Shown here: one piece after another, positions 1 to 64,000 of the stretch
Layout: the number at the start of each line of letters is the position of its first letter
Position numbering within the stretch: the first letter of the stretch is position 1
IMG/VR virus record: IMGVR_UViG_3300032083_001576
Coordinates: 3,013 to 67,012 of that record
Reading direction: 5' to 3' (one strand)
DNA from: a virus
DNA length: 64,000 bases
Notes under the pieces: generated by a model
The model's input: the letters and a program-made list of their open reading frames with translations, nothing else
The model's database searches: none
Told to the model about the DNA's origin: nothing
Position numbers and translations under genes: made by a program

Positions 1-149
1 CAAGGTGTATTTTGAAATGAGTCTTTTGGGTCGTTTGTTTGCCAAAACAATTCATCAACCTCTAAATCTTCGAAATAATATTGTTCAAAATCTTGACTTA
101 AATTACTTGGTGGATTATACATATCACCAACTGAATTATTCTCCGCCAT
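1..149 (-). CDS. hypothetical protein (partial, runs off window start; MAENNSVGDMYNPPSNL...)
   Basis: ATG at 149 right after the stop of the upstream gene, GAGG SD upstream, open frame to the window edge; not in ORF track. Confidence 0.65.
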   Translation of the reverse strand, partial: MAENNSVGDMYNPPSNLSQDFEQYYFEDLEVDELFWQTNDPKDSFQNTP

Positions 150-377
150 TTATTTTACCTCTTGCCAATTTCCTGACTCTTGGACTATTCCAGCTATAGC
201 TTCGAACTCACTTTTTACTTCATTAAAAAGATTGATTTCATTATAATCACCATCAATATTTTTTGATTTTTTACCTTTTGGCACAAACACCGATTGGTCT
301 AATTTATCATACATTGAATCTAATGCGTTTTTGATTATCTGTATTTGGTCGTAACCTTCTTTACTTATCTTTGACAT
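150..377 (-). CDS. hypothetical protein
   Basis: 75 aa ORF overlapping its upstream neighbour, operon orientation. Confidence 0.7.
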   Translation of the reverse strand: MSKISKEGYDQIQIIKNALDSMYDKLDQSVFVPKGKKSKNIDGDYNEINLFNEVKSEFEAIAGIVQESGNWQEVK

Positions 378-576
378 CTCTGTCCTCCTGTAATAACTTT
401 TTTTCTGTTTCTTTTATTTTATCAATATCATCTTTTAAATGTTTATTAATAAATTCACTAACATCAACATTAAGTCTTTTTAATTCACTTAATGCTAATT
501 CTTTGACAAACTCTTCTTGTTCTGAATCCAAAACTGTTGTCATTAATTTTGTTATATAACTACCTAATTTATTCAT
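361..576 (-). CDS. hypothetical protein (helical, charged)
   Basis: 71 aa ORF overlapping neighbours. Confidence 0.7.
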   Translation of the reverse strand: MNKLGSYITKLMTTVLDSEQEEFVKELALSELKRLNVDVSEFINKHLKDDIDKIKETEKKLLQEDRDVKDK

Positions 577-1012
577 TTATTTGTATCCTTATATTATCTA
601 ACCATTGGTTATCATATTCATCATAATACACAACCCAAATGGTTGCAATCTGTCCTATGTTTTCTTCCATTACTCCCATCATTTGATAAGCGTAACCATC
701 ATCTGATGAATAACCACTACCATTAACAACAGGTATATCTTCACAAAAATCCCAAGTACAACCTTCAAAAGTCACATCAGTAACCCATTCTACATATTCA
801 TACTCATAACCAATGTATGCCCGTAATTGTGTAAATGTTTGTATAGAACCCTCATTAAAATCCAAATGATAAACACCATCTTTATCCATTGGTAAATCTG
901 GTGCTTCTATATTTAAATAACAATAATCACAGCTAGAATTTGGATTATCACAACCAATAAACAACATACTGATTATGTATATAAATATATATTTAATTAT
1001 ATTTCTCATCAT
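569..1012 (-). CDS. putative lipoprotein
   Basis: Basic N-terminus, hydrophobic stretch, lipobox-like FIG-C followed by DNPNS. Confidence 0.7.
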   Translation of the reverse strand: MMRNIIKYIFIYIISMLFIGCDNPNSSCDYCYLNIEAPDLPMDKDGVYHLDFNEGSIQTFTQLRAYIGYEYEYVEWVTDVTFEGCTWDFCEDIPVVNGSGYSSDDGYAYQMMGVMEENIGQIATIWVVYYDEYDNQWLDNIRIQINE

Positions 1013-1045
1013 TTTTTTATCCTTTTTATTATATTATATAGTAAT

Positions 1046-1075
1046 AATATAAGAATAATTTACTATATGAGTCAA
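1046..1075 (-). promoter_or_regulatory. sigma70-like early promoter TTGACT-N18-TATATT
   Basis: Same motif and spacing at four loci, preceded by A-tract plus AAGC. Confidence 0.8.
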
Positions 1076-1082
1076 GCTTTTT

Positions 1083-1934
1083 TTATTCATCAACAACAGC
1101 TCTACCTTTTAATTGTTCCCAATCTTTTTCTGGTCTTACTTCACAATTGGTTTCCCAAGCCCCAATTAATGTGTTTGGATATAAATCTAACTTATCTTTA
1201 GCTACACTAATTAGAGCGTTTATGTCCTTTGGAAAACAACTTCCTCCAAAACCATAGTGTCCATCAGGACCTGGTACAGACCAGTGAGATTTTCCTAATC
1301 TTTCGTCATATGTGGCATATTCCGTAACTTTGTCGTAATCAATTCCTAATCTTTCACATATTTCAAATATTTCATTAGCAAATGATACTTTCGTGGCCAA
1401 AAATGTGTTAGTCATATATTTAACCATTTCAGCTGTAGTAGAGCCAGTCTTTATTATGTGTGCCTTTGGAAACGCCTTGTAAAATAATTGTCTAACCTTT
1501 GTTGACGCTGGTCTTGGTCCACCTATTATAATCCTATCTTGATTTTTAAAGTCTTCTATAAAATTAGCTTCTGTTAAAAATTCAGGATTGAATATAACTT
1601 GTATGTGTTCACATTCGTCATTCAATCTCTCTGTTGTTCCTGGTGGTATTGTAGATTTTATAACTACAACTCTATTTGAACATTGCCTTACCAATGATAA
1701 ATTATCTAATTCTGTAACCATTCCTTCAACTATACTTGTGTCACAACTACCATCTTTTTTCATTGGTGTTGGAAGACACACAAACAACACAGTGGATTTA
1801 TCAACCAACTCTTCAATTGAATCACAATTTCTTTTTGTTTCATCTAAATCATAAGTTCTTATGGTATGATACTTTTTTAAACCCTCTTTTACAGCAGTTC
1901 CCACAAACCCTTGTCCTATTATACCTATTCTCAT
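1083..1934 (-). CDS. UDP-glucose/GDP-mannose dehydrogenase family protein (short form)
   Basis: GxGxxG Rossmann motif, CLPTP, KSTIPPGT, NPEFL, GFGGSCFPKD catalytic motif; lacks C-terminal domain. Confidence 0.9.
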   Translation of the reverse strand: MRIGIIGQGFVGTAVKEGLKKYHTIRTYDLDETKRNCDSIEELVDKSTVLFVCLPTPMKKDGSCDTSIVEGMVTELDNLSLVRQCSNRVVVIKSTIPPGTTERLNDECEHIQVIFNPEFLTEANFIEDFKNQDRIIIGGPRPASTKVRQLFYKAFPKAHIIKTGSTTAEMVKYMTNTFLATKVSFANEIFEICERLGIDYDKVTEYATYDERLGKSHWSVPGPDGHYGFGGSCFPKDINALISVAKDKLDLYPNTLIGAWETNCEVRPEKDWEQLKGRAVVDE

Positions 1935-2800
1935 TTACTATCCTCTAACCATTTTTTTACATAGTCTTTTAAATCACCTTTAGGTTTATAACCTAATTGT
2001 TTTTCTGCCTTTGAATAATCACATAAAGTTACATCATATTCACCCGGTCTTTGTGGTATATACTTTGTTTTACAATTGAACATTTTAGCTAATTCATTTA
2101 TTGAATAATTTACTCCACTACCTAATTCAAATATTTCACCCTTGTGATTTTTACCCACACAACTAATTAAACCATCAACGATGTCATCTATGTGAGTAAA
2201 ATCTCTTCTCTGCTCACCATCACCAACAATAGTTAATGGTTTATTATTTAAATACTGATTTTCAAATATACCTATTACAGTGGCGTATGTTCCACTTCTT
2301 ATATGATGTGGACCATAAACATTATAAAATCTACATATTGTAGTGTTTAAATCATATACTTCACTGTATAACTTACATAACTCCTCACCACCATATTTAG
2401 ACCACGCATATGGACTTCCATATAACCCATGATGTTTTGAACTTGAACCAGCATAAATTACAGGTATTTTATACTTACGAGATAATTCCAAAATATTTAA
2501 AGTTCCATCAAAATTATTTATTATGGTTTCACTTGGGTTTTTTATCGAGGGTTGTATTCTTGCCAAAGCCGCCATATGAAATATTACGTCAACACCATTT
2601 ATAACATCATCCATCTTTCTATTTTTAAAATAATCATTATGTGAAATATCTATTAAAAATAACTTAGCTTTTTTGTTTATATTGTACTGACTACCTGTTG
2701 ATAAGTTATCAAATATAATTACCTCATGACCATCATTAACCAATCTATTAACTAAATTAGTTCCAACAAAACCAGCACCACCTGTTACTAAGATTCGCAT
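1931..2800 (-). CDS. NAD-dependent epimerase/dehydratase
   Basis: TGGAGFVG, YxxxK (YAWSK), RFYNVYGP, GDGEQRRDFTH. Confidence 0.92.
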   Translation of the reverse strand: MRILVTGGAGFVGTNLVNRLVNDGHEVIIFDNLSTGSQYNINKKAKLFLIDISHNDYFKNRKMDDVINGVDVIFHMAALARIQPSIKNPSETIINNFDGTLNILELSRKYKIPVIYAGSSSKHHGLYGSPYAWSKYGGEELCKLYSEVYDLNTTICRFYNVYGPHHIRSGTYATVIGIFENQYLNNKPLTIVGDGEQRRDFTHIDDIVDGLISCVGKNHKGEIFELGSGVNYSINELAKMFNCKTKYIPQRPGEYDVTLCDYSKAEKQLGYKPKGDLKDYVKKWLEDSK

Positions 2801-3987
2801 TTTATTAAATCCTTTTCATAGGTTTTTATTTTATTAATTTGTATTTTAAATATGTCTAATTCAAAACTACCCTCTTCAAGTTCTTCATCGTTTGCCAATA
2901 TCTCTGATAAAGTTTGTATGTAACCATAACTATTACTAAAAAAATCAAGAGCGTCAAACCTAACTTCAATATCATTTTGTTTTTCAGAATCGATAGAATA
3001 TATTCTTTTATTTAAATCAAACATTGTATTTGGTTGTTCTCTATCGATATAATCTTGAGCGTATGTATCTACATAAATCGTTGAACACCACGGCTCTAAC
3101 TCTTCTAACAATTGTTCATTACAATTTTTAATCACAAGACCAATATCATACTTTGGTGGTACGATTGGTTTTAAATGGGCATCGTGTTTTACAAAGTGCC
3201 CCCACTTACGAATAAAGTTACGAGTGCTTCTGATGTTTTGTTTCATCCACTCATCAGTCTCTCTGTTTTTCATAAACACTTCACCATTTGGATTTCGTTT
3301 AGCACCATCAGCAAATCTTGAACCTCTACAGGTCATATGATATACAAAACCTCTCCAAGTTTGAATAAATTTATATCCATTCAAAAGAAATCTATTAAAT
3401 ATATCCGAATCTTCTTTTGATTGTGGAGCATACAATGGGTCATGTCCTCCAATGGATTGAAAATCTTCTTTCATTATAGCCCACGGCGCAAATATACCAT
3501 TTGTTGTGGTTTCTTTTTTAAGTGATTCATAATCTTTTAAAAGTTCTTGTTCTTTAAATTCTTCAGGTTCAATACCATAATCAGCCAATATCTTCTCAGG
3601 ACCAGCTGGATGTAGAGGTGGTTCTATTCTTGTTCCACTAACCACAACACCTTTCTTGATATATTTGTTCACTTCTTTATCAAGACCAGGTAATGCATAC
3701 ATATCAGCGTGATATATCATAACAATATCATTTGTAGCATAATCGTTAATCAATGTATCGTATAGAATTGTATGTCCCAATCTTGTAGGGCCTTCGTTTC
3801 TATGAATTTTTACATTTGGGTCTTTTTTCTGAATCTCTTGCATCCACTCCCAAGTTCCATCATTTGAAAAATCATCAGCCATACATATTTCATGTATGTA
3901 TCCAAGATTCTTTCTGATAGAATTATAACTCCACTTGAGATACTTTAAATTGTTTCTACTTGGTTGTATAAAACTAATTGGTTTCAT
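2788..3987 (-). CDS. glycosyltransferase family 2
   Basis: GT-A fold: ADDFSNDGT, HADM (DxD-like), GGHD, EDSD. Confidence 0.85.
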   Translation of the reverse strand: MKPISFIQPSRNNLKYLKWSYNSIRKNLGYIHEICMADDFSNDGTWEWMQEIQKKDPNVKIHRNEGPTRLGHTILYDTLINDYATNDIVMIYHADMYALPGLDKEVNKYIKKGVVVSGTRIEPPLHPAGPEKILADYGIEPEEFKEQELLKDYESLKKETTTNGIFAPWAIMKEDFQSIGGHDPLYAPQSKEDSDIFNRFLLNGYKFIQTWRGFVYHMTCRGSRFADGAKRNPNGEVFMKNRETDEWMKQNIRSTRNFIRKWGHFVKHDAHLKPIVPPKYDIGLVIKNCNEQLLEELEPWCSTIYVDTYAQDYIDREQPNTMFDLNKRIYSIDSEKQNDIEVRFDALDFFSNSYGYIQTLSEILANDEELEEGSFELDIFKIQINKIKTYEKDLIKCES

Positions 3988-4942
3988 TTATAACCTCTCC
4001 TATAACCTTATTCATAGTATAAATATACTCTTTCTCACCAAAACACTCATTATATCTTGTTTTTGATATTTTACTACAATCATCATAAAATGATTTATCT
4101 GTTTTAAGTCTGTTTGCTAATTGTTTAGCTTTATTTAAATCACCCATGTCAACACTCAAATGTGGAAAACATAACTCTTGTGTATCCAATCCTTTATAAC
4201 CAATACAAGGTATTCCATAATAAGCACAATTCAATGCAAATGTCCCAGCTGCATGTGTTGTCATTAAATGAACACCATATTTAAATCTTGATAAATTGTT
4301 AACCCAACTTAACCAATTCATATATGGTAAATGAGTCAAATTTTCCATTTGTTCTTCATTTTCTATCTTTCTACCCATTGATGGAGCGAATATATCTTCT
4401 TCAAATTCTTGAGCAACAATATAAGAATCAAATCCACCATACCATCTAACCATATTACCACCAATAATTACTCCATCTCTAACATCAGGATTAACAATGT
4501 GTGGTTCTATTTTATCTTCAATCATTAATGATTTATTTTGAAATACATTTTCTTTTCCTGTTAGTCCTTTATAATATTCTACATCAATTTCATTATGAGC
4601 AAATATTACATCCATTTCCATTAAACAATTATAAAACCATATTTGTTGGTGTAATGGATAATCTTGAAAATACCAATGAGGACCTTCTTGCATAAATCCT
4701 ATCTTTTTACACACCCTTTTCATCTGTTCAATCAAAGGATAAACCATAAGATAATCTATTTTTGTTTTAGGTATTATTACAATACCCAAATCATATATGT
4801 TATCATCTAAACTCTGTATTGATTCAATATGATGATGTGTGGCATCAAGTCCAACATACCAAGCATATTCTGTTCTCATATTTTCAAAATCTCTTGGTAT
4901 TTTGCCATCAAAATTTGATTCACTAAAAAAGGCTATATTCAT
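3974..4942 (-). CDS. putative glycosyltransferase (GT-B-like)
   Basis: Context; C-terminal GTFALNCAYYGIPCIG resembles the GT4 donor-binding region. Confidence 0.55.
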   Translation of the reverse strand: MNIAFFSESNFDGKIPRDFENMRTEYAWYVGLDATHHHIESIQSLDDNIYDLGIVIIPKTKIDYLMVYPLIEQMKRVCKKIGFMQEGPHWYFQDYPLHQQIWFYNCLMEMDVIFAHNEIDVEYYKGLTGKENVFQNKSLMIEDKIEPHIVNPDVRDGVIIGGNMVRWYGGFDSYIVAQEFEEDIFAPSMGRKIENEEQMENLTHLPYMNWLSWVNNLSRFKYGVHLMTTHAAGTFALNCAYYGIPCIGYKGLDTQELCFPHLSVDMGDLNKAKQLANRLKTDKSFYDDCSKISKTRYNECFGEKEYIYTMNKVIGEVINETN

Positions 4943-4954
4943 TAATTGACTCCT

Positions 4955-5905
4955 TTAAAATTCTTCTTTTATTTTTAACATCAATTCAGTATAGTCATTA
5001 GTGCCTGTTTCATTAATCGTATGACCATATTTTTTTACCACCTCTGTATCATTTACTTTTCCAATTACATCATAAATTGGTATAACCTTAGCATCAGACA
5101 ATTTTGAAAAATAACTATTTTTTCCAAAATAATTTGGTCTTAGTTCTTTTCCTTTGTGAACATAAGATATGACAGTTCCACCAAAAAAAGATGACAATAT
5201 AGAATTACCACCACAAACTGTAATGAATCTATCACAATTAGCCATAACTTTTAATTGAACCTCATTATAAGTGTATTGATTATATTTTTTAAAAACATCA
5301 TCAAACAGATGAACATCATCAAAATATTTTGTTAAATCATAATCAGTCATCATACCTACTCCTTCAACATCAGCCAATATATTATGATAACCGACACTAA
5401 GTGAATCTCTCTCATTCTGGTCAATAGTAAAATGTTCTTCTGTGTTTGACACTCTTTTATAAACCACAGCGTAACCTTTGGTGGTTAAATAAGAAAACAT
5501 CTCGTGAAGACATTGTATGTCAAAAAAACCATATGGTGTTTGTCCGTGTTCTAAATTAAATTTATTAGATATGAATACAATTGGTTTCTCAAATTGTATC
5601 TCTTCATTTTTATATTGTTCTTTAAATGGTGGTGGTGTCCATTTAGAGTAGTCCAACACACCTGGTTCCTCTAATGGATTTATGCCGTGAATCCAATTAT
5701 TAGGTAAATCATTTAAACCAGCAGCTGCGTTATCAATATTTCTGTATGTAAATTCTTCTCTAACATCATCACAAAAATAATAAAATGGTTTCATACCTGT
5801 TGAAGTCACCACTGATTCTAATTCTCCATTTTGGTGTAACCAATAAGCGTATGGTACTGCTAGAGCTAATTCAACACCAAACTCAGCGTTATTTTTAATT
5901 ATCAT
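4955..5905 (-). CDS. hypothetical protein, probable glycosyltransferase
   Basis: 316 aa ORF in glycan island; QLKVMANCDRFITVCGG resembles GT-B C-terminal motif. Confidence 0.5.
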   Translation of the reverse strand: MIIKNNAEFGVELALAVPYAYWLHQNGELESVVTSTGMKPFYYFCDDVREEFTYRNIDNAAAGLNDLPNNWIHGINPLEEPGVLDYSKWTPPPFKEQYKNEEIQFEKPIVFISNKFNLEHGQTPYGFFDIQCLHEMFSYLTTKGYAVVYKRVSNTEEHFTIDQNERDSLSVGYHNILADVEGVGMMTDYDLTKYFDDVHLFDDVFKKYNQYTYNEVQLKVMANCDRFITVCGGNSILSSFFGGTVISYVHKGKELRPNYFGKNSYFSKLSDAKVIPIYDVIGKVNDTEVVKKYGHTINETGTNDYTELMLKIKEEF

Positions 5906-5926
5906 TTATTTCCTCATCATTCATTT

Positions 5927-6577
5927 TTATTCTCCAACCATTTTTATAATTTGAAAGGCCTCGGCGTATTCACAATTAGCTTCTATACCTCTGTACTGTG
6001 CCATAACCTTTAAATTTCTTTCAACATCAAAACCCGCCTCTTCATACTTTCTAAACTGACTTTCGTGACATTTTGAGGCTTGTATTTTTCTAGCGAATGT
6101 TTTAGTGATGTCACTGTAATAATTTACTTTCATTGGATTTTCTGTATGTCTTGGTATTGGTATTTGTTCATAACAAAAAACATTTGGAACATATCTAGCT
6201 GCAGCCATTGTAGCTTTAAACGTAGATATATGGTCTTGATTAGAATCTCCAGCCCAATGTGTATATATGGTGTCAATTTTATATTCTTTTATTAATTTGT
6301 CCAAGCAAGACACACTTTCAAAACTGAATGGAACGTGTAAATCTTTAAAATTTAAAAACTCAACAGCTCTAACACCTAAAACTTGGGTTGATTTAATAAC
6401 TTCATTTGTCAATTCATCTTCTGAACGAATTGTTTCACCAGTTGTCCCGTCTATTGATTGAGTGCTTGTCATACACACATACACAACGGTATCACCATTT
6501 TGAATATGTTTAACTAATGTTCCACTACACCCAAACTCTATATCATCTGGATGAGCTCCTATCGCCATTACATTCAT
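5927..6577 (-). CDS. PIG-L/LmbE family N-deacetylase
   Basis: AHPDDIEFG metal motif, HxxxDxxxDH, HESQ. Confidence 0.92.
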   Translation of the reverse strand: MNVMAIGAHPDDIEFGCSGTLVKHIQNGDTVVYVCMTSTQSIDGTTGETIRSEDELTNEVIKSTQVLGVRAVEFLNFKDLHVPFSFESVSCLDKLIKEYKIDTIYTHWAGDSNQDHISTFKATMAAARYVPNVFCYEQIPIPRHTENPMKVNYYSDITKTFARKIQASKCHESQFRKYEEAGFDVERNLKVMAQYRGIEANCEYAEAFQIIKMVGE

Positions 6578-7260
6578 ATAATCTCCTTACTTTTTTTACC
6601 CTCATTAAATAACAAATCAATTATAGACATGTATGGAATAAACTCATTGTATAATTGATTATATTTAGGGTGTTCATAATGTTGCCAATTTAATTTTATG
6701 TTTCTATCTTTAAACCCAAGTTCATCTATATATCTTATTGAACCTGGACCAGAACCTGTAATATATTCTGTTGTTTTTAATTTTTCAAGTATGTTAAATA
6801 TCTTGTCTGCACCATACAAATTTTTATCAGTTATTTCTGAAGAGTATTTTATTTGAGTATCTATATTTAACTCTTTCAAAAAATAATCAATTAACGACAT
6901 AGATAATTCTGTTAAGGACTTGTGTTTAACTAAAATTATGTCACACAAATCTTTAAAATAATTATTAAAAAAAGGAGCCTTTGAGTAAAAAACTTCTATC
7001 AACCTTATGTGTTCTTCATTCCATTTTGAATCATAATTAATAATGGTGTCATTAAAAGAAACTAAATCACTCTTGTTAGAGATAGGAACTGATAACCATT
7101 TATCACCTGATGTGGTTTTTATTTTATTTCTGTGTCCAAAATGTTTTTTACCTCTTGGAAATTGAACATCATCAAAAATAACAAATACATCACTTTGTTT
7201 TATTTTATCAAAAAAACCTAACCAGGGTAAATAATTTGGTTGATGAATAGAAACTATCAT
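6574..7260 (-). CDS. WbqC-like protein (putative glycyl/acyl transferase)
   Basis: HQPNYLPWLGFFDKI, DDVQF, RNKI, SIIDLLFNEG signature. Confidence 0.92.
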   Translation of the reverse strand: MIVSIHQPNYLPWLGFFDKIKQSDVFVIFDDVQFPRGKKHFGHRNKIKTTSGDKWLSVPISNKSDLVSFNDTIINYDSKWNEEHIRLIEVFYSKAPFFNNYFKDLCDIILVKHKSLTELSMSLIDYFLKELNIDTQIKYSSEITDKNLYGADKIFNILEKLKTTEYITGSGPGSIRYIDELGFKDRNIKLNWQHYEHPKYNQLYNEFIPYMSIIDLLFNEGKKSKEII

Positions 7261-8408
7261 AATGACTCCAAACTAGTACAAATGTAGTCTAGTTGTTCCT
7301 CTTCTAATTCAACATACATAGGTAAAGAAAATATTCTCTGAATAAAGTCTTCTGAATTTATAAACCCATTAGAACTTAAATAATCAAAATAAATTCTTTG
7401 TTGATGACACAGAGGATGATATGCATTAGCTGTAGGAACATTATAATTATTTAGTAATTTTAATAAAGTTTCCGTTCTGTCTCTACCATCTACTATTGTC
7501 ACTATGTATTGCCACCAAGTTTGATTTATATTATTATTTGTATAAGGTGTTTTTAACCATTCTACTTTTGATAACCTATTAGTGTAATATTCTGCTATCA
7601 TATTTCGTTTATCTATAAATTCTTTGTGTAATTTATTCTGTGATAAACCTAATACAGCATGAAATTCACTCATTCTATAATTCGTAGATGGCATTGCACA
7701 AGTGTAACCATAATCTAATCCAGCATGTTTTGGCTCATTTCTTTCTGTGCCGTGATTTCTAACAACTCTACATTTTTCAGCTAATTGTTTGTCATTAGTC
7801 ACAATCATACCACCTTCTCCAGTAGTAATTATTTTAGAAGGATAAAAAGAAAAAACACCAGCATTACCAAAACTACCTGAGTATCGTTTCTCTCCTGTTC
7901 TTCTATCTATGATACTAGCACCAAAACTGTGTGCGTCATCTGTTAACAAAAACAACTTATTATTTTTACAAAACTTTTCTATAGCGAATATGTCTGGTGT
8001 GATTAATCCTGACATATGCACTAAAACAACACCACCCACATCATCACTCATATTTTCTTTTATAATGTCAAGTGATAAACATTGAGTATCCATATCAACA
8101 TCTACGATAACAGGAATGTTACCTGTCCTTAAAATACAATTAACACTAGCTGCAAAAGTCTGTGTTGGAACTATAAACTTTTTACCTTTGATACCACTAG
8201 CTATTAAAGCAGTTTCTAGACCTGTACCACACGATGTTGTTGCAACAGCATTATCTATGTTGAATTGTTTACTAACTTCGTCTTCAAACTCTTTTACATA
8301 TTTTCCTTGTATCAATCCACCAGTGTCTAATATTTCAGCATACTTGTCTAAAATATCTTTTTTTGTTTCATCTGGTATCCAAAGTTTAGCTCTATAAATC
8401 GTTTTCAT
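7257..8408 (-). CDS. DegT/DnrJ/EryC1/StrS sugar aminotransferase
   Basis: DDAHSFGA, FSFYPSKIITTGEGG (PLP lysine), NYRMSE, SLPMY. Confidence 0.95.
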   Translation of the reverse strand: MKTIYRAKLWIPDETKKDILDKYAEILDTGGLIQGKYVKEFEDEVSKQFNIDNAVATTSCGTGLETALIASGIKGKKFIVPTQTFAASVNCILRTGNIPVIVDVDMDTQCLSLDIIKENMSDDVGGVVLVHMSGLITPDIFAIEKFCKNNKLFLLTDDAHSFGASIIDRRTGEKRYSGSFGNAGVFSFYPSKIITTGEGGMIVTNDKQLAEKCRVVRNHGTERNEPKHAGLDYGYTCAMPSTNYRMSEFHAVLGLSQNKLHKEFIDKRNMIAEYYTNRLSKVEWLKTPYTNNNINQTWWQYIVTIVDGRDRTETLLKLLNNYNVPTANAYHPLCHQQRIYFDYLSSNGFINSEDFIQRIFSLPMYVELEEEQLDYICTSLESL

Positions 8409-8417
8409 ATTTTCCTT

Positions 8418-9224
8418 TTATTTTTCTAACCATTCCGTGTATTGTTTTATACCTTCATCTAAATCAGTAAATTGTAAGTCATAATCTTTTTTTATTTCTG
8501 AATTATCAAACTCAAAATCTGTAGCAGGAAATAATCCGTCTCCTGAATCAAAATTAATTAACACTTTACCTTCTGGATAATAATCTCTTTTTAATTTTTC
8601 AAGTAACATTATCATATTGATTGATTCGTCACCACACACATTGTATGTTTTTCTTTTCATCAAAGAATCGTTAACTAATGTTTCTAAACACTTTACAACA
8701 TCTTGTACAAAAACTAAATTAATATTATAGTTTCCATCACCACATACATCTACATATTTATGATTTAGTATTCTGTTAATAAAATGTCCTAGTCTAGGTC
8801 TATGATTACCTTCACCAACAATGTAACTAGGTCTAATTATGTTGTAATTCAAACTTGTTTCACTCAACATCTTTTCAACTGCTAATTTATCTTTTCCATA
8901 ATCATCAAATGTTTCAATGTATTTGTCATCTGCCGCACCACTACTTACAAATATGTAATTAGAGTCCTTTGGAATTAAATCTTTTATCAATTTAAATTGA
9001 GATGTGAAAAACAAACACATATCTACAATACAATCATATTTATCAAAATCAATTTTTTGTATGTCCTCTATGTTGTTTCTATCACCTTGAATTACTCCAA
9101 TAATATTATCGGCACTTGTACCACTTCTGTTAAATACATCTACATTATTATATTTAGATAATTTTAACGATAGTGATTTACCTACGAATCTATTACCACC
9201 AAGTATTAAAATATTTTTCAACAC
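8418..9224 (-). CDS. NAD-dependent epimerase/dehydratase-like protein
   Basis: LGGNRFVG, YGKDK, RPSYIVG. Confidence 0.8.
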   Translation of the reverse strand: MLKNILILGGNRFVGKSLSLKLSKYNNVDVFNRSGTSADNIIGVIQGDRNNIEDIQKIDFDKYDCIVDMCLFFTSQFKLIKDLIPKDSNYIFVSSGAADDKYIETFDDYGKDKLAVEKMLSETSLNYNIIRPSYIVGEGNHRPRLGHFINRILNHKYVDVCGDGNYNINLVFVQDVVKCLETLVNDSLMKRKTYNVCGDESINMIMLLEKLKRDYYPEGKVLINFDSGDGLFPATDFEFDNSEIKKDYDLQFTDLDEGIKQYTEWLEK

Positions 9225-10084
9225 TAAATCATATCCTTAATTTCTTCGATAGTAAATCTTTCAACTTCATTTGAATACTTACCATCTTCAAGAATCTTTT
9301 CGTGTAAGTTCTCACCAGGCTGTAATCCTATTTCTTTTATATCTAACTCAGCACCTTCTAACAAATATTTATCTGCCATCGCTGTCAATAAATCTCTGAC
9401 ACTCATTGATTTCATCTCAGGAACAAAAGGATAAGAATCAGTAGCTTCAACCATACATTTTTCTATTAAGTCAACTGCTTGTTCTATTGTCCAAAAGTAT
9501 CTTGTAGCTTCTGGTTCTGTGACAATAACTTGTTTACCTTCTTCAAGTAATTTTTTCCACTTACATAAAACAGAACCTGTTGAATACAACACATTACCAT
9601 ATCGTACAATTCTAAATGTTATGTCAGGATAATTTCTTTCAAATTGTTGAAATAATGTTTCCATAATGTATTTAGTTGCACCATAAACACCAGCTACTTG
9701 AGCTGCTTTGTCTGTACTGATACCTAGAATAAATTCAACATTATTGTTTACACCTTCTTCTAGTACATTCAACGACCCAATAACATTTGATTTAGTACAT
9801 TCTCTTGATTGTGTTTCTGCTAACCCAACATGCTTAAAAGCAGCTAAATGAAATATACCACTTACTCCTTTCATAGCCTGCTGAACATCAAATCTATCAG
9901 CAATATCACCAGTTAATATTTCTAAAGATGGGTATTCTTCTTTGATTTCAATTAATTTACCCTCATCTCTTGATATAGTAACGACTTGTCCTCCTTGTGA
10001 TAATATTCTTTTAATGAGTTCTCCTCCTAAGAAGCCACTACCACCAGTTACAAGATATTTTTTATTTTTTTCTATTTTAATCAT
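9224..10084 (-). CDS. UDP-GlcNAc 4,6-dehydratase-like (PseB/FlaA1/CapD family)
   Basis: HLAAFKHV, ISTDKA, YGATK, RYGNVLYSTGSV, GENLHE. Confidence 0.9.
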   Translation of the reverse strand: MIKIEKNKKYLVTGGSGFLGGELIKRILSQGGQVVTISRDEGKLIEIKEEYPSLEILTGDIADRFDVQQAMKGVSGIFHLAAFKHVGLAETQSRECTKSNVIGSLNVLEEGVNNNVEFILGISTDKAAQVAGVYGATKYIMETLFQQFERNYPDITFRIVRYGNVLYSTGSVLCKWKKLLEEGKQVIVTEPEATRYFWTIEQAVDLIEKCMVEATDSYPFVPEMKSMSVRDLLTAMADKYLLEGAELDIKEIGLQPGENLHEKILEDGKYSNEVERFTIEEIKDMI

Positions 10085-10757
10085 TTAAAAGTTCTCCTAA
10101 AGTATAATAGTTTAATTTATAACTTTTTTTTAAATATTCCAAGACATTTCTGAAATTTTCGTAATTATTTTTACTCCAAATATTATCATTCCAGTTACCA
10201 GCTATGTGAGATTGAAACATAAATACATTTCCGTTCCAAATACTTATAGAATCTGTTTTGTGTATTCCATCTTCACCTTCAAATGTTTTACAATCCCAAA
10301 CTAATCCATGATTATGCTCTTGATGAATAGCTGAATAGTCAAAATGTTTACCTAAAACTTTTACAGCGTTAGGATGAGCTAACCAACCTGGATTTCTCCA
10401 ACCACTTGGTTTTAATCCAACCTTTTCCCACTCCAACAAACAATCATTAATTCTTTGTAGTGCTTTTTCTTCTGTGTCTAATTCAAAAAATTCACACTCA
10501 CCAATACCATCTCTTTCACATTGATGATAATGTCCGTGAGCTGCTAACTCAACCCAATCTTTGTTTTTCCAAAACTCAACCCAATCCTTATGTTCTGATA
10601 GTGGATATTTTCTGTGATAATTTGATGGAATGAATAATGTAAACTTACAACCAAATTCCTCATTTAGTTTTTCTAAATAACTTACACACTCGTCACCTTC
10701 ACATCCCCAACCTTTTTCAGGATGTAAATCATCTATTGATATTGTTACATTATACAT
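10077..10757 (-). CDS. polysaccharide deacetylase-like protein (DUF2334-like)
   Basis: SIDD, AHGHYH, RNPGW NodB-type motifs. Confidence 0.75.
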   Translation of the reverse strand: MYNVTISIDDLHPEKGWGCEGDECVSYLEKLNEEFGCKFTLFIPSNYHRKYPLSEHKDWVEFWKNKDWVELAAHGHYHQCERDGIGECEFFELDTEEKALQRINDCLLEWEKVGLKPSGWRNPGWLAHPNAVKVLGKHFDYSAIHQEHNHGLVWDCKTFEGEDGIHKTDSISIWNGNVFMFQSHIAGNWNDNIWSKNNYENFRNVLEYLKKSYKLNYYTLGELLND

Positions 10758-11718
10758 TTTTTTCCAATATTTTTATATCATTACTAACCATTTTACCAAC
10801 CAAGTCTTCAAATGATGTTTTTGGTGTCCAATTTAAATTCGTTTGAGCTTTTGTTGAATCACCACGAAGAACATCAACCTCTGCAGGTCTCATAAATCTT
10901 GGGTCTTGTCCAACATAATTAGACCAATCGTCTATACCAATATGTTTGAAAGCTGCATCTAAAAACTCTCTAATGGAATGTGTTTCACCTGTTGATATAA
11001 CATAATCATCAGGTGTATCTTGTTGTAACATTAACCACATAGCTTCACAATAATCAGGAGCGTAACCCCAATCTCTTTTAGCTTCTAAATTACCTAACAT
11101 TATTTTATCTTGTAGTCCCAAGTGTATTCTAGCTATACCATCTGTAATCTTACGAGTCACAAATTCAATACCTCTTCGTTCTGATTCGTGATTAAACAAT
11201 ATACCACTACACGCAAACATATCATATGATTCTCTGTAATTTTTTGTAATCCAATGTCCATATAATTTTGCAACTCCATATGGTGAACGAGGATAAAAAG
11301 GTGTTGATTCTTTTGCTGGATTCTCCACCATTCTTCCAAACATCTCTGATGTAGAGGCTTGATAAAATCTAACCTCTTTACCATACTCTCTAATAGCTTC
11401 CAACATTCTTAACACACCTAAACCATTCACATCACCTGTTTGTTCTGGTGTGTTCCAACTTTCACCTACAAAAGACATAGCTCCTAAATTATATACTTCA
11501 TCAGGATTAGATTCTTTTAAACATCTTACTAATGAGTTTTGGTCTGTTAAATCACCATTTACGAATGTTATCTTTCCCTCAAGATGTGATGTATTGGTTC
11601 TGTTAGGTGATGAAGTTCTTCTCTCCATACCATAAACTTCATATCCTTTTTCTAATAGTAAATCAGCTAAGTGACTACCATCCATTCCATTTACACCTGT
11701 TATTAACGCTCTTTTCAT
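10750..11718 (-). CDS. gmd: GDP-mannose 4,6-dehydratase
   Basis: ITGVNGMDGSHLA, YQASTSEMFG, PRSPYGVAKLY, FNHES, FVTRKIT, RDWG, RPAEVD. Confidence 0.96.
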   Translation of the reverse strand: MKRALITGVNGMDGSHLADLLLEKGYEVYGMERRTSSPNRTNTSHLEGKITFVNGDLTDQNSLVRCLKESNPDEVYNLGAMSFVGESWNTPEQTGDVNGLGVLRMLEAIREYGKEVRFYQASTSEMFGRMVENPAKESTPFYPRSPYGVAKLYGHWITKNYRESYDMFACSGILFNHESERRGIEFVTRKITDGIARIHLGLQDKIMLGNLEAKRDWGYAPDYCEAMWLMLQQDTPDDYVISTGETHSIREFLDAAFKHIGIDDWSNYVGQDPRFMRPAEVDVLRGDSTKAQTNLNWTPKTSFEDLVGKMVSNDIKILEKNV

Positions 11719-12719
11719 TTTTTCTCCAATTCTTTTTTTAAATCAGAATACTCCCAAAACTTACCAGTCTTGTTATGTAAACTTTGAATATTTTGTTGTG
11801 ACATTGATTTCATAATACTAAATGCTGAATTTTTCTTATCATCAAATGAATTAGGATTGTTTTCATCTAATACATATAATCTTTTTTGTGGATGTCTTCT
11901 AGCGTGAACTTTCAATAAATTTTTACAAACAAATTGTAAAAAGTTTTGTCCACATAATTGTTGTGAAGATATTGCTAACCCCTCATCATCATTATAAAGT
12001 AGACAAGATGGAATATTAACACCTGATTTAATTAAATCAGAAGATATAACTAAACAAGAACCATCTATTTTTGGATAATTTATATAGTTAAAATCAAAGT
12101 CATCAACTTTTGAATTTATTTTATTCATCTCTTCAATAGATAAAACTGACTTAGCTTGTGTTTTATGTAGGTGATGATTTTCATCATCAATATACTCTAT
12201 GTTTTCATAGTCTTTATGAACTGTTGGATTCCAAGAGTCATCCCACATTTTTCTATCAGCAAAACACATTATATATCTGTGAATGTTTTGTTCATCTGTA
12301 TATTGAGATAGAGATTCTAAAGCTTGAAATGCTTCTTTTGGAAAGAAACTATCTGTTTCACCCCACATTACATAATCAACTTTTTTACAATAGTTGTAAT
12401 TTAAATCTCTTCTGTAATCCGTGTGGAAATAAAATCCATCTTCATCAGTGTGGACTTTACTCACTACGTTGAAACCCAATTCTTCTAAAGTTAAAATACC
12501 TTTATTAAATTTAGATAGTATATCAGATTCTGTCATTTTATCTGTATCTATTTTTTCTAAATGTTGAGACAAATTTAAAAATAAATCTATCGTAACATTT
12601 TCTTTATTTTCAACTGTTTCAAGTAAATTTACAAGACCATCAATAAAATCTTTATACATCTCTATTTCAAAAAACATCACATGTGTTCCAATCACATATT
12701 TTTTATTTAACTTAATCAT
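11715..12719 (-). CDS. putative glycosyltransferase (GT-A-like)
   Basis: WGETD DxD-like motif, context; start moved to ATG 12719 (GGAG SD). Confidence 0.55.
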   Translation of the reverse strand: MIKLNKKYVIGTHVMFFEIEMYKDFIDGLVNLLETVENKENVTIDLFLNLSQHLEKIDTDKMTESDILSKFNKGILTLEELGFNVVSKVHTDEDGFYFHTDYRRDLNYNYCKKVDYVMWGETDSFFPKEAFQALESLSQYTDEQNIHRYIMCFADRKMWDDSWNPTVHKDYENIEYIDDENHHLHKTQAKSVLSIEEMNKINSKVDDFDFNYINYPKIDGSCLVISSDLIKSGVNIPSCLLYNDDEGLAISSQQLCGQNFLQFVCKNLLKVHARRHPQKRLYVLDENNPNSFDDKKNSAFSIMKSMSQQNIQSLHNKTGKFWEYSDLKKELEKK

Positions 12720-14484
12720 TAATAATCTCCAAAATTTCATCTGCAGCATCAACACAAGTTCCTATTTTACCAGAAAATATATTATAAACATTGTCAACTA
12801 CATTTTCAACCAATGTAGGTCTAGCATCATCTTTATCTTTATTTGGCAATACAGTTCTAAACGTAAACATTGAACCAATATGTTTTGCTTTGTCTATGTC
12901 TTTTAAAAATGTTTTAGCTGAATTGATAAACTTATCAATATTTGTTGTTGATGGATTTTTGACAATCCCTTTGTTTAATAAACTGTTAAACTTTGAATCA
13001 CAATCTGGAAACTTACCAACATTAGTAGAATGTATAGCATGAACAACATTACCCATAACGTGTAAGCCTGAATCTCCTAATGGGTCTATACACATAAAAG
13101 GTCCATCCATTATGACCACACTTTTATTTTTATATTTTTTTGGTAACTTAACAACTGGTTTCTCACATAACTCAAATTGATAATCTTTCTGTTTATCCTC
13201 TGGTAGTAAATGATTTAGGTTTGAATATGTGGCGTTTATTATATAGTCATCCTCTAAATTCCAGCCATCACTATTCAGAATAACATTTACATTATATTCA
13301 TTTAATTTATCCCAACAAATTTGTTTTAACTTAATCGGGTCAAATAATAATTCTTTTACTTTTACCTCTAAATCTACAACATTCTTACACATAAAGTCAA
13401 GCTTTTTCTCTTTATAGAACAAATTCATATCTCTCATAAATTCTATGTATTGTTTTGATGTAACCAAACTATCTTTTTTAGCTATACAATAGTAATGTTC
13501 AATGTCTCCATTTACAATAGCACCACCATATTCTTTTATAAAACTCGTTTCTCCCCATTGTGATTGTCTTGCAGTTTCTTTACTTCGTGGATAATGATAA
13601 CCTCTATGTAATCTATATTGATTTATGTTAGAAGCTTGACTTATTATGTCTTCATTTTTCTCGTGTAAAGTTACATCATATCCTGCTTTAGCTAGTTTCC
13701 AAGCTGTCGTGCAACCAAATACACCTCCACCAATCACAGAGACTTTTTTAAATAATTTTTTATTCAGTATATCTATAAAATCATTCGTGTATAAAGTTAT
13801 CTCTTTATTGTATTCAAAATCTACATCGTGGTTAAAGACCTTTTGTAACATTTCTTGTAATGGGTCATCAGTCCCGTCTCCCATCAAACTAACGCCGTTT
13901 ATGTGATGGGTTCTTTCACCATCATAGTTAGTATCATAACAAAACTCTATGCCAATATCATTAAACTCTATTTTGAATTGTAGTTTTTTCTCTACATCAA
14001 TTGGTGTTATTTTTTCAATCTCTGAATTTTTTATGTGTGGATATAAATAATATATATCGTGATAAGTTAATCTGTAAAGTAAGTCTTTATTTGTGTAATA
14101 CGAATGATTAAAGTTGTCTTTCTTTTTTCTTTCTATAAGATTTTCTTCCATTAAATCCCATTGAACTTCTCTCCAATTCTGAACATCATCCACATACAAC
14201 TTAACATTTCTCATATCAGCTATATCATAAAGTTTTTCTGATTGTTCTCGTGTTAGAGTAAGTGGTTTTTCACAAAATACATTTTTACCAAACCATAAAC
14301 ATTTTTTAACTATTTCGTAATGAGTTTCGTTTGGTGTTGAAACAACAACCCAATCTACATCATCGAGTTTTGATATGTAATCGTCTTTACTTCTACAAGT
14401 AAACTTAACATCACAGAATTTTTCAAGCTTTGTATAAATTATCTTACCCCAAGTTCCGTAACCTATTAATCCTACTTTAATCAA
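12712..14484 (-). CDS. Gfo/Idh/MocA oxidoreductase fused to FAD-dependent oxidoreductase
   Basis: N-terminal GYGTWG...STPNETH...FCEKP; second Rossmann IGGGVFG, RLHRGYHYPRS, FSGKI. Confidence 0.85.
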   Translation of the reverse strand: MIKVGLIGYGTWGKIIYTKLEKFCDVKFTCRSKDDYISKLDDVDWVVVSTPNETHYEIVKKCLWFGKNVFCEKPLTLTREQSEKLYDIADMRNVKLYVDDVQNWREVQWDLMEENLIERKKKDNFNHSYYTNKDLLYRLTYHDIYYLYPHIKNSEIEKITPIDVEKKLQFKIEFNDIGIEFCYDTNYDGERTHHINGVSLMGDGTDDPLQEMLQKVFNHDVDFEYNKEITLYTNDFIDILNKKLFKKVSVIGGGVFGCTTAWKLAKAGYDVTLHEKNEDIISQASNINQYRLHRGYHYPRSKETARQSQWGETSFIKEYGGAIVNGDIEHYYCIAKKDSLVTSKQYIEFMRDMNLFYKEKKLDFMCKNVVDLEVKVKELLFDPIKLKQICWDKLNEYNVNVILNSDGWNLEDDYIINATYSNLNHLLPEDKQKDYQFELCEKPVVKLPKKYKNKSVVIMDGPFMCIDPLGDSGLHVMGNVVHAIHSTNVGKFPDCDSKFNSLLNKGIVKNPSTTNIDKFINSAKTFLKDIDKAKHIGSMFTFRTVLPNKDKDDARPTLVENVVDNVYNIFSGKIGTCVDAADEILEIIND

Positions 14485-15226
14485 CTAACTCTCCATAAAA
14501 ATGTTCATATGTTTTTTTCATCCAGTAAGGCACTGATTTATCCTTATCAGGTAAACCATTAAAATGAAACACATAACCTAATTCAGTAAATAACATATCA
14601 TCATTAATAATTTCTTTTTTAGGCATACAAGTCATATTATACTCGTATGATAATAATTTAATATCAATATCGTGTCTTCTTAACATAAAATTAAGTGGTG
14701 TCTGGTCTGTGCCTATACCCCAATTACTTTGAATACTTTGAATATTATCCTTATTTTCAAAATAGAACTTTCGCATTTCATCAAAAAAAGGTCTGTGTTT
14801 TTTATTTACAATTTGGAATCCACTATTTCCATATTCCCAAAAATTAAACCATTCTCCATCAAATACATATTTTTTATAATGTTCCATTCCTCTTAAAACC
14901 CAATCATAACTTCCATCATCGTGTACTAAACAATATTTATCTTCTGTTTCTTTAAAGAAGTTTGGTGCGTCTGGATGAATTATTGTATCTGCGTCAACCA
15001 TTAATATTTGATTGTACTTTATCTCATTGTGGTCTAACATATCAAATAAAAAATATCTTTGCCATATAATGTGCATATCATTCATATCTGTGACTGGTTC
15101 TTCCATAAGAAATAGTTCAACATCATTTTTGTTACACCAATGTTTCCAAGATTTTATAGAATATTCATATTCTTTTTTTGATTGTCCATCTTTTTTTACT
15201 GCTATTATAAAAACTAAATCTTTCAT
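14477..15226 (-). CDS. glycosyltransferase (GT8/GT34-like)
   Basis: VDAD DxD, NSGF, DQTPLN, HFNG. Confidence 0.8.
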   Translation of the reverse strand: MKDLVFIIAVKKDGQSKKEYEYSIKSWKHWCNKNDVELFLMEEPVTDMNDMHIIWQRYFLFDMLDHNEIKYNQILMVDADTIIHPDAPNFFKETEDKYCLVHDDGSYDWVLRGMEHYKKYVFDGEWFNFWEYGNSGFQIVNKKHRPFFDEMRKFYFENKDNIQSIQSNWGIGTDQTPLNFMLRRHDIDIKLLSYEYNMTCMPKKEIINDDMLFTELGYVFHFNGLPDKDKSVPYWMKKTYEHFYGELVD

Positions 15227-15234
15227 AAATCTCC

Positions 15235-16593
15235 TTATTGTAGATTACAAACACAACCTTCGTTGTCTGTAAATTTTTTACCTGTGGTAACTATATTTTC
15301 TGGTGACTCTCCTATAAATTTGTTTATCTTCAATACTCCTTCATTGACTTTTTCATCTATAGCAGCTTTAACTTCACCCGGAGGTAATCCATAATCATCA
15401 AAAATAAATTCAACATCAGGCCACATTTTTAAAGCATTTTCTATATCTTGTTTAACTTGATAATATTCGTGGCCAGCGTCAATGAAAACGACATCAACTT
15501 TAGAAGGTAAAAAATCTTCCCATTTGTCAGCACAATATGTTCCTGAACCATCAGAATAATCATAAAGATTAGCTTTAATAAATTCAACATTGTCACAATC
15601 TTTACAATGATTTTTAGCTGTATCTAAATGCCATTTATCAACAGCATAAACTTTTTTAAATATTTTACTTAAATACTTCGTTGAATTACCTTGATGACAA
15701 CCTATCTCAACTAGAGTTTTATTTTTATATTTATCATTTAAAAATATATCAAGTATATCTGTTTTAAATTTCACAGATGTTGCATTTTTATTTTGATGTC
15801 TATGTTGAGTCAAACTTAATATGTCATCATATTTTGTATAGTCATAATTCTTACCTACCATATTCCAAGTATCTCTCATTATTTTAATTCTGTCCTCAAT
15901 ACTAAATCCTGTGAAATGCCATATATTAGTGTATTTAATAAAGAAAGGTGTTTTGTCTTCTCCATCTTGCCAATTATGTGAAAACATTTCCTTTCTGTGC
16001 ATATGTAACATATTCCATGTTACAGGTAATTCTTTTACTTTTATATTTTGTTTTTTTAACTGAAAGTTTAAAATAGTTTGAACTTTACCACCACCCATTT
16101 TTGCTACACCATCAATGTTGTCTTTGTTATTTTCATAAAGTTTAATTAGTTCATCAAATATACTTTTATGGTCTTTTGTAAAAAAATAAACTCCAGAGTT
16201 ATAATAATCATAAATACTCAGTTTCTGATTAGGATAAAATTGCTGAAAAATATTTATACTATTCACATTCCATCTAAGATTACCATTGTCCTTTACCCAA
16301 CAAAATTCATCATCATATAATTCAAATGGATTAGGAGCATTCCAATGAACCATTGTATCACTATCTACATAACCAAGTTTATCATATTTATCTCCTACTA
16401 TCTCAAAAATAATATCTTTATTCCAAACAGGGTACTTATATCTTTCATTGTGTTTATCGATAACAAGAAAATCAATATCATTTTTTTTACACCAAGCACT
16501 CCAAGATTTTATACAATAATCAGAATACAATGTATTTTGAAACTCTGAAGTATTGTGATTTATAGCTGTAGTGAATATTAAATTTTTGTTCAT
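15235..16593 (-). CDS. glycosyltransferase (GT8-like) fused to class I SAM methyltransferase
   Basis: VDSD, NSGV, HFTG; then EIGCHQG, FIDAGH, FDDY. Confidence 0.85.
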   Translation of the reverse strand: MNKNLIFTTAINHNTSEFQNTLYSDYCIKSWSAWCKKNDIDFLVIDKHNERYKYPVWNKDIIFEIVGDKYDKLGYVDSDTMVHWNAPNPFELYDDEFCWVKDNGNLRWNVNSINIFQQFYPNQKLSIYDYYNSGVYFFTKDHKSIFDELIKLYENNKDNIDGVAKMGGGKVQTILNFQLKKQNIKVKELPVTWNMLHMHRKEMFSHNWQDGEDKTPFFIKYTNIWHFTGFSIEDRIKIMRDTWNMVGKNYDYTKYDDILSLTQHRHQNKNATSVKFKTDILDIFLNDKYKNKTLVEIGCHQGNSTKYLSKIFKKVYAVDKWHLDTAKNHCKDCDNVEFIKANLYDYSDGSGTYCADKWEDFLPSKVDVVFIDAGHEYYQVKQDIENALKMWPDVEFIFDDYGLPPGEVKAAIDEKVNEGVLKINKFIGESPENIVTTGKKFTDNEGCVCNLQ

Positions 16594-16671
16594 TTATATA
16601 CTCTCATAAAATTTATTTTGTTTTTTATCTTTTGGTGTTACTGATGGTATTACTACTATTGGTTTACTCAT
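16594..16671 (-). CDS. chimeric mini-ORF / gene remnant MSKPIVVIPSVTPKDKKQNKFYESI (25 aa)
   Basis: GAGGT SD, ATG overlaps end of upstream gene, TAA abuts next ATG; C-terminus resembles the end of GT 18495..19115. Confidence 0.65.
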   Translation of the reverse strand: MSKPIVVIPSVTPKDKKQNKFYESI

Positions 16672-17800
16672 CACTTACCTCTACATTTTTTAAATTTTTA
16701 AACATTTCATACCAATGTAAACATAACTTATCAGAATTATATTGTTCTCTAAATTTGTTTCTAAAGTTATTTACAATATAAGAATATTTTTCGAAATTTC
16801 CAAGCACTTTTTGAATTTTTTCTTCCAAATCAGACCCATCATATTTACAAGCTATATAGGTTTCACCATCATTGTAAATATTTGGACTAGTATTTATCAT
16901 CGACATATCAGGTTTTATCATTAAAGCACCAAATTGAATAGCCTCAATGTCTCTGTAACAAATTTCACCTTGACCAAATGGTGAAAGTATAATTTTTGAA
17001 TTATACAGATTATTTAAATATTCAATTCGTTCTAAATATCCTGTTGTTACATTATAATTTAATTTATTTACTATATTACTAAAATCTTTTCTATGTTTCA
17101 TATAAAGTAAATCATTTCTAACACCGTGTTCATAACATGCAGAAATTTCTGATAAACATAGAGCTGTAACATCAATATTCTTATTTAAATTTGATGGTAG
17201 AAAACGATGTTGATGACCTTCATATACATGATATTGAGGATAAACATTATTCCACTGGTAGAACTTAGACATATAGGTATATCCAAGATTCACACCTGAC
17301 AATTTAATCTTATCCCATTTGTCTTGGGGGATGTCATAAGATTTTCCTAAATTATCGTCAACACCAAAAAACCATTTACCAGCGATATAAGGTTTATTGT
17401 AGTCTTGTTTATTATTTAACAATTGATTTTTTAACAGATATACTGCATCACTTTGTTCAAATACTTCATAACTACCAAATAGTGATGTTGAATCAAAACC
17501 ATCCCATAAAAAATAATTACCACCCTCTGTAATTTTATACAAGTTTTCTAATCCCCAATCTACACTTTCTTGTAATGGTTTATTTTTGTCGACAAAATCT
17601 GAAGGACCAACAATTATATAATCATAATCAGAAGTTTCAGCTTTTTTTCTTTCACCATATGGGATTATACCATGTTCCTCATCATGAAACAATAATTCTA
17701 TTCCATAATCAGAACGAAGTTTATGATACAAAGAGAAAAGTGGTTCAAAAGTATCCATATTTCTACCCTTTTGAAAATTTAATAATTTAACTTTAATCAT
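16664..17800 (-). CDS. putative glycosyltransferase (GT-B, YkvP/CgeB-like C-terminus)
   Basis: SKIILSPFGQGEICYRDIEAIQFGALMIKP motif. Confidence 0.75.
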   Translation of the reverse strand: MIKVKLLNFQKGRNMDTFEPLFSLYHKLRSDYGIELLFHDEEHGIIPYGERKKAETSDYDYIIVGPSDFVDKNKPLQESVDWGLENLYKITEGGNYFLWDGFDSTSLFGSYEVFEQSDAVYLLKNQLLNNKQDYNKPYIAGKWFFGVDDNLGKSYDIPQDKWDKIKLSGVNLGYTYMSKFYQWNNVYPQYHVYEGHQHRFLPSNLNKNIDVTALCLSEISACYEHGVRNDLLYMKHRKDFSNIVNKLNYNVTTGYLERIEYLNNLYNSKIILSPFGQGEICYRDIEAIQFGALMIKPDMSMINTSPNIYNDGETYIACKYDGSDLEEKIQKVLGNFEKYSYIVNNFRNKFREQYNSDKLCLHWYEMFKNLKNVEVSDE

Positions 17801-17883
17801 ATGGTATCGTAGAAATCATTTTGTTTTTCTTGTCTATCTGATGTTGTCAATATTACAATATCATAATTTAATTTTTCTGACAT
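17797..17883 (-). CDS. chimeric mini-ORF / gene remnant MSEKLNYDIVILTTSDRQEKQNDFYDTI (28 aa)
   Basis: GGAGG SD, overlaps upstream stop, TGA overlaps next ATG; last 13 aa match end of GT 18495..19115. Confidence 0.72.
   Translation of the reverse strand: MSEKLNYDIVILTTSDRQEKQNDFYDTI
17816..17839. repeat. 24-bp direct repeat, copy 2 (tcattttgtttttcttgtctatct)
   Basis: Identical to 18514..18537. Confidence 0.95.
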
Positions 17884-18473
17884 ATTATACCCTCCCAATC
17901 AAGTAATTTTTTTCCAACACCAACTCGTGGTTCGTTACCTTTAGGTTCTCCTATATACTTAATTACTTTTAATTTACCATTATTTATATATTCATCAATA
18001 CCTAATTTAACCTCTGGAATTAAACCATAATCATCAAATATTAAAACAACATCATCAGTTCCCTTTTCAAATGAGGTATTTATATCCATAATTACATGTT
18101 GTTTGTCATGTACAGCATCAATTAAAAATACATCATATTTCTCTACATTGCCATCACCATTCCACCAATTGTTTGAACTAATAATCTCTTTAGCATAAAT
18201 ATCTTTATTTTGATACTCTATATTATCTCTATCTTTATTTAAATTTTTAGCATAAGTTATTAAGTCATCATCTATATCCACTGTCTTAACTTTTTCAAAC
18301 AAAAAACTTAAAATACGGGTTGTGTATCCCCTAGATGTGCCAATCTCAAAACATTTTTTATCTAAATATTTATCACCACAAAAATTTATTATATCTTTTT
18401 TCATTACTAACGATGTTGTGTTTTTGTCTTGTCTTTTGTCAGGTATATTTTTTAATATAAAATCTATATCCAT
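17868..18473 (-). CDS. class I SAM-dependent methyltransferase
   Basis: EIGTSRG, LIDAVH, FDDYG; paralogous to the C-terminal domain of 15235..16593. Confidence 0.85.
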   Translation of the reverse strand: MDIDFILKNIPDKRQDKNTTSLVMKKDIINFCGDKYLDKKCFEIGTSRGYTTRILSFLFEKVKTVDIDDDLITYAKNLNKDRDNIEYQNKDIYAKEIISSNNWWNGDGNVEKYDVFLIDAVHDKQHVIMDINTSFEKGTDDVVLIFDDYGLIPEVKLGIDEYINNGKLKVIKYIGEPKGNEPRVGVGKKLLDWEGIICQKN

Positions 18474-18494
18474 TATAACCTCCTGTTTTGTTTT

Positions 18495-19115
18495 TTATAT
18501 TGTGTTATAAAACTCATTTTGTTTTTCTTGTCTATCTATTGTCTTCGGGTGATAGAACGAAAATTGTTCCTCTGCTGGTAAAAACGTATGTTCTTTATAT
18601 CCTGTTAATACTTCGTGTACTTTATTTTTCCACATAATGTTAGGTCGATTTCTCCAAATCCTACCTTGATAATCAGGAAAGTTTACCCAACCTTTTTCGT
18701 TCACATTCCAACCCCATTTATTAATATGTTCTTGTGTGATACCATCAACTGTGTTAACTCGTGGCACCCAATATAAATCTACTGTGGGATTTGATTGTAA
18801 TATTGGTTTAATGTTTTTTATTAATTGTTTGTGTGGTAATTCATCTGCATCAAGATTAAAAATGTAATCACCCGTGCACATATTTTTTAAATAATTTTTT
18901 TGTCCACCATAATCTTTTAACAAATGTCTTTGTTCAAAAATCATTTCGTGCATTGATGTCATTACATCTAATATCTCAATTGTTTTAGGATTGTCTGAAT
19001 AATCATCAAGAATTACTATCTCATCTTCTTCGTCTTTGTGTTTGACTAAAAACTCTAATAACTTTAGTAATGAATCATCTTCATTATGAGTCAATATACT
19101 ATAACTTATTTTCAT
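18495..19115 (-). CDS. glycosyltransferase family 2 (anchor gene of the variable island)
   Basis: LDDYS, LDADE DxD, PDYQGRI, VHE. Confidence 0.9.
   Translation of the reverse strand: MKISYSILTHNEDDSLLKLLEFLVKHKDEEDEIVILDDYSDNPKTIEILDVMTSMHEMIFEQRHLLKDYGGQKNYLKNMCTGDYIFNLDADELPHKQLIKNIKPILQSNPTVDLYWVPRVNTVDGITQEHINKWGWNVNEKGWVNFPDYQGRIWRNRPNIMWKNKVHEVLTGYKEHTFLPAEEQFSFYHPKTIDRQEKQNEFYNTI
18514..18537. repeat. 24-bp direct repeat, copy 1 (inside 3' end of GT2)
   Basis: Identical to 17816..17839; degenerate third copy at about 16594..16638. Confidence 0.95.
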
Positions 19116-19598
19116 TTATAACCCTTTGTAAATTTCTTTTAAAGCTTTTGATTGGAAGTTCCATTTAATTTGTTTTGCTGATTTTACTCTTGTGTATTTG
19201 TAAGTCCTCCAACAATCAAATCTATTCAACACTTTAGCTTTAATAATTGGTTTATAAACTAAATTTGGTCTTATACCAGCGTCTTCTTCCTCATATATAT
19301 TCATCTTTGGAAATTTACTTTGTTTATCTAATTCCCAACCAGTTTTAGTTCCCATAGCTTGAAAAAACTTTTCAACTTCTGTGTGTGGCATATGATTAAG
19401 ATTAAGTCCGTGAAAAAGTTTTTTGTCTCTTGTACCATATTCATCAGTATCCACAACAAAAACTAAAGGTATGGATTTATCATTGTTTCTATCTCTATAT
19501 TGAAATTCAATAATCATTCCACTCTTAATATTCATTGGTGATATTGACTTCTTATCATTTCTACCTGAGTAAAATCTTCTATGTCTTGAATTTCTCAT
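19116..19598 (-). CDS. possible T4 gp2-like DNA end protector
   Basis: F-x-Y...PLVF...FHGLNLNHMP resembles gp2 GLNLHYLP motif. Confidence 0.45.
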   Translation of the reverse strand: MRNSRHRRFYSGRNDKKSISPMNIKSGMIIEFQYRDRNNDKSIPLVFVVDTDEYGTRDKKLFHGLNLNHMPHTEVEKFFQAMGTKTGWELDKQSKFPKMNIYEEEDAGIRPNLVYKPIIKAKVLNRFDCWRTYKYTRVKSAKQIKWNFQSKALKEIYKGL

Positions 19599-20062
19599 TA
19601 TTTATTTTTTTCTTTTAGAATTTTATTAATTGTTGTCATGCCTTCAATAAATAAATCATAAACAACAGCGTTATCTGTATCTATTTTTCTCTCGTAAAAT
19701 CCACCTTGTTCATTGGGAAAGTTTTCCCTTTCTTCCTCTGGTATGTCAACCATTGGTGCGAACGCCCATTTCATAACTTTATCTTCTTTATCATTTGGAA
19801 CTGTAATATTCACAGGATACAACATACCAATTGGTAATGTGATTATACTTGGAATCCAAACTTTACCATTTGATTCAACGGCCCAATTCTTCATATCTTC
19901 ACCAAGTTTTTGGAACTCTTCATTTGTTTCTTTCGTACCTGTGAATTTGGTTGATGTTGTATAACCACAATTGATACACTGCATCACTTGTGCTTTTTCT
20001 GTTCCTGCAACGTGTAAAGCTCTTTCTTCACATAAGGGACAATTACTTATTATGTCTTTCAT
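19598..20062 (-). CDS. zinc-ribbon hypothetical protein
   Basis: CPLC...CINCG. Confidence 0.7.
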   Translation of the reverse strand: MKDIISNCPLCEERALHVAGTEKAQVMQCINCGYTTSTKFTGTKETNEEFQKLGEDMKNWAVESNGKVWIPSIITLPIGMLYPVNITVPNDKEDKVMKWAFAPMVDIPEEERENFPNEQGGFYERKIDTDNAVVYDLFIEGMTTINKILKEKNK

Positions 20063-21402
20063 ACTGTAGCCTCATTTGTTACTTTCTTTAATTTAGGTAA
20101 TTTTATTTTAGGTGGTTCTGAATTACTAACTTTTTGTAATTTAGGTAATTGTAACCCAACTTGTTGAGGGACTTTGTCCACAATCGGTGTAATGATTTTA
20201 CCAAGTTTTTCTGTCATTTTATCTAATGTAAACTTTTCTCTATTGATTTTCATTAAATTTAATGCTTTTTCTTTTACTTCATCATAGTTTTGAAAACAAT
20301 AATTCATAGCTCTGTAAGCTTGTGTTTCATTTACGTTAAACCATTGTGATTCAGGTATGACTATGTCTTTCCACACTTGAGACTTTGGAACTTGAACTAA
20401 TTCACCACCCAATAACATTGAATCTGTTTCTGATAAGAAATCCATTTGTCCACTCCAAGCACTCGCGATTACAGGTAACCCAACCATTGAAGCTTCTAAT
20501 AAAGGTCTTCCGAATCCTTCACCGTGTGTTAATGAAACAAAACATTTTACCTTTGGATGATTATATAATTTATTCATTTCCTCTGTTGATAAAGAACCAT
20601 GTAGTAAATAAACATTTGGTAGATTCCAATCTTTTGGAAACATTGATTTAATTTCATTTATTTTTCTTAAACACTCTTCTCTATCTAATATTGAAAATGT
20701 CGCTCCAGCAGTTTTTAATATTAACGCTGGTTGTTCTTTTTTATTTGCAAATGATTCATAAAACAATTTAACTAATTTTGATATATCTTTTCTATCTTCA
20801 CCAAATCCACCTTTACCCCACAATCCAACGTGTAAAAATGCAAAATCCTCTTTTATATCATCAACTAAATCTAAGGATGAATCATCAAGTGGTTTAAATA
20901 TATTTTCATCAACACCCTCAAATAACACTTCAATTGGTTTTTCTAATTTCAACTCACCAACTTTTTGTTGTTGTCCATTTGGTAATTGTTGCATTTTTTC
21001 ATAAAGAGCTTTTACAAATCCGTCTTTTGAGTGTTCTGATGGTGTGATGATTAAATCCATTTTGTTACAACCCTCTATCCAATTATTTGAGACAGTCGTT
21101 GTTTCAATACCAGCGGTTATTCCAATATTAACCTCACCATAAGTTTGAAATTCATTTGGTATTCTAATGTCTACATACACGTTTGGTTTTTTATCCATCT
21201 TTGGTTCTGGTAAAATACAATCAATAATGTTTTTATCTAATTCAATGTCTAAAGCATTTCTTGGACATTCTCCCCAAGGCACATCAAGTATTTTTACATC
21301 AAACTTACCTAAGTTTATAAAAGAACGAACTAAATCTCTAGCGTGGTCACCATACCCACTTCTTGATGAAACAGGTGCACATATTAACATAACTTTTTTC
21401 AT
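20059..21402 (-). CDS. glycosyltransferase family 4
   Basis: SRSGYG, RKD, GEGFGRPLLEA; start placed at ATG 21402 with GGAGG SD. Confidence 0.9.
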   Translation of the reverse strand: MKKVMLICAPVSSRSGYGDHARDLVRSFINLGKFDVKILDVPWGECPRNALDIELDKNIIDCILPEPKMDKKPNVYVDIRIPNEFQTYGEVNIGITAGIETTTVSNNWIEGCNKMDLIITPSEHSKDGFVKALYEKMQQLPNGQQQKVGELKLEKPIEVLFEGVDENIFKPLDDSSLDLVDDIKEDFAFLHVGLWGKGGFGEDRKDISKLVKLFYESFANKKEQPALILKTAGATFSILDREECLRKINEIKSMFPKDWNLPNVYLLHGSLSTEEMNKLYNHPKVKCFVSLTHGEGFGRPLLEASMVGLPVIASAWSGQMDFLSETDSMLLGGELVQVPKSQVWKDIVIPESQWFNVNETQAYRAMNYCFQNYDEVKEKALNLMKINREKFTLDKMTEKLGKIITPIVDKVPQQVGLQLPKLQKVSNSEPPKIKLPKLKKVTNEATV

Positions 21403-22829
21403 TACACAACCTCCAATGTATATTGTTCTCTTGGTTTCCATTTCTCTAAACAAGTATCTATATTTTTAATAAATGATTCTGACATATGTTTAGCAGTCAT
21501 TCTACCTTCATTGTTTACAAATTGTCTTCCCAACTCACCACATCTTTTTCTTTCTTCAGGACCCACTTTATACCATTCTAATAATGCTTCACCTGCATCT
21601 TCATAACTACATCTATCATCAAAGATGTATGGTGTTAATGGTGAACCTTGACAACTTATGTTTGATGGAAAAACAGGTTTAACCCATTCACCATGATTCA
21701 CATAAGTTCCTCTGTGGTTAGATTGTAATTCAACATACTCTTCAGCAGTTAAATATTCACCTTTGTTGTTTTTAAATCCACATTGGTCTTGTAATCCACC
21801 TGTGACATTTACTACGATACAACCACCCGTATGTAACATCTCACAACTACCTAATCCAAATCCCTCATTGGAAGCCATATTGATATAAACATCACAAGAG
21901 TTAAACACAAAGTTCATTTCCTCATCATTAAACGAACCGTTAGGATGATTATCGTGTGTGAATATAACTGGATAATCAGGTAGAAGAGTTTTACACACAG
22001 CTCTCATATCAGTCCCATTCTCATCACTTGGAGCTGCATGCCAAACTAAACAACAATCTTTTCTTTTCTCTGGTGATAATTTATCCATCATATGTTTGTA
22101 AGCGAGAGCAACATCACCTGGTGATTTTCTTCTAATGTTACGATTTAAATATAAAACTTTAAATTTATATTTGTCTAATCCCATTTTTTGTTCAAATTCT
22201 CTAAACTTGGTGTCACCTTTATCTTGAATTTTGTGTATTCTTTTATCAGTTATTCCGTGAGGAACATAATCTGTTTGCCAATCTTCATAACCATATTTAG
22301 AAAGTATTCTTTTGTTAATACCATATGTTTGTTTTGATATTGACATTAACAAGTCTGAACTTCTATAATAGTTTGTATTGTATAATGGGTCTGGAATATC
22401 GTCCCAAATATTATAATACATAATAGGTATGTGTTGTCTTACTTCATGTTCCATATTATATAACCAAATCCAAAATCTTGGGTCTGTAAAGTGCATTATG
22501 ACATCTGGCTTTTCCATATCAAGAATTTGTCTTAACAATTGTGGATTACCGTAACCAGATATTGGATATATTTTTAGATATGCATCATCAATACCATATT
22601 CATTTTTTACAGCGTGACTCATATCTATGATTTTACCCTCTTCTGGATGTTTTACAGCACCACCTAATTGAACCCAATCGTATTTATGTAATGTTCCCAT
22701 CACAAATTCTTTTGACTGAGTGGCTATTCCACTGTGCATTCTCAAATCATCTGATAAAAGTAGAATCTTTTTCTTCTTTACTTTGTTTGGATTTGCTTTT
22801 TTTAATTTTGGAAGTTGAATTTGACTCAT
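21402..22829 (-). CDS. glycosyltransferase family 4
   Basis: SGIA, NRNIRRK, NEGFGLGSCE, TGGLQDQ. Confidence 0.9.
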   Translation of the reverse strand: MSQIQLPKLKKANPNKVKKKKILLLSDDLRMHSGIATQSKEFVMGTLHKYDWVQLGGAVKHPEEGKIIDMSHAVKNEYGIDDAYLKIYPISGYGNPQLLRQILDMEKPDVIMHFTDPRFWIWLYNMEHEVRQHIPIMYYNIWDDIPDPLYNTNYYRSSDLLMSISKQTYGINKRILSKYGYEDWQTDYVPHGITDKRIHKIQDKGDTKFREFEQKMGLDKYKFKVLYLNRNIRRKSPGDVALAYKHMMDKLSPEKRKDCCLVWHAAPSDENGTDMRAVCKTLLPDYPVIFTHDNHPNGSFNDEEMNFVFNSCDVYINMASNEGFGLGSCEMLHTGGCIVVNVTGGLQDQCGFKNNKGEYLTAEEYVELQSNHRGTYVNHGEWVKPVFPSNISCQGSPLTPYIFDDRCSYEDAGEALLEWYKVGPEERKRCGELGRQFVNNEGRMTAKHMSESFIKNIDTCLEKWKPREQYTLEVV

Positions 22830-22847
22830 AACCTATTTTTCTCCTAT

Positions 22848-23042
22848 TTAAAAGTTGCTTCCACTTACGATTAGATTATCATAAGTTTCTATTTCTTCTC
22901 TGTATTTTTCATCTGTTAAAAATCTATCAACTGAACGATTTGTTAATTTTTGTAAAGTCATTTTTGTATTAACTGTATTCAGTTTGAATTGTTCATACAA
23001 TGATTCTATGATTTTAACCGATGTTAATTTTGTATTTTTCAT
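22848..23042 (-). CDS. small ribbon-helix-helix-like DNA-binding protein
   Basis: TSVKI strand, LYEQFK helix, LQKLTNRSV helix. Confidence 0.55.
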   Translation of the reverse strand: MKNTKLTSVKIIESLYEQFKLNTVNTKMTLQKLTNRSVDRFLTDEKYREEIETYDNLIVSGSNF

Positions 23043-23063
23043 ATTGTTTCTCCATCATATTTA

Positions 23064-23076
23064 CATATATAAATAT
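23064..23076 (-). promoter_or_regulatory. late-type promoter motif ATATTTATATATG
   Basis: Exact 13-mer shared with structural-gene upstream regions. Confidence 0.7.
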
Positions 23077-23093
23077 ATACAAATATAAAAAAA

Positions 23094-23495
23094 CTATGAA
23101 ATAATTACTCTTTTTTTATCTAATTTTTTTGCATACTCTAATGTGTTTATAGTTCCTTTGGCCTCAACACCATTAGGTATGAATGCTACTATGAAGTCCG
23201 ATACACTAGCTATGATTTTATTTCTTACAAAAAAGTTTCTCATACTGAAATCTTTATTGTATCGAGATTCTGGTAATACGCAATATAAATTATGAACTTC
23301 GTGAAATGGTGGATACTCTTCGTATTGTAAACCTAATTCAAGTGTGTATTTCTTAGCGTATTTATCAGCTCCTTGTTTACAACCACCACTAACGATAATT
23401 GTATCATTACCATATTGTTGTTTTAATTTAAATACAAAATCTTTAATTTTCTTTTTGTTCTCATATCTTCTACTCCCTATCAATGCTACTCTCAT
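23094..23495 (-). CDS. SLOG (YspA/DprA-like) family protein
   Basis: IGSR, VSGGCKQGAD, RNKII, GT motifs. Confidence 0.8.
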   Translation of the reverse strand: MRVALIGSRRYENKKKIKDFVFKLKQQYGNDTIIVSGGCKQGADKYAKKYTLELGLQYEEYPPFHEVHNLYCVLPESRYNKDFSMRNFFVRNKIIASVSDFIVAFIPNGVEAKGTINTLEYAKKLDKKRVIIS

Positions 23496-24352
23496 TATAC
23501 TCCTACACTACAATATTCTGTATTTTTAAATTCACACCATTTACAAGCTTTCTTACTTGGTGTTGGTATAATGTTTTCTGATATTCGTTCACCCTTATCA
23601 TCAAACGCTAAATCCAAGAATGTATTTAATCTCTTAGCCACTTTGTTCATACTTACAGTACCACTCGCTGGTGAGAACTTCTGAACTCTCTTTTGTGGAA
23701 ACATTGCTTCTTCCCATAGTTTTCTTTTCACGATGAAGTATTCTACTTCTATGTTTTCAATCGGGTGATTGTATTGTTTAGCGTAGAATTGTTTATATAA
23801 TAATAATTGTTGAGTTTTGTTCTCATCTTTTTTCATCCATTTGTTCCAACCACGAGTAGATGTTTTAATATCATAGATTGTTATCGTATCAGTTCTTTCA
23901 TCCAATATAACTAAATCCAAGTAACCAACTATTTTAACATTCTTTTTTAAATCCACTTCAATTGGAACTTCACAACCAATTAACTTATATCCTCTTTTAC
24001 TGAAATAATCAGCTCTTCTCTTTTTAATAAAGTCCAATATATCCACACCATCTTGAAAGAACTCTCTCATCTCTTCTAATGTGCAAGGGTTCTTACCATA
24101 GGTTTCTTTATCTTGTTTAAACAACTCCATCATTTTGTCGTGTAGTCTTTGTTCAAGATTTAGTTTGTTTGCATTCTTCACACTATCGTGATACATAACT
24201 TCTAACCAAGTTTGTATAACTTCGTGCATTGCTGTTCCAAATAATAAATGAATACTTGGTTCTCGTTCTGTTATTTTATCAATGTAATTTAGTTTCCACC
24301 TTTGTGGGCATTCACTAAACATTGATAATTGTGAATATGATATTCTACCCAT
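23495..24352 (-). CDS. PD-(D/E)xK nuclease, Cas4/RecB-like with 4-Cys cluster
   Basis: SYSQ...CP, GTAMH, GYLD, DIKT, QLLLY, CKWC...C. Confidence 0.88.
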   Translation of the reverse strand: MGRISYSQLSMFSECPQRWKLNYIDKITEREPSIHLLFGTAMHEVIQTWLEVMYHDSVKNANKLNLEQRLHDKMMELFKQDKETYGKNPCTLEEMREFFQDGVDILDFIKKRRADYFSKRGYKLIGCEVPIEVDLKKNVKIVGYLDLVILDERTDTITIYDIKTSTRGWNKWMKKDENKTQQLLLYKQFYAKQYNHPIENIEVEYFIVKRKLWEEAMFPQKRVQKFSPASGTVSMNKVAKRLNTFLDLAFDDKGERISENIIPTPSKKACKWCEFKNTEYCSVGV

Positions 24353-25103
24353 AAAATCTCTCCTTTGATTCTACCTCTATTTTTTGTATTTCTGGATAGA
24401 ATTGATAAGCATCTTTTGGATAAGGTTTAGGTTTATGTATTAATGTATTCATAATCTTTTTCTTATCTTTCTTTCCACATAACAAATACAAGTATCTATG
24501 TTTTTCAGGTTCTTCTTTCCTCCAAAACGTATGTCCAATCTTTTTCTTTAATTTTTCTAAATTATGAGAACCAAACTTCGTTGTAACATTTCGTGAATGC
24601 ATCCACTTACCATCCTCTGTAAGTCGTATAGCATAATTAGGCATTAGTCGAATACTATTACCTTGATATATCCAATTCGTAGCTTGATAAATAATACCCA
24701 AGTGTCCTTGTTCCGGGTCTGAATAACTTACCAATACTTTTATCTCACTAGCGTTTTCCTTCAACCAATTGAATGTTTTGGATAAAACCACACTCTCTGT
24801 ATTCTTACCATAATCATCAAAGATAAATAACCTTGTTAACTCCAATACTTCTTCTTCTTTTAATTCAGGTGATATGGATTTAGGAGCACTTCTTCCAACA
24901 GGATAACCATAGATAGCCACACCCGCTAATTTTTCATCTTTCTCATCAAAGAATGAATGTTCGTTATCTGTTTCATAAAACACACCTAAAGCGTATCTAC
25001 AAGATGTCCACTTATGACTGTAATGATTCTTTACAATCATATCTTTGGCTATCTTCTTTGAGATTTCTCTTATGGTTATTTTATTTGGATTAATTGATGT
25101 CAA
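24345..25103 (-). CDS. mom: Mom-family (GNAT) DNA adenine-modification enzyme
   Basis: HYSH, ELTRL, NTES, SYSDPEQGHLGIIYQATNW, KHRY. Confidence 0.82.
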   Translation of the reverse strand: MTSINPNKITIREISKKIAKDMIVKNHYSHKWTSCRYALGVFYETDNEHSFFDEKDEKLAGVAIYGYPVGRSAPKSISPELKEEEVLELTRLFIFDDYGKNTESVVLSKTFNWLKENASEIKVLVSYSDPEQGHLGIIYQATNWIYQGNSIRLMPNYAIRLTEDGKWMHSRNVTTKFGSHNLEKLKKKIGHTFWRKEEPEKHRYLYLLCGKKDKKKIMNTLIHKPKPYPKDAYQFYPEIQKIEVESKERFYG

Positions 25104-25293
25104 AGTTTCTCTTTAATGTTTCTAAGTTTTCTTCAGCTTGTGATAAACTCTCTGTCCATTTCTTTACCTCAGTTAATAAATCTGAGTGTTCCCCAATCAT
25201 TGTAGCATCATTGAATAATAAATCCAAGTGAGCCAATGCTTCTGTTCTTTGTGCTTGATAACTATCTATTGCAGCTTGTATTAATTGATTCAT
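25090..25293 (-). CDS. hypothetical protein
   Basis: Helical ORF; start more likely at ATG 25293. Confidence 0.7.
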   Translation of the reverse strand: MNQLIQAAIDSYQAQRTEALAHLDLLFNDATMIGEHSDLLTEVKKWTESLSQAEENLETLKRNFDIN

Positions 25294-25294
25294 T

Positions 25295-25690
25295 TTATTT
25301 TCCCCATTTTCCATTCTTTACTATTGTAGCCATAATACCATAATTAGATACGTCCAAGTATGCATCTTCCAATGGTTCATCTACAGCCGTATCTTTATTC
25401 CCCATTAACAAAGTTTTTAACCTTTGTATTTTATCATTCATTCTAAACCACAATCCAGTTAATGATAACTTAATCTCATCATCTGTTGATAATTGTGTTC
25501 CAACTGAGATATTACCAGGACCATAATCGTGTTGTTTTCTACAAAACAATTCGTATTGTTCCCTTTGTAATCTTCTAAACTCACCAGTCATTTCAGGCCA
25601 TTCCTTTTCCATCTGTTCTACAATTGGGTGTTTAGTAACTGTTAAATCTGTTTCAGACATTGTTAAGTCGTTTTCTTTTATATTGCTCAC
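25295..25690 (-). CDS. DUF1599 / nucleotide-modification-associated (MazG-like fold) protein
   Basis: KQHDYG, RMNDKIQRL, EPLEDAYLDVSNYGIM. Confidence 0.75.
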   Translation of the reverse strand: MSNIKENDLTMSETDLTVTKHPIVEQMEKEWPEMTGEFRRLQREQYELFCRKQHDYGPGNISVGTQLSTDDEIKLSLTGLWFRMNDKIQRLKTLLMGNKDTAVDEPLEDAYLDVSNYGIMATIVKNGKWGK

Positions 25691-26106
25691 TTTAATAACC
25701 TCTTAATTGTTTTTTCATTCATTCCATATTTTTCTAATATTTCCATTAACTCATTTTTTGCAATTAAATCTAAATAATCTTTTACTTGTGATTTACTGCA
25801 TTCAAAATGTGTAACCATAATATCAATCAATTCCGTATTGTATTTCTTATCTTTCTTACCTTTAATATACTTATTGAATCTCTTACCTCTTGGTAACATA
25901 TCACAATACCACTTGTAAACTTCTTGTGGTTCTAATGTTCCAATAGAATACTTTTGAAAGTAATTCACAATTTCAAGAAAATCTTTATCCATTGACAACC
26001 AACGATTGATTATAAATGGGCTGAATTTCTTTTGTTCATCTTCTGTAAATTCATTCCAATGAGTTTTCTTTACAAGTATTTGATTTATCCAATCGAATAT
26101 TGTCAT
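25687..26106 (-). CDS. clamp loader small subunit (gp62-like)
   Basis: FDWIN, FIINRWLS, KYIK; near gp44/gp45. Confidence 0.65.
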   Translation of the reverse strand: MTIFDWINQILVKKTHWNEFTEDEQKKFSPFIINRWLSMDKDFLEIVNYFQKYSIGTLEPQEVYKWYCDMLPRGKRFNKYIKGKKDKKYNTELIDIMVTHFECSKSQVKDYLDLIAKNELMEILEKYGMNEKTIKRLLK

Positions 26107-26303
26107 TTACCAAATCCCCACGAACCATCTGCAGAACCAGGTCTAGCATTTGGTTTATATATTCTTTCCATTTTTTCATCATTACCATTTACATTTGGGT
26201 CATAACAACACTTAGGACACAATTGAAAATCTAAATCATTCATAGATTTCAAAAAGTCTTTTTCCAATCCACAAGTATTACATTTGTAAGTATAGAAAGG
26301 CAT
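26103..26303 (-). CDS. FmdB-like zinc-ribbon protein
   Basis: MPFYTYKCNTCG...CPKC. Confidence 0.75.
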   Translation of the reverse strand: MPFYTYKCNTCGLEKDFLKSMNDLDFQLCPKCCYDPNVNGNDEKMERIYKPNARPGSADGSWGFGK

Positions 26304-26539
26304 TATTGAATACCATTTATATCTGTGAACTCTTTATTCACATGTCCACATTTTTCACATGCGAATACAGCCATTGGAATTATGGTTTCTTGTCCATTTG
26401 GTGCAACTAATGCTGACATCTTTCTCATCAGTAATGTTTGTTTAAATGTTTTACCACCACAATTTTCACAACTAATTTCTGTGGTTTTACTAAAGTCAAT
26501 TTGTTCTTCCATTTGACCATTTTTACCAGGTATCATCAT
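26303..26539 (-). CDS. small zinc-ribbon protein
   Basis: CENCG...CEKCGH. Confidence 0.7.
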   Translation of the reverse strand: MMIPGKNGQMEEQIDFSKTTEISCENCGGKTFKQTLLMRKMSALVAPNGQETIIPMAVFACEKCGHVNKEFTDINGIQ

Positions 26540-26540
26540 C

Positions 26541-26696
26541 TTATATCTCCCGTTTAATTTCTGTTATTGTAACATCTTTAGCTTTCCAATTCGTCTTAGA
26601 TAAAATTGTTTCATCATCGTAAGGTGGATTGTGTAATGTTATAATTAAGTCAGGTTTATCTACCCAATCTATATGTTCTATTTTAAATGTTTTCAT
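26541..26696 (-). CDS. hypothetical protein, 51 aa (MKTFKIEHIDWVDKPDL...)
   Basis: Fills the gap exactly, ATGA overlap with clamp loader stop; below ORF-track cutoff. Confidence 0.7.
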   Translation of the reverse strand: MKTFKIEHIDWVDKPDLIITLHNPPYDDETILSKTNWKAKDVTITEIKREI

Positions 26697-27598
26697 TTTA
26701 ATATCCTTATTAATCTAATTATTAGTGACATAAAGTTAATCTCTTTATCCACTACATTTACATCTTGGAATTGTGCTTCTGCGATATTCATAATACACTC
26801 AGCTTGTTTTCCCTTACCATAATTATCAACTTCATCATATAATAATCTAAATAATTCTGAATAATCTGAAATAGAATTATCAGCTATTAATTGTCTAATG
26901 TCATTTAGTTTAACACCACTTGTCAACATTTCTAACAATTGTAGTTTGTAATTATTCTGAATTACAGAGGTGGTATCAATCTTTAACTTACCATCAACGA
27001 TTTGTCTTTGAGCTGAATTAATAACTCTACGAATATCAGGATAACCTGCGTTCACTATCAAAGCTATATCATCAAGTTCAAATTGACAATTCTCTTGTGT
27101 TAAGATATTAACCATTTGTTGTGCAACCTCTTTTTTAGATGGTGGAACAACTTTGTATGATTGACATCTTGATTGGATTGGGTCTATGATTCTTTCTACA
27201 TAATTACAAGTAAGAATAAACCTACAATGTTTTGAAAATGTTTCCATTAGGTTTCTCAATGCAGCTTGTGCATTTGGTGTAAGATAATCACACTCGTCAA
27301 GTATAATTACTTTCAAGGATTTGAAACCAACAGATGAAGCAAATGTTTTGATTTTGTTTCTAACATCGTCAACTTTGTTCTCATCAGAAGCATTGATATA
27401 CATATAATCACAATCAATGTTAGATGTGATAATCTTCGCTAATGTTGTCTTACCAGTGCCAGCTTTACCAAAAAGTAAAAGATGAGGCACATCTTCTGAT
27501 TCAAGATATGCCTTCACTTTTTCTTTAAGATGCTCGTTACCTACATAAGTTGATAAGTCCGTTGGACGATATTTTTCTACCCATAATGAATGAGACAT
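26693..27598 (-). CDS. gp44: clamp loader AAA+ ATPase (gp44/RFC-like)
   Basis: WVEKYRP, GKAGTGKT, NASD, LDECD, SRC. Confidence 0.95.
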   Translation of the reverse strand: MSHSLWVEKYRPTDLSTYVGNEHLKEKVKAYLESEDVPHLLLFGKAGTGKTTLAKIITSNIDCDYMYINASDENKVDDVRNKIKTFASSVGFKSLKVIILDECDYLTPNAQAALRNLMETFSKHCRFILTCNYVERIIDPIQSRCQSYKVVPPSKKEVAQQMVNILTQENCQFELDDIALIVNAGYPDIRRVINSAQRQIVDGKLKIDTTSVIQNNYKLQLLEMLTSGVKLNDIRQLIADNSISDYSELFRLLYDEVDNYGKGKQAECIMNIAEAQFQDVNVVDKEINFMSLIIRLIRILK

Positions 27599-28317
27599 TA
27601 ATCTACATCCTGCATAGATACTATGTAATAAGTAGAATCAAAATCATCAATTTTGAAATTCACCCTAGCTAATCCCTCAGTTGAAACTTCAAGAATAGCT
27701 GATGAACATTCACGATTTGAAACCAACACTTCTTTAAAAAGATTAGCGTTGAATGTTATTGGTTTGTCAATATCACAACTATCACATTCTGTTGGGATGT
27801 TTACACGATTTGTATTCGTAGATGAATAACCAATCACAACATCACAACCATTGTTATTTTTTACAATTGAAAAAGTATCAACATCACTTAAAGCACCCTT
27901 ACCTTTGATGAATGTTGAAATGAAGTTTGAATCTAATTTAATCTTAGTGCCAAACTCTGGTAGTCTTTTCATTTGTGGTGGGTCGGATATAACTGATAAA
28001 TCACTTAATACATAATCCACAGATGTAGTTCCGTGTTTTATTTTAAGTGAAACAGCTTTATCACCGAATCTTGTTAAGTCTAATGAAACATCATCACCTA
28101 ACACATTTATCAAACTTTTTAATTGGTCGGTTTGATATACACCAATTTCAGCATCTTCAAATTGAAATCTATCAACTTTAACATTACCTAATAAAGACTT
28201 ATCAGGTGTGACAAATGATGTTGATATTGAATCACCACTTGATTTCCATTTTACTGAATTTACATTTCCACCCAAATTATACTTTTGAATGAATTTATCT
28301 AACTTACTTTTTTGCAT
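27598..28317 (-). CDS. gp45: sliding clamp (gp45-like)
   Basis: 239 aa beta-rich protein between polymerase and clamp loader. Confidence 0.7.
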   Translation of the reverse strand: MQKSKLDKFIQKYNLGGNVNSVKWKSSGDSISTSFVTPDKSLLGNVKVDRFQFEDAEIGVYQTDQLKSLINVLGDDVSLDLTRFGDKAVSLKIKHGTTSVDYVLSDLSVISDPPQMKRLPEFGTKIKLDSNFISTFIKGKGALSDVDTFSIVKNNNGCDVVIGYSSTNTNRVNIPTECDSCDIDKPITFNANLFKEVLVSNRECSSAILEVSTEGLARVNFKIDDFDSTYYIVSMQDVD

Positions 28318-28348
28318 CTTATTGTTCTCCTATTAAGGTTTATTGTTT

Positions 28349-28378
28349 AATATAATATATTTTTACCATATGAGTCAA
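28349..28378 (-). promoter_or_regulatory. early promoter TTGACT-N18-TATATT
   Basis: Conserved repeated motif upstream of clamp gene. Confidence 0.8.
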
Positions 28379-28386
28379 GCTTTATT

Positions 28387-30891
28387 TTAGAAAAACCTCT
28401 CTAATGTATTTGCTTTATCAACAGGCATATCCCATTTCAATGCCTCATAAAACATTCTGATTTTCTTTTCTAATGCTCTTGTGAATAATTTATCGTAATC
28501 TATGTTTTGTTCAATGAACTCCATAATCTTTGGTGGGTCATCATAACCTTTGAAAGCGATTTGTTTAATATTCATCGTGTTTGGTTTTAAATAAATCCAC
28601 TTAATCTTTTCTGATGATTTGATTTTCTCAAAGTTATTTAATCCCCAATACTTTAACAAATCATTGTAAACCCAAGCCGCTTTAACGTGAACAGGTGTTC
28701 CTTTCTTCATATTGGTAAACACAGCATCTCTTGGTGTTGAATCTTTGAACTTAGATAATTTTTTAACACCAGTTGGTAAAGAGATGTTCTGTATATCAGA
28801 TGTTTTCATTTCTTTCTTGAACTTCAATATCTTTTCATCAATCACATCTTTATCCACATCACCCAATATATCTTTCAATACTTGTGTCATCAAATCTCTC
28901 ATAGCTGGTGGGAATGAACTACGAACAATATCTAAACCTTTTACATCCAACTTATCACAAGTCAAACCACCATCGTTGATAATCCATTGTCCATATCTTT
29001 TCTTTGTAACCCAAAACGCTGACTTAGCCACACACTCTTGTTTAATATCAAATCTGTGTTCGTCACAATTTAGAAACTTTTTAGCGAACAAATTGTAAGA
29101 TTCATTGATATAATCTTGAACTACTTTCGCTGTTTCTAATATCTTTTCCGTCATAAATTTATCATCTGTCAAGTCAGCGTTTGGGAAATCTTTTTTAACC
29201 AATGGAACAGCCGAGTAAAATACTGAATCTGTATCTGTGTAAATACAATAATCCTCTTTATCTCCAAGCTTACCATTGTAATAACTATTAGCAATCTTCT
29301 CTGTAAATTTAATTAACTCTTGACCAGTTACAGTAGTGGCCTCTGCATTGTCCACATCATAGAATCTAAACACAGGTAATCCCAACACACCATAAAGTGA
29401 ATTTAATACAATCTTCTGAACGTGTTGTCTTCTTTTAAAGTATCCATGTTGTTCGTCATCACCCTCTTCACCATATTTCTTCATCAATCTTTTATACTCA
29501 ACTCTTTCATCAAACCACTTGGATAACAATGAAGGAATCAAACCTTTCTTATCATTACGATACAGAATACCATTTGAAGATATGGATACTTTGTTCTTTT
29601 CAAACATTTGTTTCAATTCTTCATTATTCATATGCCCTTGAGTTTTACCATTCTTTTCTAATGAATAAGTTTTATTCACACCTTTGATAAACTCCTCAGC
29701 ATTCCAACCATTCACTTTACCAATCTTCATCTCAGGTGAAATATTCAACGACATAATAACTGATGGATACATAGAGGTTAAATCCAAATCAAACACCCAA
29801 TTGTATTTACCAGGTTTAGGGTCTTTCACATAAGCACCTGTGAACTTGTCATCATCACTACGATTCATTTTTTCTCTAGCATCCAATGCTTTGTTTGGTG
29901 CAACTACTCCAATGTTTTGTAGATAAACCAAAATAGCACCCTCCAAGTATCTACTACTGAAAAATATGTCCTCATAAGGAACGTGTCCAACGTGAGCCAG
30001 TGCTTTAGCCAAATCAATAAACTTCAACTTGTCATCAAGTTTCTTAACAATAATAACGTCATTCAAGTTATATTCAATATACTTATCAATATCCGTTTCA
30101 TATAAATCTTGTAGTGTTCCTTCAAATTCTATCTTACCAAGTCCAACTTCTAATTGTCCAATGTAATCTAATCTATATGAGGATTGTTGTGTATAGGTAA
30201 ACCACTTGTAAAGTGATAAGTAATCCAAACAAGAAACACCAGCGATTTTAAATCTACGTTTATTCTCATTGTAATAAACTTCACCGATTGGTGATAATGC
30301 ATTTGCAAATGAATCACCCATAACTCGTTTAGTTCTATTGTATAAATAAGGAATATCAAATCCATCAATGTTCCAACCACTTAATATTGTTGGATTGATT
30401 TCAAGATATTTTTGATAAAATCTTTGTAGTAATTCTTCTTCTGAATGAAATGATTCTACGACATCTGTATTTGGAACATCACCTAAAACATAACAATGAT
30501 AGGAATCCATTGTTTTATCATATAGTGCAATAGCTGTAATCTTGTTCTCAGCTCTTTGTGGGTCTGGAAAACCATCCGTTACCTCACACTCAATATCAAA
30601 GAAAACTTCTCTATGTCCTACTGATGGCTCTTCTGAATCAGGATACATATCAACCAATGTTCTGGTTTCAATAGGAACGTCTGATTCAAACACTCTTCCG
30701 TTTTTAATATCATCACCAGTCCAAAAGTTTACTTTCTTTAACTTGTCACCATACAAGGAACGATATGTGCCTGTCTGTGATTTTAAGTACGCGTATGGTT
30801 TGTACTGAAACTTTTGATAACCTGTTTTATCATCCCAAAGATGAATTTCATTAGAAGTTTTACTTCTTTTAACATAAATGTTTTGATACAA
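28387..30891 (-). CDS. gp43: family B DNA polymerase (gp43-like)
   Basis: Exo DIE, GWNIDGFD, YNLND; DLTSMYPS, KIVLNSLYG, YTDTDS; C-terminal clamp-binding-like TLERFF. Confidence 0.97.
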   Translation of the reverse strand: MYQNIYVKRSKTSNEIHLWDDKTGYQKFQYKPYAYLKSQTGTYRSLYGDKLKKVNFWTGDDIKNGRVFESDVPIETRTLVDMYPDSEEPSVGHREVFFDIECEVTDGFPDPQRAENKITAIALYDKTMDSYHCYVLGDVPNTDVVESFHSEEELLQRFYQKYLEINPTILSGWNIDGFDIPYLYNRTKRVMGDSFANALSPIGEVYYNENKRRFKIAGVSCLDYLSLYKWFTYTQQSSYRLDYIGQLEVGLGKIEFEGTLQDLYETDIDKYIEYNLNDVIIVKKLDDKLKFIDLAKALAHVGHVPYEDIFFSSRYLEGAILVYLQNIGVVAPNKALDAREKMNRSDDDKFTGAYVKDPKPGKYNWVFDLDLTSMYPSVIMSLNISPEMKIGKVNGWNAEEFIKGVNKTYSLEKNGKTQGHMNNEELKQMFEKNKVSISSNGILYRNDKKGLIPSLLSKWFDERVEYKRLMKKYGEEGDDEQHGYFKRRQHVQKIVLNSLYGVLGLPVFRFYDVDNAEATTVTGQELIKFTEKIANSYYNGKLGDKEDYCIYTDTDSVFYSAVPLVKKDFPNADLTDDKFMTEKILETAKVVQDYINESYNLFAKKFLNCDEHRFDIKQECVAKSAFWVTKKRYGQWIINDGGLTCDKLDVKGLDIVRSSFPPAMRDLMTQVLKDILGDVDKDVIDEKILKFKKEMKTSDIQNISLPTGVKKLSKFKDSTPRDAVFTNMKKGTPVHVKAAWVYNDLLKYWGLNNFEKIKSSEKIKWIYLKPNTMNIKQIAFKGYDDPPKIMEFIEQNIDYDKLFTRALEKKIRMFYEALKWDMPVDKANTLERFF

Positions 30892-30917
30892 TTAATACCT
30901 CTTTTTATCTGTAACAT

Positions 30918-30947
30918 AATATACAACATTTTAGCCATTCGAGTCAA
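30918..30947 (-). promoter_or_regulatory. early promoter TTGACT-N18-TATATT
   Basis: Conserved repeated motif upstream of PolB. Confidence 0.8.
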
Positions 30948-30957
30948 GCTTTTTCTT

Positions 30958-31344
30958 TTACGAACCAAATATTTTTTTCTTTCCACCATCATATTCGTAA
31001 GCGTGTCCGTTTTCTTTCAGTAATTCATTTATTGAAGATTCGTGTCCTTTTACGAATAGTTCGCCGAGGACTCGTCCATATTTCCCAACTCCGTGAGATT
31101 TTAATAAGAACTTGCCCTCGTCTGAATTTTCTAATAAATCTTTTACATATTCTTTAGCAGCTAATCCTTTTTTCTTTTCTTCGAGATTACGAGTTCTACT
31201 TTCCCAGGTGTCAACGCCAAAAAATCTAATTCTCTTCTTAACCCAAGTATCAAAACCCAAGTCAATAAGAGCATCACAAGTGTCGCCATCGACAACTCTT
31301 TGAAGTCTCGCTGAGTAAATATGTTTATCCATTTTCTTTGCCAT
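30958..31344 (-). CDS. thermonuclease (SNase-like) family protein
   Basis: RVVDGDT, RIRFFGVDTWE, GKYGRVLG. Confidence 0.9.
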   Translation of the reverse strand: MAKKMDKHIYSARLQRVVDGDTCDALIDLGFDTWVKKRIRFFGVDTWESRTRNLEEKKKGLAAKEYVKDLLENSDEGKFLLKSHGVGKYGRVLGELFVKGHESSINELLKENGHAYEYDGGKKKIFGS

Positions 31345-31354
31345 TTCATATCTC

Positions 31355-31798
31355 CTATATAAATATACTTAAAATTATCAATCCTAAACCAATACCAGCT
31401 ACAGCCCAATCGAATGCGTTTGAACGAGGTATTTCAATACCCATCATTTTCCACGGCCCTTTTATAACAAATGGGTTGTCTGTTACTACATAATTCAATG
31501 CTCTTTCATAGACGAAATATCCTATCATCCAAGAACCTAAAAATGTAAGTGATAAACTCCAAAAAGATGTGAATAAGAATGCTGAAAAAATACTTCCTAC
31601 CATTCCAATGTTTTCACCTAATCTCCAAGCGTGGTAATCCAAATAACCAACACCATCTCTTTTACCTTTTGTAATTGAACCGAAGATTAATTTATTTTCT
31701 TTTCTTCGTTTTGCTTTTGCCCAAGTGTATCCTTCTGTACAACCTTCACTTAACCAATAAGTAACCATTGTTATTGTAAATAGTAATTGTCCTAACAT
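31355..31798 (-). CDS. membrane protein
   Basis: About four hydrophobic segments. Confidence 0.7.
   Translation of the reverse strand: MLGQLLFTITMVTYWLSEGCTEGYTWAKAKRRKENKLIFGSITKGKRDGVGYLDYHAWRLGENIGMVGSIFSAFLFTSFWSLSLTFLGSWMIGYFVYERALNYVVTDNPFVIKGPWKMMGIEIPRSNAFDWAVAGIGLGLIILSIFI
31356..31366 (-). promoter_or_regulatory. late-type promoter motif ATATTTATATA
   Basis: Motif directly followed by GGAG SD of the nuclease gene; overlaps end of upstream ORF. Confidence 0.5.
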
Positions 31799-31815
31799 TT
31801 ATTTTCTCCTATTGT

Positions 31816-33672
31816 TTAGACTATTTCACAAACACCACCAGCACAAGCAAGTTCACCTTTTAAATCGGTATCATCTTGTTCTTCAGTAATTCGTGCTAAG
31901 TTGATGTTCTTTAGTGTTTCCACCATTTTGTCATAAGTTGCTTCTTCACAATCTTCAAATGGTGCTTGTTTATAAGTTCCACCATCATAAGGCAATATAC
32001 TTAATCCATTGTATGCTTTCTTATTTTTCCACATCCATTGTCCTATGTCTTCCCACTCGTGTTCTTTAACCGATATTGTTGCTGATACATTATGTGTATT
32101 CATTCCACTACGATGTCCTTTCTTGACATAATTCTCACTAATGAATTTTACTCTTTCCAATAATTGAAATGCTGATTCAGTTCTCATTGTCGCTCCCTCA
32201 GGTGCTTTCTGTGGAACTGATATGACAGCCGTGTCGTGTGGTCTAAAGTATTCATCTTCAACTAAATCAGGATGGTTTCTTAATAAATATCCATAAATAG
32301 CCTCATTCTTACCAACTCTAATTCTTCTAATATAGTAATCATTGTGCCAAGCGTGGATACCACTTGATGTTCCTAATGTTAATGATGTTGTTCCAGCAGG
32401 TTTTACCGTTGTACATCTTGCAGCTGGTTTGACACCAATTAATTCTGCCACTCTTTTGTTTTCTTCTTTTACTACGTTAGCAGCTTCTGTTACATCCAAG
32501 TCATCTAATTTATTAGAAGCGATTCCAGTCATTGATACTCCAATTAGGGCATCCTTTTGTGTTGTTCTTTCCCATACAGGTCTTAAATAATGAAAGTCTG
32601 TATAACCAGCTTGTAGTGTTCCAATGAATGCACCAGCCTTTACTCTTTCATTTAAGTCTTCTTGTGATTCAACATTTGAGACATTCACTTCTGTTAAATT
32701 ACAGAATTGATATGGACGTAGTGCGATTTCACAACAAGGATTAGTTCCCCAATCTTTATCATTGGTTAGATAAATACCTGGCTCTCCACTACCACTCGCT
32801 TTAATTTTTTCCCATAATTCAAAGAAAAACTCTTCTGTAATTTTAGAACGAACCAAAGCAGCTGAATTGTTTGCTCTACCTCTTTGTGGATTTGTTTCCC
32901 ACCAATTTCCATACTTACAAGAAATCATTGAGTCATCATCTGCTGAGAATAATGAAATCAAAGCTGCTCTTCTAATACCACCAGCCAACACAGCGTCTGC
33001 TATGTGACATACAATATCGTGAACTTCTAATGTGGTTAATTTATCACCATTGTCTTTTGTTCTCAATATACCATCAATCTTAACCAAACACTCTTTTAAT
33101 GGTTGAGGACCTGGCGCTTTACCACCACTTGTTACTAACTCCGCACCCTTTGGACGAATATCTGAAAAGTCAAATGTAATGTGTGAACCACCATAAAAAT
33201 AAGATTTAATCAATACTTTAACTGAATCAGCCCAACCTTCAATGGAATCACTAATTAAATATCTTCTTCTTCTTTTAAAATTTGGTAAATGTATTTCAGG
33301 TAATTGTTCAACGTGATGTCTTTGAACTGAATAACCAACACCTGTTCCACCCAATAATAAAAACATAACTTCCGAGAATGATTGCCAATTATCAATTGGT
33401 AGAAATGCACAATTATAAACTCTGTTTGGTGATATTTCAATTGGTTTACCAGCAAACTGCATACTCCTCATTGATGGTAATACTTTTTTATCCAACACCA
33501 TTTTATAAGCTTTATCTATTTGTGATTTTAATTCTGGATATTTCTTGATGTGCATTTGTTTATTTCTTTCCACCAATTCTTTCCACGTTTCTCTTCTTTT
33601 TTTCTCAGGTAAATACCTTGCGTATTTCATATAGACAGTAATGTCCGACAATATTTTCGTTGAAATATCCAT
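31816..33672 (-). CDS. nrdJ: class II (B12-dependent) ribonucleoside-triphosphate reductase
   Basis: TNPCCEI, KPAGT, C-terminal CAGGVC; no small-subunit gene adjacent. Confidence 0.92.
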   Translation of the reverse strand: MDISTKILSDITVYMKYARYLPEKKRRETWKELVERNKQMHIKKYPELKSQIDKAYKMVLDKKVLPSMRSMQFAGKPIEISPNRVYNCAFLPIDNWQSFSEVMFLLLGGTGVGYSVQRHHVEQLPEIHLPNFKRRRRYLISDSIEGWADSVKVLIKSYFYGGSHITFDFSDIRPKGAELVTSGGKAPGPQPLKECLVKIDGILRTKDNGDKLTTLEVHDIVCHIADAVLAGGIRRAALISLFSADDDSMISCKYGNWWETNPQRGRANNSAALVRSKITEEFFFELWEKIKASGSGEPGIYLTNDKDWGTNPCCEIALRPYQFCNLTEVNVSNVESQEDLNERVKAGAFIGTLQAGYTDFHYLRPVWERTTQKDALIGVSMTGIASNKLDDLDVTEAANVVKEENKRVAELIGVKPAARCTTVKPAGTTSLTLGTSSGIHAWHNDYYIRRIRVGKNEAIYGYLLRNHPDLVEDEYFRPHDTAVISVPQKAPEGATMRTESAFQLLERVKFISENYVKKGHRSGMNTHNVSATISVKEHEWEDIGQWMWKNKKAYNGLSILPYDGGTYKQAPFEDCEEATYDKMVETLKNINLARITEEQDDTDLKGELACAGGVCEIV

Positions 33673-33722
33673 TCTTTTCTCCTCAATGTTTTGTGATATT
33701 TTAAAACCTTTTGGTTAGGTAT

Positions 33723-33732
33723 TTATAAATAT
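33723..33732 (-). promoter_or_regulatory. variant late-type motif ATATTTATAA upstream of nrdJ
   Basis: Intergenic partial match to the repeated motif. Confidence 0.4.
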
Positions 33733-33761
33733 CAATATAATAATTTCTTCTTAACTTTTTC

Positions 33762-33887
33762 TTACATTTCCCAATAATCATCTTCCATAATTACATGCGT
33801 TGGGTATATATTCCACTCTTCAAAATGTTCTTCTTTTTCTTCTTTTTTCTTAGTTCTGAACCCAACTGATTTTTTAACTTTTGCCAT
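33762..33887 (-). CDS. hypothetical protein, 41 aa (MAKVKKSVGFRTKKKEEKEEHFEEW...)
   Basis: TAATG overlap with upstream stop, GGAG SD; below ORF-track cutoff. Confidence 0.65.
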   Translation of the reverse strand: MAKVKKSVGFRTKKKEEKEEHFEEWNIYPTHVIMEDDYWEM

Positions 33888-34072
33888 TATTCATTCTCCC
33901 AAGCTTCATTTACATTAGGTGTAGATTTATCATCACCTCTGAATGTACCATCTGCTTTTCTAGCTCTTTTTCTTTTCTTTGGTTTTGGTTTTTCTTCTTT
34001 TCCAAAAACAAAATCACTTAACTCTTGAACCCATTCTTGAAATACTTGTAAGTCTGTTTTTTGTTTACTCAT
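33887..34072 (-). CDS. small hypothetical protein with RARxxxGxFxxDDxSTPxVNEAW motif
   Basis: 61 aa ORF overlapping helicase stop. Confidence 0.7.
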   Translation of the reverse strand: MSKQKTDLQVFQEWVQELSDFVFGKEEKPKPKKRKRARKADGTFRGDDKSTPNVNEAWENE

Positions 34073-35417
34073 TCATTAAATCCTCATATCTATTTGATAA
34101 CATTTTTTTCATTAAGTTATCTCTGTTATCTATTTTAGTTTGTTGTTCTTTACCACCAACAGAATTACCCTCATAGATTTCCATTTTACCAGTGTTGGTA
34201 TTTACCTTTGCTGGAAATGTCATACCATCAGGACCAAATCTGTTTTTAATTACATGGAATCTACCCGTGTTACCAATCTTATCTTCCACTTTTCTACTTA
34301 ATGACATCACAAAATCTGCTGTCATAATCTTTTGATATGATTCAGATACTTTCTGTGCCTCAATCACATCTTCATCTAATGCTGAACGATTAGCTTGTGA
34401 AGCCGTCCAAACAGGTATTTGAAACTCACCTGCAAGTCCTCTTAAATCTTCATAAATATTACCAAGTGCATGTCTGACTTCTCTTGAATTACCTGTATCT
34501 TTCAATATATCAGCATAATCCACAACCACCATATCTACTTGAGTTCCTAATGTTGTGATTCTTTTCAAGTGAGCTGATAAGGTATTCACACTAGCAGACT
34601 TGGTTGGATAATATTTAATAACCAAATCACCTTTTAATTTATCCATTTCTGATTGAACATCTTCTTTGTGATATTTTAGATTTTGATTTGCAATACCTGT
34701 AAAGATTGAATCATATCTTAGTCCCACATAAGATTCATTTAACTCAAGTGAGTAATGAACTATGTGTTTTCCTCTCTTCATCGCATTTGCACCAATAGCC
34801 GCTAACACCCAAGTCTTACCAACACCAGCAGGTGCAACAATCACACCAAGTTCACCACCACCCAATCCACCTTGAGTCAAGTCATCAATCACTTCCCAAC
34901 CAGTTTCAACTGTTGAACGAGCAGTTTCTGAGTATCTATCTTCAATGTGTTGAATGTATTCGTGTCCAATGTTTCTTTCTGTTCCTGCATTTAAAGCATC
35001 ATCTACTAATCTTTTAATTTGTTCAAAGTCACCTTTGGATTCCATAATTTCAACCGATTGAACAATTGCACTTTTCAATGTTTGATTTTTGAAAAAGTCT
35101 AATGCTTTGTCTTCAATGAAATCTAAATCAGGTGATTCCAAATGTCTAAACACCTCTTTTAGATTTTCAATGATTGATAATTTCAATACATCATTTTCAA
35201 CCTCTTGTGTTTTGACTTTAAATACATCAAGTGTAATACACTTTCTATATTCATCATAATATTTCTTACATTCTTTTACAACCCATTTTAGAGCGTCACT
35301 ATCAAAATGTTTTTCATCCAATATATCGTGTATTTGTTCTAAAAAGGTTTGATTCTTCATTAATGCAGAAATGGATTTTATCTGAAATGTATGTCCGAAA
35401 TCTGTTAATTTATCCAT
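34065..35417 (-). CDS. gp41: replicative DNA helicase (gp41/DnaB-like)
   Basis: APAGVGKT, SLEL, VVDYAD, TASQANR, KNRFG. Confidence 0.95.
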   Translation of the reverse strand: MDKLTDFGHTFQIKSISALMKNQTFLEQIHDILDEKHFDSDALKWVVKECKKYYDEYRKCITLDVFKVKTQEVENDVLKLSIIENLKEVFRHLESPDLDFIEDKALDFFKNQTLKSAIVQSVEIMESKGDFEQIKRLVDDALNAGTERNIGHEYIQHIEDRYSETARSTVETGWEVIDDLTQGGLGGGELGVIVAPAGVGKTWVLAAIGANAMKRGKHIVHYSLELNESYVGLRYDSIFTGIANQNLKYHKEDVQSEMDKLKGDLVIKYYPTKSASVNTLSAHLKRITTLGTQVDMVVVDYADILKDTGNSREVRHALGNIYEDLRGLAGEFQIPVWTASQANRSALDEDVIEAQKVSESYQKIMTADFVMSLSRKVEDKIGNTGRFHVIKNRFGPDGMTFPAKVNTNTGKMEIYEGNSVGGKEQQTKIDNRDNLMKKMLSNRYEDLMNE

Positions 35418-36474
35418 TCAATCCTCTAAATCTATCTAATCTTGTAAACTCCATAATCCAACTATCAAAGTTTTTTATATTAGATTGTAACTTATCCTTT
35501 ATAAACATTGTTTGAAATCTATACTTAACCAATTGTGGAACTTTACCATTCACCGCTCCTTGTATCTTCATTTTTGTATGATTCGGTATATCCACTTTAT
35601 TTAATTGCATTAGTAAATAATTTCGTTTAATAATATTACTACTTTTTTTTATATTTTCCAAGAGTTTTATTTTAGAATCTGTATTTTCTACAAAATTTAA
35701 TAAATCCATAGCTGTGAAATCTTCATCTTCTGTTAATTGTGGAATATATTTTATTAAGGATTTCAAACCAGCTCCTAGTACTCCGTTGATATTATCTGAT
35801 TTATCCCCATCCAAGATTCTATATGTTAACATATTTCTTGATGGTATTCCAAACTCTTCCAATACTGCTTGTTTATTATATAACTTCTTTTTCGTAGGAC
35901 TCCATACTTTCACTCTATCATCTACTAATTGTAAGAAGTCTTTATCTGTTGACATCAATATACAATCACTTTCTGGTAGTAATTGTTGTGAGATGTAAGC
36001 CATTGTGTCGTCTGCTTCAATTCCATCAACTGACACAAGTGTTAATGGTAATTGTTCCAAGTATTCAATCAATCTACCCATTTGTTGTCTCATAGATTGT
36101 TGTTCATCGGCTGGAGCTGTTCCCCAATCCACATTACGATTCAATCTACGTTTAACTTTACGAGTTCCTTTATACTCTGGAAAAATCTTTCTTCTTCTTT
36201 TACTTCCACCTTTTCCGTCAAATACAATGATACATCTTGATGGTTTCAATATATCACAACTATATCTAACTGATTTCATAAAACCAACCATACCACCAAT
36301 ATGTAATCCATCTTCATTTAACGCAGGATTAACTGCGAATGACCTGATAAATGTATTCAGGCCATCCACAATCAATACTCTGTCGTTAAGATGATTTACA
36401 GCTTTGTGTGTATCATCTTTTGTTTGGTCTAAAAAAGATAAATATTTTTCATTTAAATCTTTTTTAGAGTTCAT
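35410..36474 (-). CDS. 5'-3' exonuclease / RNase H (FEN-like)
   Basis: VDGLN, FDG, YKGTR, EADD, STDKDFLQL, GDKSDNI. Confidence 0.93.
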   Translation of the reverse strand: MNSKKDLNEKYLSFLDQTKDDTHKAVNHLNDRVLIVDGLNTFIRSFAVNPALNEDGLHIGGMVGFMKSVRYSCDILKPSRCIIVFDGKGGSKRRRKIFPEYKGTRKVKRRLNRNVDWGTAPADEQQSMRQQMGRLIEYLEQLPLTLVSVDGIEADDTMAYISQQLLPESDCILMSTDKDFLQLVDDRVKVWSPTKKKLYNKQAVLEEFGIPSRNMLTYRILDGDKSDNINGVLGAGLKSLIKYIPQLTEDEDFTAMDLLNFVENTDSKIKLLENIKKSSNIIKRNYLLMQLNKVDIPNHTKMKIQGAVNGKVPQLVKYRFQTMFIKDKLQSNIKNFDSWIMEFTRLDRFRGLNG

Positions 36475-37582
36475 CCACTACCTCATCGGTTTCTTCCACA
36501 TCATCAATACCAAGTTCTTGTGAATCATATTTTAGAATACAAGCTTCACAGATTCTTGAATAACAATACTCTCTGAGTTCATCATTAGTATTCATTAATT
36601 CTTCGAAATCTTTTGATTGAAATTTGTGTTCTTTAATTAATTCACCAGTTTCAGTATCAATCTGTGGTAATGTATACCAAGAACCACCAACTTTACAGAT
36701 TTTGTGTTCTTTCATTACAGTTAACCAACTATCAAAATCAGCGATACCTTTATCAAAATACAATGGAAACTCTGCAGTTCTCATTGGTGGACCAAGACGA
36801 TTCTTAATCACCTGTCCTTTGATTTTAATACCGATGGTGTTCTTACTACCATCTTTGATTTGTCCAGCGTTTTTGAACCTAACACGAGTCGATGAATGAA
36901 ACGGTAGAGCTTTACCACCTGATGTAGTCCAGGGGTCTCCAAACATTACACCTAACTTTTGTCTTAACTGATTAGTGAAAACAAGTGCGACTTTTTGTCT
37001 AGCAATCATTTGAGTTATTTTTCTCATAGCTTTTGATATGATGATTGCTTTGGCCGTAGCCCAACCATCTTTATCAAAGTCAGCGTCCATTTCTACTTTC
37101 GTAGAAGCAGCTGCTAATGAGTCAACTAAAATAGTTACTAACTTGTCCTTATTTGATTCTCTGATTTTAGTAACAATCGTTTCAATAGTATCAAATATTT
37201 CTTCAACAGTTTCCAAGTGAACATATAACATTTTCTTAGTATCCACACCAATAGCTCTCAAAAATTCTTGAGATACTGCTGATTCGGTATCTATGTAAAC
37301 TGCTATACCATCTTTTCTTTGTGTTGAAGCCAATAAATGAGAACCTATCAAAGACTTACCACTACCTTCCAAACCATTCAATTCTGTTATTTTACCTACA
37401 CCAATACCTCCATTAGGTCTATTGGAAATAGCTAAATCTAACATTGTTGAACCTGTTGAAATGAAATCCGTCACATCAGTTGGATTACTATCTTCTTCTA
37501 AGAAGTATGCAACTTGTTGATGTTTGAATTGTTTATTCAGTTCATCGGCAATTATCCCAGCCAATTCGTCTTTTTCTGACAT
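36464..37582 (-). CDS. uvsX: RecA/UvsX recombinase
   Basis: GLEGSGKS, YIDTE, VDSLAA, NQLR, SGGKAL, KNR. Confidence 0.95.
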   Translation of the reverse strand: MSEKDELAGIIADELNKQFKHQQVAYFLEEDSNPTDVTDFISTGSTMLDLAISNRPNGGIGVGKITELNGLEGSGKSLIGSHLLASTQRKDGIAVYIDTESAVSQEFLRAIGVDTKKMLYVHLETVEEIFDTIETIVTKIRESNKDKLVTILVDSLAAASTKVEMDADFDKDGWATAKAIIISKAMRKITQMIARQKVALVFTNQLRQKLGVMFGDPWTTSGGKALPFHSSTRVRFKNAGQIKDGSKNTIGIKIKGQVIKNRLGPPMRTAEFPLYFDKGIADFDSWLTVMKEHKICKVGGSWYTLPQIDTETGELIKEHKFQSKDFEELMNTNDELREYCYSRICEACILKYDSQELGIDDVEETDEVVDEL

Positions 37583-37603
37583 ATCGTTCTCCTAATGAAT
37601 TGA

Positions 37604-38368
37604 TTAATTATTAAATAAGTTATCAAATGCGTCTGAAACATCTGCTGTAGATTTAGTAGCTGTTTGTTCAGCAACTTTCTCAGTAGTGTTTGTTGGAGCA
37701 CTTTCTTCAGAATCATCAGATGGGTTTAGAAAGTTTTGTAAAACTTCTTTCAACTCATCATAAGTTGGTTCATTATAAAGTTCTGTTAAATCAGACTGAT
37801 TTTCAAAGATACCTTTTAACATGTCAGCATCTTCTGTGATAGCAGTTTGATTAGGTTTAACTCTTACAGTAGTTTTACCATATTGGTTACCAGCTTCAGC
37901 AGGTGTTTGTCTATCGATACCAATATCTCTACCATTAGTAGCATCTGTGATGTCACCATAATCAGGGTCAGCAATTACACTAAGTAATTCTTGATATACA
38001 GTTTTACCGAATCCCCAAAATTTAACACCTTCAGATTCTTTACCACGAACTACAACTGGTGCAAAAGTTCTCATTTTAGGTTCAAGTCTTTTACCTTGAA
38101 TCCATTCGTCTTTATTACCTGTTGATTTTAGTTTGTCAGCAAATTCAGCTACTGGGTCTGGTCTTCCAAATGAAAGAGGTGAAAGGTAAGTTTTATTATT
38201 ACCTAAGTTATAATGAAAGAATAACTCAATGAATGGGTTATCTTTATTATGTTTGTAAGGGACAATACGAACAACTTGTTGACCTGGTTCAGGCTTCCAA
38301 AAGTTATCTTTGGTGTTTGAAGTTGATTGTAATGTTGCGAGTTTGGATTTTATAGCGTTTATATCCAT
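37604..38368 (-). CDS. gp32: single-stranded DNA-binding protein (gp32-like)
   Basis: FWKP...VRIVP, DPV, WGFGKTVY, GDITD; acidic C-tail ending DAFDNLFNN. Confidence 0.85.
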   Translation of the reverse strand: MDINAIKSKLATLQSTSNTKDNFWKPEPGQQVVRIVPYKHNKDNPFIELFFHYNLGNNKTYLSPLSFGRPDPVAEFADKLKSTGNKDEWIQGKRLEPKMRTFAPVVVRGKESEGVKFWGFGKTVYQELLSVIADPDYGDITDATNGRDIGIDRQTPAEAGNQYGKTTVRVKPNQTAITEDADMLKGIFENQSDLTELYNEPTYDELKEVLQNFLNPSDDSEESAPTNTTEKVAEQTATKSTADVSDAFDNLFNN

Positions 38369-38386
38369 TTTGTTTCTCCTATGTGT

Positions 38387-38429
38387 TTTATCGTTTATCG
38401 TTTATTAGTTATGGTTAATTTAACCATAA
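38387..38429 (-). promoter_or_regulatory. gp32 leader: perfect inverted repeat plus 7-bp tandem repeats (candidate translational operator)
   Basis: ttatggttaa-t-ttaaccataa at 38409..38429; tttatcg x2 + tttatta at 38387..38407. Confidence 0.55.
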
Positions 38430-38452
38430 AACCTATTTAATTCTATCTCTAC

Positions 38453-38482
38453 AATATATATCAAAAAAGCAATATAAGTCAA
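38453..38482 (-). promoter_or_regulatory. early promoter TTGACT-N18-TATATT
   Basis: Conserved repeated motif upstream of gp32. Confidence 0.8.
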
Positions 38483-38877
38483 GCTTTTTTTTCATTTTTT
38501 TCAAATTTTTTCCATTTTTTTATTGGACACTCTGCTGTGGCGTAATGTGTCTTTACATTCATAAAACAACCACACTCTGTACATCGTCCATCTTTTTTAT
38601 CCGTTTCAGGATTGACTTCATCATATAATAAATGAGGGCATTGTTTACAGATTTCCCATCTTTGTTCTGCCACCTCTTGGGGAACAATTACATGTTTTCC
38701 CCTCATAAAGGCTTTTAAACTTCTCCAGTGAGTTACAGCCAAGTCTCGAACCATTTGAGATGTTGGTGGAAGTTTCTTTTCTTTCTTTAACATTTCCTCT
38801 GATTTTTTGATATTTTTTAACTCTTGTTCCGTAGCCTCTCTATCTATTGTTGGTTTTGGTTTAAATTTAAAACTCAT
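38479..38877 (-). CDS. Cys-rich metal-binding protein (DUF6171-like)
   Basis: RWEICKQC...RCTECGC...CPIKKW. Confidence 0.7.
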   Translation of the reverse strand: MSFKFKPKPTIDREATEQELKNIKKSEEMLKKEKKLPPTSQMVRDLAVTHWRSLKAFMRGKHVIVPQEVAEQRWEICKQCPHLLYDEVNPETDKKDGRCTECGCFMNVKTHYATAECPIKKWKKFEKNEKKA

Positions 38878-39419
38878 TTTACCCCAAGATGATTCATCAA
38901 CTTATCCATTTTTTGCTCTAAGGTGTTTAATCTACCAATCAATGAATTTTGTTGGTTTTTTCTAGCTTCCCATTGTTGTTTTAATCTAGTCATTACATCC
39001 TCAACAGATTGAAGATTTGGTATATGATTATTTTCATCTTTCCACTTTGTATATGTTTGTTTCCATTCTTCTACAAGTTTTTCATCATCCCAATTTTGAG
39101 GTAATTGTGGTGGTGGTGATTTTGGTTTTGGTGGTTCTGAAATTTTTTCACCATCTGCCCACTTTTTAATTGTCTCTTCATCTCTTAAACCACAAATATT
39201 ATTTCCTGTTTCTGAATTAACTAAAAGTGGTGTGCCACATTTTATTTTAAATTTTTCTTCTATTTCTTTTTTAAATAATTCATTGGCTTTGTGTGTAGTG
39301 TCTAATTTGACAATATCATAACCATTGGAATTTAATTTATCTACAATTGGTTCTACTTTATTACAATAAACACAACCAACCGAGAAAAAATAATATAAAT
39401 TGGATTTTTCTTCTTTCAT
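38874..39419 (-). CDS. thioredoxin-fold protein with Pro-rich linker and coiled-coil tail
   Basis: CVYC active site, cis-Pro GTP motif. Confidence 0.75.
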   Translation of the reverse strand: MKEEKSNLYYFFSVGCVYCNKVEPIVDKLNSNGYDIVKLDTTHKANELFKKEIEEKFKIKCGTPLLVNSETGNNICGLRDEETIKKWADGEKISEPPKPKSPPPQLPQNWDDEKLVEEWKQTYTKWKDENNHIPNLQSVEDVMTRLKQQWEARKNQQNSLIGRLNTLEQKMDKLMNHLGVK

Positions 39420-39435
39420 AACCTATTTCCTTACT

Positions 39436-39831
39436 TTAAACTTTTTCTATTTTAAATATTCTTGTATTGATTTTATTCAATCCTTCCGAATTTGTTACCA
39501 TTAACATATTCTTAAAGTTTTCCCACGGCACCATAAATTTTGCATCCATAACACCATTGTTTAAATTTTTGATACATTCATTCAATGCATTGATGGTGTA
39601 CAATGTATTGGAATGTTTTTTTCTATGTAAGGAAATCGTTCCCTCTACTTTATTGTAATCAATTCCATCTTGTGTATCCACATTATAAGTACAGATTAAT
39701 TCATTTACATTGTTTTCATTTTGTAATACATATACTTTATTGAATATAATTGTATATGCATCTGTGATTTTCTTAATCGTATCATCAAGACTATCTTTTG
39801 TTGTGAATGTCGCTAGTAATTGTGATTTCAT
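39436..39831 (-). CDS. hypothetical phage protein
   Basis: 131 aa ORF, TAATG coupled; HRKKHSNTLYTINALN. Confidence 0.75.
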   Translation of the reverse strand: MKSQLLATFTTKDSLDDTIKKITDAYTIIFNKVYVLQNENNVNELICTYNVDTQDGIDYNKVEGTISLHRKKHSNTLYTINALNECIKNLNNGVMDAKFMVPWENFKNMLMVTNSEGLNKINTRIFKIEKV

Positions 39832-41432
39832 TATTGTGCCTTATAATGTGCTGATGACCAATCTGATTCTGATTTACCATATTTTAGTAAACCCACCATC
39901 ACTTCTTGTTTATCTTTTGCACTCAAGTTAGATATAATAGAACCTAAAATTACTGTTTGAAATCTAGCATTTATATTAGCTTTCATAGAATTTTCTTTGA
40001 TGTTTTTCTTTTTAGCATAATCATTTAATATCCTCATAAAGTCATCAGAACTTTTGAATGCAGCGTTCCAATCTCCATGTGTTTTAGCATAAGTAGCTTG
40101 TTTAATTTTTCCGTATGCTGTTTTAACTTTATTAAATCTACTTAATCCTTTTTTATTCCATTTAAAAGTTTTAGTTTTTTTATCGTAGTCAACACTAACA
40201 CCTTGAACTGCTTTAATTTTACTTAAAGTACCAGATTTAAAATCATCAATAACCGCCATAGCTACTTTACCTTGAACAGCCTGAGCACCTTTTGCAATTC
40301 CCTCACCTCTAATTGTCTCTGTGGCTTTAGCTTGGAATATTCTAAAGTTTAATCCTAAACCATCTAAATTAGTTCCACTGTAATCAAAAGTAACTCCTTG
40401 TGAAAACAATCCACCATATTTAACACCTAATTTTTTTAGTATGTATTCTTTTCTTTTATAGTCATTAACCAAACCAACAGAGCCTTTTCCTTTTTTCAAT
40501 GATACTCCAATGAATCCAGTACCTTTGTGAAGTGAATCAATTAAATAATTATTTAATTCAGCTAGTGTTTTAAATGTTGGTACTGATTGATATTCTAACC
40601 AAACATCTGCTGGATTCCATTTATCTAAATCTAATTTTCTACCATATTCTTGTTCATAAAGTTTTTTAGCTTGTTGATTTACACTTAAAGAAGAACCATC
40701 TTTGACATATTTTTTTGGTTGATTATTAGCACCCACTATTGATATAAATTTTTCACATTGTGAAACATGTGATTGATACCAATCATCATTGTTTTCTATA
40801 TAAGCTGCTAACCCAAGAGCATCTTTTTCATTCACACCATCAACTTTTCCATATATTTGTGAGTTAGATATAATACCTGAAATAAAAGCCTCTTTATCAG
40901 ATGGGTCTAAACCATACTGCATTCCACTTAACACTAACAACCACGATAACTCTTGGTCTCTTGTTTGATTTGCACCTCTACCACCAGTTACTGTTAGTTT
41001 AGCTAAGTGAATTTCATAATCGTGTCCATCGTGTTTCCATTGAAATAATGTATCTCTACCACTGGTATTATTACCTTCACCGGGTGAAAATTCTTTTATA
41101 TCAGTCACACCTTTAAATTGACTTTTTAAAGCTTTAACAAAATCTTTTGGTTCTAAATCACCATATATTTTTGTTTTAACAGTTCCTTGTTGTTCTAAAT
41201 CTTTGTGTTTTTTCAAAACATCTAAAACACCTTGTTTACTTAATTTTTCAGTTTGTTCATTTATTAAATTATTAATAACTTGATAAATCACGTTATTTGG
41301 TAAATTCAAATCTTCCATTGATTCACGAAGTTGTTGAATGTGGTTTACATTTTTTGGATTAGGCATTCCATCGTGAACACGATATGCCCATTCTACTAAT
41401 ATATCTTCAATGATTTCTGAAATATGTGTCAT
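39831..41432 (-). CDS. putative PD-(D/E)xK endonuclease with N-terminal leader domain
   Basis: QE...KWNPADVW...GVSLKK restriction-endonuclease-like core. Confidence 0.55.
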   Translation of the reverse strand: MTHISEIIEDILVEWAYRVHDGMPNPKNVNHIQQLRESMEDLNLPNNVIYQVINNLINEQTEKLSKQGVLDVLKKHKDLEQQGTVKTKIYGDLEPKDFVKALKSQFKGVTDIKEFSPGEGNNTSGRDTLFQWKHDGHDYEIHLAKLTVTGGRGANQTRDQELSWLLVLSGMQYGLDPSDKEAFISGIISNSQIYGKVDGVNEKDALGLAAYIENNDDWYQSHVSQCEKFISIVGANNQPKKYVKDGSSLSVNQQAKKLYEQEYGRKLDLDKWNPADVWLEYQSVPTFKTLAELNNYLIDSLHKGTGFIGVSLKKGKGSVGLVNDYKRKEYILKKLGVKYGGLFSQGVTFDYSGTNLDGLGLNFRIFQAKATETIRGEGIAKGAQAVQGKVAMAVIDDFKSGTLSKIKAVQGVSVDYDKKTKTFKWNKKGLSRFNKVKTAYGKIKQATYAKTHGDWNAAFKSSDDFMRILNDYAKKKNIKENSMKANINARFQTVILGSIISNLSAKDKQEVMVGLLKYGKSESDWSSAHYKAQ

Positions 41433-42710
41433 TTATAACCTTTCCGTAATGTCTTGCATTTCACCATAGTTTAAACCCATTTTTGATTTGGTGTAAAAAT
41501 AAGGTTCTGTATCACCTGGTACATCGGTTTTAACTTCTAATATTCTTTTGATTTCTTTCAAAGTTTCAACTCCATCTTGTTTTGAAAAATCGAATAGGAA
41601 ACTATCGTATCCGTATAAAACCAATTTAGTCTTTTTGTTTAATAAATATTCTTGAATTAATAAAATCTTTCTAACATTCAATTCTGTTTCTAATGCTTGA
41701 ATTAAATAATTAAATAATTTATTTTTATTCAAATCATCATAATTTTCTAATATTATTCTCCGTCTATAAATATCAGTTAAAATGTATTTATTTTGATTTA
41801 TTTCATTCCATTTGTCATTTATATAATTATATGTTTTATCAAAAAATGGAACTTTTTCTCTTGTTTGTTTGTCAATTCCACCATATAATAATTGGAAACT
41901 TTTTTGTTTTGATTCCTCATATGAACATTCATAATGTTTAGCCAAGTGTTCGTGAACTGATTCTTTACCAAAATCATATTTAACCAATTGTGAAATTATT
42001 CTTAAATGGTATGCATCATAATCCATTTCAACTAAATAATCATTTTCAGCCACTATAGCTTTTCTCTTTTCAGGTGGTAGAGCTGCAAAGTTAACCGTAC
42101 CAAATGAATTACTTGGACGACCTGTTGTTGTCCATAGATTGTAATTTGAATATAATTTTTCATTCGATATATGTTTTCTTACTCGTTCATCAAATATGTC
42201 ACATATGTCATTTGATACCTTTACACCATTTTTTTCAATACTCCAAAACGCTTCTGTGAAATCATTCATATAATAATCATCAGTATGTCCAGCTTCATAA
42301 GGTATATTGATTTCATTAAAAACATCGTTACAATACTCATTATGTTTAGATAATGGTATGATTTCGTTAAGTTTTTTTACATTGTAGTATTTGTTACTCA
42401 AGAAATCTATTGCATTATTACGAATATTGTTCTCAAATGGTTTACCTGTATTTATCCAATGTAAGAAATTCATATCCACAACATTATTGAATTTATAAAA
42501 ATGATTCAATAGTTTTTTATCACGAGTTAAAATCATATAATCATTTAACCACTTGTAATCTTCCATCATTTTATCTGAATCAGGATGGTGTTGGATTAAA
42601 AAGAATGGTTCTTTTTTAGATATTTCTTTACACCATAGAGCGGATAATACATTATCTTTATGTAATGGATGTAAGAATGGTTCTTTAAATATTGGAATAA
42701 TACAATACAT
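41433..42710 (-). CDS. atypical family A DNA polymerase (short)
   Basis: TTTGRPSN, motif A DYDAYHLR, motif B KQKSFQLLYG, NYLIQ, motif C YDSF. Confidence 0.85.
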   Translation of the reverse strand: MYCIIPIFKEPFLHPLHKDNVLSALWCKEISKKEPFFLIQHHPDSDKMMEDYKWLNDYMILTRDKKLLNHFYKFNNVVDMNFLHWINTGKPFENNIRNNAIDFLSNKYYNVKKLNEIIPLSKHNEYCNDVFNEINIPYEAGHTDDYYMNDFTEAFWSIEKNGVKVSNDICDIFDERVRKHISNEKLYSNYNLWTTTGRPSNSFGTVNFAALPPEKRKAIVAENDYLVEMDYDAYHLRIISQLVKYDFGKESVHEHLAKHYECSYEESKQKSFQLLYGGIDKQTREKVPFFDKTYNYINDKWNEINQNKYILTDIYRRRIILENYDDLNKNKLFNYLIQALETELNVRKILLIQEYLLNKKTKLVLYGYDSFLFDFSKQDGVETLKEIKRILEVKTDVPGDTEPYFYTKSKMGLNYGEMQDITERL

Positions 42711-42718
42711 CGTATTAC

Positions 42719-42747
42719 AATATATAACATTTTATTTAAAAAAACAA
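42719..42747 (-). promoter_or_regulatory. early-type promoter AAGC-TTGTTT-N17-TATATT, near-leaderless
   Basis: Variant of the repeated motif; -10 ends 8 nt before the ATG, no SD. Confidence 0.6.
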
Positions 42748-42756
42748 GCTTTTTTT

Positions 42757-45700
42757 TTAAAATATCTTTTGGGGGTCCTGTAATGGTATTGGAAAATCAA
42801 AATAAGGTAGTATGTTTATATCATCTGTTATGAAAAAAGTTTCCCCTCTAATTACAAAAAAATATTCTTTTTCATCTTCAATTTGAATAGCTGGTGGATT
42901 ATGAAATGCATTATTCAATGTGCTAGTTCCAGGATTTCTTTCATAACCTCCACCCCTAGAAGTTTTAGCTGTCCATTTGTATACTTCATTTTCATATTCA
43001 GTGCCTATAATTTTTTGGAAACTAGGGTCTTGAACATAATATTGTGCATTGTCAAATTTTGCATTCTCTGGTTCTGAATCAAATATATATTTCATAGTCG
43101 CTGTGGAAGTAAATGAAAGAACTAAATTAATATGTTCAAAACCAACTCCCATATCTTTCACTTTTATTCCTGTCATATATGGAAGAAAGGAACTAAGTTG
43201 AAATTGTGCGTTGTCTTTAGAGACACCCAACAATTCCCATTTATTTTTAATACCTAAATTATTAAGAACCTTTGGTGATAAAAATACAGTTTCTCTATCA
43301 ACGTGTAAATAATTTTTTTGTTTTTTATCACTTAATATTCTGTATTGTGTATCCAATGAAGTATACCAACCATCTGAATTTATATTATGAGTTACTTTCA
43401 TTGTTTGTAAAAATGTATTTTTAAAATGTTGTTTTGGTAAATAATCTACTCTAAAAGTATCACCTGGTTGAACTGAACCAATTCCATAAGTGCTTAATGA
43501 TAAAGTGTATGGAAGTAAATTAGGTCTTGTTTTTAAACTAATTTCTTGTATTTCTCTTAATCTATAATACTGTTTAAAATTAGTTACTACTTTCATACCC
43601 ATTAGTTCTAAAATTTCAACATTTTTTTCTATTTGTTTTTCTTGTTTTTCTTTTTGTGTTTCCGCTTTAGTTTTATTTTTTTCTTCTTCTCTTTTTGATT
43701 CTATGTTTCGAGAAACAGCGGAGGTATCCAATATATCTTCCGTATTTCTTATAGCAGATGTTTTATAAATGTTATTGTCAAGTAAATATTTAGCACCGCC
43801 ATAAACATCAAAAAATTGTGATTCTTTGTTATTTTTTGAATCAATTTGCATATTTCTATAACCACCATTATCTGGTTGGTAAATAATTGAAAGTGAATCA
43901 TCATCGAGAGAGTTAATAGCGATGGCGTTATCAACCATGTCTGATGTTGGGAATACTTTATTCTGATGACTCATACCTTGTATTGCATACATGTTTCCAA
44001 TGTTTCCTTGTGGTAGTTTAAATTCTAAATTATAATCTTTTATAATTGAGTTTGGTGACATTATGTTAAATACAAACATATTTTGAAATTGTTCTCTCTC
44101 GGCCTTTTCAATGTCCTCTTGTGTTTCTACCACACCCGAGTCTAATATTCTTTGATTAATATCTGGACGATTATTGTCAACAATTAATAACTCAGAATCT
44201 GTTTCTCCAAGTGTAATTTTCCAATCAAACACACCATCACTGTCATTGTTTATATCTGATAACATATCATTTAATGCACTTCTTACGTTTTTATTTCTTT
44301 GGAAAGCTTTGGTAACTATTTCTACATTAATAAAAACTTCACGAATTGGTATTCTTTGTTTTGATATATCTATGGGGTCGTGAAAATCACTCCCATCATA
44401 ATGAATTTTAGGATATTTTTCATTAACATAATTATAAGAACCATCACCAAATGAAGTATCATCACCGGGGTCTCCATCACCCCACCATTCAGGATATAAA
44501 AACACAGGTGGTTCTTCAGGAACTACAGCTAATGTTCGTTGTCTTTCTACGAATACTTTATCCCAAGTTGTAAATTGATTTGATGAATCCATTCTAACTT
44601 GTAGATTATTACCTTGATTAATATCATCACCATCATTTCCAAAACCAAAATTAGCATTAATAACAATATCCTCAATGAATCCCCAACAAACATAAATATC
44701 ATCAGCCTCTGGACTATTAACAAAAACACCAGTTCTAATGGAGTTATTACTTGGAGTTAAATTTTGTGAACCTAATGCTTTGTAAGCTTCGTATTCTACA
44801 CTATCTTGGTAATTTTGTATATCAGTGGCTGATGATTCTTGATTAGGTGTATTTTGTCTTAAAGCTACTGTATCTAATGCATCATCACTTATTGGTGTTC
44901 CTTCTGCAACATCTTGAAGAGTGGCTTCAAGACCTAAAAATAAAGTTGAACGATTCAATACATCATCAATGTGTCGTTTCATCACATCATCTAATCCAAA
45001 GTCCAAAAGTGCACTGTTGGCAGATATTAATGTAACGGAACACTCCACACTACCATTGGTTGTAACTTTTGCACTGTAATCAACCACAATACCTTGTAAT
45101 ACTTCTAAATCACCTTGATATTTAGCAACCTCACCGATGTTTTCAATGGATTCTTCAACTTGATTTCCATCCACATCTTCATATCCAGGTATAACATTTG
45201 ATTCATATAAAAATTTTTTAATATCAGGTGCATCGATTAATTTTTGTGGATTGTATAAATTTTTAACACTACTGTGACCAAAATCTACAAAAACAGTAGC
45301 ACCTGGTTTTAAAAAATATCTATTATAAATTTTATCAAAGTCTTCAAAATTATGAACTGTAAAGTTAACAACAGTTCTTTTTATTACACCTAACGTGCCT
45401 TCTGTTTCTGATGTTACGGATGTGATACCAGCCTGTGGTTTTAACAATGGATTGTTTTGTAATTCTACTGGAAAGAAATCACCTGAATCTGGACCACCTT
45501 GATTAATTTCATCTGCTTGATTGCTTTCATTTGGTTCAACTGAACCATAACCTGTTTGATAATTGTAGTCACCAACGATATATAGTTTTGATGCGTAATC
45601 AACAGCTGCTCTAGCTCCTACAATGTAATAATTATCTTGTCCATTTTCATCTCGTAGTCGAGTGATTCCAACTTGTATGTGATTTTCTCTTAATTGTCTT

Positions 45701-46011
45701 ACTCTCTCTATTCCTTTACGTTGAGCAACTTTCAATCTAGTGTCTTCATTCATTCCACTATAAGCTGGACCAAGTTCAATTTTTTCTAACATTTGGGCTA
45801 CTCCAGCAGGTTCAATTAATTTAACACTCGTCCACATTCTAACAAATGGTGTTCTTGATGATAAATCAGCTTGATTGTTTCCATCTTTATCAGGATAAAC
45901 AGCCTCAATGGAATCACCAAACGCTACTTCACCTGCAACTCTTTGTCTATCTTCAAGTTTTTTTCTAACTTGGCCTGATATTGGTGAACCAAATATTCTT
46001 TCATTTATCAT
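42757..46011 (-). CDS. large baseplate hub / tail-associated protein
   Basis: 1084 aa after baseplate genes; C-terminal GI...PGDTFRVDYLP...VTHNI..W.T pattern of gp27/VgrG-like hubs. Confidence 0.6.
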   Translation of the reverse strand: MINERIFGSPISGQVRKKLEDRQRVAGEVAFGDSIEAVYPDKDGNNQADLSSRTPFVRMWTSVKLIEPAGVAQMLEKIELGPAYSGMNEDTRLKVAQRKGIERVRQLRENHIQVGITRLRDENGQDNYYIVGARAAVDYASKLYIVGDYNYQTGYGSVEPNESNQADEINQGGPDSGDFFPVELQNNPLLKPQAGITSVTSETEGTLGVIKRTVVNFTVHNFEDFDKIYNRYFLKPGATVFVDFGHSSVKNLYNPQKLIDAPDIKKFLYESNVIPGYEDVDGNQVEESIENIGEVAKYQGDLEVLQGIVVDYSAKVTTNGSVECSVTLISANSALLDFGLDDVMKRHIDDVLNRSTLFLGLEATLQDVAEGTPISDDALDTVALRQNTPNQESSATDIQNYQDSVEYEAYKALGSQNLTPSNNSIRTGVFVNSPEADDIYVCWGFIEDIVINANFGFGNDGDDINQGNNLQVRMDSSNQFTTWDKVFVERQRTLAVVPEEPPVFLYPEWWGDGDPGDDTSFGDGSYNYVNEKYPKIHYDGSDFHDPIDISKQRIPIREVFINVEIVTKAFQRNKNVRSALNDMLSDINNDSDGVFDWKITLGETDSELLIVDNNRPDINQRILDSGVVETQEDIEKAEREQFQNMFVFNIMSPNSIIKDYNLEFKLPQGNIGNMYAIQGMSHQNKVFPTSDMVDNAIAINSLDDDSLSIIYQPDNGGYRNMQIDSKNNKESQFFDVYGGAKYLLDNNIYKTSAIRNTEDILDTSAVSRNIESKREEEKNKTKAETQKEKQEKQIEKNVEILELMGMKVVTNFKQYYRLREIQEISLKTRPNLLPYTLSLSTYGIGSVQPGDTFRVDYLPKQHFKNTFLQTMKVTHNINSDGWYTSLDTQYRILSDKKQKNYLHVDRETVFLSPKVLNNLGIKNKWELLGVSKDNAQFQLSSFLPYMTGIKVKDMGVGFEHINLVLSFTSTATMKYIFDSEPENAKFDNAQYYVQDPSFQKIIGTEYENEVYKWTAKTSRGGGYERNPGTSTLNNAFHNPPAIQIEDEKEYFFVIRGETFFITDDINILPYFDFPIPLQDPQKIF

Positions 46012-46013
46012 TT

Positions 46014-46283
46014 TTAAAACCCTTGAGCGTCTTGTGTAGTGGCTGGTATTCTAAGTGATGTTCCTGCTGGTATGTTGTTTGTGGTTAGATTATTAGTTCG
46101 TGCTATGAACCACCATAATGATGAATCACCATAAAACCTTACGGCTAAATTATCACATCTATCACCTTCTTGTGCAATGAAATAACTATCACTATTTTTT
46201 TCTTCTACTTTTTTATAAACAGTAGTAGCATAATATGATTTTTTATTTTTTATTGGTTTTTTTGTATTTTCGTATCTAGCCAT
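46014..46283 (-). CDS. LysM-like baseplate wedge protein (gp53-like)
   Basis: GDRCDNLAVRFYGDSSLWWFIARTN...LRIP. Confidence 0.85.
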   Translation of the reverse strand: MARYENTKKPIKNKKSYYATTVYKKVEEKNSDSYFIAQEGDRCDNLAVRFYGDSSLWWFIARTNNLTTNNIPAGTSLRIPATTQDAQGF

Positions 46284-47859
46284 TTTGATTTATCCCATAA
46301 AATGTTGTACCTAATCTTGGAGCTCTGTCGTGAATCACTTGGTATCCAATCGTTGCATTAACGTGTCTTGGAACTCTTTTACCAACTGCTGTTTCATACG
46401 TTGATGAATTGTCAACTGCGTAAGATATAGATTTTATATATCCTAATTGTTCTTTATTTTGTTTTCCAAACAATTCACCCATTCTTAATTTTGTTAATGG
46501 TGGTTTCATTCTATTACCATATCCATCTTCACCCTCATTTATGTATTCAGGATAACACAATGAAGTTAATCTATCCATTTTTTTATAAATCATTTCCAAT
46601 TCATCAGGTGTTTGTGCGACTAATTTTAATGTCATTGAAATTTCTCTTTCAGCTCTTTCATAAGTCCAAACAGGTTCACTTCTTCCAATGTAATTATGTG
46701 GAGCATAAGATGGTGAAATGTTTTCTGTTAATCCTTCAATGTATGCTCTGAAAAATATATAAGTATTGTCTCTTAAATCTTTGAAGTAAAATGGCATTCC
46801 ATTTTCTATGGATTCAACATTAGTTGATACTGGGATGTCACTTACCACTCCATTTTCATCCAATGGTACTGTAAATGAACCTTGAGGGTCTAATTCAACT
46901 CCTTGAATCATATCCGCTAAAGTCATTTTATCACCTGATTTTACTATTGGATTTCTAGTCTTAAGCCCACCAGCTATTGGAAAATTAGTTCCAACATCAA
47001 CAATCGCCTCTTGTCTATTAAAAAATGATAAATTTATATTTGGAAGTGAACCTAAATTATCAGGATATTGAGATTCAAAATCACCCAATAGATTTGGAAA
47101 CAACGTATCTTTTCTTATTTTAAAATTAGGTGTTGTTCCAGTTAATCTTGCTGCAGCTGCACCTATACTTGATAAAGGATTGTAAAATGGAGCATGCCTT
47201 TGTGGAGATTTTCCGATAGCATAATTATTACCAGAATCATCAGTCAATGGATATTCACTTTTTGAAATTAAACCTAATAAATTTTGTCTAGCAACGAATT
47301 GAAGACCTGCAGGTGATGATGTAAATTTACCTAATCTAATCGCATCAGTTATGCCTCTGATTATTGGAACTTCTCGACTACCCGCGTTTTGAATCACACT
47401 ACCAATTTTACTTACGATATAAGGTTCACCAGCACCTAATCCTAAAAATGGACTTCTACTAAAACTAAATAAATTCGCATCTTTATTACTACTTCTAATA
47501 TCTAATTTATCTCTGTTAACATTAGGGTAAGATATTGGAACTATTCCTTTGTGTCCTGGTTCATCAAGTGGTGTGTGGTCTGAATTATAAAGTTTGTCCC
47601 AACTTAAACCATCAAGAAAAGATTTACCACCAGTTATACCTTGTGGGTCAAATGGTAAATTCAAAGGTGTGAATGGTAATTGATTATTTCCAACAGCTGT
47701 TGAGAAATCTGTTGGATTTGTTGCAATGAATCTTGTTGGTTGAGGTGGTGAATCAAACAATTGTGTCCCATTTCTACTAATGATTATATTTGATGAAAAA
47801 TCATCAATACTATCAGTCAAATCATCTTCAAATACACTTTTTAAATTCTCTAAACCCAT
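46276..47859 (-). CDS. baseplate / tail-tube initiator-like protein
   Basis: FRAYIEGLTE...YIGRSEPVWTY...REIS tube-fold motif; follows tape measure. Confidence 0.65.
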   Translation of the reverse strand: MGLENLKSVFEDDLTDSIDDFSSNIIISRNGTQLFDSPPQPTRFIATNPTDFSTAVGNNQLPFTPLNLPFDPQGITGGKSFLDGLSWDKLYNSDHTPLDEPGHKGIVPISYPNVNRDKLDIRSSNKDANLFSFSRSPFLGLGAGEPYIVSKIGSVIQNAGSREVPIIRGITDAIRLGKFTSSPAGLQFVARQNLLGLISKSEYPLTDDSGNNYAIGKSPQRHAPFYNPLSSIGAAAARLTGTTPNFKIRKDTLFPNLLGDFESQYPDNLGSLPNINLSFFNRQEAIVDVGTNFPIAGGLKTRNPIVKSGDKMTLADMIQGVELDPQGSFTVPLDENGVVSDIPVSTNVESIENGMPFYFKDLRDNTYIFFRAYIEGLTENISPSYAPHNYIGRSEPVWTYERAEREISMTLKLVAQTPDELEMIYKKMDRLTSLCYPEYINEGEDGYGNRMKPPLTKLRMGELFGKQNKEQLGYIKSISYAVDNSSTYETAVGKRVPRHVNATIGYQVIHDRAPRLGTTFYGINQNG

Positions 47860-49625
47860 TATGCCATTCCCTCAACTGCATCTGCAAATCTTGTAGCTTG
47901 ACTATCCACTTTACTACCCACTTCTGCTAATGCTCTTTCATTTGATTTAGAAGCTCTAATGGTTTCTTCAACAAGTGGTTTAATCGCATCTGAAATAAAT
48001 TCACCCATCTTTTCAATTGGCATAATCGCTTCTTGTGGATGAACATTAACTAATCCCTCTTGTGTTGTGATACCACCTTCTTGTGCTGAAGGTATACTAG
48101 AATACAATCCAGCGATAGCTACTCCAGCAAGTGCAGTACCTATAGTAGCACCGATTGGATTTAATGCGTAAGCTGCTGCTATCTGTGCACCTGCAATGGT
48201 TAAAGACCTACCAGCCATAGCACCAAGTCCTAAGACTAAAGCAGGTATTAATAATTTTGACTCAGCTAAGAATCCAGTGAAGTTCGCAACTCCTCTAACT
48301 ATTGTATTTAATGTTGGGCCTACTTGTTCTGCTAATTGCATTCCAATCATTTTAAAATCTGCTAATAATTGTGCTGTTCCTGTAATGGTTTCTTCTGGTA
48401 TTTCATTCTCTGCAGTTAATCTATTGATTTCACCTTGTAAAGTTAATTGTTCCCCTTGTCTTGAAACTAATTTTTGTATACTGGCTACATCCATACCCAA
48501 AGCTGATGCCAATGCGTCTCTTTGTATTCTATTTAATTTATTAAATTCTGCCTCTGTTCCAACTTGTTTTACTAATTCTTCTTGTAATCCCTCTATATCA
48601 TTTGCTAATGATAATTCCCTAGCTCTTTGTAAATTAACATCTCTACCTAAAAGTATTGAAGCCTCTATTTCAGCATTTAATGAATCTTGGAAACTTAATA
48701 ATTTATCTGCCGTTTTAGCTACATCACCTAAATTTATTCCAAGTTTTCTCGCTTGAACTGCTGCTCTTAATAAATTCTCACCACCATCTTTTGAAAATCT
48801 TGCAAATACTTCTGTGTCAGCTGCTATATCGGATAAAACTTTATCAGGTGCAACATCGTTTGCAATCGCTAGTTGTCTAGCTCCTAATAATAAATTTTCA
48901 GCTTGGTCACCAGTTAATCCTTGTGTTTGTGTAAATAATCCAACTAACTTACTAGCTTCATCGGTTGACATACCAGTTGAAGCTGTTATTCTACCTACAT
49001 TTCTAACTAATTTACTTGACTCTTCCACACTTAAACCAAAACTATTAGCTATATTTGAAACAGTTGTTTGTGCGTCTTTACTTGATAAACCTAATTGTAT
49101 AAATTCTTGATTTGCACCAGCTAATTCATCTCTGAATTTAGTAACACCAATACCACCAAATTGTTCAGCTATTGTTTCTTGTTGTGAATTAAAAACACCT
49201 AATAATGCTATGGCTGCTGTTAATGGATTCGCTACAAATCCTTTGATTGAAGCACCCACCCCACCAAATGTTGAATCTAATAATGTAGCATTTGCTATTG
49301 CACCTGCGATTAAGTCGTTAACTTGAGTTTGATAACCTATCTCTTTTATTTTATTCTTGACAATATCTTGTTCAACTTTATAAATATCTGCTACAGAATC
49401 GTGCTCTATTTCCAATAATCTATTTACTTCTGAGGTTAAATCAACTTGTATATCGGTTAACTTATTTACATCACCTTCAGCATTTTTAATATCCGTTAAT
49501 TGTTTAAGTCTATTTTCAGTAGTAGAGTCTAAAACTTTTCCTAGTTGAATTTGTTTTTCTTGAAGTTTTAGAGTGTCCTCAATTCGTTGATTCAATTGTT
49601 CTTGAAGTTGTTTTTTAGTTGGCAT
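47859..49625 (-). CDS. tail tape measure protein
   Basis: Ala/Leu/Gln-rich helical protein, hydrophobic C-terminal segments, GG...VHPQEAIMP; canonical position. Confidence 0.8.
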   Translation of the reverse strand: MPTKKQLQEQLNQRIEDTLKLQEKQIQLGKVLDSTTENRLKQLTDIKNAEGDVNKLTDIQVDLTSEVNRLLEIEHDSVADIYKVEQDIVKNKIKEIGYQTQVNDLIAGAIANATLLDSTFGGVGASIKGFVANPLTAAIALLGVFNSQQETIAEQFGGIGVTKFRDELAGANQEFIQLGLSSKDAQTTVSNIANSFGLSVEESSKLVRNVGRITASTGMSTDEASKLVGLFTQTQGLTGDQAENLLLGARQLAIANDVAPDKVLSDIAADTEVFARFSKDGGENLLRAAVQARKLGINLGDVAKTADKLLSFQDSLNAEIEASILLGRDVNLQRARELSLANDIEGLQEELVKQVGTEAEFNKLNRIQRDALASALGMDVASIQKLVSRQGEQLTLQGEINRLTAENEIPEETITGTAQLLADFKMIGMQLAEQVGPTLNTIVRGVANFTGFLAESKLLIPALVLGLGAMAGRSLTIAGAQIAAAYALNPIGATIGTALAGVAIAGLYSSIPSAQEGGITTQEGLVNVHPQEAIMPIEKMGEFISDAIKPLVEETIRASKSNERALAEVGSKVDSQATRFADAVEGMA

Positions 49626-49634
49626 TTTTATTCT

Positions 49635-49892
49635 CTATTTTATAAAATCACTTAATTTGTATTTACTAAGTTTCACTTTTTTTCCTAAACCAAACTTTTT
49701 TCTATATGCATTTATTCCATCTTCTATATCTTGAACACCTCTGTTTAAATCTTTAAATCCAGACATTATTTTTTTGTCTTTTCTGAGTAGTTTTTCTGCT
49801 TTGGAAGGAAATCCTAATAATCTAGCTAATTTACTAAAGAAGTTTTCAGCTAAGATGTTTTCATTATTCATATATGATTTTTTCTTTGACAC
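49635..49892 (-). CDS. hypothetical basic protein
   Basis: 85 aa ORF with AGGAG SD behind a late-type motif. Confidence 0.7.
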   Translation of the reverse strand: MSKKKSYMNNENILAENFFSKLARLLGFPSKAEKLLRKDKKIMSGFKDLNRGVQDIEDGINAYRKKFGLGKKVKLSKYKLSDFIK

Positions 49893-49920
49893 ATTATTCT
49901 CCTATTTAGATGTATCTATT

Positions 49921-49933
49921 CATATATAAATAT
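49921..49933 (-). promoter_or_regulatory. late-type promoter motif ATATTTATATATG
   Basis: Exact 13-mer. Confidence 0.7.
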
Positions 49934-49948
49934 CAAATTTGTTAAAAA

Positions 49949-50188
49949 TTATCTTTTAAATCTTGGATTGATTGATGGTTTTGATACCTTTGACCTTTGA
50001 TTAGCTTTTTTGATTTGTTCATTTTCTTTTGTACGAGTATCTGATAATTGTTTATAATAAAAATTCCTTAAATATACAGGCATATTATATACATCGGAAT
50101 GAATAAATCCCTTACCATAATACATTAATTGAAAAATTTGCTCGTGAAGTTTTGGTTTATCTTGAGGCGTCAGGCCAAAAAAACCCAA
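49949..50188 (-). CDS. gp51-like / tail chaperone extension ORF, probably reached by frameshift
   Basis: HEQIFQLMYYGKGF...YNMPVYLRNFY; overlaps upstream gene at GGG-T7; only a TTG start without an obvious SD. Confidence 0.7.
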   Translation of the reverse strand: MGFFGLTPQDKPKLHEQIFQLMYYGKGFIHSDVYNMPVYLRNFYYKQLSDTRTKENEQIKKANQRSKVSKPSINPRFKR

Positions 50189-50903
50189 CCGTCATAGGTA
50201 TATCAACCTTGACGGACTCCCCTTCTATTTCTATTTCTTGAGATAATTCAATATCAGGTGTTACCTCTCTGATTTCACTTCTTAAATGCATTGAATCTCT
50301 TGCGAGTAAATTTTGAACAAAGTTATTTATTGTAGCTTGTGAATCATCACCATCAACTGATATAATGGTGTGTCTTAACCTTGTAGTTAATTCAGGTTTT
50401 ACCTCAGCATTAATTTTTTCTGAAGCTTTTAATTCTTCATTTATTAAAATTTCCTCTTTACCAGTTAATAACTTAAATGTTACTTTTTTCTTTGATATTG
50501 GTAAAGTAACTTCAAATTTATTCTCTGTAATTTCATTAGGTACTTTTTTAAATGGACAATCCGCTAAATTAAAAGTTTTGTTTATTTTTTTACCTGTTGG
50601 AGTTGTTACCTCACAAGTGTATTCTGGACCATAGGCCAAAACTCTAGCCGCTACCATTACAGCATTTTTGTCACCTAATATTAAATCATCTGATTTAACA
50701 CCAGGTGTTAAAATTAAAGAATCCATTAATCTATCAATCACCACACCTTTTTTAATTAAATTCTGTGATGTTAGAATATCCTCTTCTTTAGCCGTCATAT
50801 ATTTAATTTCTATTTTTCCATTAGAACAAGGATGTTCTTTTGGATATAACTTACCTTCACTTGGTAAATCAATCATTTCACTTGGGAATTTGTTCTCTGA
50901 CAT
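50157..50903 (-). CDS. gp26-like baseplate hub / tail assembly chaperone
   Basis: LPSEG, MTAKEEDIL, LLTGKEE, C-terminal FFWP. Confidence 0.8.
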   Translation of the reverse strand: MSENKFPSEMIDLPSEGKLYPKEHPCSNGKIEIKYMTAKEEDILTSQNLIKKGVVIDRLMDSLILTPGVKSDDLILGDKNAVMVAARVLAYGPEYTCEVTTPTGKKINKTFNLADCPFKKVPNEITENKFEVTLPISKKKVTFKLLTGKEEILINEELKASEKINAEVKPELTTRLRHTIISVDGDDSQATINNFVQNLLARDSMHLRSEIREVTPDIELSQEIEIEGESVKVDIPMTVGFFWPDASR

Positions 50904-50904
50904 T

Positions 50905-51384
50905 TTATACCTCCAATGCTCTTCTGAACCAACCTAACCAAAATTTCTCTTGATTTGGTTTATCTATAACTATGTTTGCAAATCTTAAAACTCTGTATGC
51001 TCTTACTCTATCTAATGATATTTTTTGTATAGCATTCAATGTAGCTGGTCCTAAACCACCATCTACTTCAATTTTGTTTCTGTTTTTAGAATTAGCAGCT
51101 TGTTGTAAAACCTTAACAGCTCCTCTTCTACCAAAATTAACACACATATCAAAATAAATATGTCTTAATTGTGGGGGAACATCATCACACTTACCTCGTC
51201 TCCAATAGTCTGTATGATATATTTTTTTAGCTTGTTCTTTGGTAAGATTTTTAATGTCCACATCAGGATACCATCTTTTAGCGATTCCATATTTGGTTTC
51301 ACCACCAGCATCATCAGGGTCATTCACATAACCACCTTCGTGTTCTAAAACTATTTCTATTATTTCGTCAAATGTTGTTTTCAT
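50905..51384 (-). CDS. glycoside hydrolase family 108 lysozyme with peptidoglycan-binding domain
   Basis: HEGGYVNDPDDAGGETKYGI, VNFG, DGGLGPATL, GWFRR. Confidence 0.93.
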   Translation of the reverse strand: MKTTFDEIIEIVLEHEGGYVNDPDDAGGETKYGIAKRWYPDVDIKNLTKEQAKKIYHTDYWRRGKCDDVPPQLRHIYFDMCVNFGRRGAVKVLQQAANSKNRNKIEVDGGLGPATLNAIQKISLDRVRAYRVLRFANIVIDKPNQEKFWLGWFRRALEV

Positions 51385-51395
51385 AATAACATCTC

Positions 51396-51408
51396 CATAT
51401 ATAAATAT
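51396..51408 (-). promoter_or_regulatory. late-type promoter motif ATATTTATATATG
   Basis: Exact 13-mer running into the GGAG SD of the lysin. Confidence 0.7.
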
Positions 51409-51420
51409 ATATAAAATAAA

Positions 51421-51450
51421 AAAACCCTCGATTTTTATTTCAAGGGTTTT
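51421..51450 (-). terminator. intrinsic terminator after tail tube gene
   Basis: AAAACCCTTG/CGAGGGTTTT stem followed by U-tract. Confidence 0.8.
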
Positions 51451-51474
51451 CTCATATATTAGTTTAAGTATTTA

Positions 51475-51963
51475 TTAGAATTTAAGGATTGCGTAATCAT
51501 ATCTTAATGTTAATGATATTTCAACAGGGTCTGATGAGTCAAATGCTAAGTCACCAAAGTTAGCTGATTGAATATACGCACCTTTTAGTTCCCATTCTTC
51601 AACCACAGCACCTACTGGGTCTAAAAGGTTAAATGTAATATCTTTTTTATAGAAATCAGAATATCCATCTCTACCAGTAACTGATTCGTGGTGTAATCTT
51701 ACCCATTCAATCACTTGTTGAGCAGCTGATGGAACAACTGGGTCATATAACATAATTTCTAAAGGTTGCCATCTTGACTTACCTTTAACGTATCTTGTTA
51801 CGTTCATATGCTCTAATACTACTTCATCTGATTCAATTGATGGTCTATTCATTGACTTAATCAAATAAGCGTTGATACCATCGATTTGCATAATAAATCT
51901 ATTTTTGAGCTTTGGCTCAAAGGGTGTAAACATAATATCTTGTGGTTCTAATAATTCGGCCAT
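51475..51963 (-). CDS. gp19: tail tube protein (gp19-like)
   Basis: EPKLKNRF, RPS, WQP...YDP, WELKGAY, LRYD; follows sheath. Confidence 0.92.
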   Translation of the reverse strand: MAELLEPQDIMFTPFEPKLKNRFIMQIDGINAYLIKSMNRPSIESDEVVLEHMNVTRYVKGKSRWQPLEIMLYDPVVPSAAQQVIEWVRLHHESVTGRDGYSDFYKKDITFNLLDPVGAVVEEWELKGAYIQSANFGDLAFDSSDPVEISLTLRYDYAILKF

Positions 51964-51999
51964 TTAATTTCTCCTATTAAATACTTAAACCTTTACTTT

Positions 52000-52012
52000 C
52001 ATATATAAATAT
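52000..52012 (-). promoter_or_regulatory. late-type promoter motif ATATTTATATATG
   Basis: Exact 13-mer just downstream of a terminator. Confidence 0.7.
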
Positions 52013-52022
52013 TAAAATTTAT

Positions 52023-52058
52023 AAAAAAAAGGGATTTATATTTAAATAAATCCCTTTT
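52023..52058 (-). terminator. intrinsic terminator after tail sheath gene
   Basis: GGGATTTAT/ATAAATCCC stem plus U8. Confidence 0.85.
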
Positions 52059-52079
52059 CTTTTAGTTATTTATTAACTA

Positions 52080-54335
52080 TTACTCTGGAAAAGAAGCACC
52101 AGTTGGTTGTATTGTAAAGTCTAATACAATAAACTCAGCAGTTCTTGTAGGTTGTAAGAATAATTGTCCGACTAATTGATTTCTATCAATTGTATCAGGT
52201 GTATTATTCGTTTCATCCATCACTACTCTGAATGCACTCAATCCACTTTGTGATTGAACTTGTTCTAAGAATGGATTAACAATTCCTAAGAATCTTCTTC
52301 GTGTTGCCGATGTATTTTGTTCAAATACAAGGAATCTTGAAGAAGAAGCTATGAACTTCTTAACTCTGATTAATAATCGTCTTACATTGATTCTATCCAA
52401 CGCACTTGCTTTTTTCTGTAATGTTTTTTGTCCAAACACCGTTACCCCTTGTCCAGGGAATGTTGCGATTGGATTAATATTACTATCATATAAATCATCA
52501 CGATTACCTTGAGTTAGTTTTCTCTCAGCTTGAATAGCAGTTGTAATTCCACCACGATTCAATCCAGCAGGAGCGAACCACGGGTGTGCAACTCTATCAT
52601 TGAATGCGTAAACACCACCTAATACTACTGATGGTGGCACCCATCTTTGAGTTCCAGCAACTTGTGAATCAGGTACTTTAACCCATGGCCAATACATAGC
52701 TGCGAAGTTTGAATCTCTAGCTTCACCTCTTGTAGTAGCTGCTGTTAATGTTGAAGCATAAGGAACCGGGTCAATAATTGCAAAACAATCACCTCTTGAT
52801 TCACATACATCAATAGCTTTAGCCGTAATAGAAGAATGTAAAGAGTCTATAATACCTGGCATTAAGATTAAATTAATATCAAATTCATCTTGGTTTGCAA
52901 GTAAGTCAAGAGCTTCTTCATATGCATTTTTACCATCATCTGCTACAGTTGGGTCAAATCCTTGTGAATTTTGTGCTACGATGTTTTCATAAAATACTGC
53001 TCTAGGAGCCCGAGTAGAATCACCATTAAAATGTCCTAAAGCGTTAAATCCACTATGTCCATCTGAAGCACCAGTGAATCCACCATTTAGTGAACCACTA
53101 CCAACTTGAGGTAATGATTGAGATATATGACCACCATTTACAGGTATGTCACTTACATTCCCATTCTCATCTAAATAATCAATTGTAGGTGTACTAACAC
53201 TTTTAACTCTTACAAATCTTGAAGCGTTTGCAAATGAACCAGTTAATTGTAAGTATTTTGTACTTCCCTCTGTTTTAACTTGTTGTTTTTGGTCTCCAAT
53301 AACTTTTGAAATAAAGTTAGGTGAATTAGGGTCTAATGTTATATTATTAAATGATTCAAGTATTTGTTTTCTTTTAACATTATCATTACCAGCCCTAATT
53401 GTTAAATTAAAAGTACCTTTTTTATCATTTTTAGAAACAACTTCATATCTAACATTATGTTTTGAACCACTAACTAAAACATTATTTACTCTAGCAGTTG
53501 CATTACCATTATTCATTATTGTACCATCAGCTAATGTTTCTAATGTGAAACAAGTTGTAGTAGTTCCAGCAGAAACAGTACCACCAGTAATGTTAAATGA
53601 ACCACCTTTACCTGCTACACCACCACCAACTCCAGAACCTGCCGGAGCAGTTGTAAATGAACTTGGAGCACCAGCAGAAGCTGTTAGGAATGTAGTATTA
53701 TTTGCAGCTGTTCCTGCTAATGAAGCCGTAAGTGCTAATTGCCCATTTGATTGTGAAACTGCTGTCACATTTAATCCTGAAACAGCGTTAATCTCAGTTA
53801 CAAGATTGGTTATATGTGCTCCTCTCGTAGCACCATTGACAAAGAATCTGATTGAATCATCAGATGAATCTCCACCACCATCACCAGAAGCTATGAATTT
53901 AAATTCACTACTTCCTTGTGTTATTTTATAAACTTCTCCAATACCTGTTTTAAATGTAGTTGCAGATACAGAACCAGTAGCTTTATTGACACCAGATGTT
54001 ACGCTTGAATTTGTAGTAACAACATCAGCGGTAGCTGGTCCAAAACCTTGTGAACCATCTGCCATTATTCTAACAACAGTTAGTGTGTCTGAATTTTTTA
54101 AATATTCTTCAGCTGCATGTGAGGTTAAGAATTGGACTGAATCCGAACCCGTTCTAAACGTATCTCCAAATTTCGCTTGGAAATCAGAAAATGATGTTAC
54201 AACGGTTGGGATTCCTGCAGGACCTTTAAGTGTTGGTCCAATGAGTGCAGCTCCAATATCAGCCACAGCAGCCGGTAAAAACGTCTGGTCTATTTCATTC
54301 GTAAATACACCGGGACTTATAATTTTTTCGGCCAT
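52080..54335 (-). CDS. gp18: tail sheath protein (gp18-like)
   Basis: SPGVFTNEID, WFAPAGLNRG, INPI, GQKTLQ, RINVRRL, FEQN, PTRTAEFI. Confidence 0.96.
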   Translation of the reverse strand: MAEKIISPGVFTNEIDQTFLPAAVADIGAALIGPTLKGPAGIPTVVTSFSDFQAKFGDTFRTGSDSVQFLTSHAAEEYLKNSDTLTVVRIMADGSQGFGPATADVVTTNSSVTSGVNKATGSVSATTFKTGIGEVYKITQGSSEFKFIASGDGGGDSSDDSIRFFVNGATRGAHITNLVTEINAVSGLNVTAVSQSNGQLALTASLAGTAANNTTFLTASAGAPSSFTTAPAGSGVGGGVAGKGGSFNITGGTVSAGTTTTCFTLETLADGTIMNNGNATARVNNVLVSGSKHNVRYEVVSKNDKKGTFNLTIRAGNDNVKRKQILESFNNITLDPNSPNFISKVIGDQKQQVKTEGSTKYLQLTGSFANASRFVRVKSVSTPTIDYLDENGNVSDIPVNGGHISQSLPQVGSGSLNGGFTGASDGHSGFNALGHFNGDSTRAPRAVFYENIVAQNSQGFDPTVADDGKNAYEEALDLLANQDEFDINLILMPGIIDSLHSSITAKAIDVCESRGDCFAIIDPVPYASTLTAATTRGEARDSNFAAMYWPWVKVPDSQVAGTQRWVPPSVVLGGVYAFNDRVAHPWFAPAGLNRGGITTAIQAERKLTQGNRDDLYDSNINPIATFPGQGVTVFGQKTLQKKASALDRINVRRLLIRVKKFIASSSRFLVFEQNTSATRRRFLGIVNPFLEQVQSQSGLSAFRVVMDETNNTPDTIDRNQLVGQLFLQPTRTAEFIVLDFTIQPTGASFPE

Positions 54336-54404
54336 TGAATTTCTCCTAAGTTAACTTTTTTAATTTTTTGAGGTAAATACTATCTTTTGCGCATTAGTAT
54401 TATT

Positions 54405-54417
54405 CATATATAAATAT
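54405..54417 (-). promoter_or_regulatory. late-type promoter motif ATATTTATATATG
   Basis: Exact 13-mer upstream of sheath. Confidence 0.7.
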
Positions 54418-54454
54418 ACGACTTAATCCCCAAACGATAATTTTTTTTTGATTA

Positions 54455-54718
54455 TTAAGATTTATTTTCAACTGGTGTAAACACACCTGTTTCAGAGTTT
54501 AATGAACCCTCACCATATTTTTCAGTGATTGCTTCAAGAAATTTCTTTTCTTCTTCTTGAATTGATTTTAAAGAGTTTTCTAAGTCAATTTCTTGTTCAT
54601 CTAATCTGATTTGAGCCATTTTTAATTGTCCGAATTGATTTTGAACATTGGCATAGTTTTGTTGTATACCTTGAACTTGACTCATTTCTTCTTCTGTGAA
54701 CTTTACTTCTTCTGGCAT
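54455..54718 (-). CDS. small coiled-coil protein
   Basis: GGAGG SD before ATG 54718; KYGEGSLNSETGVF tail. Confidence 0.75.
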   Translation of the reverse strand: MPEEVKFTEEEMSQVQGIQQNYANVQNQFGQLKMAQIRLDEQEIDLENSLKSIQEEEKKFLEAITEKYGEGSLNSETGVFTPVENKS

Positions 54719-54742
54719 TATAACCTCCATTAATTAATGTTT

Positions 54743-54755
54743 CATATATAAATAT
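54743..54755 (-). promoter_or_regulatory. late-type promoter motif ATATTTATATATG
   Basis: Exact 13-mer. Confidence 0.7.
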
Positions 54756-54779
54756 ATATAAATTTTCAAAACGAGTGAT

Positions 54780-55643
54780 TTATTTTCCCACTTGTTTATC
54801 TGTAGCGTCACCCTCTTGTGTAAAGGTAACTCGTGATGGTGTTGTGAATTTTTTCATATTTGATATTTTGTTTGTAATTACTGAATTTAAATATTCTGGT
54901 AATAAATAAGCTTTTGAGGTAACACTAAATGTTGATTTGATAAATCTTTCACCATCTTGATTCATTTCTGATGCGTCTGATACACTATCAATTGTACATA
55001 AGAATTTGTTATTCGTTCCATCACCCCAATATGTATGTGATTGGTCTACGAAAGATTCTACTAATGGATTCATTTGTTCAATGAAATTTGTCCATAGAAC
55101 AAATTCATAAGTTATGTCTGCGTAGTTTGGCATTCCAGTAGTGATTACATCATAAACTGGTTGAACTCCTTCTTGAACTGAAAATCTATCATATTGATTG
55201 TCTTTACTCCATTTATTTGTTCTAACCACATCAATATAATTTCTTCCAACATCATGTGGAAAAGATTGGCCTGATAAATCATTTCTTGAAACCTCTGTTC
55301 TTCTTAACATAATTAATGGTAAGATTAATGAATTATTTTTGTCTCTTAATACTCCTCTTTTTCTAACCGCTTTCCATCTTTCTTCGTTTCCATAATAAAC
55401 AGGTATTTTTAAAGTTTCATTAGCTTCTCTAACTCTTGGTTTCATCACATTCTTAACGTGATTCAAAACTGCAGTATCAACATCTTTTAAAGTAATGGAA
55501 TAATTATCAGCAAAGTTATTACCTGGTATGATGGTTGTTTCCCTATTACCACGAATTGTAGTTCCTTTGGTAGATACCTCATTAGCTCTATTGACTAATT
55601 CTCTATTCACCACACCTTTGTTTGTAATTTTATTTACTGCCAT
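54780..55643 (-). CDS. tail terminator / sheath stabiliser (gp15-like)
   Basis: IPVYYGNEERW, LPLIM, P..ITYEF..WT, EQMN; position. Confidence 0.75.
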   Translation of the reverse strand: MAVNKITNKGVVNRELVNRANEVSTKGTTIRGNRETTIIPGNNFADNYSITLKDVDTAVLNHVKNVMKPRVREANETLKIPVYYGNEERWKAVRKRGVLRDKNNSLILPLIMLRRTEVSRNDLSGQSFPHDVGRNYIDVVRTNKWSKDNQYDRFSVQEGVQPVYDVITTGMPNYADITYEFVLWTNFIEQMNPLVESFVDQSHTYWGDGTNNKFLCTIDSVSDASEMNQDGERFIKSTFSVTSKAYLLPEYLNSVITNKISNMKKFTTPSRVTFTQEGDATDKQVGK

Positions 55644-56016
55644 TTCGTCTTCTCAGTTTTTTTAATTTATCCAATTTATTATTCACTTTACCTTTTACCT
55701 CTTCTGATTTAATACTACTCATATCAGCTTTACCAATTGCAATTTCTTTCTTAATATCTACCTCAATGGCTTTCACACCTGTTTGACTATTGGAATCAAA
55801 GTTATCCAACTTATTCATCAACTTACCCATCATCTGTTCCATTTGTAAATTACCATTTGGTTCAGGTATATAGGTATGTTTTCTTTCACCATAGACATCT
55901 TCATCATCTTGAACATTACCACTCACTTCAATCTTTGGTTTAGGTGTTTCTTTGTAGTTTGGATTTGAAGTATCAAACTTTGTAATTTTCTTATGTGTGA
56001 TTTGTTGAACAGCCAT
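55630..56016 (-). CDS. hypothetical protein
   Basis: 128 aa ORF in neck operon. Confidence 0.7.
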   Translation of the reverse strand: MAVQQITHKKITKFDTSNPNYKETPKPKIEVSGNVQDDEDVYGERKHTYIPEPNGNLQMEQMMGKLMNKLDNFDSNSQTGVKAIEVDIKKEIAIGKADMSSIKSEEVKGKVNNKLDKLKKLRRRNGSK

Positions 56017-56025
56017 TGGTTATCC

Positions 56026-57906
56026 TTAAACACTTATATCTGTTGTATCAATAAAGTAATTTTGTAATTTTAAAACTTCACCATTAGTTAAAGCTCTATC
56101 ATAAATAGCTAATTCATACATATGTCCTTTAAATCCTGTAAATGTGTTGTCATCACCTAATCTTTGGATTTTATGAACTATGTTTTCATCATAATTATTA
56201 TTTGTTCCCATTGATGTTGTGTTTAAATACCATTCAACTTGTCCATACCCATCATCACTATTGAATGGTTTTTTTCTACAAGTTAATAAAAGTTTAGCAC
56301 CTTCATTAATAACACCAGCGTCTTTAGTGATTTGAGAAGTTACATTATTCGTTCCATCATTAGCCACTACTTTTAAAATGGCTCTATTGTCAGCTGCAAA
56401 TTGAACTGTGATTTGGTCGTTATCTTCTGAATCTATTAAAAGATGATGAAAATGAACACCGTTATCAGCTGTCATATTCACCACAAAGAAAGTTGTAAAT
56501 TCACTAGCGTTAATATCATTAGTGAATATATAATTGTCATTCGTAGCTGCCTCATCTCTTCTTTTAAATAAAAGACTATTTTCTGAAGAATTGTATTCAG
56601 GTAGATTTGTACTAGCGGATTGTATTAAATTATTTTTATTTCCACTTAAATCATTCCAAGTTGCAACTTCATCACCATCAGAATGAGTAGAGGAAAATCC
56701 AGCGTTAAGTGTTGAATAATAACCTTGTAAATTTTCAATTTTTAATGGTTCTAATCTTAAATCAGGTGCATCTCCTCTACCAGTACTAAAATGTCTATAT
56801 TCATTTAAATTAGCTTTATTAGAAATTCTTGACTCATCAGCTATTTCTTGACTTTCATTGAAAATCGCTAACTTATTATTGTTTATATCTAGTAATTTTA
56901 ATTTTCTGTTTTCATTAAATATTTGTTTAGCCATTGTTTCATCTAATTGAAACAAGTAATTACTCTCTGGTATTTCTAACCATTGATTCCAAGTTAGTTT
57001 TTTATCACCTTGTTTTTCTCTAGCTATCTCTGTTAATGTTCCAACTAATTTAAAGGTGCTTAAAGTATTTACATCTTTCATATATTTTTCAAATTCACCC
57101 TTATTATCAACAACTATGTTTTGAAAACTTTCTGCATTTTGTAACTTTCTTTCTAATATAGAATTTTCGTATGAAAGACTTGAAAGATGTTTAACCTCAC
57201 TTGAAAGTGAACGAACTTGATGATTTAAATTTTTTATTTCATCTTTTTTATTTCTTAACTCTTCTCTTACATTTTCATTAACTTTAACATCTTTTCTTAA
57301 AACACCAATTAAATCTTTAGCCTCTTTTAATTTATTTAAAGACTCTTTCAATTTAGTTTTATAATTGTCAATCTTGTCATTTTTAGATACCAACGCTTTT
57401 TCATATGTATCTAAATTATTCACATACTCTTGATATACTCTTTTTCTTTCTGTCTTAACTTCATTAACAACTTTTTTACTATTTTTAGTTTCGTGATTTA
57501 ATTTGTAATTTAACTTATTAAGTTTTTCATTCAATTGTTTATTAAGTTTTTTAGCCTTTTCAATCACTCCATCTTTATAAGAAATTCTATCTTGTAATTT
57601 ATTTATTTTTTCGTGTAATGGATTGAATTGTGAATTGATTTCTTTTATAGTATTTTCTTTTAATTGTAATTCATTAATGTAATCTTTTTCTTTAATTGAA
57701 AAAGCTCCATCTTCAAATTTCTTTGCAGTATTTAATTCTTGAACAAGAAAGTTTTTTTCTTTTTCTAAATTCAAAACCTGATTTGATAGACTTTGTGCCT
57801 CTAATTCTAACTTATCAATAATTTTTTGTTTACTTTCAATCTTGTCTTCGTATTGAGAAGTTATTGGTTTTCCACTAAATCTTTCTTTTAAAATATCTAA
57901 ACTCAT
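56026..57906 (-). CDS. long coiled-coil protein with C-terminal LamG/concanavalin-like domain (neck fibre candidate)
   Basis: About 300 aa K/E/L-rich heptads; WNDLSGNKNNL and GHMYELAIYDRALT LamG motifs. Confidence 0.65.
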   Translation of the reverse strand: MSLDILKERFSGKPITSQYEDKIESKQKIIDKLELEAQSLSNQVLNLEKEKNFLVQELNTAKKFEDGAFSIKEKDYINELQLKENTIKEINSQFNPLHEKINKLQDRISYKDGVIEKAKKLNKQLNEKLNKLNYKLNHETKNSKKVVNEVKTERKRVYQEYVNNLDTYEKALVSKNDKIDNYKTKLKESLNKLKEAKDLIGVLRKDVKVNENVREELRNKKDEIKNLNHQVRSLSSEVKHLSSLSYENSILERKLQNAESFQNIVVDNKGEFEKYMKDVNTLSTFKLVGTLTEIAREKQGDKKLTWNQWLEIPESNYLFQLDETMAKQIFNENRKLKLLDINNNKLAIFNESQEIADESRISNKANLNEYRHFSTGRGDAPDLRLEPLKIENLQGYYSTLNAGFSSTHSDGDEVATWNDLSGNKNNLIQSASTNLPEYNSSENSLLFKRRDEAATNDNYIFTNDINASEFTTFFVVNMTADNGVHFHHLLIDSEDNDQITVQFAADNRAILKVVANDGTNNVTSQITKDAGVINEGAKLLLTCRKKPFNSDDGYGQVEWYLNTTSMGTNNNYDENIVHKIQRLGDDNTFTGFKGHMYELAIYDRALTNGEVLKLQNYFIDTTDISV

Positions 57907-58025
57907 TAATTATTACCTCTTCTTTTAAATCTTTTAATTTGAGCTGGTGTTCTACCAGTTCTTTCCAATATTTTATTTTTCTTTCTTCTTTCTTGTTTTC
58001 TTAATTTAGCTGCTTTGTTTGGCAT
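57906..58025 (-). CDS. very basic 39-aa protein MPNKAAKLRKQERRKKNKILERTGRTPAQIKRFKRRGNN
   Basis: TAATG overlaps at both ends; not in ORF track. Confidence 0.75.
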   Translation of the reverse strand: MPNKAAKLRKQERRKKNKILERTGRTPAQIKRFKRRGNN

Positions 58026-58498
58026 TATCTTGGCCTTTCTTCTATTTGTAATGATGATAACCTTGAACGATGTGCTGTCGCTACAATGTTGTGTTTAAAG
58101 TTTGGATGTCCTCCGAATAATTGTGGTTCTGTTGTTCCATTGATTTCCCAATAATAATCATTCCAATCCACAATGTCACCAATTTCAGGATAGAAATTCA
58201 ATGAACCACTTGATAGATTTTCTCTTTGGAAAAACATTTCAATTGAAGAATTTAAATCAGCACCAAACTCATCTTGTATGATTTCTGGTTCATTGTAATT
58301 TATCAAACAATTGACTCTGAATCCAATATCATAATATTTAGCAGTTGATTCACCATACAAATTGTCTTCCGTTCTATCAACATTTACTTTATAAATATCA
58401 ACAGATTGTCCGACAATTTCGTCAATCAATTCTTCATTCATTTGATTGATTAAATCAAATTCTTTTTGTGGTATAAAAAATGGTTTTGTTTGACTCAT
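58025..58498 (-). CDS. head closure / neck protein (gp14-like)
   Basis: NLYGES, PEIGDIV..W..YWEI; follows gp13-like gene. Confidence 0.75.
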   Translation of the reverse strand: MSQTKPFFIPQKEFDLINQMNEELIDEIVGQSVDIYKVNVDRTEDNLYGESTAKYYDIGFRVNCLINYNEPEIIQDEFGADLNSSIEMFFQRENLSSGSLNFYPEIGDIVDWNDYYWEINGTTEPQLFGGHPNFKHNIVATAHRSRLSSLQIEERPR

Positions 58499-58502
58499 TT
58501 AA

Positions 58503-59687
58503 TTATCCTATGTATATTTTCAATGGTGCTTTATTCAATACCTCTTGTTGAGCATTTGCTACTTCTTGTTCTGTCAACGCTTGTTCTTTCTTACTAACAT
58601 TTTCTAAGAATGTGCTCAATTCCTCTAATAAATTTGCCTTTTCTTCTCTACCCTCTGATTTCAATGCTTCACCATCCATAGATACTTCACCATTTGGTAA
58701 TGGTAATGAAGCGTATTTACTTCTGATAATTCCTAATAATTCTTTTGCTAATGCTAATGTGTATTTACGAATCCAATTTCTACCCATTGAATTTATTTCC
58801 GAATAGGTAATAAATTTATATGGAATGTTTGATGGGTCGGATACTTTAGCTACTGTGTAATCTTGTGTTACATCAATTCTATCATTTCTTTTGTAATAAT
58901 GAAAGTATATTTTTTCACCAGCGTCATCTGATTCTGGTCTTGGAAAAATTCTTAATTTATTATTTATTAATTCAAATGAATACGCTGCTTTTCTAACTAA
59001 ATCATTTGTTTCAATTGCATTTGCTCTAGCTAAATCATATGATATTGGTCTTAATATATAAGATACTGCTGGTGATACATTACCGAATCCAAATGAATCC
59101 AATAATTCAATGTTATCATAAGTTCCAGCGAATGGGTCGTAGAATTTAGATATAGCAGCAGGACCTTGATTAAACACTCGTTGTATTTCTAATCTATTTC
59201 CACTTCCAATACTTGATTCTAAACTAGCCTCAGTTGGTAAATCATAAACTTGTTGAGAACCTGTCAATACAATTGAACCTGTAAACATAGTAGCATTACC
59301 ACCAACATTTACAGCTTGTCCGTATTGTTCTGATAAAGTGAATAAAGACATTCCACCATTTGGAGTTTCAGCTTGATGTGAACCCGTTGAACTAAAATTA
59401 GAACCAGTAGTAGTATTTCCATAATGTTCCCACATCCAATTTCTTGTATTATAATGATTAATTTGTTGTGAATATTCCGATACTGCCTCTTCAAAACAAG
59501 CATACATTGAACCACTATTAAATTCCAACTGCATAACTGGATGTCCAAGTTTACTAGCTACATATTTACAAACTGTTAAACTATCGGTTTGAAATTCTGA
59601 ATCTGCGTCGTATATTCCGTGTGGTGTTGAACCAGTAACCTCTAAAGCTGATGATGGTTCTACATATAAAAATTCAAATTTTGACAT
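58503..59687 (-). CDS. neck / head-tail adaptor (gp13-like)
   Basis: LGHPVMQLE, WIRKYTLALAKELLG..RSKY...P.G.V.MDG. Confidence 0.85.
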   Translation of the reverse strand: MSKFEFLYVEPSSALEVTGSTPHGIYDADSEFQTDSLTVCKYVASKLGHPVMQLEFNSGSMYACFEEAVSEYSQQINHYNTRNWMWEHYGNTTTGSNFSSTGSHQAETPNGGMSLFTLSEQYGQAVNVGGNATMFTGSIVLTGSQQVYDLPTEASLESSIGSGNRLEIQRVFNQGPAAISKFYDPFAGTYDNIELLDSFGFGNVSPAVSYILRPISYDLARANAIETNDLVRKAAYSFELINNKLRIFPRPESDDAGEKIYFHYYKRNDRIDVTQDYTVAKVSDPSNIPYKFITYSEINSMGRNWIRKYTLALAKELLGIIRSKYASLPLPNGEVSMDGEALKSEGREEKANLLEELSTFLENVSKKEQALTEQEVANAQQEVLNKAPLKIYIG

Positions 59688-59715
59688 TAATATTCTCCAA
59701 ATGGGTATAATTCTT

Positions 59716-59728
59716 CATATATAAATAT
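59716..59728 (-). promoter_or_regulatory. late-type promoter motif ATATTTATATATG
   Basis: Exact 13-mer just downstream of a terminator. Confidence 0.7.
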
Positions 59729-59738
59729 CAAAGAAAAC

Positions 59739-59770
59739 AAAAAAGGGTGAGAAATAAATCCCACCCTTTT
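59739..59770 (-). terminator. intrinsic terminator
   Basis: AAAAGGGTGGGA/TCTCACCCTTTT stem plus U-tract. Confidence 0.85.
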
Positions 59771-59796
59771 GAGTTATTGTTTTTAAGGTTTAGTTA

Positions 59797-60384
59797 TTAT
59801 ACAGTTGTTCCATAGAACTCTATTTTAATTACACCCGCTGAATAATCACCATCTGTAGCTGCACCAGCAACTAAATAAAAATATTGATTAGCCGATGGGA
59901 AACCAGTAATTGCCCAATATTCTTTTTCTGCTGCCAAATCACCATTATTTAATAAAGTACCATTGTTAGTACCAGCTGATAATGCTGAATCTTCTGCAAG
60001 AGTTGCTTCATCTGCAAATGCTAAATTGATGTCTGGGTCACCACCCGCAGGTGTTTCAATACAAGACATTTCAACTGCAAACAAAGTACCCATTACATCT
60101 GTTGTATATTGTCCAATGTTAGCACTAGCCGCACCATCGTTACCAATAATATCATCAGCTGCAGTTGAACGAATACCTGTTAAGTCAATCAATACAGTAG
60201 TTTTAGTTATTCCACCTAAGTCTTGAGCCCAACTTTTAAATAAAGCTGCGTCTGAAAAACCAGAACCGGCTACTAAACCTGTATTTCCATTTAACTTTAC
60301 TTTACCAGTGGCTGCTCCACCATCTACCAAAGATACAGCACTTTCTCTTTTCGTTACTTTATATTTTCCTATTCTGTTTGCCAT
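59797..60384 (-). CDS. putative virion structural / head decoration protein
   Basis: Ala/Gly/Thr-rich beta protein after capsid gene, own promoter motif and terminator. Confidence 0.6.
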   Translation of the reverse strand: MANRIGKYKVTKRESAVSLVDGGAATGKVKLNGNTGLVAGSGFSDAALFKSWAQDLGGITKTTVLIDLTGIRSTAADDIIGNDGAASANIGQYTTDVMGTLFAVEMSCIETPAGGDPDINLAFADEATLAEDSALSAGTNNGTLLNNGDLAAEKEYWAITGFPSANQYFYLVAGAATDGDYSAGVIKIEFYGTTV

Positions 60385-60394
60385 TTTTTATTCT

Positions 60395-60470
60395 CCTAAT
60401 GTTGAGTCACTACTCTCAGGATTGTTAATTTTTTTATACTAATGGTGTTTAGTGACTACTTCCACTAGTA
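60395..60470 (-). promoter_or_regulatory. candidate structured 5' leader (pseudoknot / SD-sequestering hairpin)
   Basis: Stem UACUAGUGG/CCAUUAGUA whose loop AGUCACUA is complementary to UAGUGACU 7 nt before the SD. Confidence 0.5.
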
Positions 60471-60487
60471 AATTATAAAATATAATT

Positions 60488-60500
60488 CATATATAAATAT
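60488..60500 (-). promoter_or_regulatory. late-type promoter motif ATATTTATATATG
   Basis: Exact 13-mer just downstream of capsid terminator. Confidence 0.7.
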
Positions 60501-60511
60501 TGAATAAAAAG

Positions 60512-60540
60512 AAAAACCCCTAAATTAATAGGGGTTTTTT
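60512..60540 (-). terminator. intrinsic terminator after major capsid gene
   Basis: AAAAACCCCTA/TAGGGGTTTTT stem. Confidence 0.88.
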
Positions 60541-60566
60541 CTTATCTAAGTTTGTAAAAAATTAAC

Positions 60567-62297
60567 TTACACTAAGTTTAAGTCTTTACAAGAGATTGTA
60601 CCATAAAACTCTGGTCTAATCATTTTCTTAGCATATCGTGTCATTACACCTTTTCTTGGTGTGAAGTCACTTGGGTCGTATACTAATGGAGTCATGATTA
60701 ATGGTACATATGGAGAATATACAGCACCAGTTTCTAAGAAATTACTTCCTCTGAAACCAACAAGTATTTTGTTCTCAGTCATGTAAGGATTCTTATAAAC
60801 AGTAAATCTGTTTTGTAATTGTCCTGCAACTTGTATTCCAGCTGCGAACTGAGTTTTATTTCCATCTGTGTTAGTCATGTATCCTGGAATTGATTCTAAG
60901 ATTGTTGCAACAGTCGGAGAAACAACTACGAAGTTAGCACCACCTCTAAGAGTTAATCTTTGGATTTCGTTAGAAACCTTTTGGATTTTACCCAATAGAG
61001 TTTGATACCATTCATATCTTGTTCCATAGAATGTTGTAATAGCCCAAGCACTTTCATCAGTACCTGAACCATCATAATCTTCACCAGGAGTAGCAGACCA
61101 AAACTCTTCTGTTACTGCATCTGATACTAACATATCTAAGATTTCTAAATCAATTTCCATTGAAATGTACTCACTTAACATAGATGTTAATTCAGCTTCA
61201 GCGTCAACAGAATGATAAGCATTTAAGTCTTGAGCTAACTCAGGAGACCATACAGCTTTTAGTTTTCTTGTTTTAGCAACAATAGCTTGAGACTTTAATT
61301 GTAAGTCAACTTCAGGTATTGCAAGTGTATCACTTGTAGCATCACCTGCTGTATCTTCAAAGTCACCTCTATTAGCTTCAGTTGGTTGTTCTGAGAAAGT
61401 AACAGCAACAGTATCACCAGTTAGTCTACCATCAGTAGCACCACTACCATTTAATGCAGCTGCACCTGAAACAATGAACTCAATATTACCATCACCATTT
61501 ACTTTTGTAAATTGTGGTAATGATTGTGATATTGCAGCACTTGAACCAGTGATGTTAAACGACCTAACTGCTTTTTCATCAACATTTGTTAAGTCAGCAC
61601 CAAACACAGTAATTTTCACTAACTCATCAGCTGCTAATGAAGCACTAAACTCTTGGTTAAAGTTAATGTCTTTGTAAGTAACTGAACTGGTTATACAAGC
61701 ACCAGATTCTATACCACCAGTTGCATCGACAGTAAATGGAGCACTTGATTGATTCATTGAATAATCATATCTACCTTCACCATAAAGACCACCAACACCG
61801 TAAGGAGCAGATGAACCAGATGGAGTGTTAGGACCAGTTTTACCACCTAATGAAGTAACATTACTACCATCAGCGATTGGAGTGCCTGTTTTACCAACTG
61901 AGTTTGCACCATATCCTTCAACAGATTTACCATATTTAAAGTCTAAGTAAAATACAAGACCAGATGGTAAGTTCATTGGCTGAACTGATACAAAGTCTTG
62001 AGCTGCTAACTCACCAAAAATTCTACGAACTAATGGTAGAGCAACACCAGACCATTCTTCAGAACCAGCAGCTGTTGCAGTACCTGTTCCAGCACCACCA
62101 CCAGTTGAAGAGTTTTCTGAAATTAGCTGTTTTGCTTGGTTTTCAAGCATTGTAGCCATTCCACTTCTTTGAAATTCCTCATTCAAACCATCAAGAAGAC
62201 CTGTTTTGTCCCATTTATTAACTAAGGACTTAGCTTCATCTTGTTGTTTCTTATAAGGAGACGCATCTAATAATGCATCGTTTATATAGTTTGACAT
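60567..62297 (-). CDS. gp23: major capsid protein (gp23-like)
   Basis: PLVRR, VQPMNLPSGLVF, AKTRKLKA.WS.ELAQDL.AYH, EID.EIL, YSPYVPL, F.PRKG.MTRY. Confidence 0.97.
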   Translation of the reverse strand: MSNYINDALLDASPYKKQQDEAKSLVNKWDKTGLLDGLNEEFQRSGMATMLENQAKQLISENSSTGGGAGTGTATAAGSEEWSGVALPLVRRIFGELAAQDFVSVQPMNLPSGLVFYLDFKYGKSVEGYGANSVGKTGTPIADGSNVTSLGGKTGPNTPSGSSAPYGVGGLYGEGRYDYSMNQSSAPFTVDATGGIESGACITSSVTYKDINFNQEFSASLAADELVKITVFGADLTNVDEKAVRSFNITGSSAAISQSLPQFTKVNGDGNIEFIVSGAAALNGSGATDGRLTGDTVAVTFSEQPTEANRGDFEDTAGDATSDTLAIPEVDLQLKSQAIVAKTRKLKAVWSPELAQDLNAYHSVDAEAELTSMLSEYISMEIDLEILDMLVSDAVTEEFWSATPGEDYDGSGTDESAWAITTFYGTRYEWYQTLLGKIQKVSNEIQRLTLRGGANFVVVSPTVATILESIPGYMTNTDGNKTQFAAGIQVAGQLQNRFTVYKNPYMTENKILVGFRGSNFLETGAVYSPYVPLIMTPLVYDPSDFTPRKGVMTRYAKKMIRPEFYGTISCKDLNLV

Positions 62298-62315
62298 TTC
62301 TATTATCTCCTAATA

Positions 62316-63332
62316 TTAAAGTAATCCAGCAAGTTTTCTAAACCTGTCAGCAACTTGATTTTCTTCAGAAATCACTTTACGAGATTCATCAGATGGTTTA
62401 GTTGAACCGACAGCAGAACTAGCTGATTCACTTATTGATTTTTTTGTTACAGTTGAGCCATCATAATTGAACTGTTCTGCAAGTGTAGAATAAACAAGTT
62501 TAATCTCTCTTGTAGTTTGTGCTCTATCAAATGTTTCAACCACTTTAAGTTTTTGGTTATTATCTAAACTATATTGTTTGAACAATTTATTTGTAAACAA
62601 TAATTTAGCATTCAAGATGTTAACTTCGTGAAGTTTATCTTTTAAGAAAACAACTGCTTCTTTGTATTCTTTCAATTCAGCTTCAATGTCAGAAGATTCT
62701 TTCATACCAGTTTTACCTTTACCGATACCTGATGATACGTCTGTATTATCTGTTTTGTTATCACCTTTGCCGATACCAGATGATTTATCTAATTCTTCAT
62801 CAACAGTATCTTCATCTTCTTCAAGAGCAGCTTCATCGATTTCATACTCTTCTTCGATTTCTTCAGATTCATCCATGTGTTCACCTTCTTCAGCATCATC
62901 ATCTTCACCTTCAGATAATTCATCCTCAAGTTCTTTAATGATAGCTTCTAAATCAAGGTTTCCTTCATCCATGTCGTCATCTTCGTCATGCATTCCTTCT
63001 TCAGCTTCATCGTCATGCATTCCTTCTTCTCTTTCTTCAACATCATCCTCATCATCTTCGTAAACACCTTCTTCACGCTCATCACCTTCTTCAGCTTCAT
63101 CATCGTGTTCACCCTCTTCAGCGTGTTCACCTTCTTCAGCTTCATCATCGTGTTCGCCTTCATCGTGCATACCTTCATCTTCTACATCGTCTTCTTCCTC
63201 TTTCAATTTAGCTGACAACATAGATTTGATTTGAGGTGTGAATGCTTCTTCTAATGCCATCTTTGCATTTTCTAATGCAGTTTCTCTAACCGCTTTAGCA
63301 TCTGCAATGGCTTCTTTTAAAATATCTCCCAT
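62316..63332 (-). CDS. prohead scaffolding / core protein (gp22-like) with acidic repeats
   Basis: Directly upstream of capsid gene, extremely acidic centre, coiled-coil ends, C-terminal RFRKLAGL. Confidence 0.8.
   Translation of the reverse strand: MGDILKEAIADAKAVRETALENAKMALEEAFTPQIKSMLSAKLKEEEDDVEDEGMHDEGEHDDEAEEGEHAEEGEHDDEAEEGDEREEGVYEDDEDDVEEREEGMHDDEAEEGMHDEDDDMDEGNLDLEAIIKELEDELSEGEDDDAEEGEHMDESEEIEEEYEIDEAALEEDEDTVDEELDKSSGIGKGDNKTDNTDVSSGIGKGKTGMKESSDIEAELKEYKEAVVFLKDKLHEVNILNAKLLFTNKLFKQYSLDNNQKLKVVETFDRAQTTREIKLVYSTLAEQFNYDGSTVTKKSISESASSAVGSTKPSDESRKVISEENQVADRFRKLAGLL
62966..63190 (-). repeat. imperfect coding repeats EEG(M/E)HDDEA
   Basis: Repeated cttcttcagcttcatc units at about 62996, 63086 and 63131. 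Confidence 0.8.
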
Positions 63333-63437
63333 GATATTTTCTCCTCAATGTATTTTTTGGAATAAGTTTATTTGGAAACTTAATATGTGTTAAGTTATAT
63401 TTAGACACCACATAGGTTGGTGGTGTATTGTAGGTTT

Positions 63438-63450
63438 CATAGATAAATAT
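63438..63450 (-). promoter_or_regulatory. late-type promoter motif ATATTTATCTATG
   Basis: One mismatch to the 13-mer, upstream of scaffold-capsid operon. Confidence 0.68.
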
Positions 63451-63467
63451 TAAAAATTAATAAAAAA

Positions 63468-64000
63468 CTACAATATTTTTTTATGTTTTTTTATAGCTAA
63501 TTTTTTAAAATCTTCTGTAAGTAAATTATCGTACCATTTAGTTTTTTTCAATTTATCGTTGGCTTCATGTAGGTCTTTCTTTTTCGCTAAATTATACAAT
63601 ACACAAGGTGCTTTTTTTCTCGTATCCACACCAGCTATATTGAAATCTTCATATGGTGAAAACATTAACAACTTAATATCTTTCATACCATTTTCTTTTA
63701 TTTGTTCATTAATAAATTTCTGATAGGACTTCCTTTTTACATTCTTCATATCATCACCAACATGTAGAATCAAACCAGTTTTGAAATCAGATTCTTTCCA
63801 TTCTTTAATTACTTCAATCAAAGATTTATCCATATCAGAAGTATACACCATAAATTTAATATTACCAGTTTGTAAGTCACCAGCAATAAAAGGACATATG
63901 GGCATATTATTGAATGTGGGATTTGGTGTTTGTAAGAAATCCAAGTATTCAAATAATTTATTTATTATTTGTTCGTGAGTATTAATAATTCTCTTTTTCT
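63468..64000 (-). CDS. hypothetical protein (partial; DUF1415-like CPF motif)
   Basis: Frame stays open to the window end, so the true start is probably outside the window. Confidence 0.65.
   Translation of the reverse strand, partial: KKRIINTHEQIINKLFEYLDFLQTPNPTFNNMPICPFIAGDLQTGNIKFMVYTSDMDKSLIEVIKEWKESDFKTGLILHVGDDMKNVKRKSYQKFINEQIKENGMKDIKLLMFSPYEDFNIAGVDTRKKAPCVLYNLAKKKDLHEANDKLKKTKWYDNLLTEDFKKLAIKKHKKIL

What the first reader, a model, noticed from the sequence alone, without database searches (positions are those of the whole stretch)
16594..18545. Polarised gene-cassette accretion at the 3' end of an anchor glycosyltransferase (integron-like scars)
Seen: the GT2 gene 18495..19115 ends ...DRQEKQNEFYNTI*. 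One gene downstream, an unannotated 28-codon ORF (17797..17883) consists of a foreign N-terminus (MSEKLNYDIVILTTS) fused to DRQEKQNDFYDTI*. It shares a 24-bp exact repeat with the GT2 end (17816..17839 = 18514..18537). One gene further, a second mini-ORF (16594..16671) is MSKPIVVIPSVT fused to a more decayed copy, PKDKKQNKFYESI*. Both mini-ORFs keep an SD, a start overlapping the previous gene and a stop abutting the next ATG. Inference: new glyco-genes are repeatedly inserted immediately behind the anchor gene, each arriving with the 5' stub of its donor's next gene and displacing the previous anchor tail downstream. The closest copy is the least diverged, giving an age gradient as in integrons or CRISPR arrays, and in-frame scars would preserve translational coupling. 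No integrase is visible in the window, so UvsX-mediated homologous recombination on one side plus microhomology on the other is a candidate mechanism.
Basis: partly seen in the sequence, partly recalled or inferred. Interest (0 to 1): 0.88.

Follow-up and report, generated by a model that had tools for sequence, protein, structure and literature searches.

The report
Recombination scars in phage sugar island
Two tiny leftover genes in a marine phage are seams where pieces of related phages were spliced together just behind a conserved sugar-transfer gene, so they show how this variable gene island gained genes rather than revealing a new insertion machine.

Summary
Downstream of the conserved GT2 gene (18495..19115, minus strand) lie two mini-ORFs, 17797..17883 and 16594..16671. 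Each carries a copy of the GT2 3' tail, including a 24-nt exact repeat.

Its stub, MSEKLNYDIVILTTS, is the N-terminus of a 221-aa gene X. In two metagenome relatives X follows the orthologous methyltransferase from the same embedded ATG. The tail plus the GT378 start matches the GT2|GT378 junction of relatives.

Three parts of the interpretation fail:
- There is no age gradient. The mini2 tail is 40/42 identical to another GT2 allele, apart from a 12-nt in-frame deletion.
- There is no integrase, att-like hairpin or promoter/terminator cassette.
- No such scar occurs in about 1.6 Mb of related loci.

The order of the two events cannot be determined, and the source of stub 2 was not found.

Best reading: these are two illegitimate (unequal) crossovers between related co-infecting myoviruses at the core/island boundary. 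They were probably kept in frame because the downstream genes depend on translational coupling. Independent contigs from other studies carry the same arrangement. Interest is moderate.

The parts
19116..22829 (-). Conserved core upstream of the island: 475-aa gene, GT4-type glycosyltransferase (464 aa), Zn-ribbon protein (154 aa) and a 160-aa protein
   Evidence: Pfam PF00534 hit for the 464-aa protein. tblastn finds these genes in this order before GT2 in nearly all 80 IMG/VR loci. Flavobacterium phage immuto has the same order.
18495..19115 (-). Anchor gene: GT2 glycosyltransferase, 206 aa, the last conserved gene before the variable island
   Evidence: PF00535, E 1.3e-13. 193 relatives were found in IMG/VR and 80 fetched. 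The N-terminus MKISY.. and the tail ..QEKQN.FY..I* are conserved in the family. Contigs of other phages diverge at 18487-18497, i.e. at the stop codon (table 7).
18497..18542 (-). GT2 3' tail, the original of the repeated element; the 24-nt exact repeat lies at 18514..18537
   Evidence: the repeat finder D1; exact identity check.
17868..18473 (-). Stand-alone methyltransferase MT201 (201 aa) with its own AGGAGG Shine-Dalgarno, 21 nt after the GT2 stop
   Evidence: PF13578. Orthologues of 66-67% identity in L156-L158. Sequence read.
17839..17883 (-). Stub 1: the first 15 codons of the lost gene X. The first 5 codons overlap the MT201 3' end.
   Evidence: 11/15 aa and 34/45 nt identical to the start of the 221-aa gene that follows the MT201 orthologue in L156, and 10/15 aa in L157. 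Same embedded ATG and Shine-Dalgarno.
17797..17838 (-). Tail copy 1: 13 codons plus stop of a GT2 3' end. Its TGA overlaps the ATG of the next gene.
   Evidence: 35/42 nt to the window's own GT2, 38/42 to the alleles of L014 and L078. The junction ..ATATGATTAAAGT.AAA continues as in the GT2|GT378 junctions of L001, L006 and L015.
16664..17800 (-). 378-aa putative glycosyltransferase (GT378). In relatives it is often the first island gene directly after GT2.
   Evidence: Weak hit to PF24785 RXYLT1_C, E 1e-4, below the cut-off. Homologues of 33-51% identity directly follow GT2 in 8 of 80 loci.
16636..16671 (-). Stub 2: 12 codons of an unidentified lost gene. Its ATG overlaps the GT378 end by 8 nt.
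   Evidence: Sequence. Only weak likeness to N-termini of the 249-aa family (E 0.04-0.5). No source found.
16594..16635 (-). Tail copy 2: a GT2 3' end of the L009/L008/L157 allele type with a 12-nt in-frame internal deletion. Its TAA abuts the next ATG.
   Evidence: The gapped alignment CCAAAAGATA[12-nt gap]AAAAACAAAATAAATTTTATGAGAGTATATAA matches L009 at 40/42 nt, score 57 against 36 for the window's own GT2. The TAAATG junction is the same as in L008 and L009.
15235..16593 (-). 452-aa fusion protein: an N-terminal domain paralogous to the next gene, plus a C-terminal methyltransferase domain paralogous to MT201
   Evidence: PF13578 at residues 295-400. Repeat families D2 and D3. The fusion followed by a 245-258-aa gene recurs as a pair in L099, L116, L117, L120, L126-L128 and L137.
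14477..15226 (-). 249-aa protein with no Pfam family, second member of the conserved pair
   Evidence: An orthologue stands in the same order in L082.

Best explanation
The two mini-ORFs are seams left by two illegitimate (unequal) recombination events between related, co-infecting marine myoviruses. These phages share a conserved core ending in the GT2 gene but carry different glycan-gene islands behind it.

In each event a crossover ran from a point 12-15 codons into the second island gene of one parent to a point 14-18 codons before the GT2 stop of the other parent. The product keeps the left parent's GT2, its first island gene and the stub of its next gene. This is fused to the right parent's GT2 tail and the whole of its island.

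Scar 1 joins [MT201 + 15 codons of gene X] to [GT2 tail + GT378...]. Scar 2 joins [GT378 + 12 codons of an unknown gene] to [GT2 tail + 452-aa gene...].

Inferred, not shown:
- The GT2 tail was retained because it carries the translation-initiation context of the first island gene. That context is the ATGA stop/start overlap for GT378, and GAG.G plus TAAATG for the 452-aa gene.
- The stub-tail fusions and a later 12-nt deletion stayed in frame because ribosomes that start at the stub's own Shine-Dalgarno/ATG must terminate at the original stop to re-initiate on the next gene.

No site-specific machinery is involved. The phage's general recombination system (a RecA/UvsX-like gene is present) plus microhomology would suffice.
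For: 1. Stub 1 is the start of a real gene.
- In L156 and L157 (MT201 orthologues, 67% identity) a 221-aa ORF begins at the same ATG, 16 nt inside the methyltransferase 3' end, behind the same GGGAGG-type Shine-Dalgarno.
- It reads MSKSLSYDIVILTTAV.. and MSEGLSYDLVVLTTAV...
- Identity is 34/45 nt over codons 1-15 and is lost from codon 16, where identity to GT2 tails begins.
- The same gene family follows 39%-identical methyltransferases in L108, L111 and L125.

2. The tails come from other GT2 alleles, not from in-place duplication and decay.
- mini1 matches L014 and L078 at 38/42 nt against 35/42 for its own GT2 (rank 7 of 56).
- mini2 matches L009 at 40/42 nt after a 12-nt gap. Its own GT2 scores 36 against 57.

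3. Tail and downstream gene form one inherited block.
- The mini1 junction ACCATATGATTAAAGTTAAAT equals the GT2|GT378 junction of L001, L006 and L015.
- The mini2 junction has the TAAATG geometry of L008 and L009.

4. The core/island boundary sits at the GT2 stop.
- Upstream genes are syntenic in nearly all 80 loci while downstream content varies.
- Relatives show short C-terminal extensions.
- Contigs of other phages in three runs depart at 18487-18497.

5. There are no recombinase or att signals. A RecA/UvsX-like gene lies at about 36464..37582.

6. Coupling.
- With the mini-ORFs counted, all 24 junctions among the genes from 22829 down to 1083 are 21 nt or less. Without them there would be gaps of 70 and 67 nt.
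- GT378 has no Shine-Dalgarno and an ATGA overlap, both here and in relatives.
- Three of three length-changing events are in frame. The chance value is 1/27.

7. The arrangement is real in nature.
Against: - The source of stub 2 was not found. Two degenerate DNA scans of IMG/VR gave 0 hits and there is no close GT378 relative. Scar 2 therefore rests on the tail alone.
- The parents themselves are not sampled. The nearest MT201 is 67% identical and the nearest GT378 51%.
- Two scars in one genome and none in about 155 related loci is unexpected for independent rare events. It hints at a lineage-specific cause that I cannot name.
- Both scars have similar sizes, with stubs of 12 and 15 codons and about 28-29 nt between the preceding stop and the tail. 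The simple model explains this only by selection or later trimming.
- The in-frame argument rests on three events (p about 0.04).
- Translation of the mini-ORFs is not shown. No RNA or ribosome data were examined.
- The exact join of scar 1 is uncertain by one codon (TCA). No clear microhomology longer than about 3 nt could be assigned without the true parent.
Confidence: 0.78

Rival explanations
1. Integron- or CRISPR-like polarised accretion. A dedicated or quasi-site-specific process inserts each new cassette immediately behind GT2, pushing older tails downstream, so that distance from the anchor equals age.
For: Three GT2 tails stand in series on one strand. Each added unit is one gene plus a stub. 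GT2 is the fixed boundary of a variable island.
Against: - No PF00589 integrase in the 67-kb record, which is only 36% complete.
- No inverted repeats at any junction, no Rfam family, and no promoter or terminator enrichment.
- Breakpoints differ: tail lengths of 14 versus about 18 codons and stubs of 15 versus 12 codons.
- There is no age gradient. The distal tail is 40/42 identical to an extant allele and the proximal one 38/42.
- The same structure arises if the distal join happened last.
- No further scars occur in about 1.64 Mb of relatives.
Confidence: 0.04
2. The mini-ORFs are remnants of full-length GT2 paralogues that once stood between the island genes and lost their middle by in-frame internal deletions.
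For: Both stubs look like a Rossmann-type first beta-strand (..DIVILTT....IVVIPS..), as GT2 N-termini do. The tails are GT2 tails.
Against: - Stub 1 is the N-terminus of gene X, a non-GT2 family with no Pfam hit, which follows the methyltransferase in relatives.
- The GT2 family N-terminus MKISY[SA]I.. is nearly invariant down to 48% identity and is unlike either stub.
- Stub 1 DNA against the GT2 5' end ranks only 3rd of 60 gene starts (3.1% of random 60-mers score as high). Stub 2 ranks 26th of 60.
Confidence: 0.04
3. The tail remnants are kept for a function of their own. They could be small proteins that carry the conserved GT2 C-terminal motif. They could also be dispersed homology patches, playing the role of PeSL-like linkers, that let any relative's GT2 3' end recombine at inner positions of the island.
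For: - The tails are well preserved, at 38/42 and 40/42 nt to extant alleles.
- Both are in frame with a working start and stop.
- The 24-nt exact repeat would allow loop-out of MT201, restoring GT2|GT378.
- Logan contigs branch inside the tails and depth rises there in X1 and X9.
Against: - No relative keeps such mini-ORFs.
- mini2 has lost the family-invariant Q196 through the 12-nt deletion.
- No joint that skips MT201 was seen in four runs, although contigs drop rare variants.
- 24-42 nt is short for efficient homologous exchange. This last point is recalled and was not tested.
Confidence: 0.1
4. Assembly chimera: the repeats made an assembler join pieces of different phages.
For: Short-read assemblies of mixed phage populations can join at shared 24-46-nt repeats. 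Logan contigs do break at 16647-16650, 17790-17819 and 18534-18536.
Against: A single 4961-nt contig in run X5 spans 15200..18534 without a difference. A 1890-nt contig in X1 spans 16647..18536. Depth is flat across the region in each run. 19 runs from at least 7 studies hold 88% or more of the sampled words.
Confidence: 0.02

Closest known systems
'Novel joints' of phage genome mosaicism: illegitimate recombination followed by selection (the Hendrix model; recalled). Related work on recombination between diverged sequences: PMC2327257 and PMC8136500, seen as listings and abstract starts only.
   Same: There is an abrupt switch of ancestry at or near gene boundaries. The two sides have separate relatives in different genomes. 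No site-specific signals are present. Functional gene order is preserved.
   Different: Here the joints lie inside coding sequence and leave translatable in-frame stub-tail ORFs. Two are stacked at one core/island boundary. The retained piece is the 3' end of the conserved boundary gene, which carries the start context of the next gene.
PeSL-mediated modular shuffling in hyperplastic regions of T4-type phages (Arbiol et al. 2010, PMC2839356, abstract read; PMC4122927, listing only)
   Same: Short repeated sequences flank single-gene insertions, deletions and replacements in variable regions of large myoviruses. A repeat pair could loop out a gene.
   Different: PeSLs are promoter plus stem-loop terminator cassettes in intergenic DNA. 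Here the repeat is a coding gene tail with no promoter or terminator signal and no hairpin. It is not dispersed in relatives.
Integron gene-cassette arrays (in phages: PMC9892861, listing and abstract start only)
   Same: Promoterless genes in one orientation are added next to a fixed anchor.
   Different: There is no IntI, no attI or attC, the breakpoints are not fixed, and the feature does not recur in relatives.
Hypervariable glycosyltransferase-rich islands of marine myophages (pelagimyophages and cyanomyophages; Zaragoza-Solas et al. 2020, PMC7029224, passages read)
   Same: A large non-syntenic island rich in glycosyltransferase and sugar-nucleotide genes is flanked by conserved modules in marine T4-like myoviruses.
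   Different: That paper describes the islands' content and proposed role, not seams or a mechanism of gain, in the passages I read. Its island lies in the structural region. This phage is nearest to Flavobacterium phage immuto (major capsid protein 50% identical), not shown to be a pelagimyophage.
Translational coupling by stop/start overlap (ATGA, TAATG) in compact operons (general knowledge, recalled)
   Same: 24 of 24 junctions in this gene row are 21 nt or less apart. Many are 1-, 4- or 8-nt overlaps.
   Different: Here short chimeric ORFs with no evident protein function appear to serve only as the link in the chain. This is inferred, not tested.

Membership tests
Integron / gene-cassette array | IntI-type tyrosine recombinase next to the array | tested here: not met
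   PF00589 has no match in the 67-kb record, while the control genomes all matched. The record is only 36% complete, so absence from the whole phage is not shown.
Integron / gene-cassette array | attC-type imperfect inverted repeats at each cassette boundary, and an attI site | tested here: not met
   None of the 16 inverted-repeat pairs in 16400-18700 lies at a junction. No Rfam match at E up to 1 in 14000-20000. I did not check that Rfam holds an attC model.
Integron / gene-cassette array | Newest cassette nearest the anchor (polarity) | tested here: inconclusive
   Tail identities to the best alleles are 38/42 (proximal) and 40/42 (distal), so there is no gradient. Either order of events gives the same structure.
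Illegitimate-recombination joint of phage mosaicism | The two sides of the joint have separate homologues in different genomes | tested here: met
   Scar 1: the left side matches methyltransferase plus gene X of L156 and L157, and the right side matches the GT2 tail plus GT378 of L001, L006 and L015. Scar 2: only the right side is matched, to the L009 and L008 alleles.
Illegitimate-recombination joint of phage mosaicism | Abrupt end of similarity with little or no homology at the joint | tested here: met
   The three-way codon display shows X-like sequence through codon 14-15 and GT2-tail-like sequence from the next codon on. Any shared sequence at the join is about 3 nt or less.
PeSL regulatory cassettes of T4-type phages | Sigma-70-like early promoter plus stem-loop terminator flanking the variable gene | tested here: not met
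   44 promoter-like sites against 46.7 expected, and 1 terminator-like site against 1.1 expected, none of them at the junctions. No hairpins at the junctions.
Glycosyltransferase family 2 (anchor gene) | Match to PF00535 above the gathering score | tested here: met
   51.7 bits against a cut-off of 23.3, residues 7-140.
Translationally coupled gene pair | Stop of the upstream ORF overlaps or abuts the start of the downstream ORF | tested here: met
   mini1 TGA with GT378 ATG (ATGA), and mini2 TAA followed directly by ATG.
Translationally coupled gene pair | Downstream translation depends on upstream translation | not testable with these tools
   This needs reporter fusions or ribosome profiling. 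No RNA runs were examined.

The most novel reading that the evidence does not exclude
The retained GT2 tails are not inert scars. They would be working adaptor modules doing two jobs:
- Because the first gene of many islands has no ribosome-binding site of its own and re-initiates from the GT2 stop, the last 14-18 codons of GT2 travel with it as a portable start signal.
- Each copy also offers any related phage's GT2 3' end a patch of homology inside the island.

Together this would give a recombinase-free, cassette-like way to add, swap or loop out single glycan genes. Selection would keep each seam as a short in-frame 'linker ORF'.
Probability: 0.15. Interest if true: 0.7.

Novelty: new variant of a known kind. 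Interest (0 to 1): 0.45.

Why it matters
Variable glycan-gene islands of marine myoviruses are thought to shape host-surface modification and phage competition (PMC7029224, passages read). How they gain genes is usually inferred only from presence or absence.

Here both sides of one gain event can be read at the base level:
- the donor side, a methyltransferase plus the first 15 codons of its usual neighbour;
- the recipient side, a GT2 tail plus its usual neighbour.

This shows gain of one gene at a time by an unequal, non-homologous join between related phages.

The in-frame seams suggest a testable rule: in tightly coupled phage operons only joins that keep the ribosome relay intact survive. 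That rule would constrain where mosaic boundaries can lie. It would also explain some of the very short 'hypothetical' ORFs that gene callers skip or annotate without function.

Tried and rejected
- Stub 1 as a diverged GT2 N-terminus: local DNA alignment ranks the GT2 5' end 3rd of 60 gene starts, and 3.1% of random 60-mers score as high. Rejected.
- Stub matches among ORF N-termini of the 80 GT2 loci and the 71 methyltransferase loci with blastp-short. Nothing convincing for stub 1. Only weak hits of stub 2 to the 249-aa family.
- Degenerate DNA scan for NYDIVILTT in IMG/VR: 1 hit (L155), internal to a doubtful ORF. Spurious.
- Scans for KPIVVIPSVT and MSKPIVVIP: 0 hits.
- Single-protein IMG/VR scans with MT201, the 452-aa protein and GT378 gave 0, 1 (L082) and 1 (L159, 41% identity) loci.
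- Extra DNA conservation of the tail beyond what coding explains. Third-position entropy is lowest there (0.87), but the codons are two-fold and AT-biased, so there is no case for a separate DNA element.
- Search for further tail copies in relatives, none real:
  - each locus's own tail in 48 loci gave 10 hits at 27/42 or more, including 3 in the window, against 18 expected;
  - the peptide pattern;
  - 1511 gene tails gave 2 hits, namely the window's mini1 and a low-complexity repeat in L009, against 2 control hits. A first run at 30/36 was too strict and missed even mini1.
- Alleles lacking MT201. No joint between 17816-17839 and 18514-18537 appeared in runs X1, X5, X9 and X20. The joints listed had sides of 36 letters or less and lie elsewhere. 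Contigs drop rare variants, so this shows nothing either way.
- X20 (share 0.20) holds only patches of the stretch.
- Gene X is not found elsewhere in the 67-kb record. The tool warns that an empty answer shows little.
- Pfam gave nothing for X, the 243-aa gene or the 249-aa family. My label 'GTx' for that family is therefore a guess from DxD-like motifs.
- Literature searches surfaced no description of in-frame stub-tail seam ORFs. These were four keyword searches of an open-access library and do not prove absence.
- Supplements of the papers were not opened.

Full report
**What is there**

The window is part of a 67-kb record of a marine myovirus with about 30% G+C. It carries a tail sheath, a T4-type major head protein, a family-B DNA polymerase and a RecA/UvsX-like gene. 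The nearest cultured relative is Flavobacterium phage immuto, whose major capsid protein is 50% identical. All genes lie on the minus strand.

The gene row runs from 22829 down to 18495: a 475-aa gene, a GT4 glycosyltransferase, a Zn-ribbon protein, a 160-aa protein and a 206-aa GT2 glycosyltransferase (PF00535). Downstream, from 18473 to about 569, lies a row of sugar-nucleotide and glycan genes. These include a GDP-mannose dehydratase, a DegT aminotransferase, WbqC, PIG-L and epimerases.

**Checking the observation**

- GT2 ends ..DRQEKQNEFYNTI*.
- 17797..17883 reads MSEKLNYDIVILTTS + DRQEKQNDFYDTI*.
- 16594..16671 reads MSKPIVVIPSVT + PKDKKQNKFYESI*.

The repeat finder groups the three tails as one 46-nt family. 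The 24-nt exact repeat is confirmed.

The tail peptide pattern is found nowhere else in the window. In about 1.64 Mb of related DNA it occurs only at the ends of GT2 genes, plus two spurious short ORFs.

The arrangement is not an assembly artefact. A 4961-nt contig of an independent run covers 15200..18534 without a difference, and 19 runs of at least 7 studies hold the stretch.

**The neighbourhood in relatives**

193 IMG/VR stretches encode a relative of the GT2, and the best 80 were fetched. In nearly all of them the upstream genes stand in the same order, while the genes after GT2 differ from locus to locus. Phage immuto shows the same plan.

The boundary sits at the GT2 stop:
- Several relatives carry a few extra C-terminal residues.
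- In three sequencing runs, contigs of other phages match the GT2 gene and depart from the window at 18487-18497 (table 7).

The GT2 family keeps a nearly invariant N-terminus (MKISY[SA]I..) and the tail ..[RK]QEKQN.FY..[IL]*.

A homologue of the 378-aa gene directly follows GT2 in 8 of 80 loci. In 7 of these it does so through an ATGA stop/start overlap.

**Scar 1 resolved**

A scan of metagenome contigs with MT201 found three relatives, L156-L158, at 66-67% identity. L157 and L158 together show this order: core, GT2, a 243-aa gene, the methyltransferase, a 221-aa gene X, a 248-aa gene, and onward.

Gene X starts at an ATG 16 nt inside the methyltransferase 3' end, behind GGGAGG. This is exactly where mini1 starts. 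X reads MSKSLSYDIVILTTAV.. in L156 and MSEGLSYDLVVLTTAV.. in L157. Stub 1 shares 11/15 and 10/15 residues with these, and 34/45 nt with L156. The likeness ends at codon 15, where identity to GT2 tails begins.

The same X family (28% identity, E 1e-24) follows more distant methyltransferases in L108, L111 and L125. X has no Pfam family. It is not found elsewhere in the 67-kb record.

On the other side of the joint, the mini1 tail and the first codons of GT378 (..ACCATATGATTAAAGTTAAAT) run on just as the GT2|GT378 junction does in L001, L006 and L015.

Scar 1 is therefore a join of [GT2, MT201, X codons 1-15] to [GT2 codons -14 to stop, GT378...]. The exact join is uncertain by one codon, and I could not assign microhomology longer than about 3 nt.

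**Scar 2**

The mini2 tail looked 'more decayed' only when compared with the window's own GT2 (29/42 nt). Aligned with gaps to all GT2 alleles, it is CCAAAAGATA, then a 12-nt gap, then AAAAACAAAATAAATTTTATGAGAGTATATAA. That is 40/42 nt identical to the L009 allele and close to L008, L076 and L157. It shares their TAAATG junction to the next gene.

It is therefore a well-kept copy of a different GT2 allele that later lost four codons in frame.

The mini1 tail likewise fits other alleles better than its own GT2: 38/42 to L014 and L078 against 35/42. With 56 alleles to choose from, that smaller difference alone is weak evidence.

The source of stub 2 was not found. It resembles N-termini of the 249-aa family only weakly.

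**Mechanism**

The simplest account is one unequal, non-homologous crossover per scar between two collinear, related genomes in a mixed infection. The crossover runs from a point early in the second island gene of one parent to a point shortly before the GT2 stop of the other. The product keeps a whole GT2, gains one gene, and keeps the entire island of the right-hand parent.

Shown:
- The ancestry of both sides of scar 1 and of the right side of scar 2.
- The different allelic origin of the tails.
- The absence of integrase, att-like repeats, Rfam families and promoter/terminator cassettes.

Inferred:
- The number of steps. A larger insertion trimmed by later deletions would look the same, and the 12-nt deletion shows that trimming occurs.
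- The enzyme. A RecA/UvsX-like gene is present.

**Why the tail, and why in frame**

GT378 has no Shine-Dalgarno sequence and starts in the ATGA overlap with whatever ORF precedes it, both here and in relatives. The L008- and L009-type tails hold GAGGGA nine bases before the next ATG. The last codons of GT2 are therefore the start context of the first island gene and would have to travel with it.

Each stub keeps the Shine-Dalgarno and ATG of the lost gene, which lie inside the preceding gene. With the mini-ORFs counted, all 24 junctions among the genes from 22829 down to 1083 are 21 nt or less apart. Without them there would be two gaps of about 70 nt.

Both fusions and the 12-nt deletion are in frame, for which the chance value is 1/27. 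I read the mini-ORFs as linker ORFs that keep a ribosome relay intact. This is an inference, and translation was not examined.

**What does not hold**

- There is no age gradient.
- Polarity cannot be told. The proximal join may have come last, into a genome that already had scar 2, or the distal join may have come last, within the gene that followed GT378.
- The feature is not a common mode of island growth that leaves traces. No other tail copy exists in 78 complete GT2 loci, in 76 further loci (L083-L159 without L154), or in a generic scan of 1511 gene tails. In that scan there were 2 hits, the window's mini1 and a low-complexity repeat, against 2 control hits.
- Two scars in one genome and none elsewhere remains unexplained.
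- Internal deletion of GT2 paralogues is rejected for scar 1, because the stub belongs to gene X and the GT2 N-terminus is invariant and different.

**Comparison with what is known**

Variable glycosyltransferase-rich islands in marine myophages are described in PMC7029224 (passages read). Repeat-mediated single-gene shuffling in T4-type hyperplastic regions works through promoter-terminator cassettes (PeSLs; PMC2839356, abstract read). These are absent here. Mosaic joints by illegitimate recombination are the standard model of phage evolution (recalled; related papers seen as listings).

The new elements are the readable anatomy of the joints, their stacking at one boundary, and the in-frame linker ORFs. 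My four literature searches did not surface a description of such seams, but that is not proof of absence.

**Verdict**

- Observation: confirmed.
- Interpretation: partly supported. The scars and their make-up stand. The integron-like polarity and the age gradient do not.
- Novelty: a new variant of a known kind.
- Interest: moderate. It is a clean natural record of gene gain in a phage island and yields a testable idea about translational coupling shaping mosaic boundaries.

Noticed in passing
L088-L150 (methyltransferase loci); window 17868..17883: In 21 of 71 methyltransferase loci the next gene starts at an ATG 16 nt inside the conserved 3' end (..EGIICQxx*). The downstream genes are unrelated to one another: 228-240-aa 'MS.K..YTSIFG' proteins, 397-aa proteins and 307-aa proteins. 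The embedded start thus serves many different neighbours.
   Followed up: partly
window 15235..16593; L082:3998-4756; L008:6376-7869; L061:8644-10119: The methyltransferase domain appears in four forms. It stands alone (MT201). It is fused behind a domain paralogous to the 249-aa protein (452 aa here), although the L082 orthologue lacks the methyltransferase domain. It is fused behind an unrelated N-terminal domain (497 aa in L008). It is fused in front of that same domain (491 aa in L061). This is domain shuffling within these islands.
   Followed up: partly
L004, L013, L018, L020, L026, L028-L042, L046, L058, L061 (GT2 3' ends): Many GT2 relatives end with 1-12 extra residues after the conserved ..FY..I. 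In L061 the stop is lost and the gene runs 12 codons on, overlapping the methyltransferase start. This suggests the island boundary often falls within the last codons.
   Followed up: partly
window 16647..16650 and 17790..17819: Logan contigs of runs X1 and X9 break at the same places inside the two scars. Summed depth rises there (for example 31 against 12, and 23.5 against 10, in X9). This suggests co-occurring phages that share these short stretches but differ on one side.
   Followed up: no
window 62983..63136 and 51396 / 54743: The other repeated 20-mers in the window are a cluster of close direct repeats inside ORF 62316..63332 and one 20-mer shared between 51396 and 54743.
   Followed up: no
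window 20074..20153; L009:7006-7050: The C-terminal end of the GT4 glycosyltransferase carries tandem copies of a ..LPKLKK.. motif (48-nt spacing). The same motif is seen in L009.
   Followed up: no
L160 (Flavobacterium phage immuto 43406-62026): The cultured phage immuto has the same core of glycosyltransferase, glycosyltransferase, hypothetical protein and GT2, followed by its own glycan island (aminotransferase, methyltransferase, mannosyltransferase and others). It could serve as a laboratory model for this locus.
   Followed up: partly

Follow-up and report, generated by a model that had tools for sequence, protein, structure and literature searches.

The protein described here, encoded in a window of 64,000 nucleotides of viral DNA (the whole stretch analyzed), is a member of the already published divPolA1 family, and its nucleotide pocket, in which His, Tyr and Tyr-Asp-Ser/Ala take the places of E710, R754 and His-Asp-Glu, is, judging from the alignments, a fixed family trait. 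Direct support was obtained for its place in the family, its architecture, the conservation of its residues and its synteny, and we infer that it has DNA polymerase activity and a short-patch role; a compact family-A enzyme for distributive short-patch DNA synthesis beside PolB is the assignment that we favor, with modest conviction. The first-pass annotation had pointed to an additional, atypical polymerase of family A that lacks a proofreading motif, which was borne out by the ORF, its motifs, its homologues, its fold and the presence of PolB. The observation was thus confirmed as real, but the family had already been named in print by Yutin, Tolstoy, Mutz, Wolf, Krupovic and Koonin (Virol J 21:200, PMC11348598; Yutin et al., 2024). 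The coordinates of the gene, its elements and its neighbors are summarized in Table 1.

Table 1. Features of divPolA1 and of the surrounding replication genes in the window
Feature	Coordinates	Strand	Description and basis
Intergenic region	42711..42756	-	TTGTTT 42742-42747, 17-nt spacer, TATATT 42719-42724, 8 nt to ATG
divPolA1 gene	41433..42710	-	ORF, 425 aa: exonuclease-like N-terminal domain, thumb stub, palm and fingers
Exonuclease-like domain	42291..42710	-	Vestigial, compact form of a 3'-5' exonuclease-like domain (residues 1 to ~140); limits from secondary structure
Thumb remnant	42144..42215	-	Residues about 166-189; profile alignment and two short model helices
Motif A	41997..42035	-	Residues 226-238; D230 and H235; alignment to Klenow
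Motif B / O-helix	41877..41921	-	Residues 264-278: Y264 (R754 position), K268, F272, Y276; alignment to Klenow
Motif C	41589..41621	-	Residues 364-374; Y368-D369-S370 replacing H-D-E
p533	39831..41432	-	Directly after divPolA1 stop codon; phrog_1462 E 9.8e-18
p131	39436..39831	-	Small, strongly conserved, 131 aa
gp32-like SSB	37604-38368	-	Pfam
RecA/UvsX	36464-37582	-	Pfam
5'-3' exonuclease/FEN	35410-36474	-	Pfam
DnaB-like helicase	34065-35417	-	Pfam
PolB	28387-30891	-	834 aa, PF00136 E 4.8e-37, exonuclease domain
239-aa ORF	27598-28317	-	Clamp by position only
Clamp-loader AAA+ subunit	26693-27598	-	Pfam
Clamp-loader A subunit	25687-26106	-	Pfam

In the 2024 paper, gp1 of Flavobacterium phage vB_FspM_immuto (immuto) is the divPolA1 prototype, and the family is described as having conserved palm residues, a truncated thumb and an inactivated exonuclease domain, with replication genes conserved downstream (Yutin et al., 2024). 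A literature search on the name divPolA1 returned that paper and its preprint only. The best annotated relative of the window protein was this same gp1, labeled 'DNA polymerase family A' (tblastn E 5e-57, with 33.7% identity across 89% of the query); in immuto, a regular PolA scored 191.6 bits, and gp1 is the divergent PolA, with weak DNA_pol_A matches only. Like divPolA1, the window protein is an extra polymerase lying beside a regular one, related to the prototype, with a conserved palm, a truncated thumb, a putatively dead exonuclease-like domain and the family gene order, the downstream series of SSB, RecA, FEN, DnaB and RNR being that of the divPolA1 phages. The size of the phage genome, as inferred from completeness, also fits the 155-190 kb range of these phages. 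In contrast to the published divPolA1 loci, the window clade carries an extra gene, p533, between the polymerase and p131. Whereas the paper lists 14 phages, at least 3695 divPolA1 clusters at 90% identity (E <= 0.001) were found here in metagenomes, and 1093 representatives at 50% identity passed E <= 0.001. The passages of the paper that were searched mention neither the gate His nor a primase for divPolA1, and its section on the family does not describe the linked small gene (p131).

Despite a Pfam DNA_pol_A (PF00476) score of 26.1 bits, which is under the curated cut-off of 34.3, homology to the family-A polymerases was supported by a profile match to Klenow (E 5.7e-10, the best among the PDB matches listed) and by the predicted fold. 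The profile search of the PDB at E <= 0.01 yielded at least 58 sequences, all of those listed being named DNA polymerases, and the TGR motif and motifs A, B, C and 6 all aligned with Klenow. The AlphaFold (AF2) model (pLDDT 94.9) matched KlenTaq with a Z of 26.8 (354 residues aligned, rmsd 3.5), model residues 1..420 aligning with KlenTaq 304..832 and Bst 315..876, and the overall fold was common to divPolA1 and the Pol I large fragments of the Klenow, KlenTaq and Bst type (Z about 26). In Foldseek, all matches listed (best 50) were family-A DNA polymerases, Pol theta and Pol nu included. No family was found for divPolA1 in PHROGs or NCBIfam, and a 20-kb megablast query found no match in the phage collection.

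The motif C of the window protein reads YGYDSF at residues 366-371 (core YDSF), which the first-pass annotation had likened to an RNA polymerase. T7-type single-subunit RNA polymerases carry H-D-S in motif C, so that the Asp is followed by a small residue, a feature shared with divPolA1. The likeness in Ser did not hold throughout the family, in which position 370 was Ser in 106, Ala in 24 and Gly in 3 of 133 homologues; of the YDS triplet proposed for a conservation check, Tyr368 (132/133) and the Asp (133/133) stood, and the RNA-polymerase-like Ser did not. Every match listed for the window protein was a DNA polymerase: RNA polymerases were found neither among the 58 PDB profile matches listed nor among the 50 fold matches listed, and no RNA polymerase family was hit in Pfam at E <= 0.1. 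According to Yutin et al. (2024), divPolA2 resembles divPolA1 in its highly diverged PolA palm and its want of a normal thumb, but differs in having an unrelated N-terminal domain, a variable context and RNA polymerase fold matches.

Residue conservation was counted over 133 diverse homologues sharing 28-57% identity with the window protein. In motif A (LVEMDYDAYHLR at residues 226-237, core DYDAYHLR), the profile alignment placed H235 (codon 42006-42008) on Klenow E710, so that the claim of two retained catalytic Asp residues with His in place of the steric-gate Glu was upheld. Conservation of this His had been set beforehand as one of the points on which the claim could fall; His was kept in 132 of the 133 sequences, with Phe in the remaining one, and the steric-gate Glu was absent from all of them. 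Invariant throughout were R198 (the R668 position of Pol I), N207, D230, K268, Q338 (the Q849 position), E341 and D369, F272 and Y276 each being retained in 129/133, while position 264 was more variable (Tyr 93, Ile 19, Arg 8). Compared with Klenow, divPolA1 thus has His for E710, Tyr for R754, Tyr for H881 and Ser/Ala for E883. Since His235, Tyr264 and Ser370 replace the sugar-selection, triphosphate-binding and metal-support residues of Pol I, the activity or the substrate could differ. The replacement of all four of these residues might be taken as the mark of a catalytically dead scaffold protein; both metal-binding Asp residues, the O-helix Lys, R198 and Q338 are, however, invariant at 28-57% identity, which makes such a loss of function extremely improbable.

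With respect to the remaining architecture, about 90 thumb residues of Klenow had no counterpart in divPolA1, the alignment skipping Klenow chain residues 235->325 while the profile advanced only from 199 to 204. The N-terminal domain superposed with the exonuclease-like region of the KlenTaq and Bst structures, and unlike Klenow it lacks the exonuclease DxE: a D-x-E scan of the whole protein found a single one, at residue 400, and none in this domain. Its conserved residues are H14, H42, D/E44 and D79, with acidic positions at D/E44, D79 and E125, and the window clade is without the first ~20 residues (a strand and a helix) present in most members. Compared with E. coli Pol I, divPolA1 also has no 5' nuclease domain, FEN being a separate gene. 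The protein would, on this evidence, be a nucleotidyl transferase with an intact palm/fingers site, a dead exonuclease-like domain and almost no thumb.

An exonuclease-free enzyme with a rewired nucleotide pocket could also be a lesion- or modification-tolerant polymerase in the manner of Pol theta and Pol nu, which would copy modified or damaged DNA that PolB handles poorly. The missing proofreading motif and the appearance of Pol theta and Pol nu among the fold matches are consistent with this, as are the modification genes of the window (a Mom family member, E 1.4e-52, and the nucleotide-modification-associated DUF1599) and QueC in immuto. Such genes vary between relatives, however, whereas divPolA1 is constant, and its synteny is with core replication and recombination genes and not with modification genes. 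In Pol theta and Pol nu themselves, both the gate Glu and a complete thumb are retained, which likewise counts against this role, and we regard it as doubtful.

As for the genomic neighborhood, divPolA1 shares one same-strand array with PolB, the clamp loader, DnaB, gp32, UvsX and FEN, and heads its replication/recombination module. The conserved replication/recombination block downstream of divPolA1 spans 34065..38368 on the minus strand, and the 'regular' replicase set occupies 25687..30891 on the same strand. The order SSB, RecA, FEN, DnaB was identical in the window, in immuto, in Mel-JY01 and in the IMG/VR loci; among loci with enough DNA, gp32 lay downstream on the same strand in 25/26, RecA in 33/35 and FEN in 24/26, and the tail-module gene p1084 lay upstream in 46 of the 47 with enough room. 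Large T4-type aquatic myoviruses carry divPolA1 beside a 'regular' replicase, here PolB with a clamp loader. The complete PolB/clamp/clamp-loader replisome described in the first-pass annotation held for PolB and the clamp loader but not for the clamp, since the 239-aa ORF matched no family in Pfam or NCBIfam and is labeled by its position only.

This constancy raises the question of whether divPolA1 is itself the principal replicative polymerase, for instance on the lagging strand or near the origin, with a processivity partner in place of the thumb. As described by Yutin et al. (2024), these phages differ in whether their 'regular' polymerase is of family A, B or C, but divPolA1 and the replication genes around it stay constant, which favors the idea. 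Candidate partners also follow the gene: p131 is one, and a gene with a thioredoxin fold, present in 15 loci, is another. Against it, PolB and the clamp loader lie in the same array of the window, and a thumbless, proofreading-free enzyme is a poor candidate for copying roughly 186 kb (a size inferred from completeness). We accordingly consider a principal replicase improbable, and bulk replication by divPolA1 unlikely.

The first-pass annotation had further suggested a near-leaderless mRNA, and this geometry is plausible. It is seen again among relatives: of 66 divPolA1 genes, 24 have a strict -10 box lying 4-9 nt ahead of the start, as against 10 of 685 other ORFs. No Shine-Dalgarno sequence was found before divPolA1, whereas an SD-like motif precedes 48 of the 59 window genes. 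The bases 42711-42747, which had been included with the gene, correspond to the upstream promoter-like region. A sigma-70 scan was uninformative (32 sites observed, 38.1 expected) and missed the upstream element because TTGTTT matches at 3/6 positions only. Four metatranscriptome libraries (studies P2 and P4) contained short contigs, 90-99% alike, that map to divPolA1, p533 and p131. Contigs can neither show the start nor prove transcription, such libraries may contain DNA, and the thin cover upstream of 42750 proves nothing. Preceded by a promoter-like element of its own, divPolA1 opens the replication/recombination array.

Two further genes are linked downstream. p533 is a variable insert between divPolA1 and p131, with a homologue in 53 of 80 loci at a median offset of 5 nt; its Pfam matches were sub-threshold and at chance level (E about 0.01), NCBIfam gave none, and the nearest named Atlas clusters, HpaII/HaeIII-type restriction endonucleases (0.84), offer a weak lead. 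p131, by contrast with this insert, was linked downstream in all 67 loci having at least 2283 bp downstream, with 42% identity to immuto gp2, 34% to a 129-aa protein of Mel-JY01, and an invariant H69-R70-K71-K72. Its model (pLDDT 94.3) is alpha/beta; Foldseek against the PDB gave nothing at E <= 0.001, the Atlas gave no usable match, and the best fold match, by VIA search, was an ACT domain (64 residues, rmsd 2.1, residues 1-68 only), whose Z of 6.8 does not reach the value at which a real match can be told from a common arrangement. A predicted complex of divPolA1 with p131 (score 0.00, mark 0.32) spoke neither for nor against pairing.

This association with p131 bears on a further reading, raised in the first-pass annotation, namely that divPolA1, perhaps with p131, acts as an initiator, beginning chains de novo or using ribonucleotides. 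The analogue is CcPol-MP, one of the PolA-SSB primases of SCCmec and other Firmicute mobile elements (Bebel et al., 2020, PMC7581432; Rice, 2022, bioRxiv 10.1101/2022.12.02.518924). Like divPolA1, CcPol is a family-A enzyme in which the thumb is shortened and the exonuclease domain reduced, and its operon resembles the divPolA1 array in that a small conserved gene comes next and a helicase is also present. The exchange of the steric-gate Glu for His in 132/133 homologues, the truncated thumb and reduced exonuclease domain, the constant presence of p131 downstream, the DnaB-type helicase within the same array and the leading position of divPolA1 in the replication module are all consistent with such a function. 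On the other hand, CcPol retains E710 and F762 and yet makes DNA primers, so that priming by a PolA needs no changed gate, and divPolA1 has kept the DNA-polymerase-typical F272 and Y276. The partner of CcPol is an OB fold, unlike the alpha/beta, at best ACT-like model of p131. His, moreover, is about as bulky as Glu.

The primase question also weighed against this reading. The first-pass annotation had noted that no primase occurs in the window, and searches for Toprim_2 and the DnaG zinc-ribbon indeed gave no match across the 67-kb record, which is itself ~36% complete. The argument drawn from this absence nevertheless fails, because of that incompleteness and because two complete relatives carry DnaG-type signatures elsewhere: in immuto, a gene annotated as DnaG primase matches both Toprim_2 and the DnaG zinc-ribbon, and Mel-JY01 has a Toprim_2-matching ORF at a sub-threshold 17.1 bits. 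In these relatives divPolA1 was thus not found in place of a conventional primase, its phages differ in this respect from CcPol-MP, and a primase activity of divPolA1 is hypothetical. Taken together, a primase-like initiator is rather improbable, and we give little credence to its stricter form, in which divPolA1, with or without p131, does not extend primers but starts de novo and/or incorporates ribonucleotides through the His gate. If true, it would mean a family-A-based priming or RNA-DNA synthesis step, independent of DnaG, in large aquatic phages.

Under the preferred reading, a compact enzyme for distributive, template-directed short-patch synthesis, divPolA1 would cooperate with FEN, the product of a separate gene, in filling gaps where Okazaki fragments meet, or alternatively extend UvsX/gp32 recombination intermediates. 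Several points count against it. Phage T4 is not known to use a second polymerase in maturing its Okazaki fragments, so that the need for this enzyme is not obvious, and a short-patch role leaves the universally linked p131 without explanation. In addition, the authors who named the family note that in some genomes it is divPolA1, more than the 'regular' polymerase, whose surroundings look replicative (Yutin et al., 2024), which would fit a more central role.

The divPolA1 family is very common in aquatic viromes, and throughout a whole group of large phages it has a fixed place as the leading gene of the replication module. As a thumbless, proofreading-free enzyme of the Pol I type with an altered sugar gate, divPolA1 constitutes a natural test of what those elements contribute, and if the His gate relaxes the choice of sugar or nucleotide, practical uses of the enzyme could be of interest as well.

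The 425-residue product of the divPolA1 gene is almost certainly a new member of the divPolA1 family of polymerase A-like proteins described in 2024. No family was assigned to it in PHROGs or NCBIfam, and its DNA_pol_A match in Pfam (residues 194-398) was sub-threshold, at 26.1 bits against a cut-off of 34.3. Homologues were abundant: at least 3695 clusters at 90% identity reached E ≤ 0.001 among 7999 scored candidates, and a 50%-identity library held 1093 representatives at E ≤ 0.001, 788 at 1e-10 and 402 at 1e-30, the full-length ones being nearly all of 410-470 aa. Flavobacterium phage vB_FspM_immuto, whose gp1 is 33.7% identical at a coverage of 89% (E 5e-57), was among the best annotated relatives, as were an uncultured phage of 484 kb and Microcystis phage Mel-JY01. 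In the retrieved portions of the original description, divPolA1 is reported from 14 phages of 155-190 kb, immuto and 13 relatives, as an additional PolA next to a regular polymerase that belongs to family A, B or C, with a conserved palm, a truncated thumb and an inactivated exonuclease domain; a conserved replication gene set lies downstream, and the authors inferred a replication role from context (Yutin et al., 2024; PMC11348598). The regular PolA of immuto, besides gp1, scored 191.6 bits. Our literature search found the name divPolA1 in that paper and its preprint and in no other, and none of the headings retrieved from the 2023 reclassification of PolA subfamilies into 19 clusters fits the family.

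The query was aligned with 132 representatives out of 150 listed, 18 rows of 191-399 aa having been left out as fragments. Across the 133 sequences, R198, N207, D230, K268, Q338, E341 and D369 were invariant, while F272 and Y276 were each kept in 129 and Y368 in 132. Every one of the 58 distinct PDB sequences that the resulting profile retrieved at E ≤ 0.01 is a named DNA polymerase, with Klenow as the best match (E 5.7e-10); H235, Y264, K268, F272 and Y276 were paired with Klenow E710, R754, K758, F762 and Y766, respectively, and Y-D-S with H881-D882-E883. Residue 264 was Tyr in 93 sequences, Ile in 19 and Arg in 8. Since the alignment jumped from residue 235 to 325 of the Klenow chain over only four profile positions, the thumb is missing. 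The AlphaFold2 model was confident (pLDDT 94.9, pTM 0.93), and its Foldseek matches listed (ranks to 50) were family-A DNA polymerases throughout, including Pol I, KlenTaq, Bst, Pol theta, Pol nu and the apicoplast Pol. VIA-align placed model residues 1..420 on 304..832 of KlenTaq (4n56_A; Z 26.8, rmsd 3.5, 354 aligned) and matched Bst over 315..876 (Z ~26). As these matches span the large fragments, the N-terminal ~140 residues would be equivalent to the exonuclease-like domain. No D-x-E was present in this domain, the sole one of the whole protein lying at residue 400, and the residues kept there family-wide (H14, H42, D/E44 and D79) resembled, by eye, positions with a structural rather than a catalytic-carboxylate role in the Pol I exonuclease domain. 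Judged from sequence and model, divPolA1 is a conserved, probably active family-A nucleotidyl transferase with neither proofreading nor a thumb; a dead scaffold is a very unlikely rival reading, against which the invariant residues count.

The first-pass annotation had read the loss of the steric-gate Glu as a possible sign of ribonucleotide use or priming. The replacement itself was borne out, residue 235 being His in 132 of the 133 sequences and Phe in one, so that the idea passed the check set for it, under which a His that varied among homologues would have counted against it. The predicted nucleotide pocket is the same in the cultured relatives immuto (DFDGYHLR and YDA) and Mel-JY01 (DYDAFHIK and YDA). 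However, F272 and Y276, sugar-pocket residues of DNA polymerases, are retained, and the Ser of YDS, previously adduced in support, is not fixed (residue 370: Ser in 106, Ala in 24, Gly in 3). Nor does the missing primase serve as an argument: its absence from the window is put down to the incompleteness of the record, and relatives carry DnaG-type signatures, namely an annotated DnaG primase in immuto (104402-105322; Toprim_2 and DnaG zinc-ribbon matches) and a 333-aa ORF in Mel-JY01 whose Toprim_2 match, at 17.1 bits, is below the cut-off. Moreover, priming is possible with an unchanged gate, since CcPol-MP, in the accessible parts of its description the only proven PolA-type primase, keeps E710 and F762 and makes DNA. 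In CcPol as in divPolA1 the exonuclease domain is cut down and the thumb shortened, and a small partner gene and a helicase gene lie nearby; because this likeness is real, a role as initiator or ribonucleotide user is retained as the boldest, though improbable, reading. In the retrieved portions of PMC11348598, "steric" and "ribonucleotide" are absent and "primase" appears in other contexts only. The observation was confirmed and its interpretation partly supported.

The 67,012-base IMG/VR virus record behind the window has a completeness estimate of 36%, which would put the genome at ~186 kb, and all long ORFs of the window lie on the minus strand. Pfam recognised a T4-type capsid (Gp23), a tail sheath and a baseplate protein, together with a gp32-like SSB, RecA/UvsX, a 5'-3' exonuclease (FEN), a DnaB-like helicase and a ribonucleotide reductase (RNR). 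A family-B polymerase with its own exonuclease domain, a clamp-loader AAA+ subunit and a phage clamp-loader A subunit were likewise found, so that a second polymerase does stand next to a PolB replisome; of the full replisome originally claimed, the clamp rests on position, being probably the 239-aa ORF between PolB and the clamp loader, which had no match in Pfam or NCBIfam. The order divPolA1, small genes, SSB, RecA, FEN, DnaB, RNR is common to immuto, Mel-JY01 and the window, and the RNR type is swapped within this conserved array, being class II in the window versus NrdA/NrdF at that position in immuto. The clamp-loader genes are followed immediately downstream by a cluster that looks like a DNA-modification set, and the phage DNA may contain a modified base; a run of sugar-chemistry genes was also seen, whose target may be the DNA, the virion or the surface of the host.

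Features of the window around and downstream of divPolA1
Feature	Position	Strand	Size	Remark
divPolA1 upstream region	42711-42756	-		TTGTTT, 17 nt, TATATT, 8 nt, ATG
divPolA1	41433..42710	-	425 aa	42711-42747, first assigned to the gene, is upstream region
p533	39831-41432	-	533 aa	phrog_1462; begins right behind the divPolA1 stop codon
p131	39436-39831	-	131 aa	no recognised family
Thioredoxin-fold protein	38874-39419	-	181 aa	CxxC, long C-terminal extension; between p131 and gp32
RNR	31816-33672	-		matches B12-dependent (class II) insertion domain
Putative sliding clamp	27598-28317	-	239 aa	
Modification-looking cluster	23094-25690	-		
SLOG/DprA-like protein	in cluster	-	133 aa	
PD-(D/E)XK nuclease	in cluster	-	285 aa	
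Mom-family protein	in cluster	-	252 aa	E 1.4e-52
DUF1599 protein	in cluster	-	131 aa	"nucleotide modification associated"
Sugar-chemistry run	12712-22829	-		
GFO/IDH/MocA-FAD oxidoreductase fusion	in run	-	590 aa	
Methyltransf_24 domain protein	in run	-	452 aa	
Group-1 glycosyltransferase-like proteins (two)	in run	-	464 and 475 aa	

The neighbours of divPolA1 were surveyed in 80 IMG/VR loci (of 599 pattern matches, 593 encode relatives). A homologue of p131 follows on the same strand in each of the 67 loci that extend at least 2283 bp downstream; the remaining 13 extend 2258 bp or less. The homologue stayed near divPolA1 even where gp32 was several kb farther off. The window's p131 shares 42% identity with immuto gp2 and 34% with a 129-aa protein of Mel-JY01. 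When the query was aligned with 61 of these homologues, six of the 67 having been set aside (two truncated, four apparent duplicates), H69-R70-K71-K72, N75, Y78, N81, N84, N91 and G93 were invariant. The p131 model was confident (pLDDT 94.3), structure searches recognised no known fold in it, and the protein may be an accessory subunit. The p533 gene is variable, lying downstream in 53 of the 80 loci at a median offset of 5 nt and absent from immuto-like loci; its Atlas similarity to HpaII/HaeIII-type restriction endonucleases (0.84) is a weak lead. The thioredoxin-fold gene was restricted to the 15 closest loci; thioredoxin serves T7 DNA polymerase as a processivity factor. On the other side, p1084 preceded divPolA1 in 46 of 47 loci with at least 3 kb of upstream DNA, and the tail and baseplate module occupies the corresponding side in immuto, indicating that the replication module opens with divPolA1. 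It heads a recombination/replication operon with p131 always alongside.

An SD-like motif, typically TAGGAGAA, precedes 48 of the 59 window genes, and divPolA1 is among the 11 without it; a strict -10 hexamer with its end 4-9 nt ahead of the start codon was seen in one of the 59, divPolA1 itself. Among relatives (loci L008-L087), the hexamer occurred in 24 of 66 distinct upstream regions, against 10 of the 685 other ORFs that lie on that strand in these loci, and the promoter-like box (TTG, 17 nt, TATATT) stands 5-8 nt ahead of the start; many other relatives having AAGG ~6 nt before the start instead is a further recurrent arrangement. The near-leaderless geometry initially proposed is therefore recurrent in part of the family, and suggests that the mRNA of the first replication-module gene has a very short leader or none; assembled metatranscriptome contigs showed no transcript 5' end. 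The window's clade lacks the first ~20 residues (consensus M-x-I-I-E plus helix) of most members, and its new start falls just past the promoter-like box.

With the thumb absent, divPolA1 should be distributive, and its job would be short-patch DNA synthesis, either filling gaps at Okazaki junctions with FEN, in effect as a split Pol I, or extending recombination intermediates. Because divPolA1 is co-encoded with FEN, SSB and UvsX in a phage that also has PolB and a clamp loader, the short-patch reading is economical. Its other rivals, both unlikely, are a lesion- or modification-tolerant polymerase and a principal replicase with a putative processivity partner, the latter to be weighed against that same PolB. 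The composite statement, a divPolA1 family member with a short-patch role, stands at slightly better than even chances; the specific role, taken by itself, is tentative and falls somewhat short of even. As the family has been in print since 2024, the novelty is modest; the small additions made here are a His gate that runs through the family, an obligatory p131 gene and a start of the leaderless type, and the enzymology of divPolA1 is directly testable.
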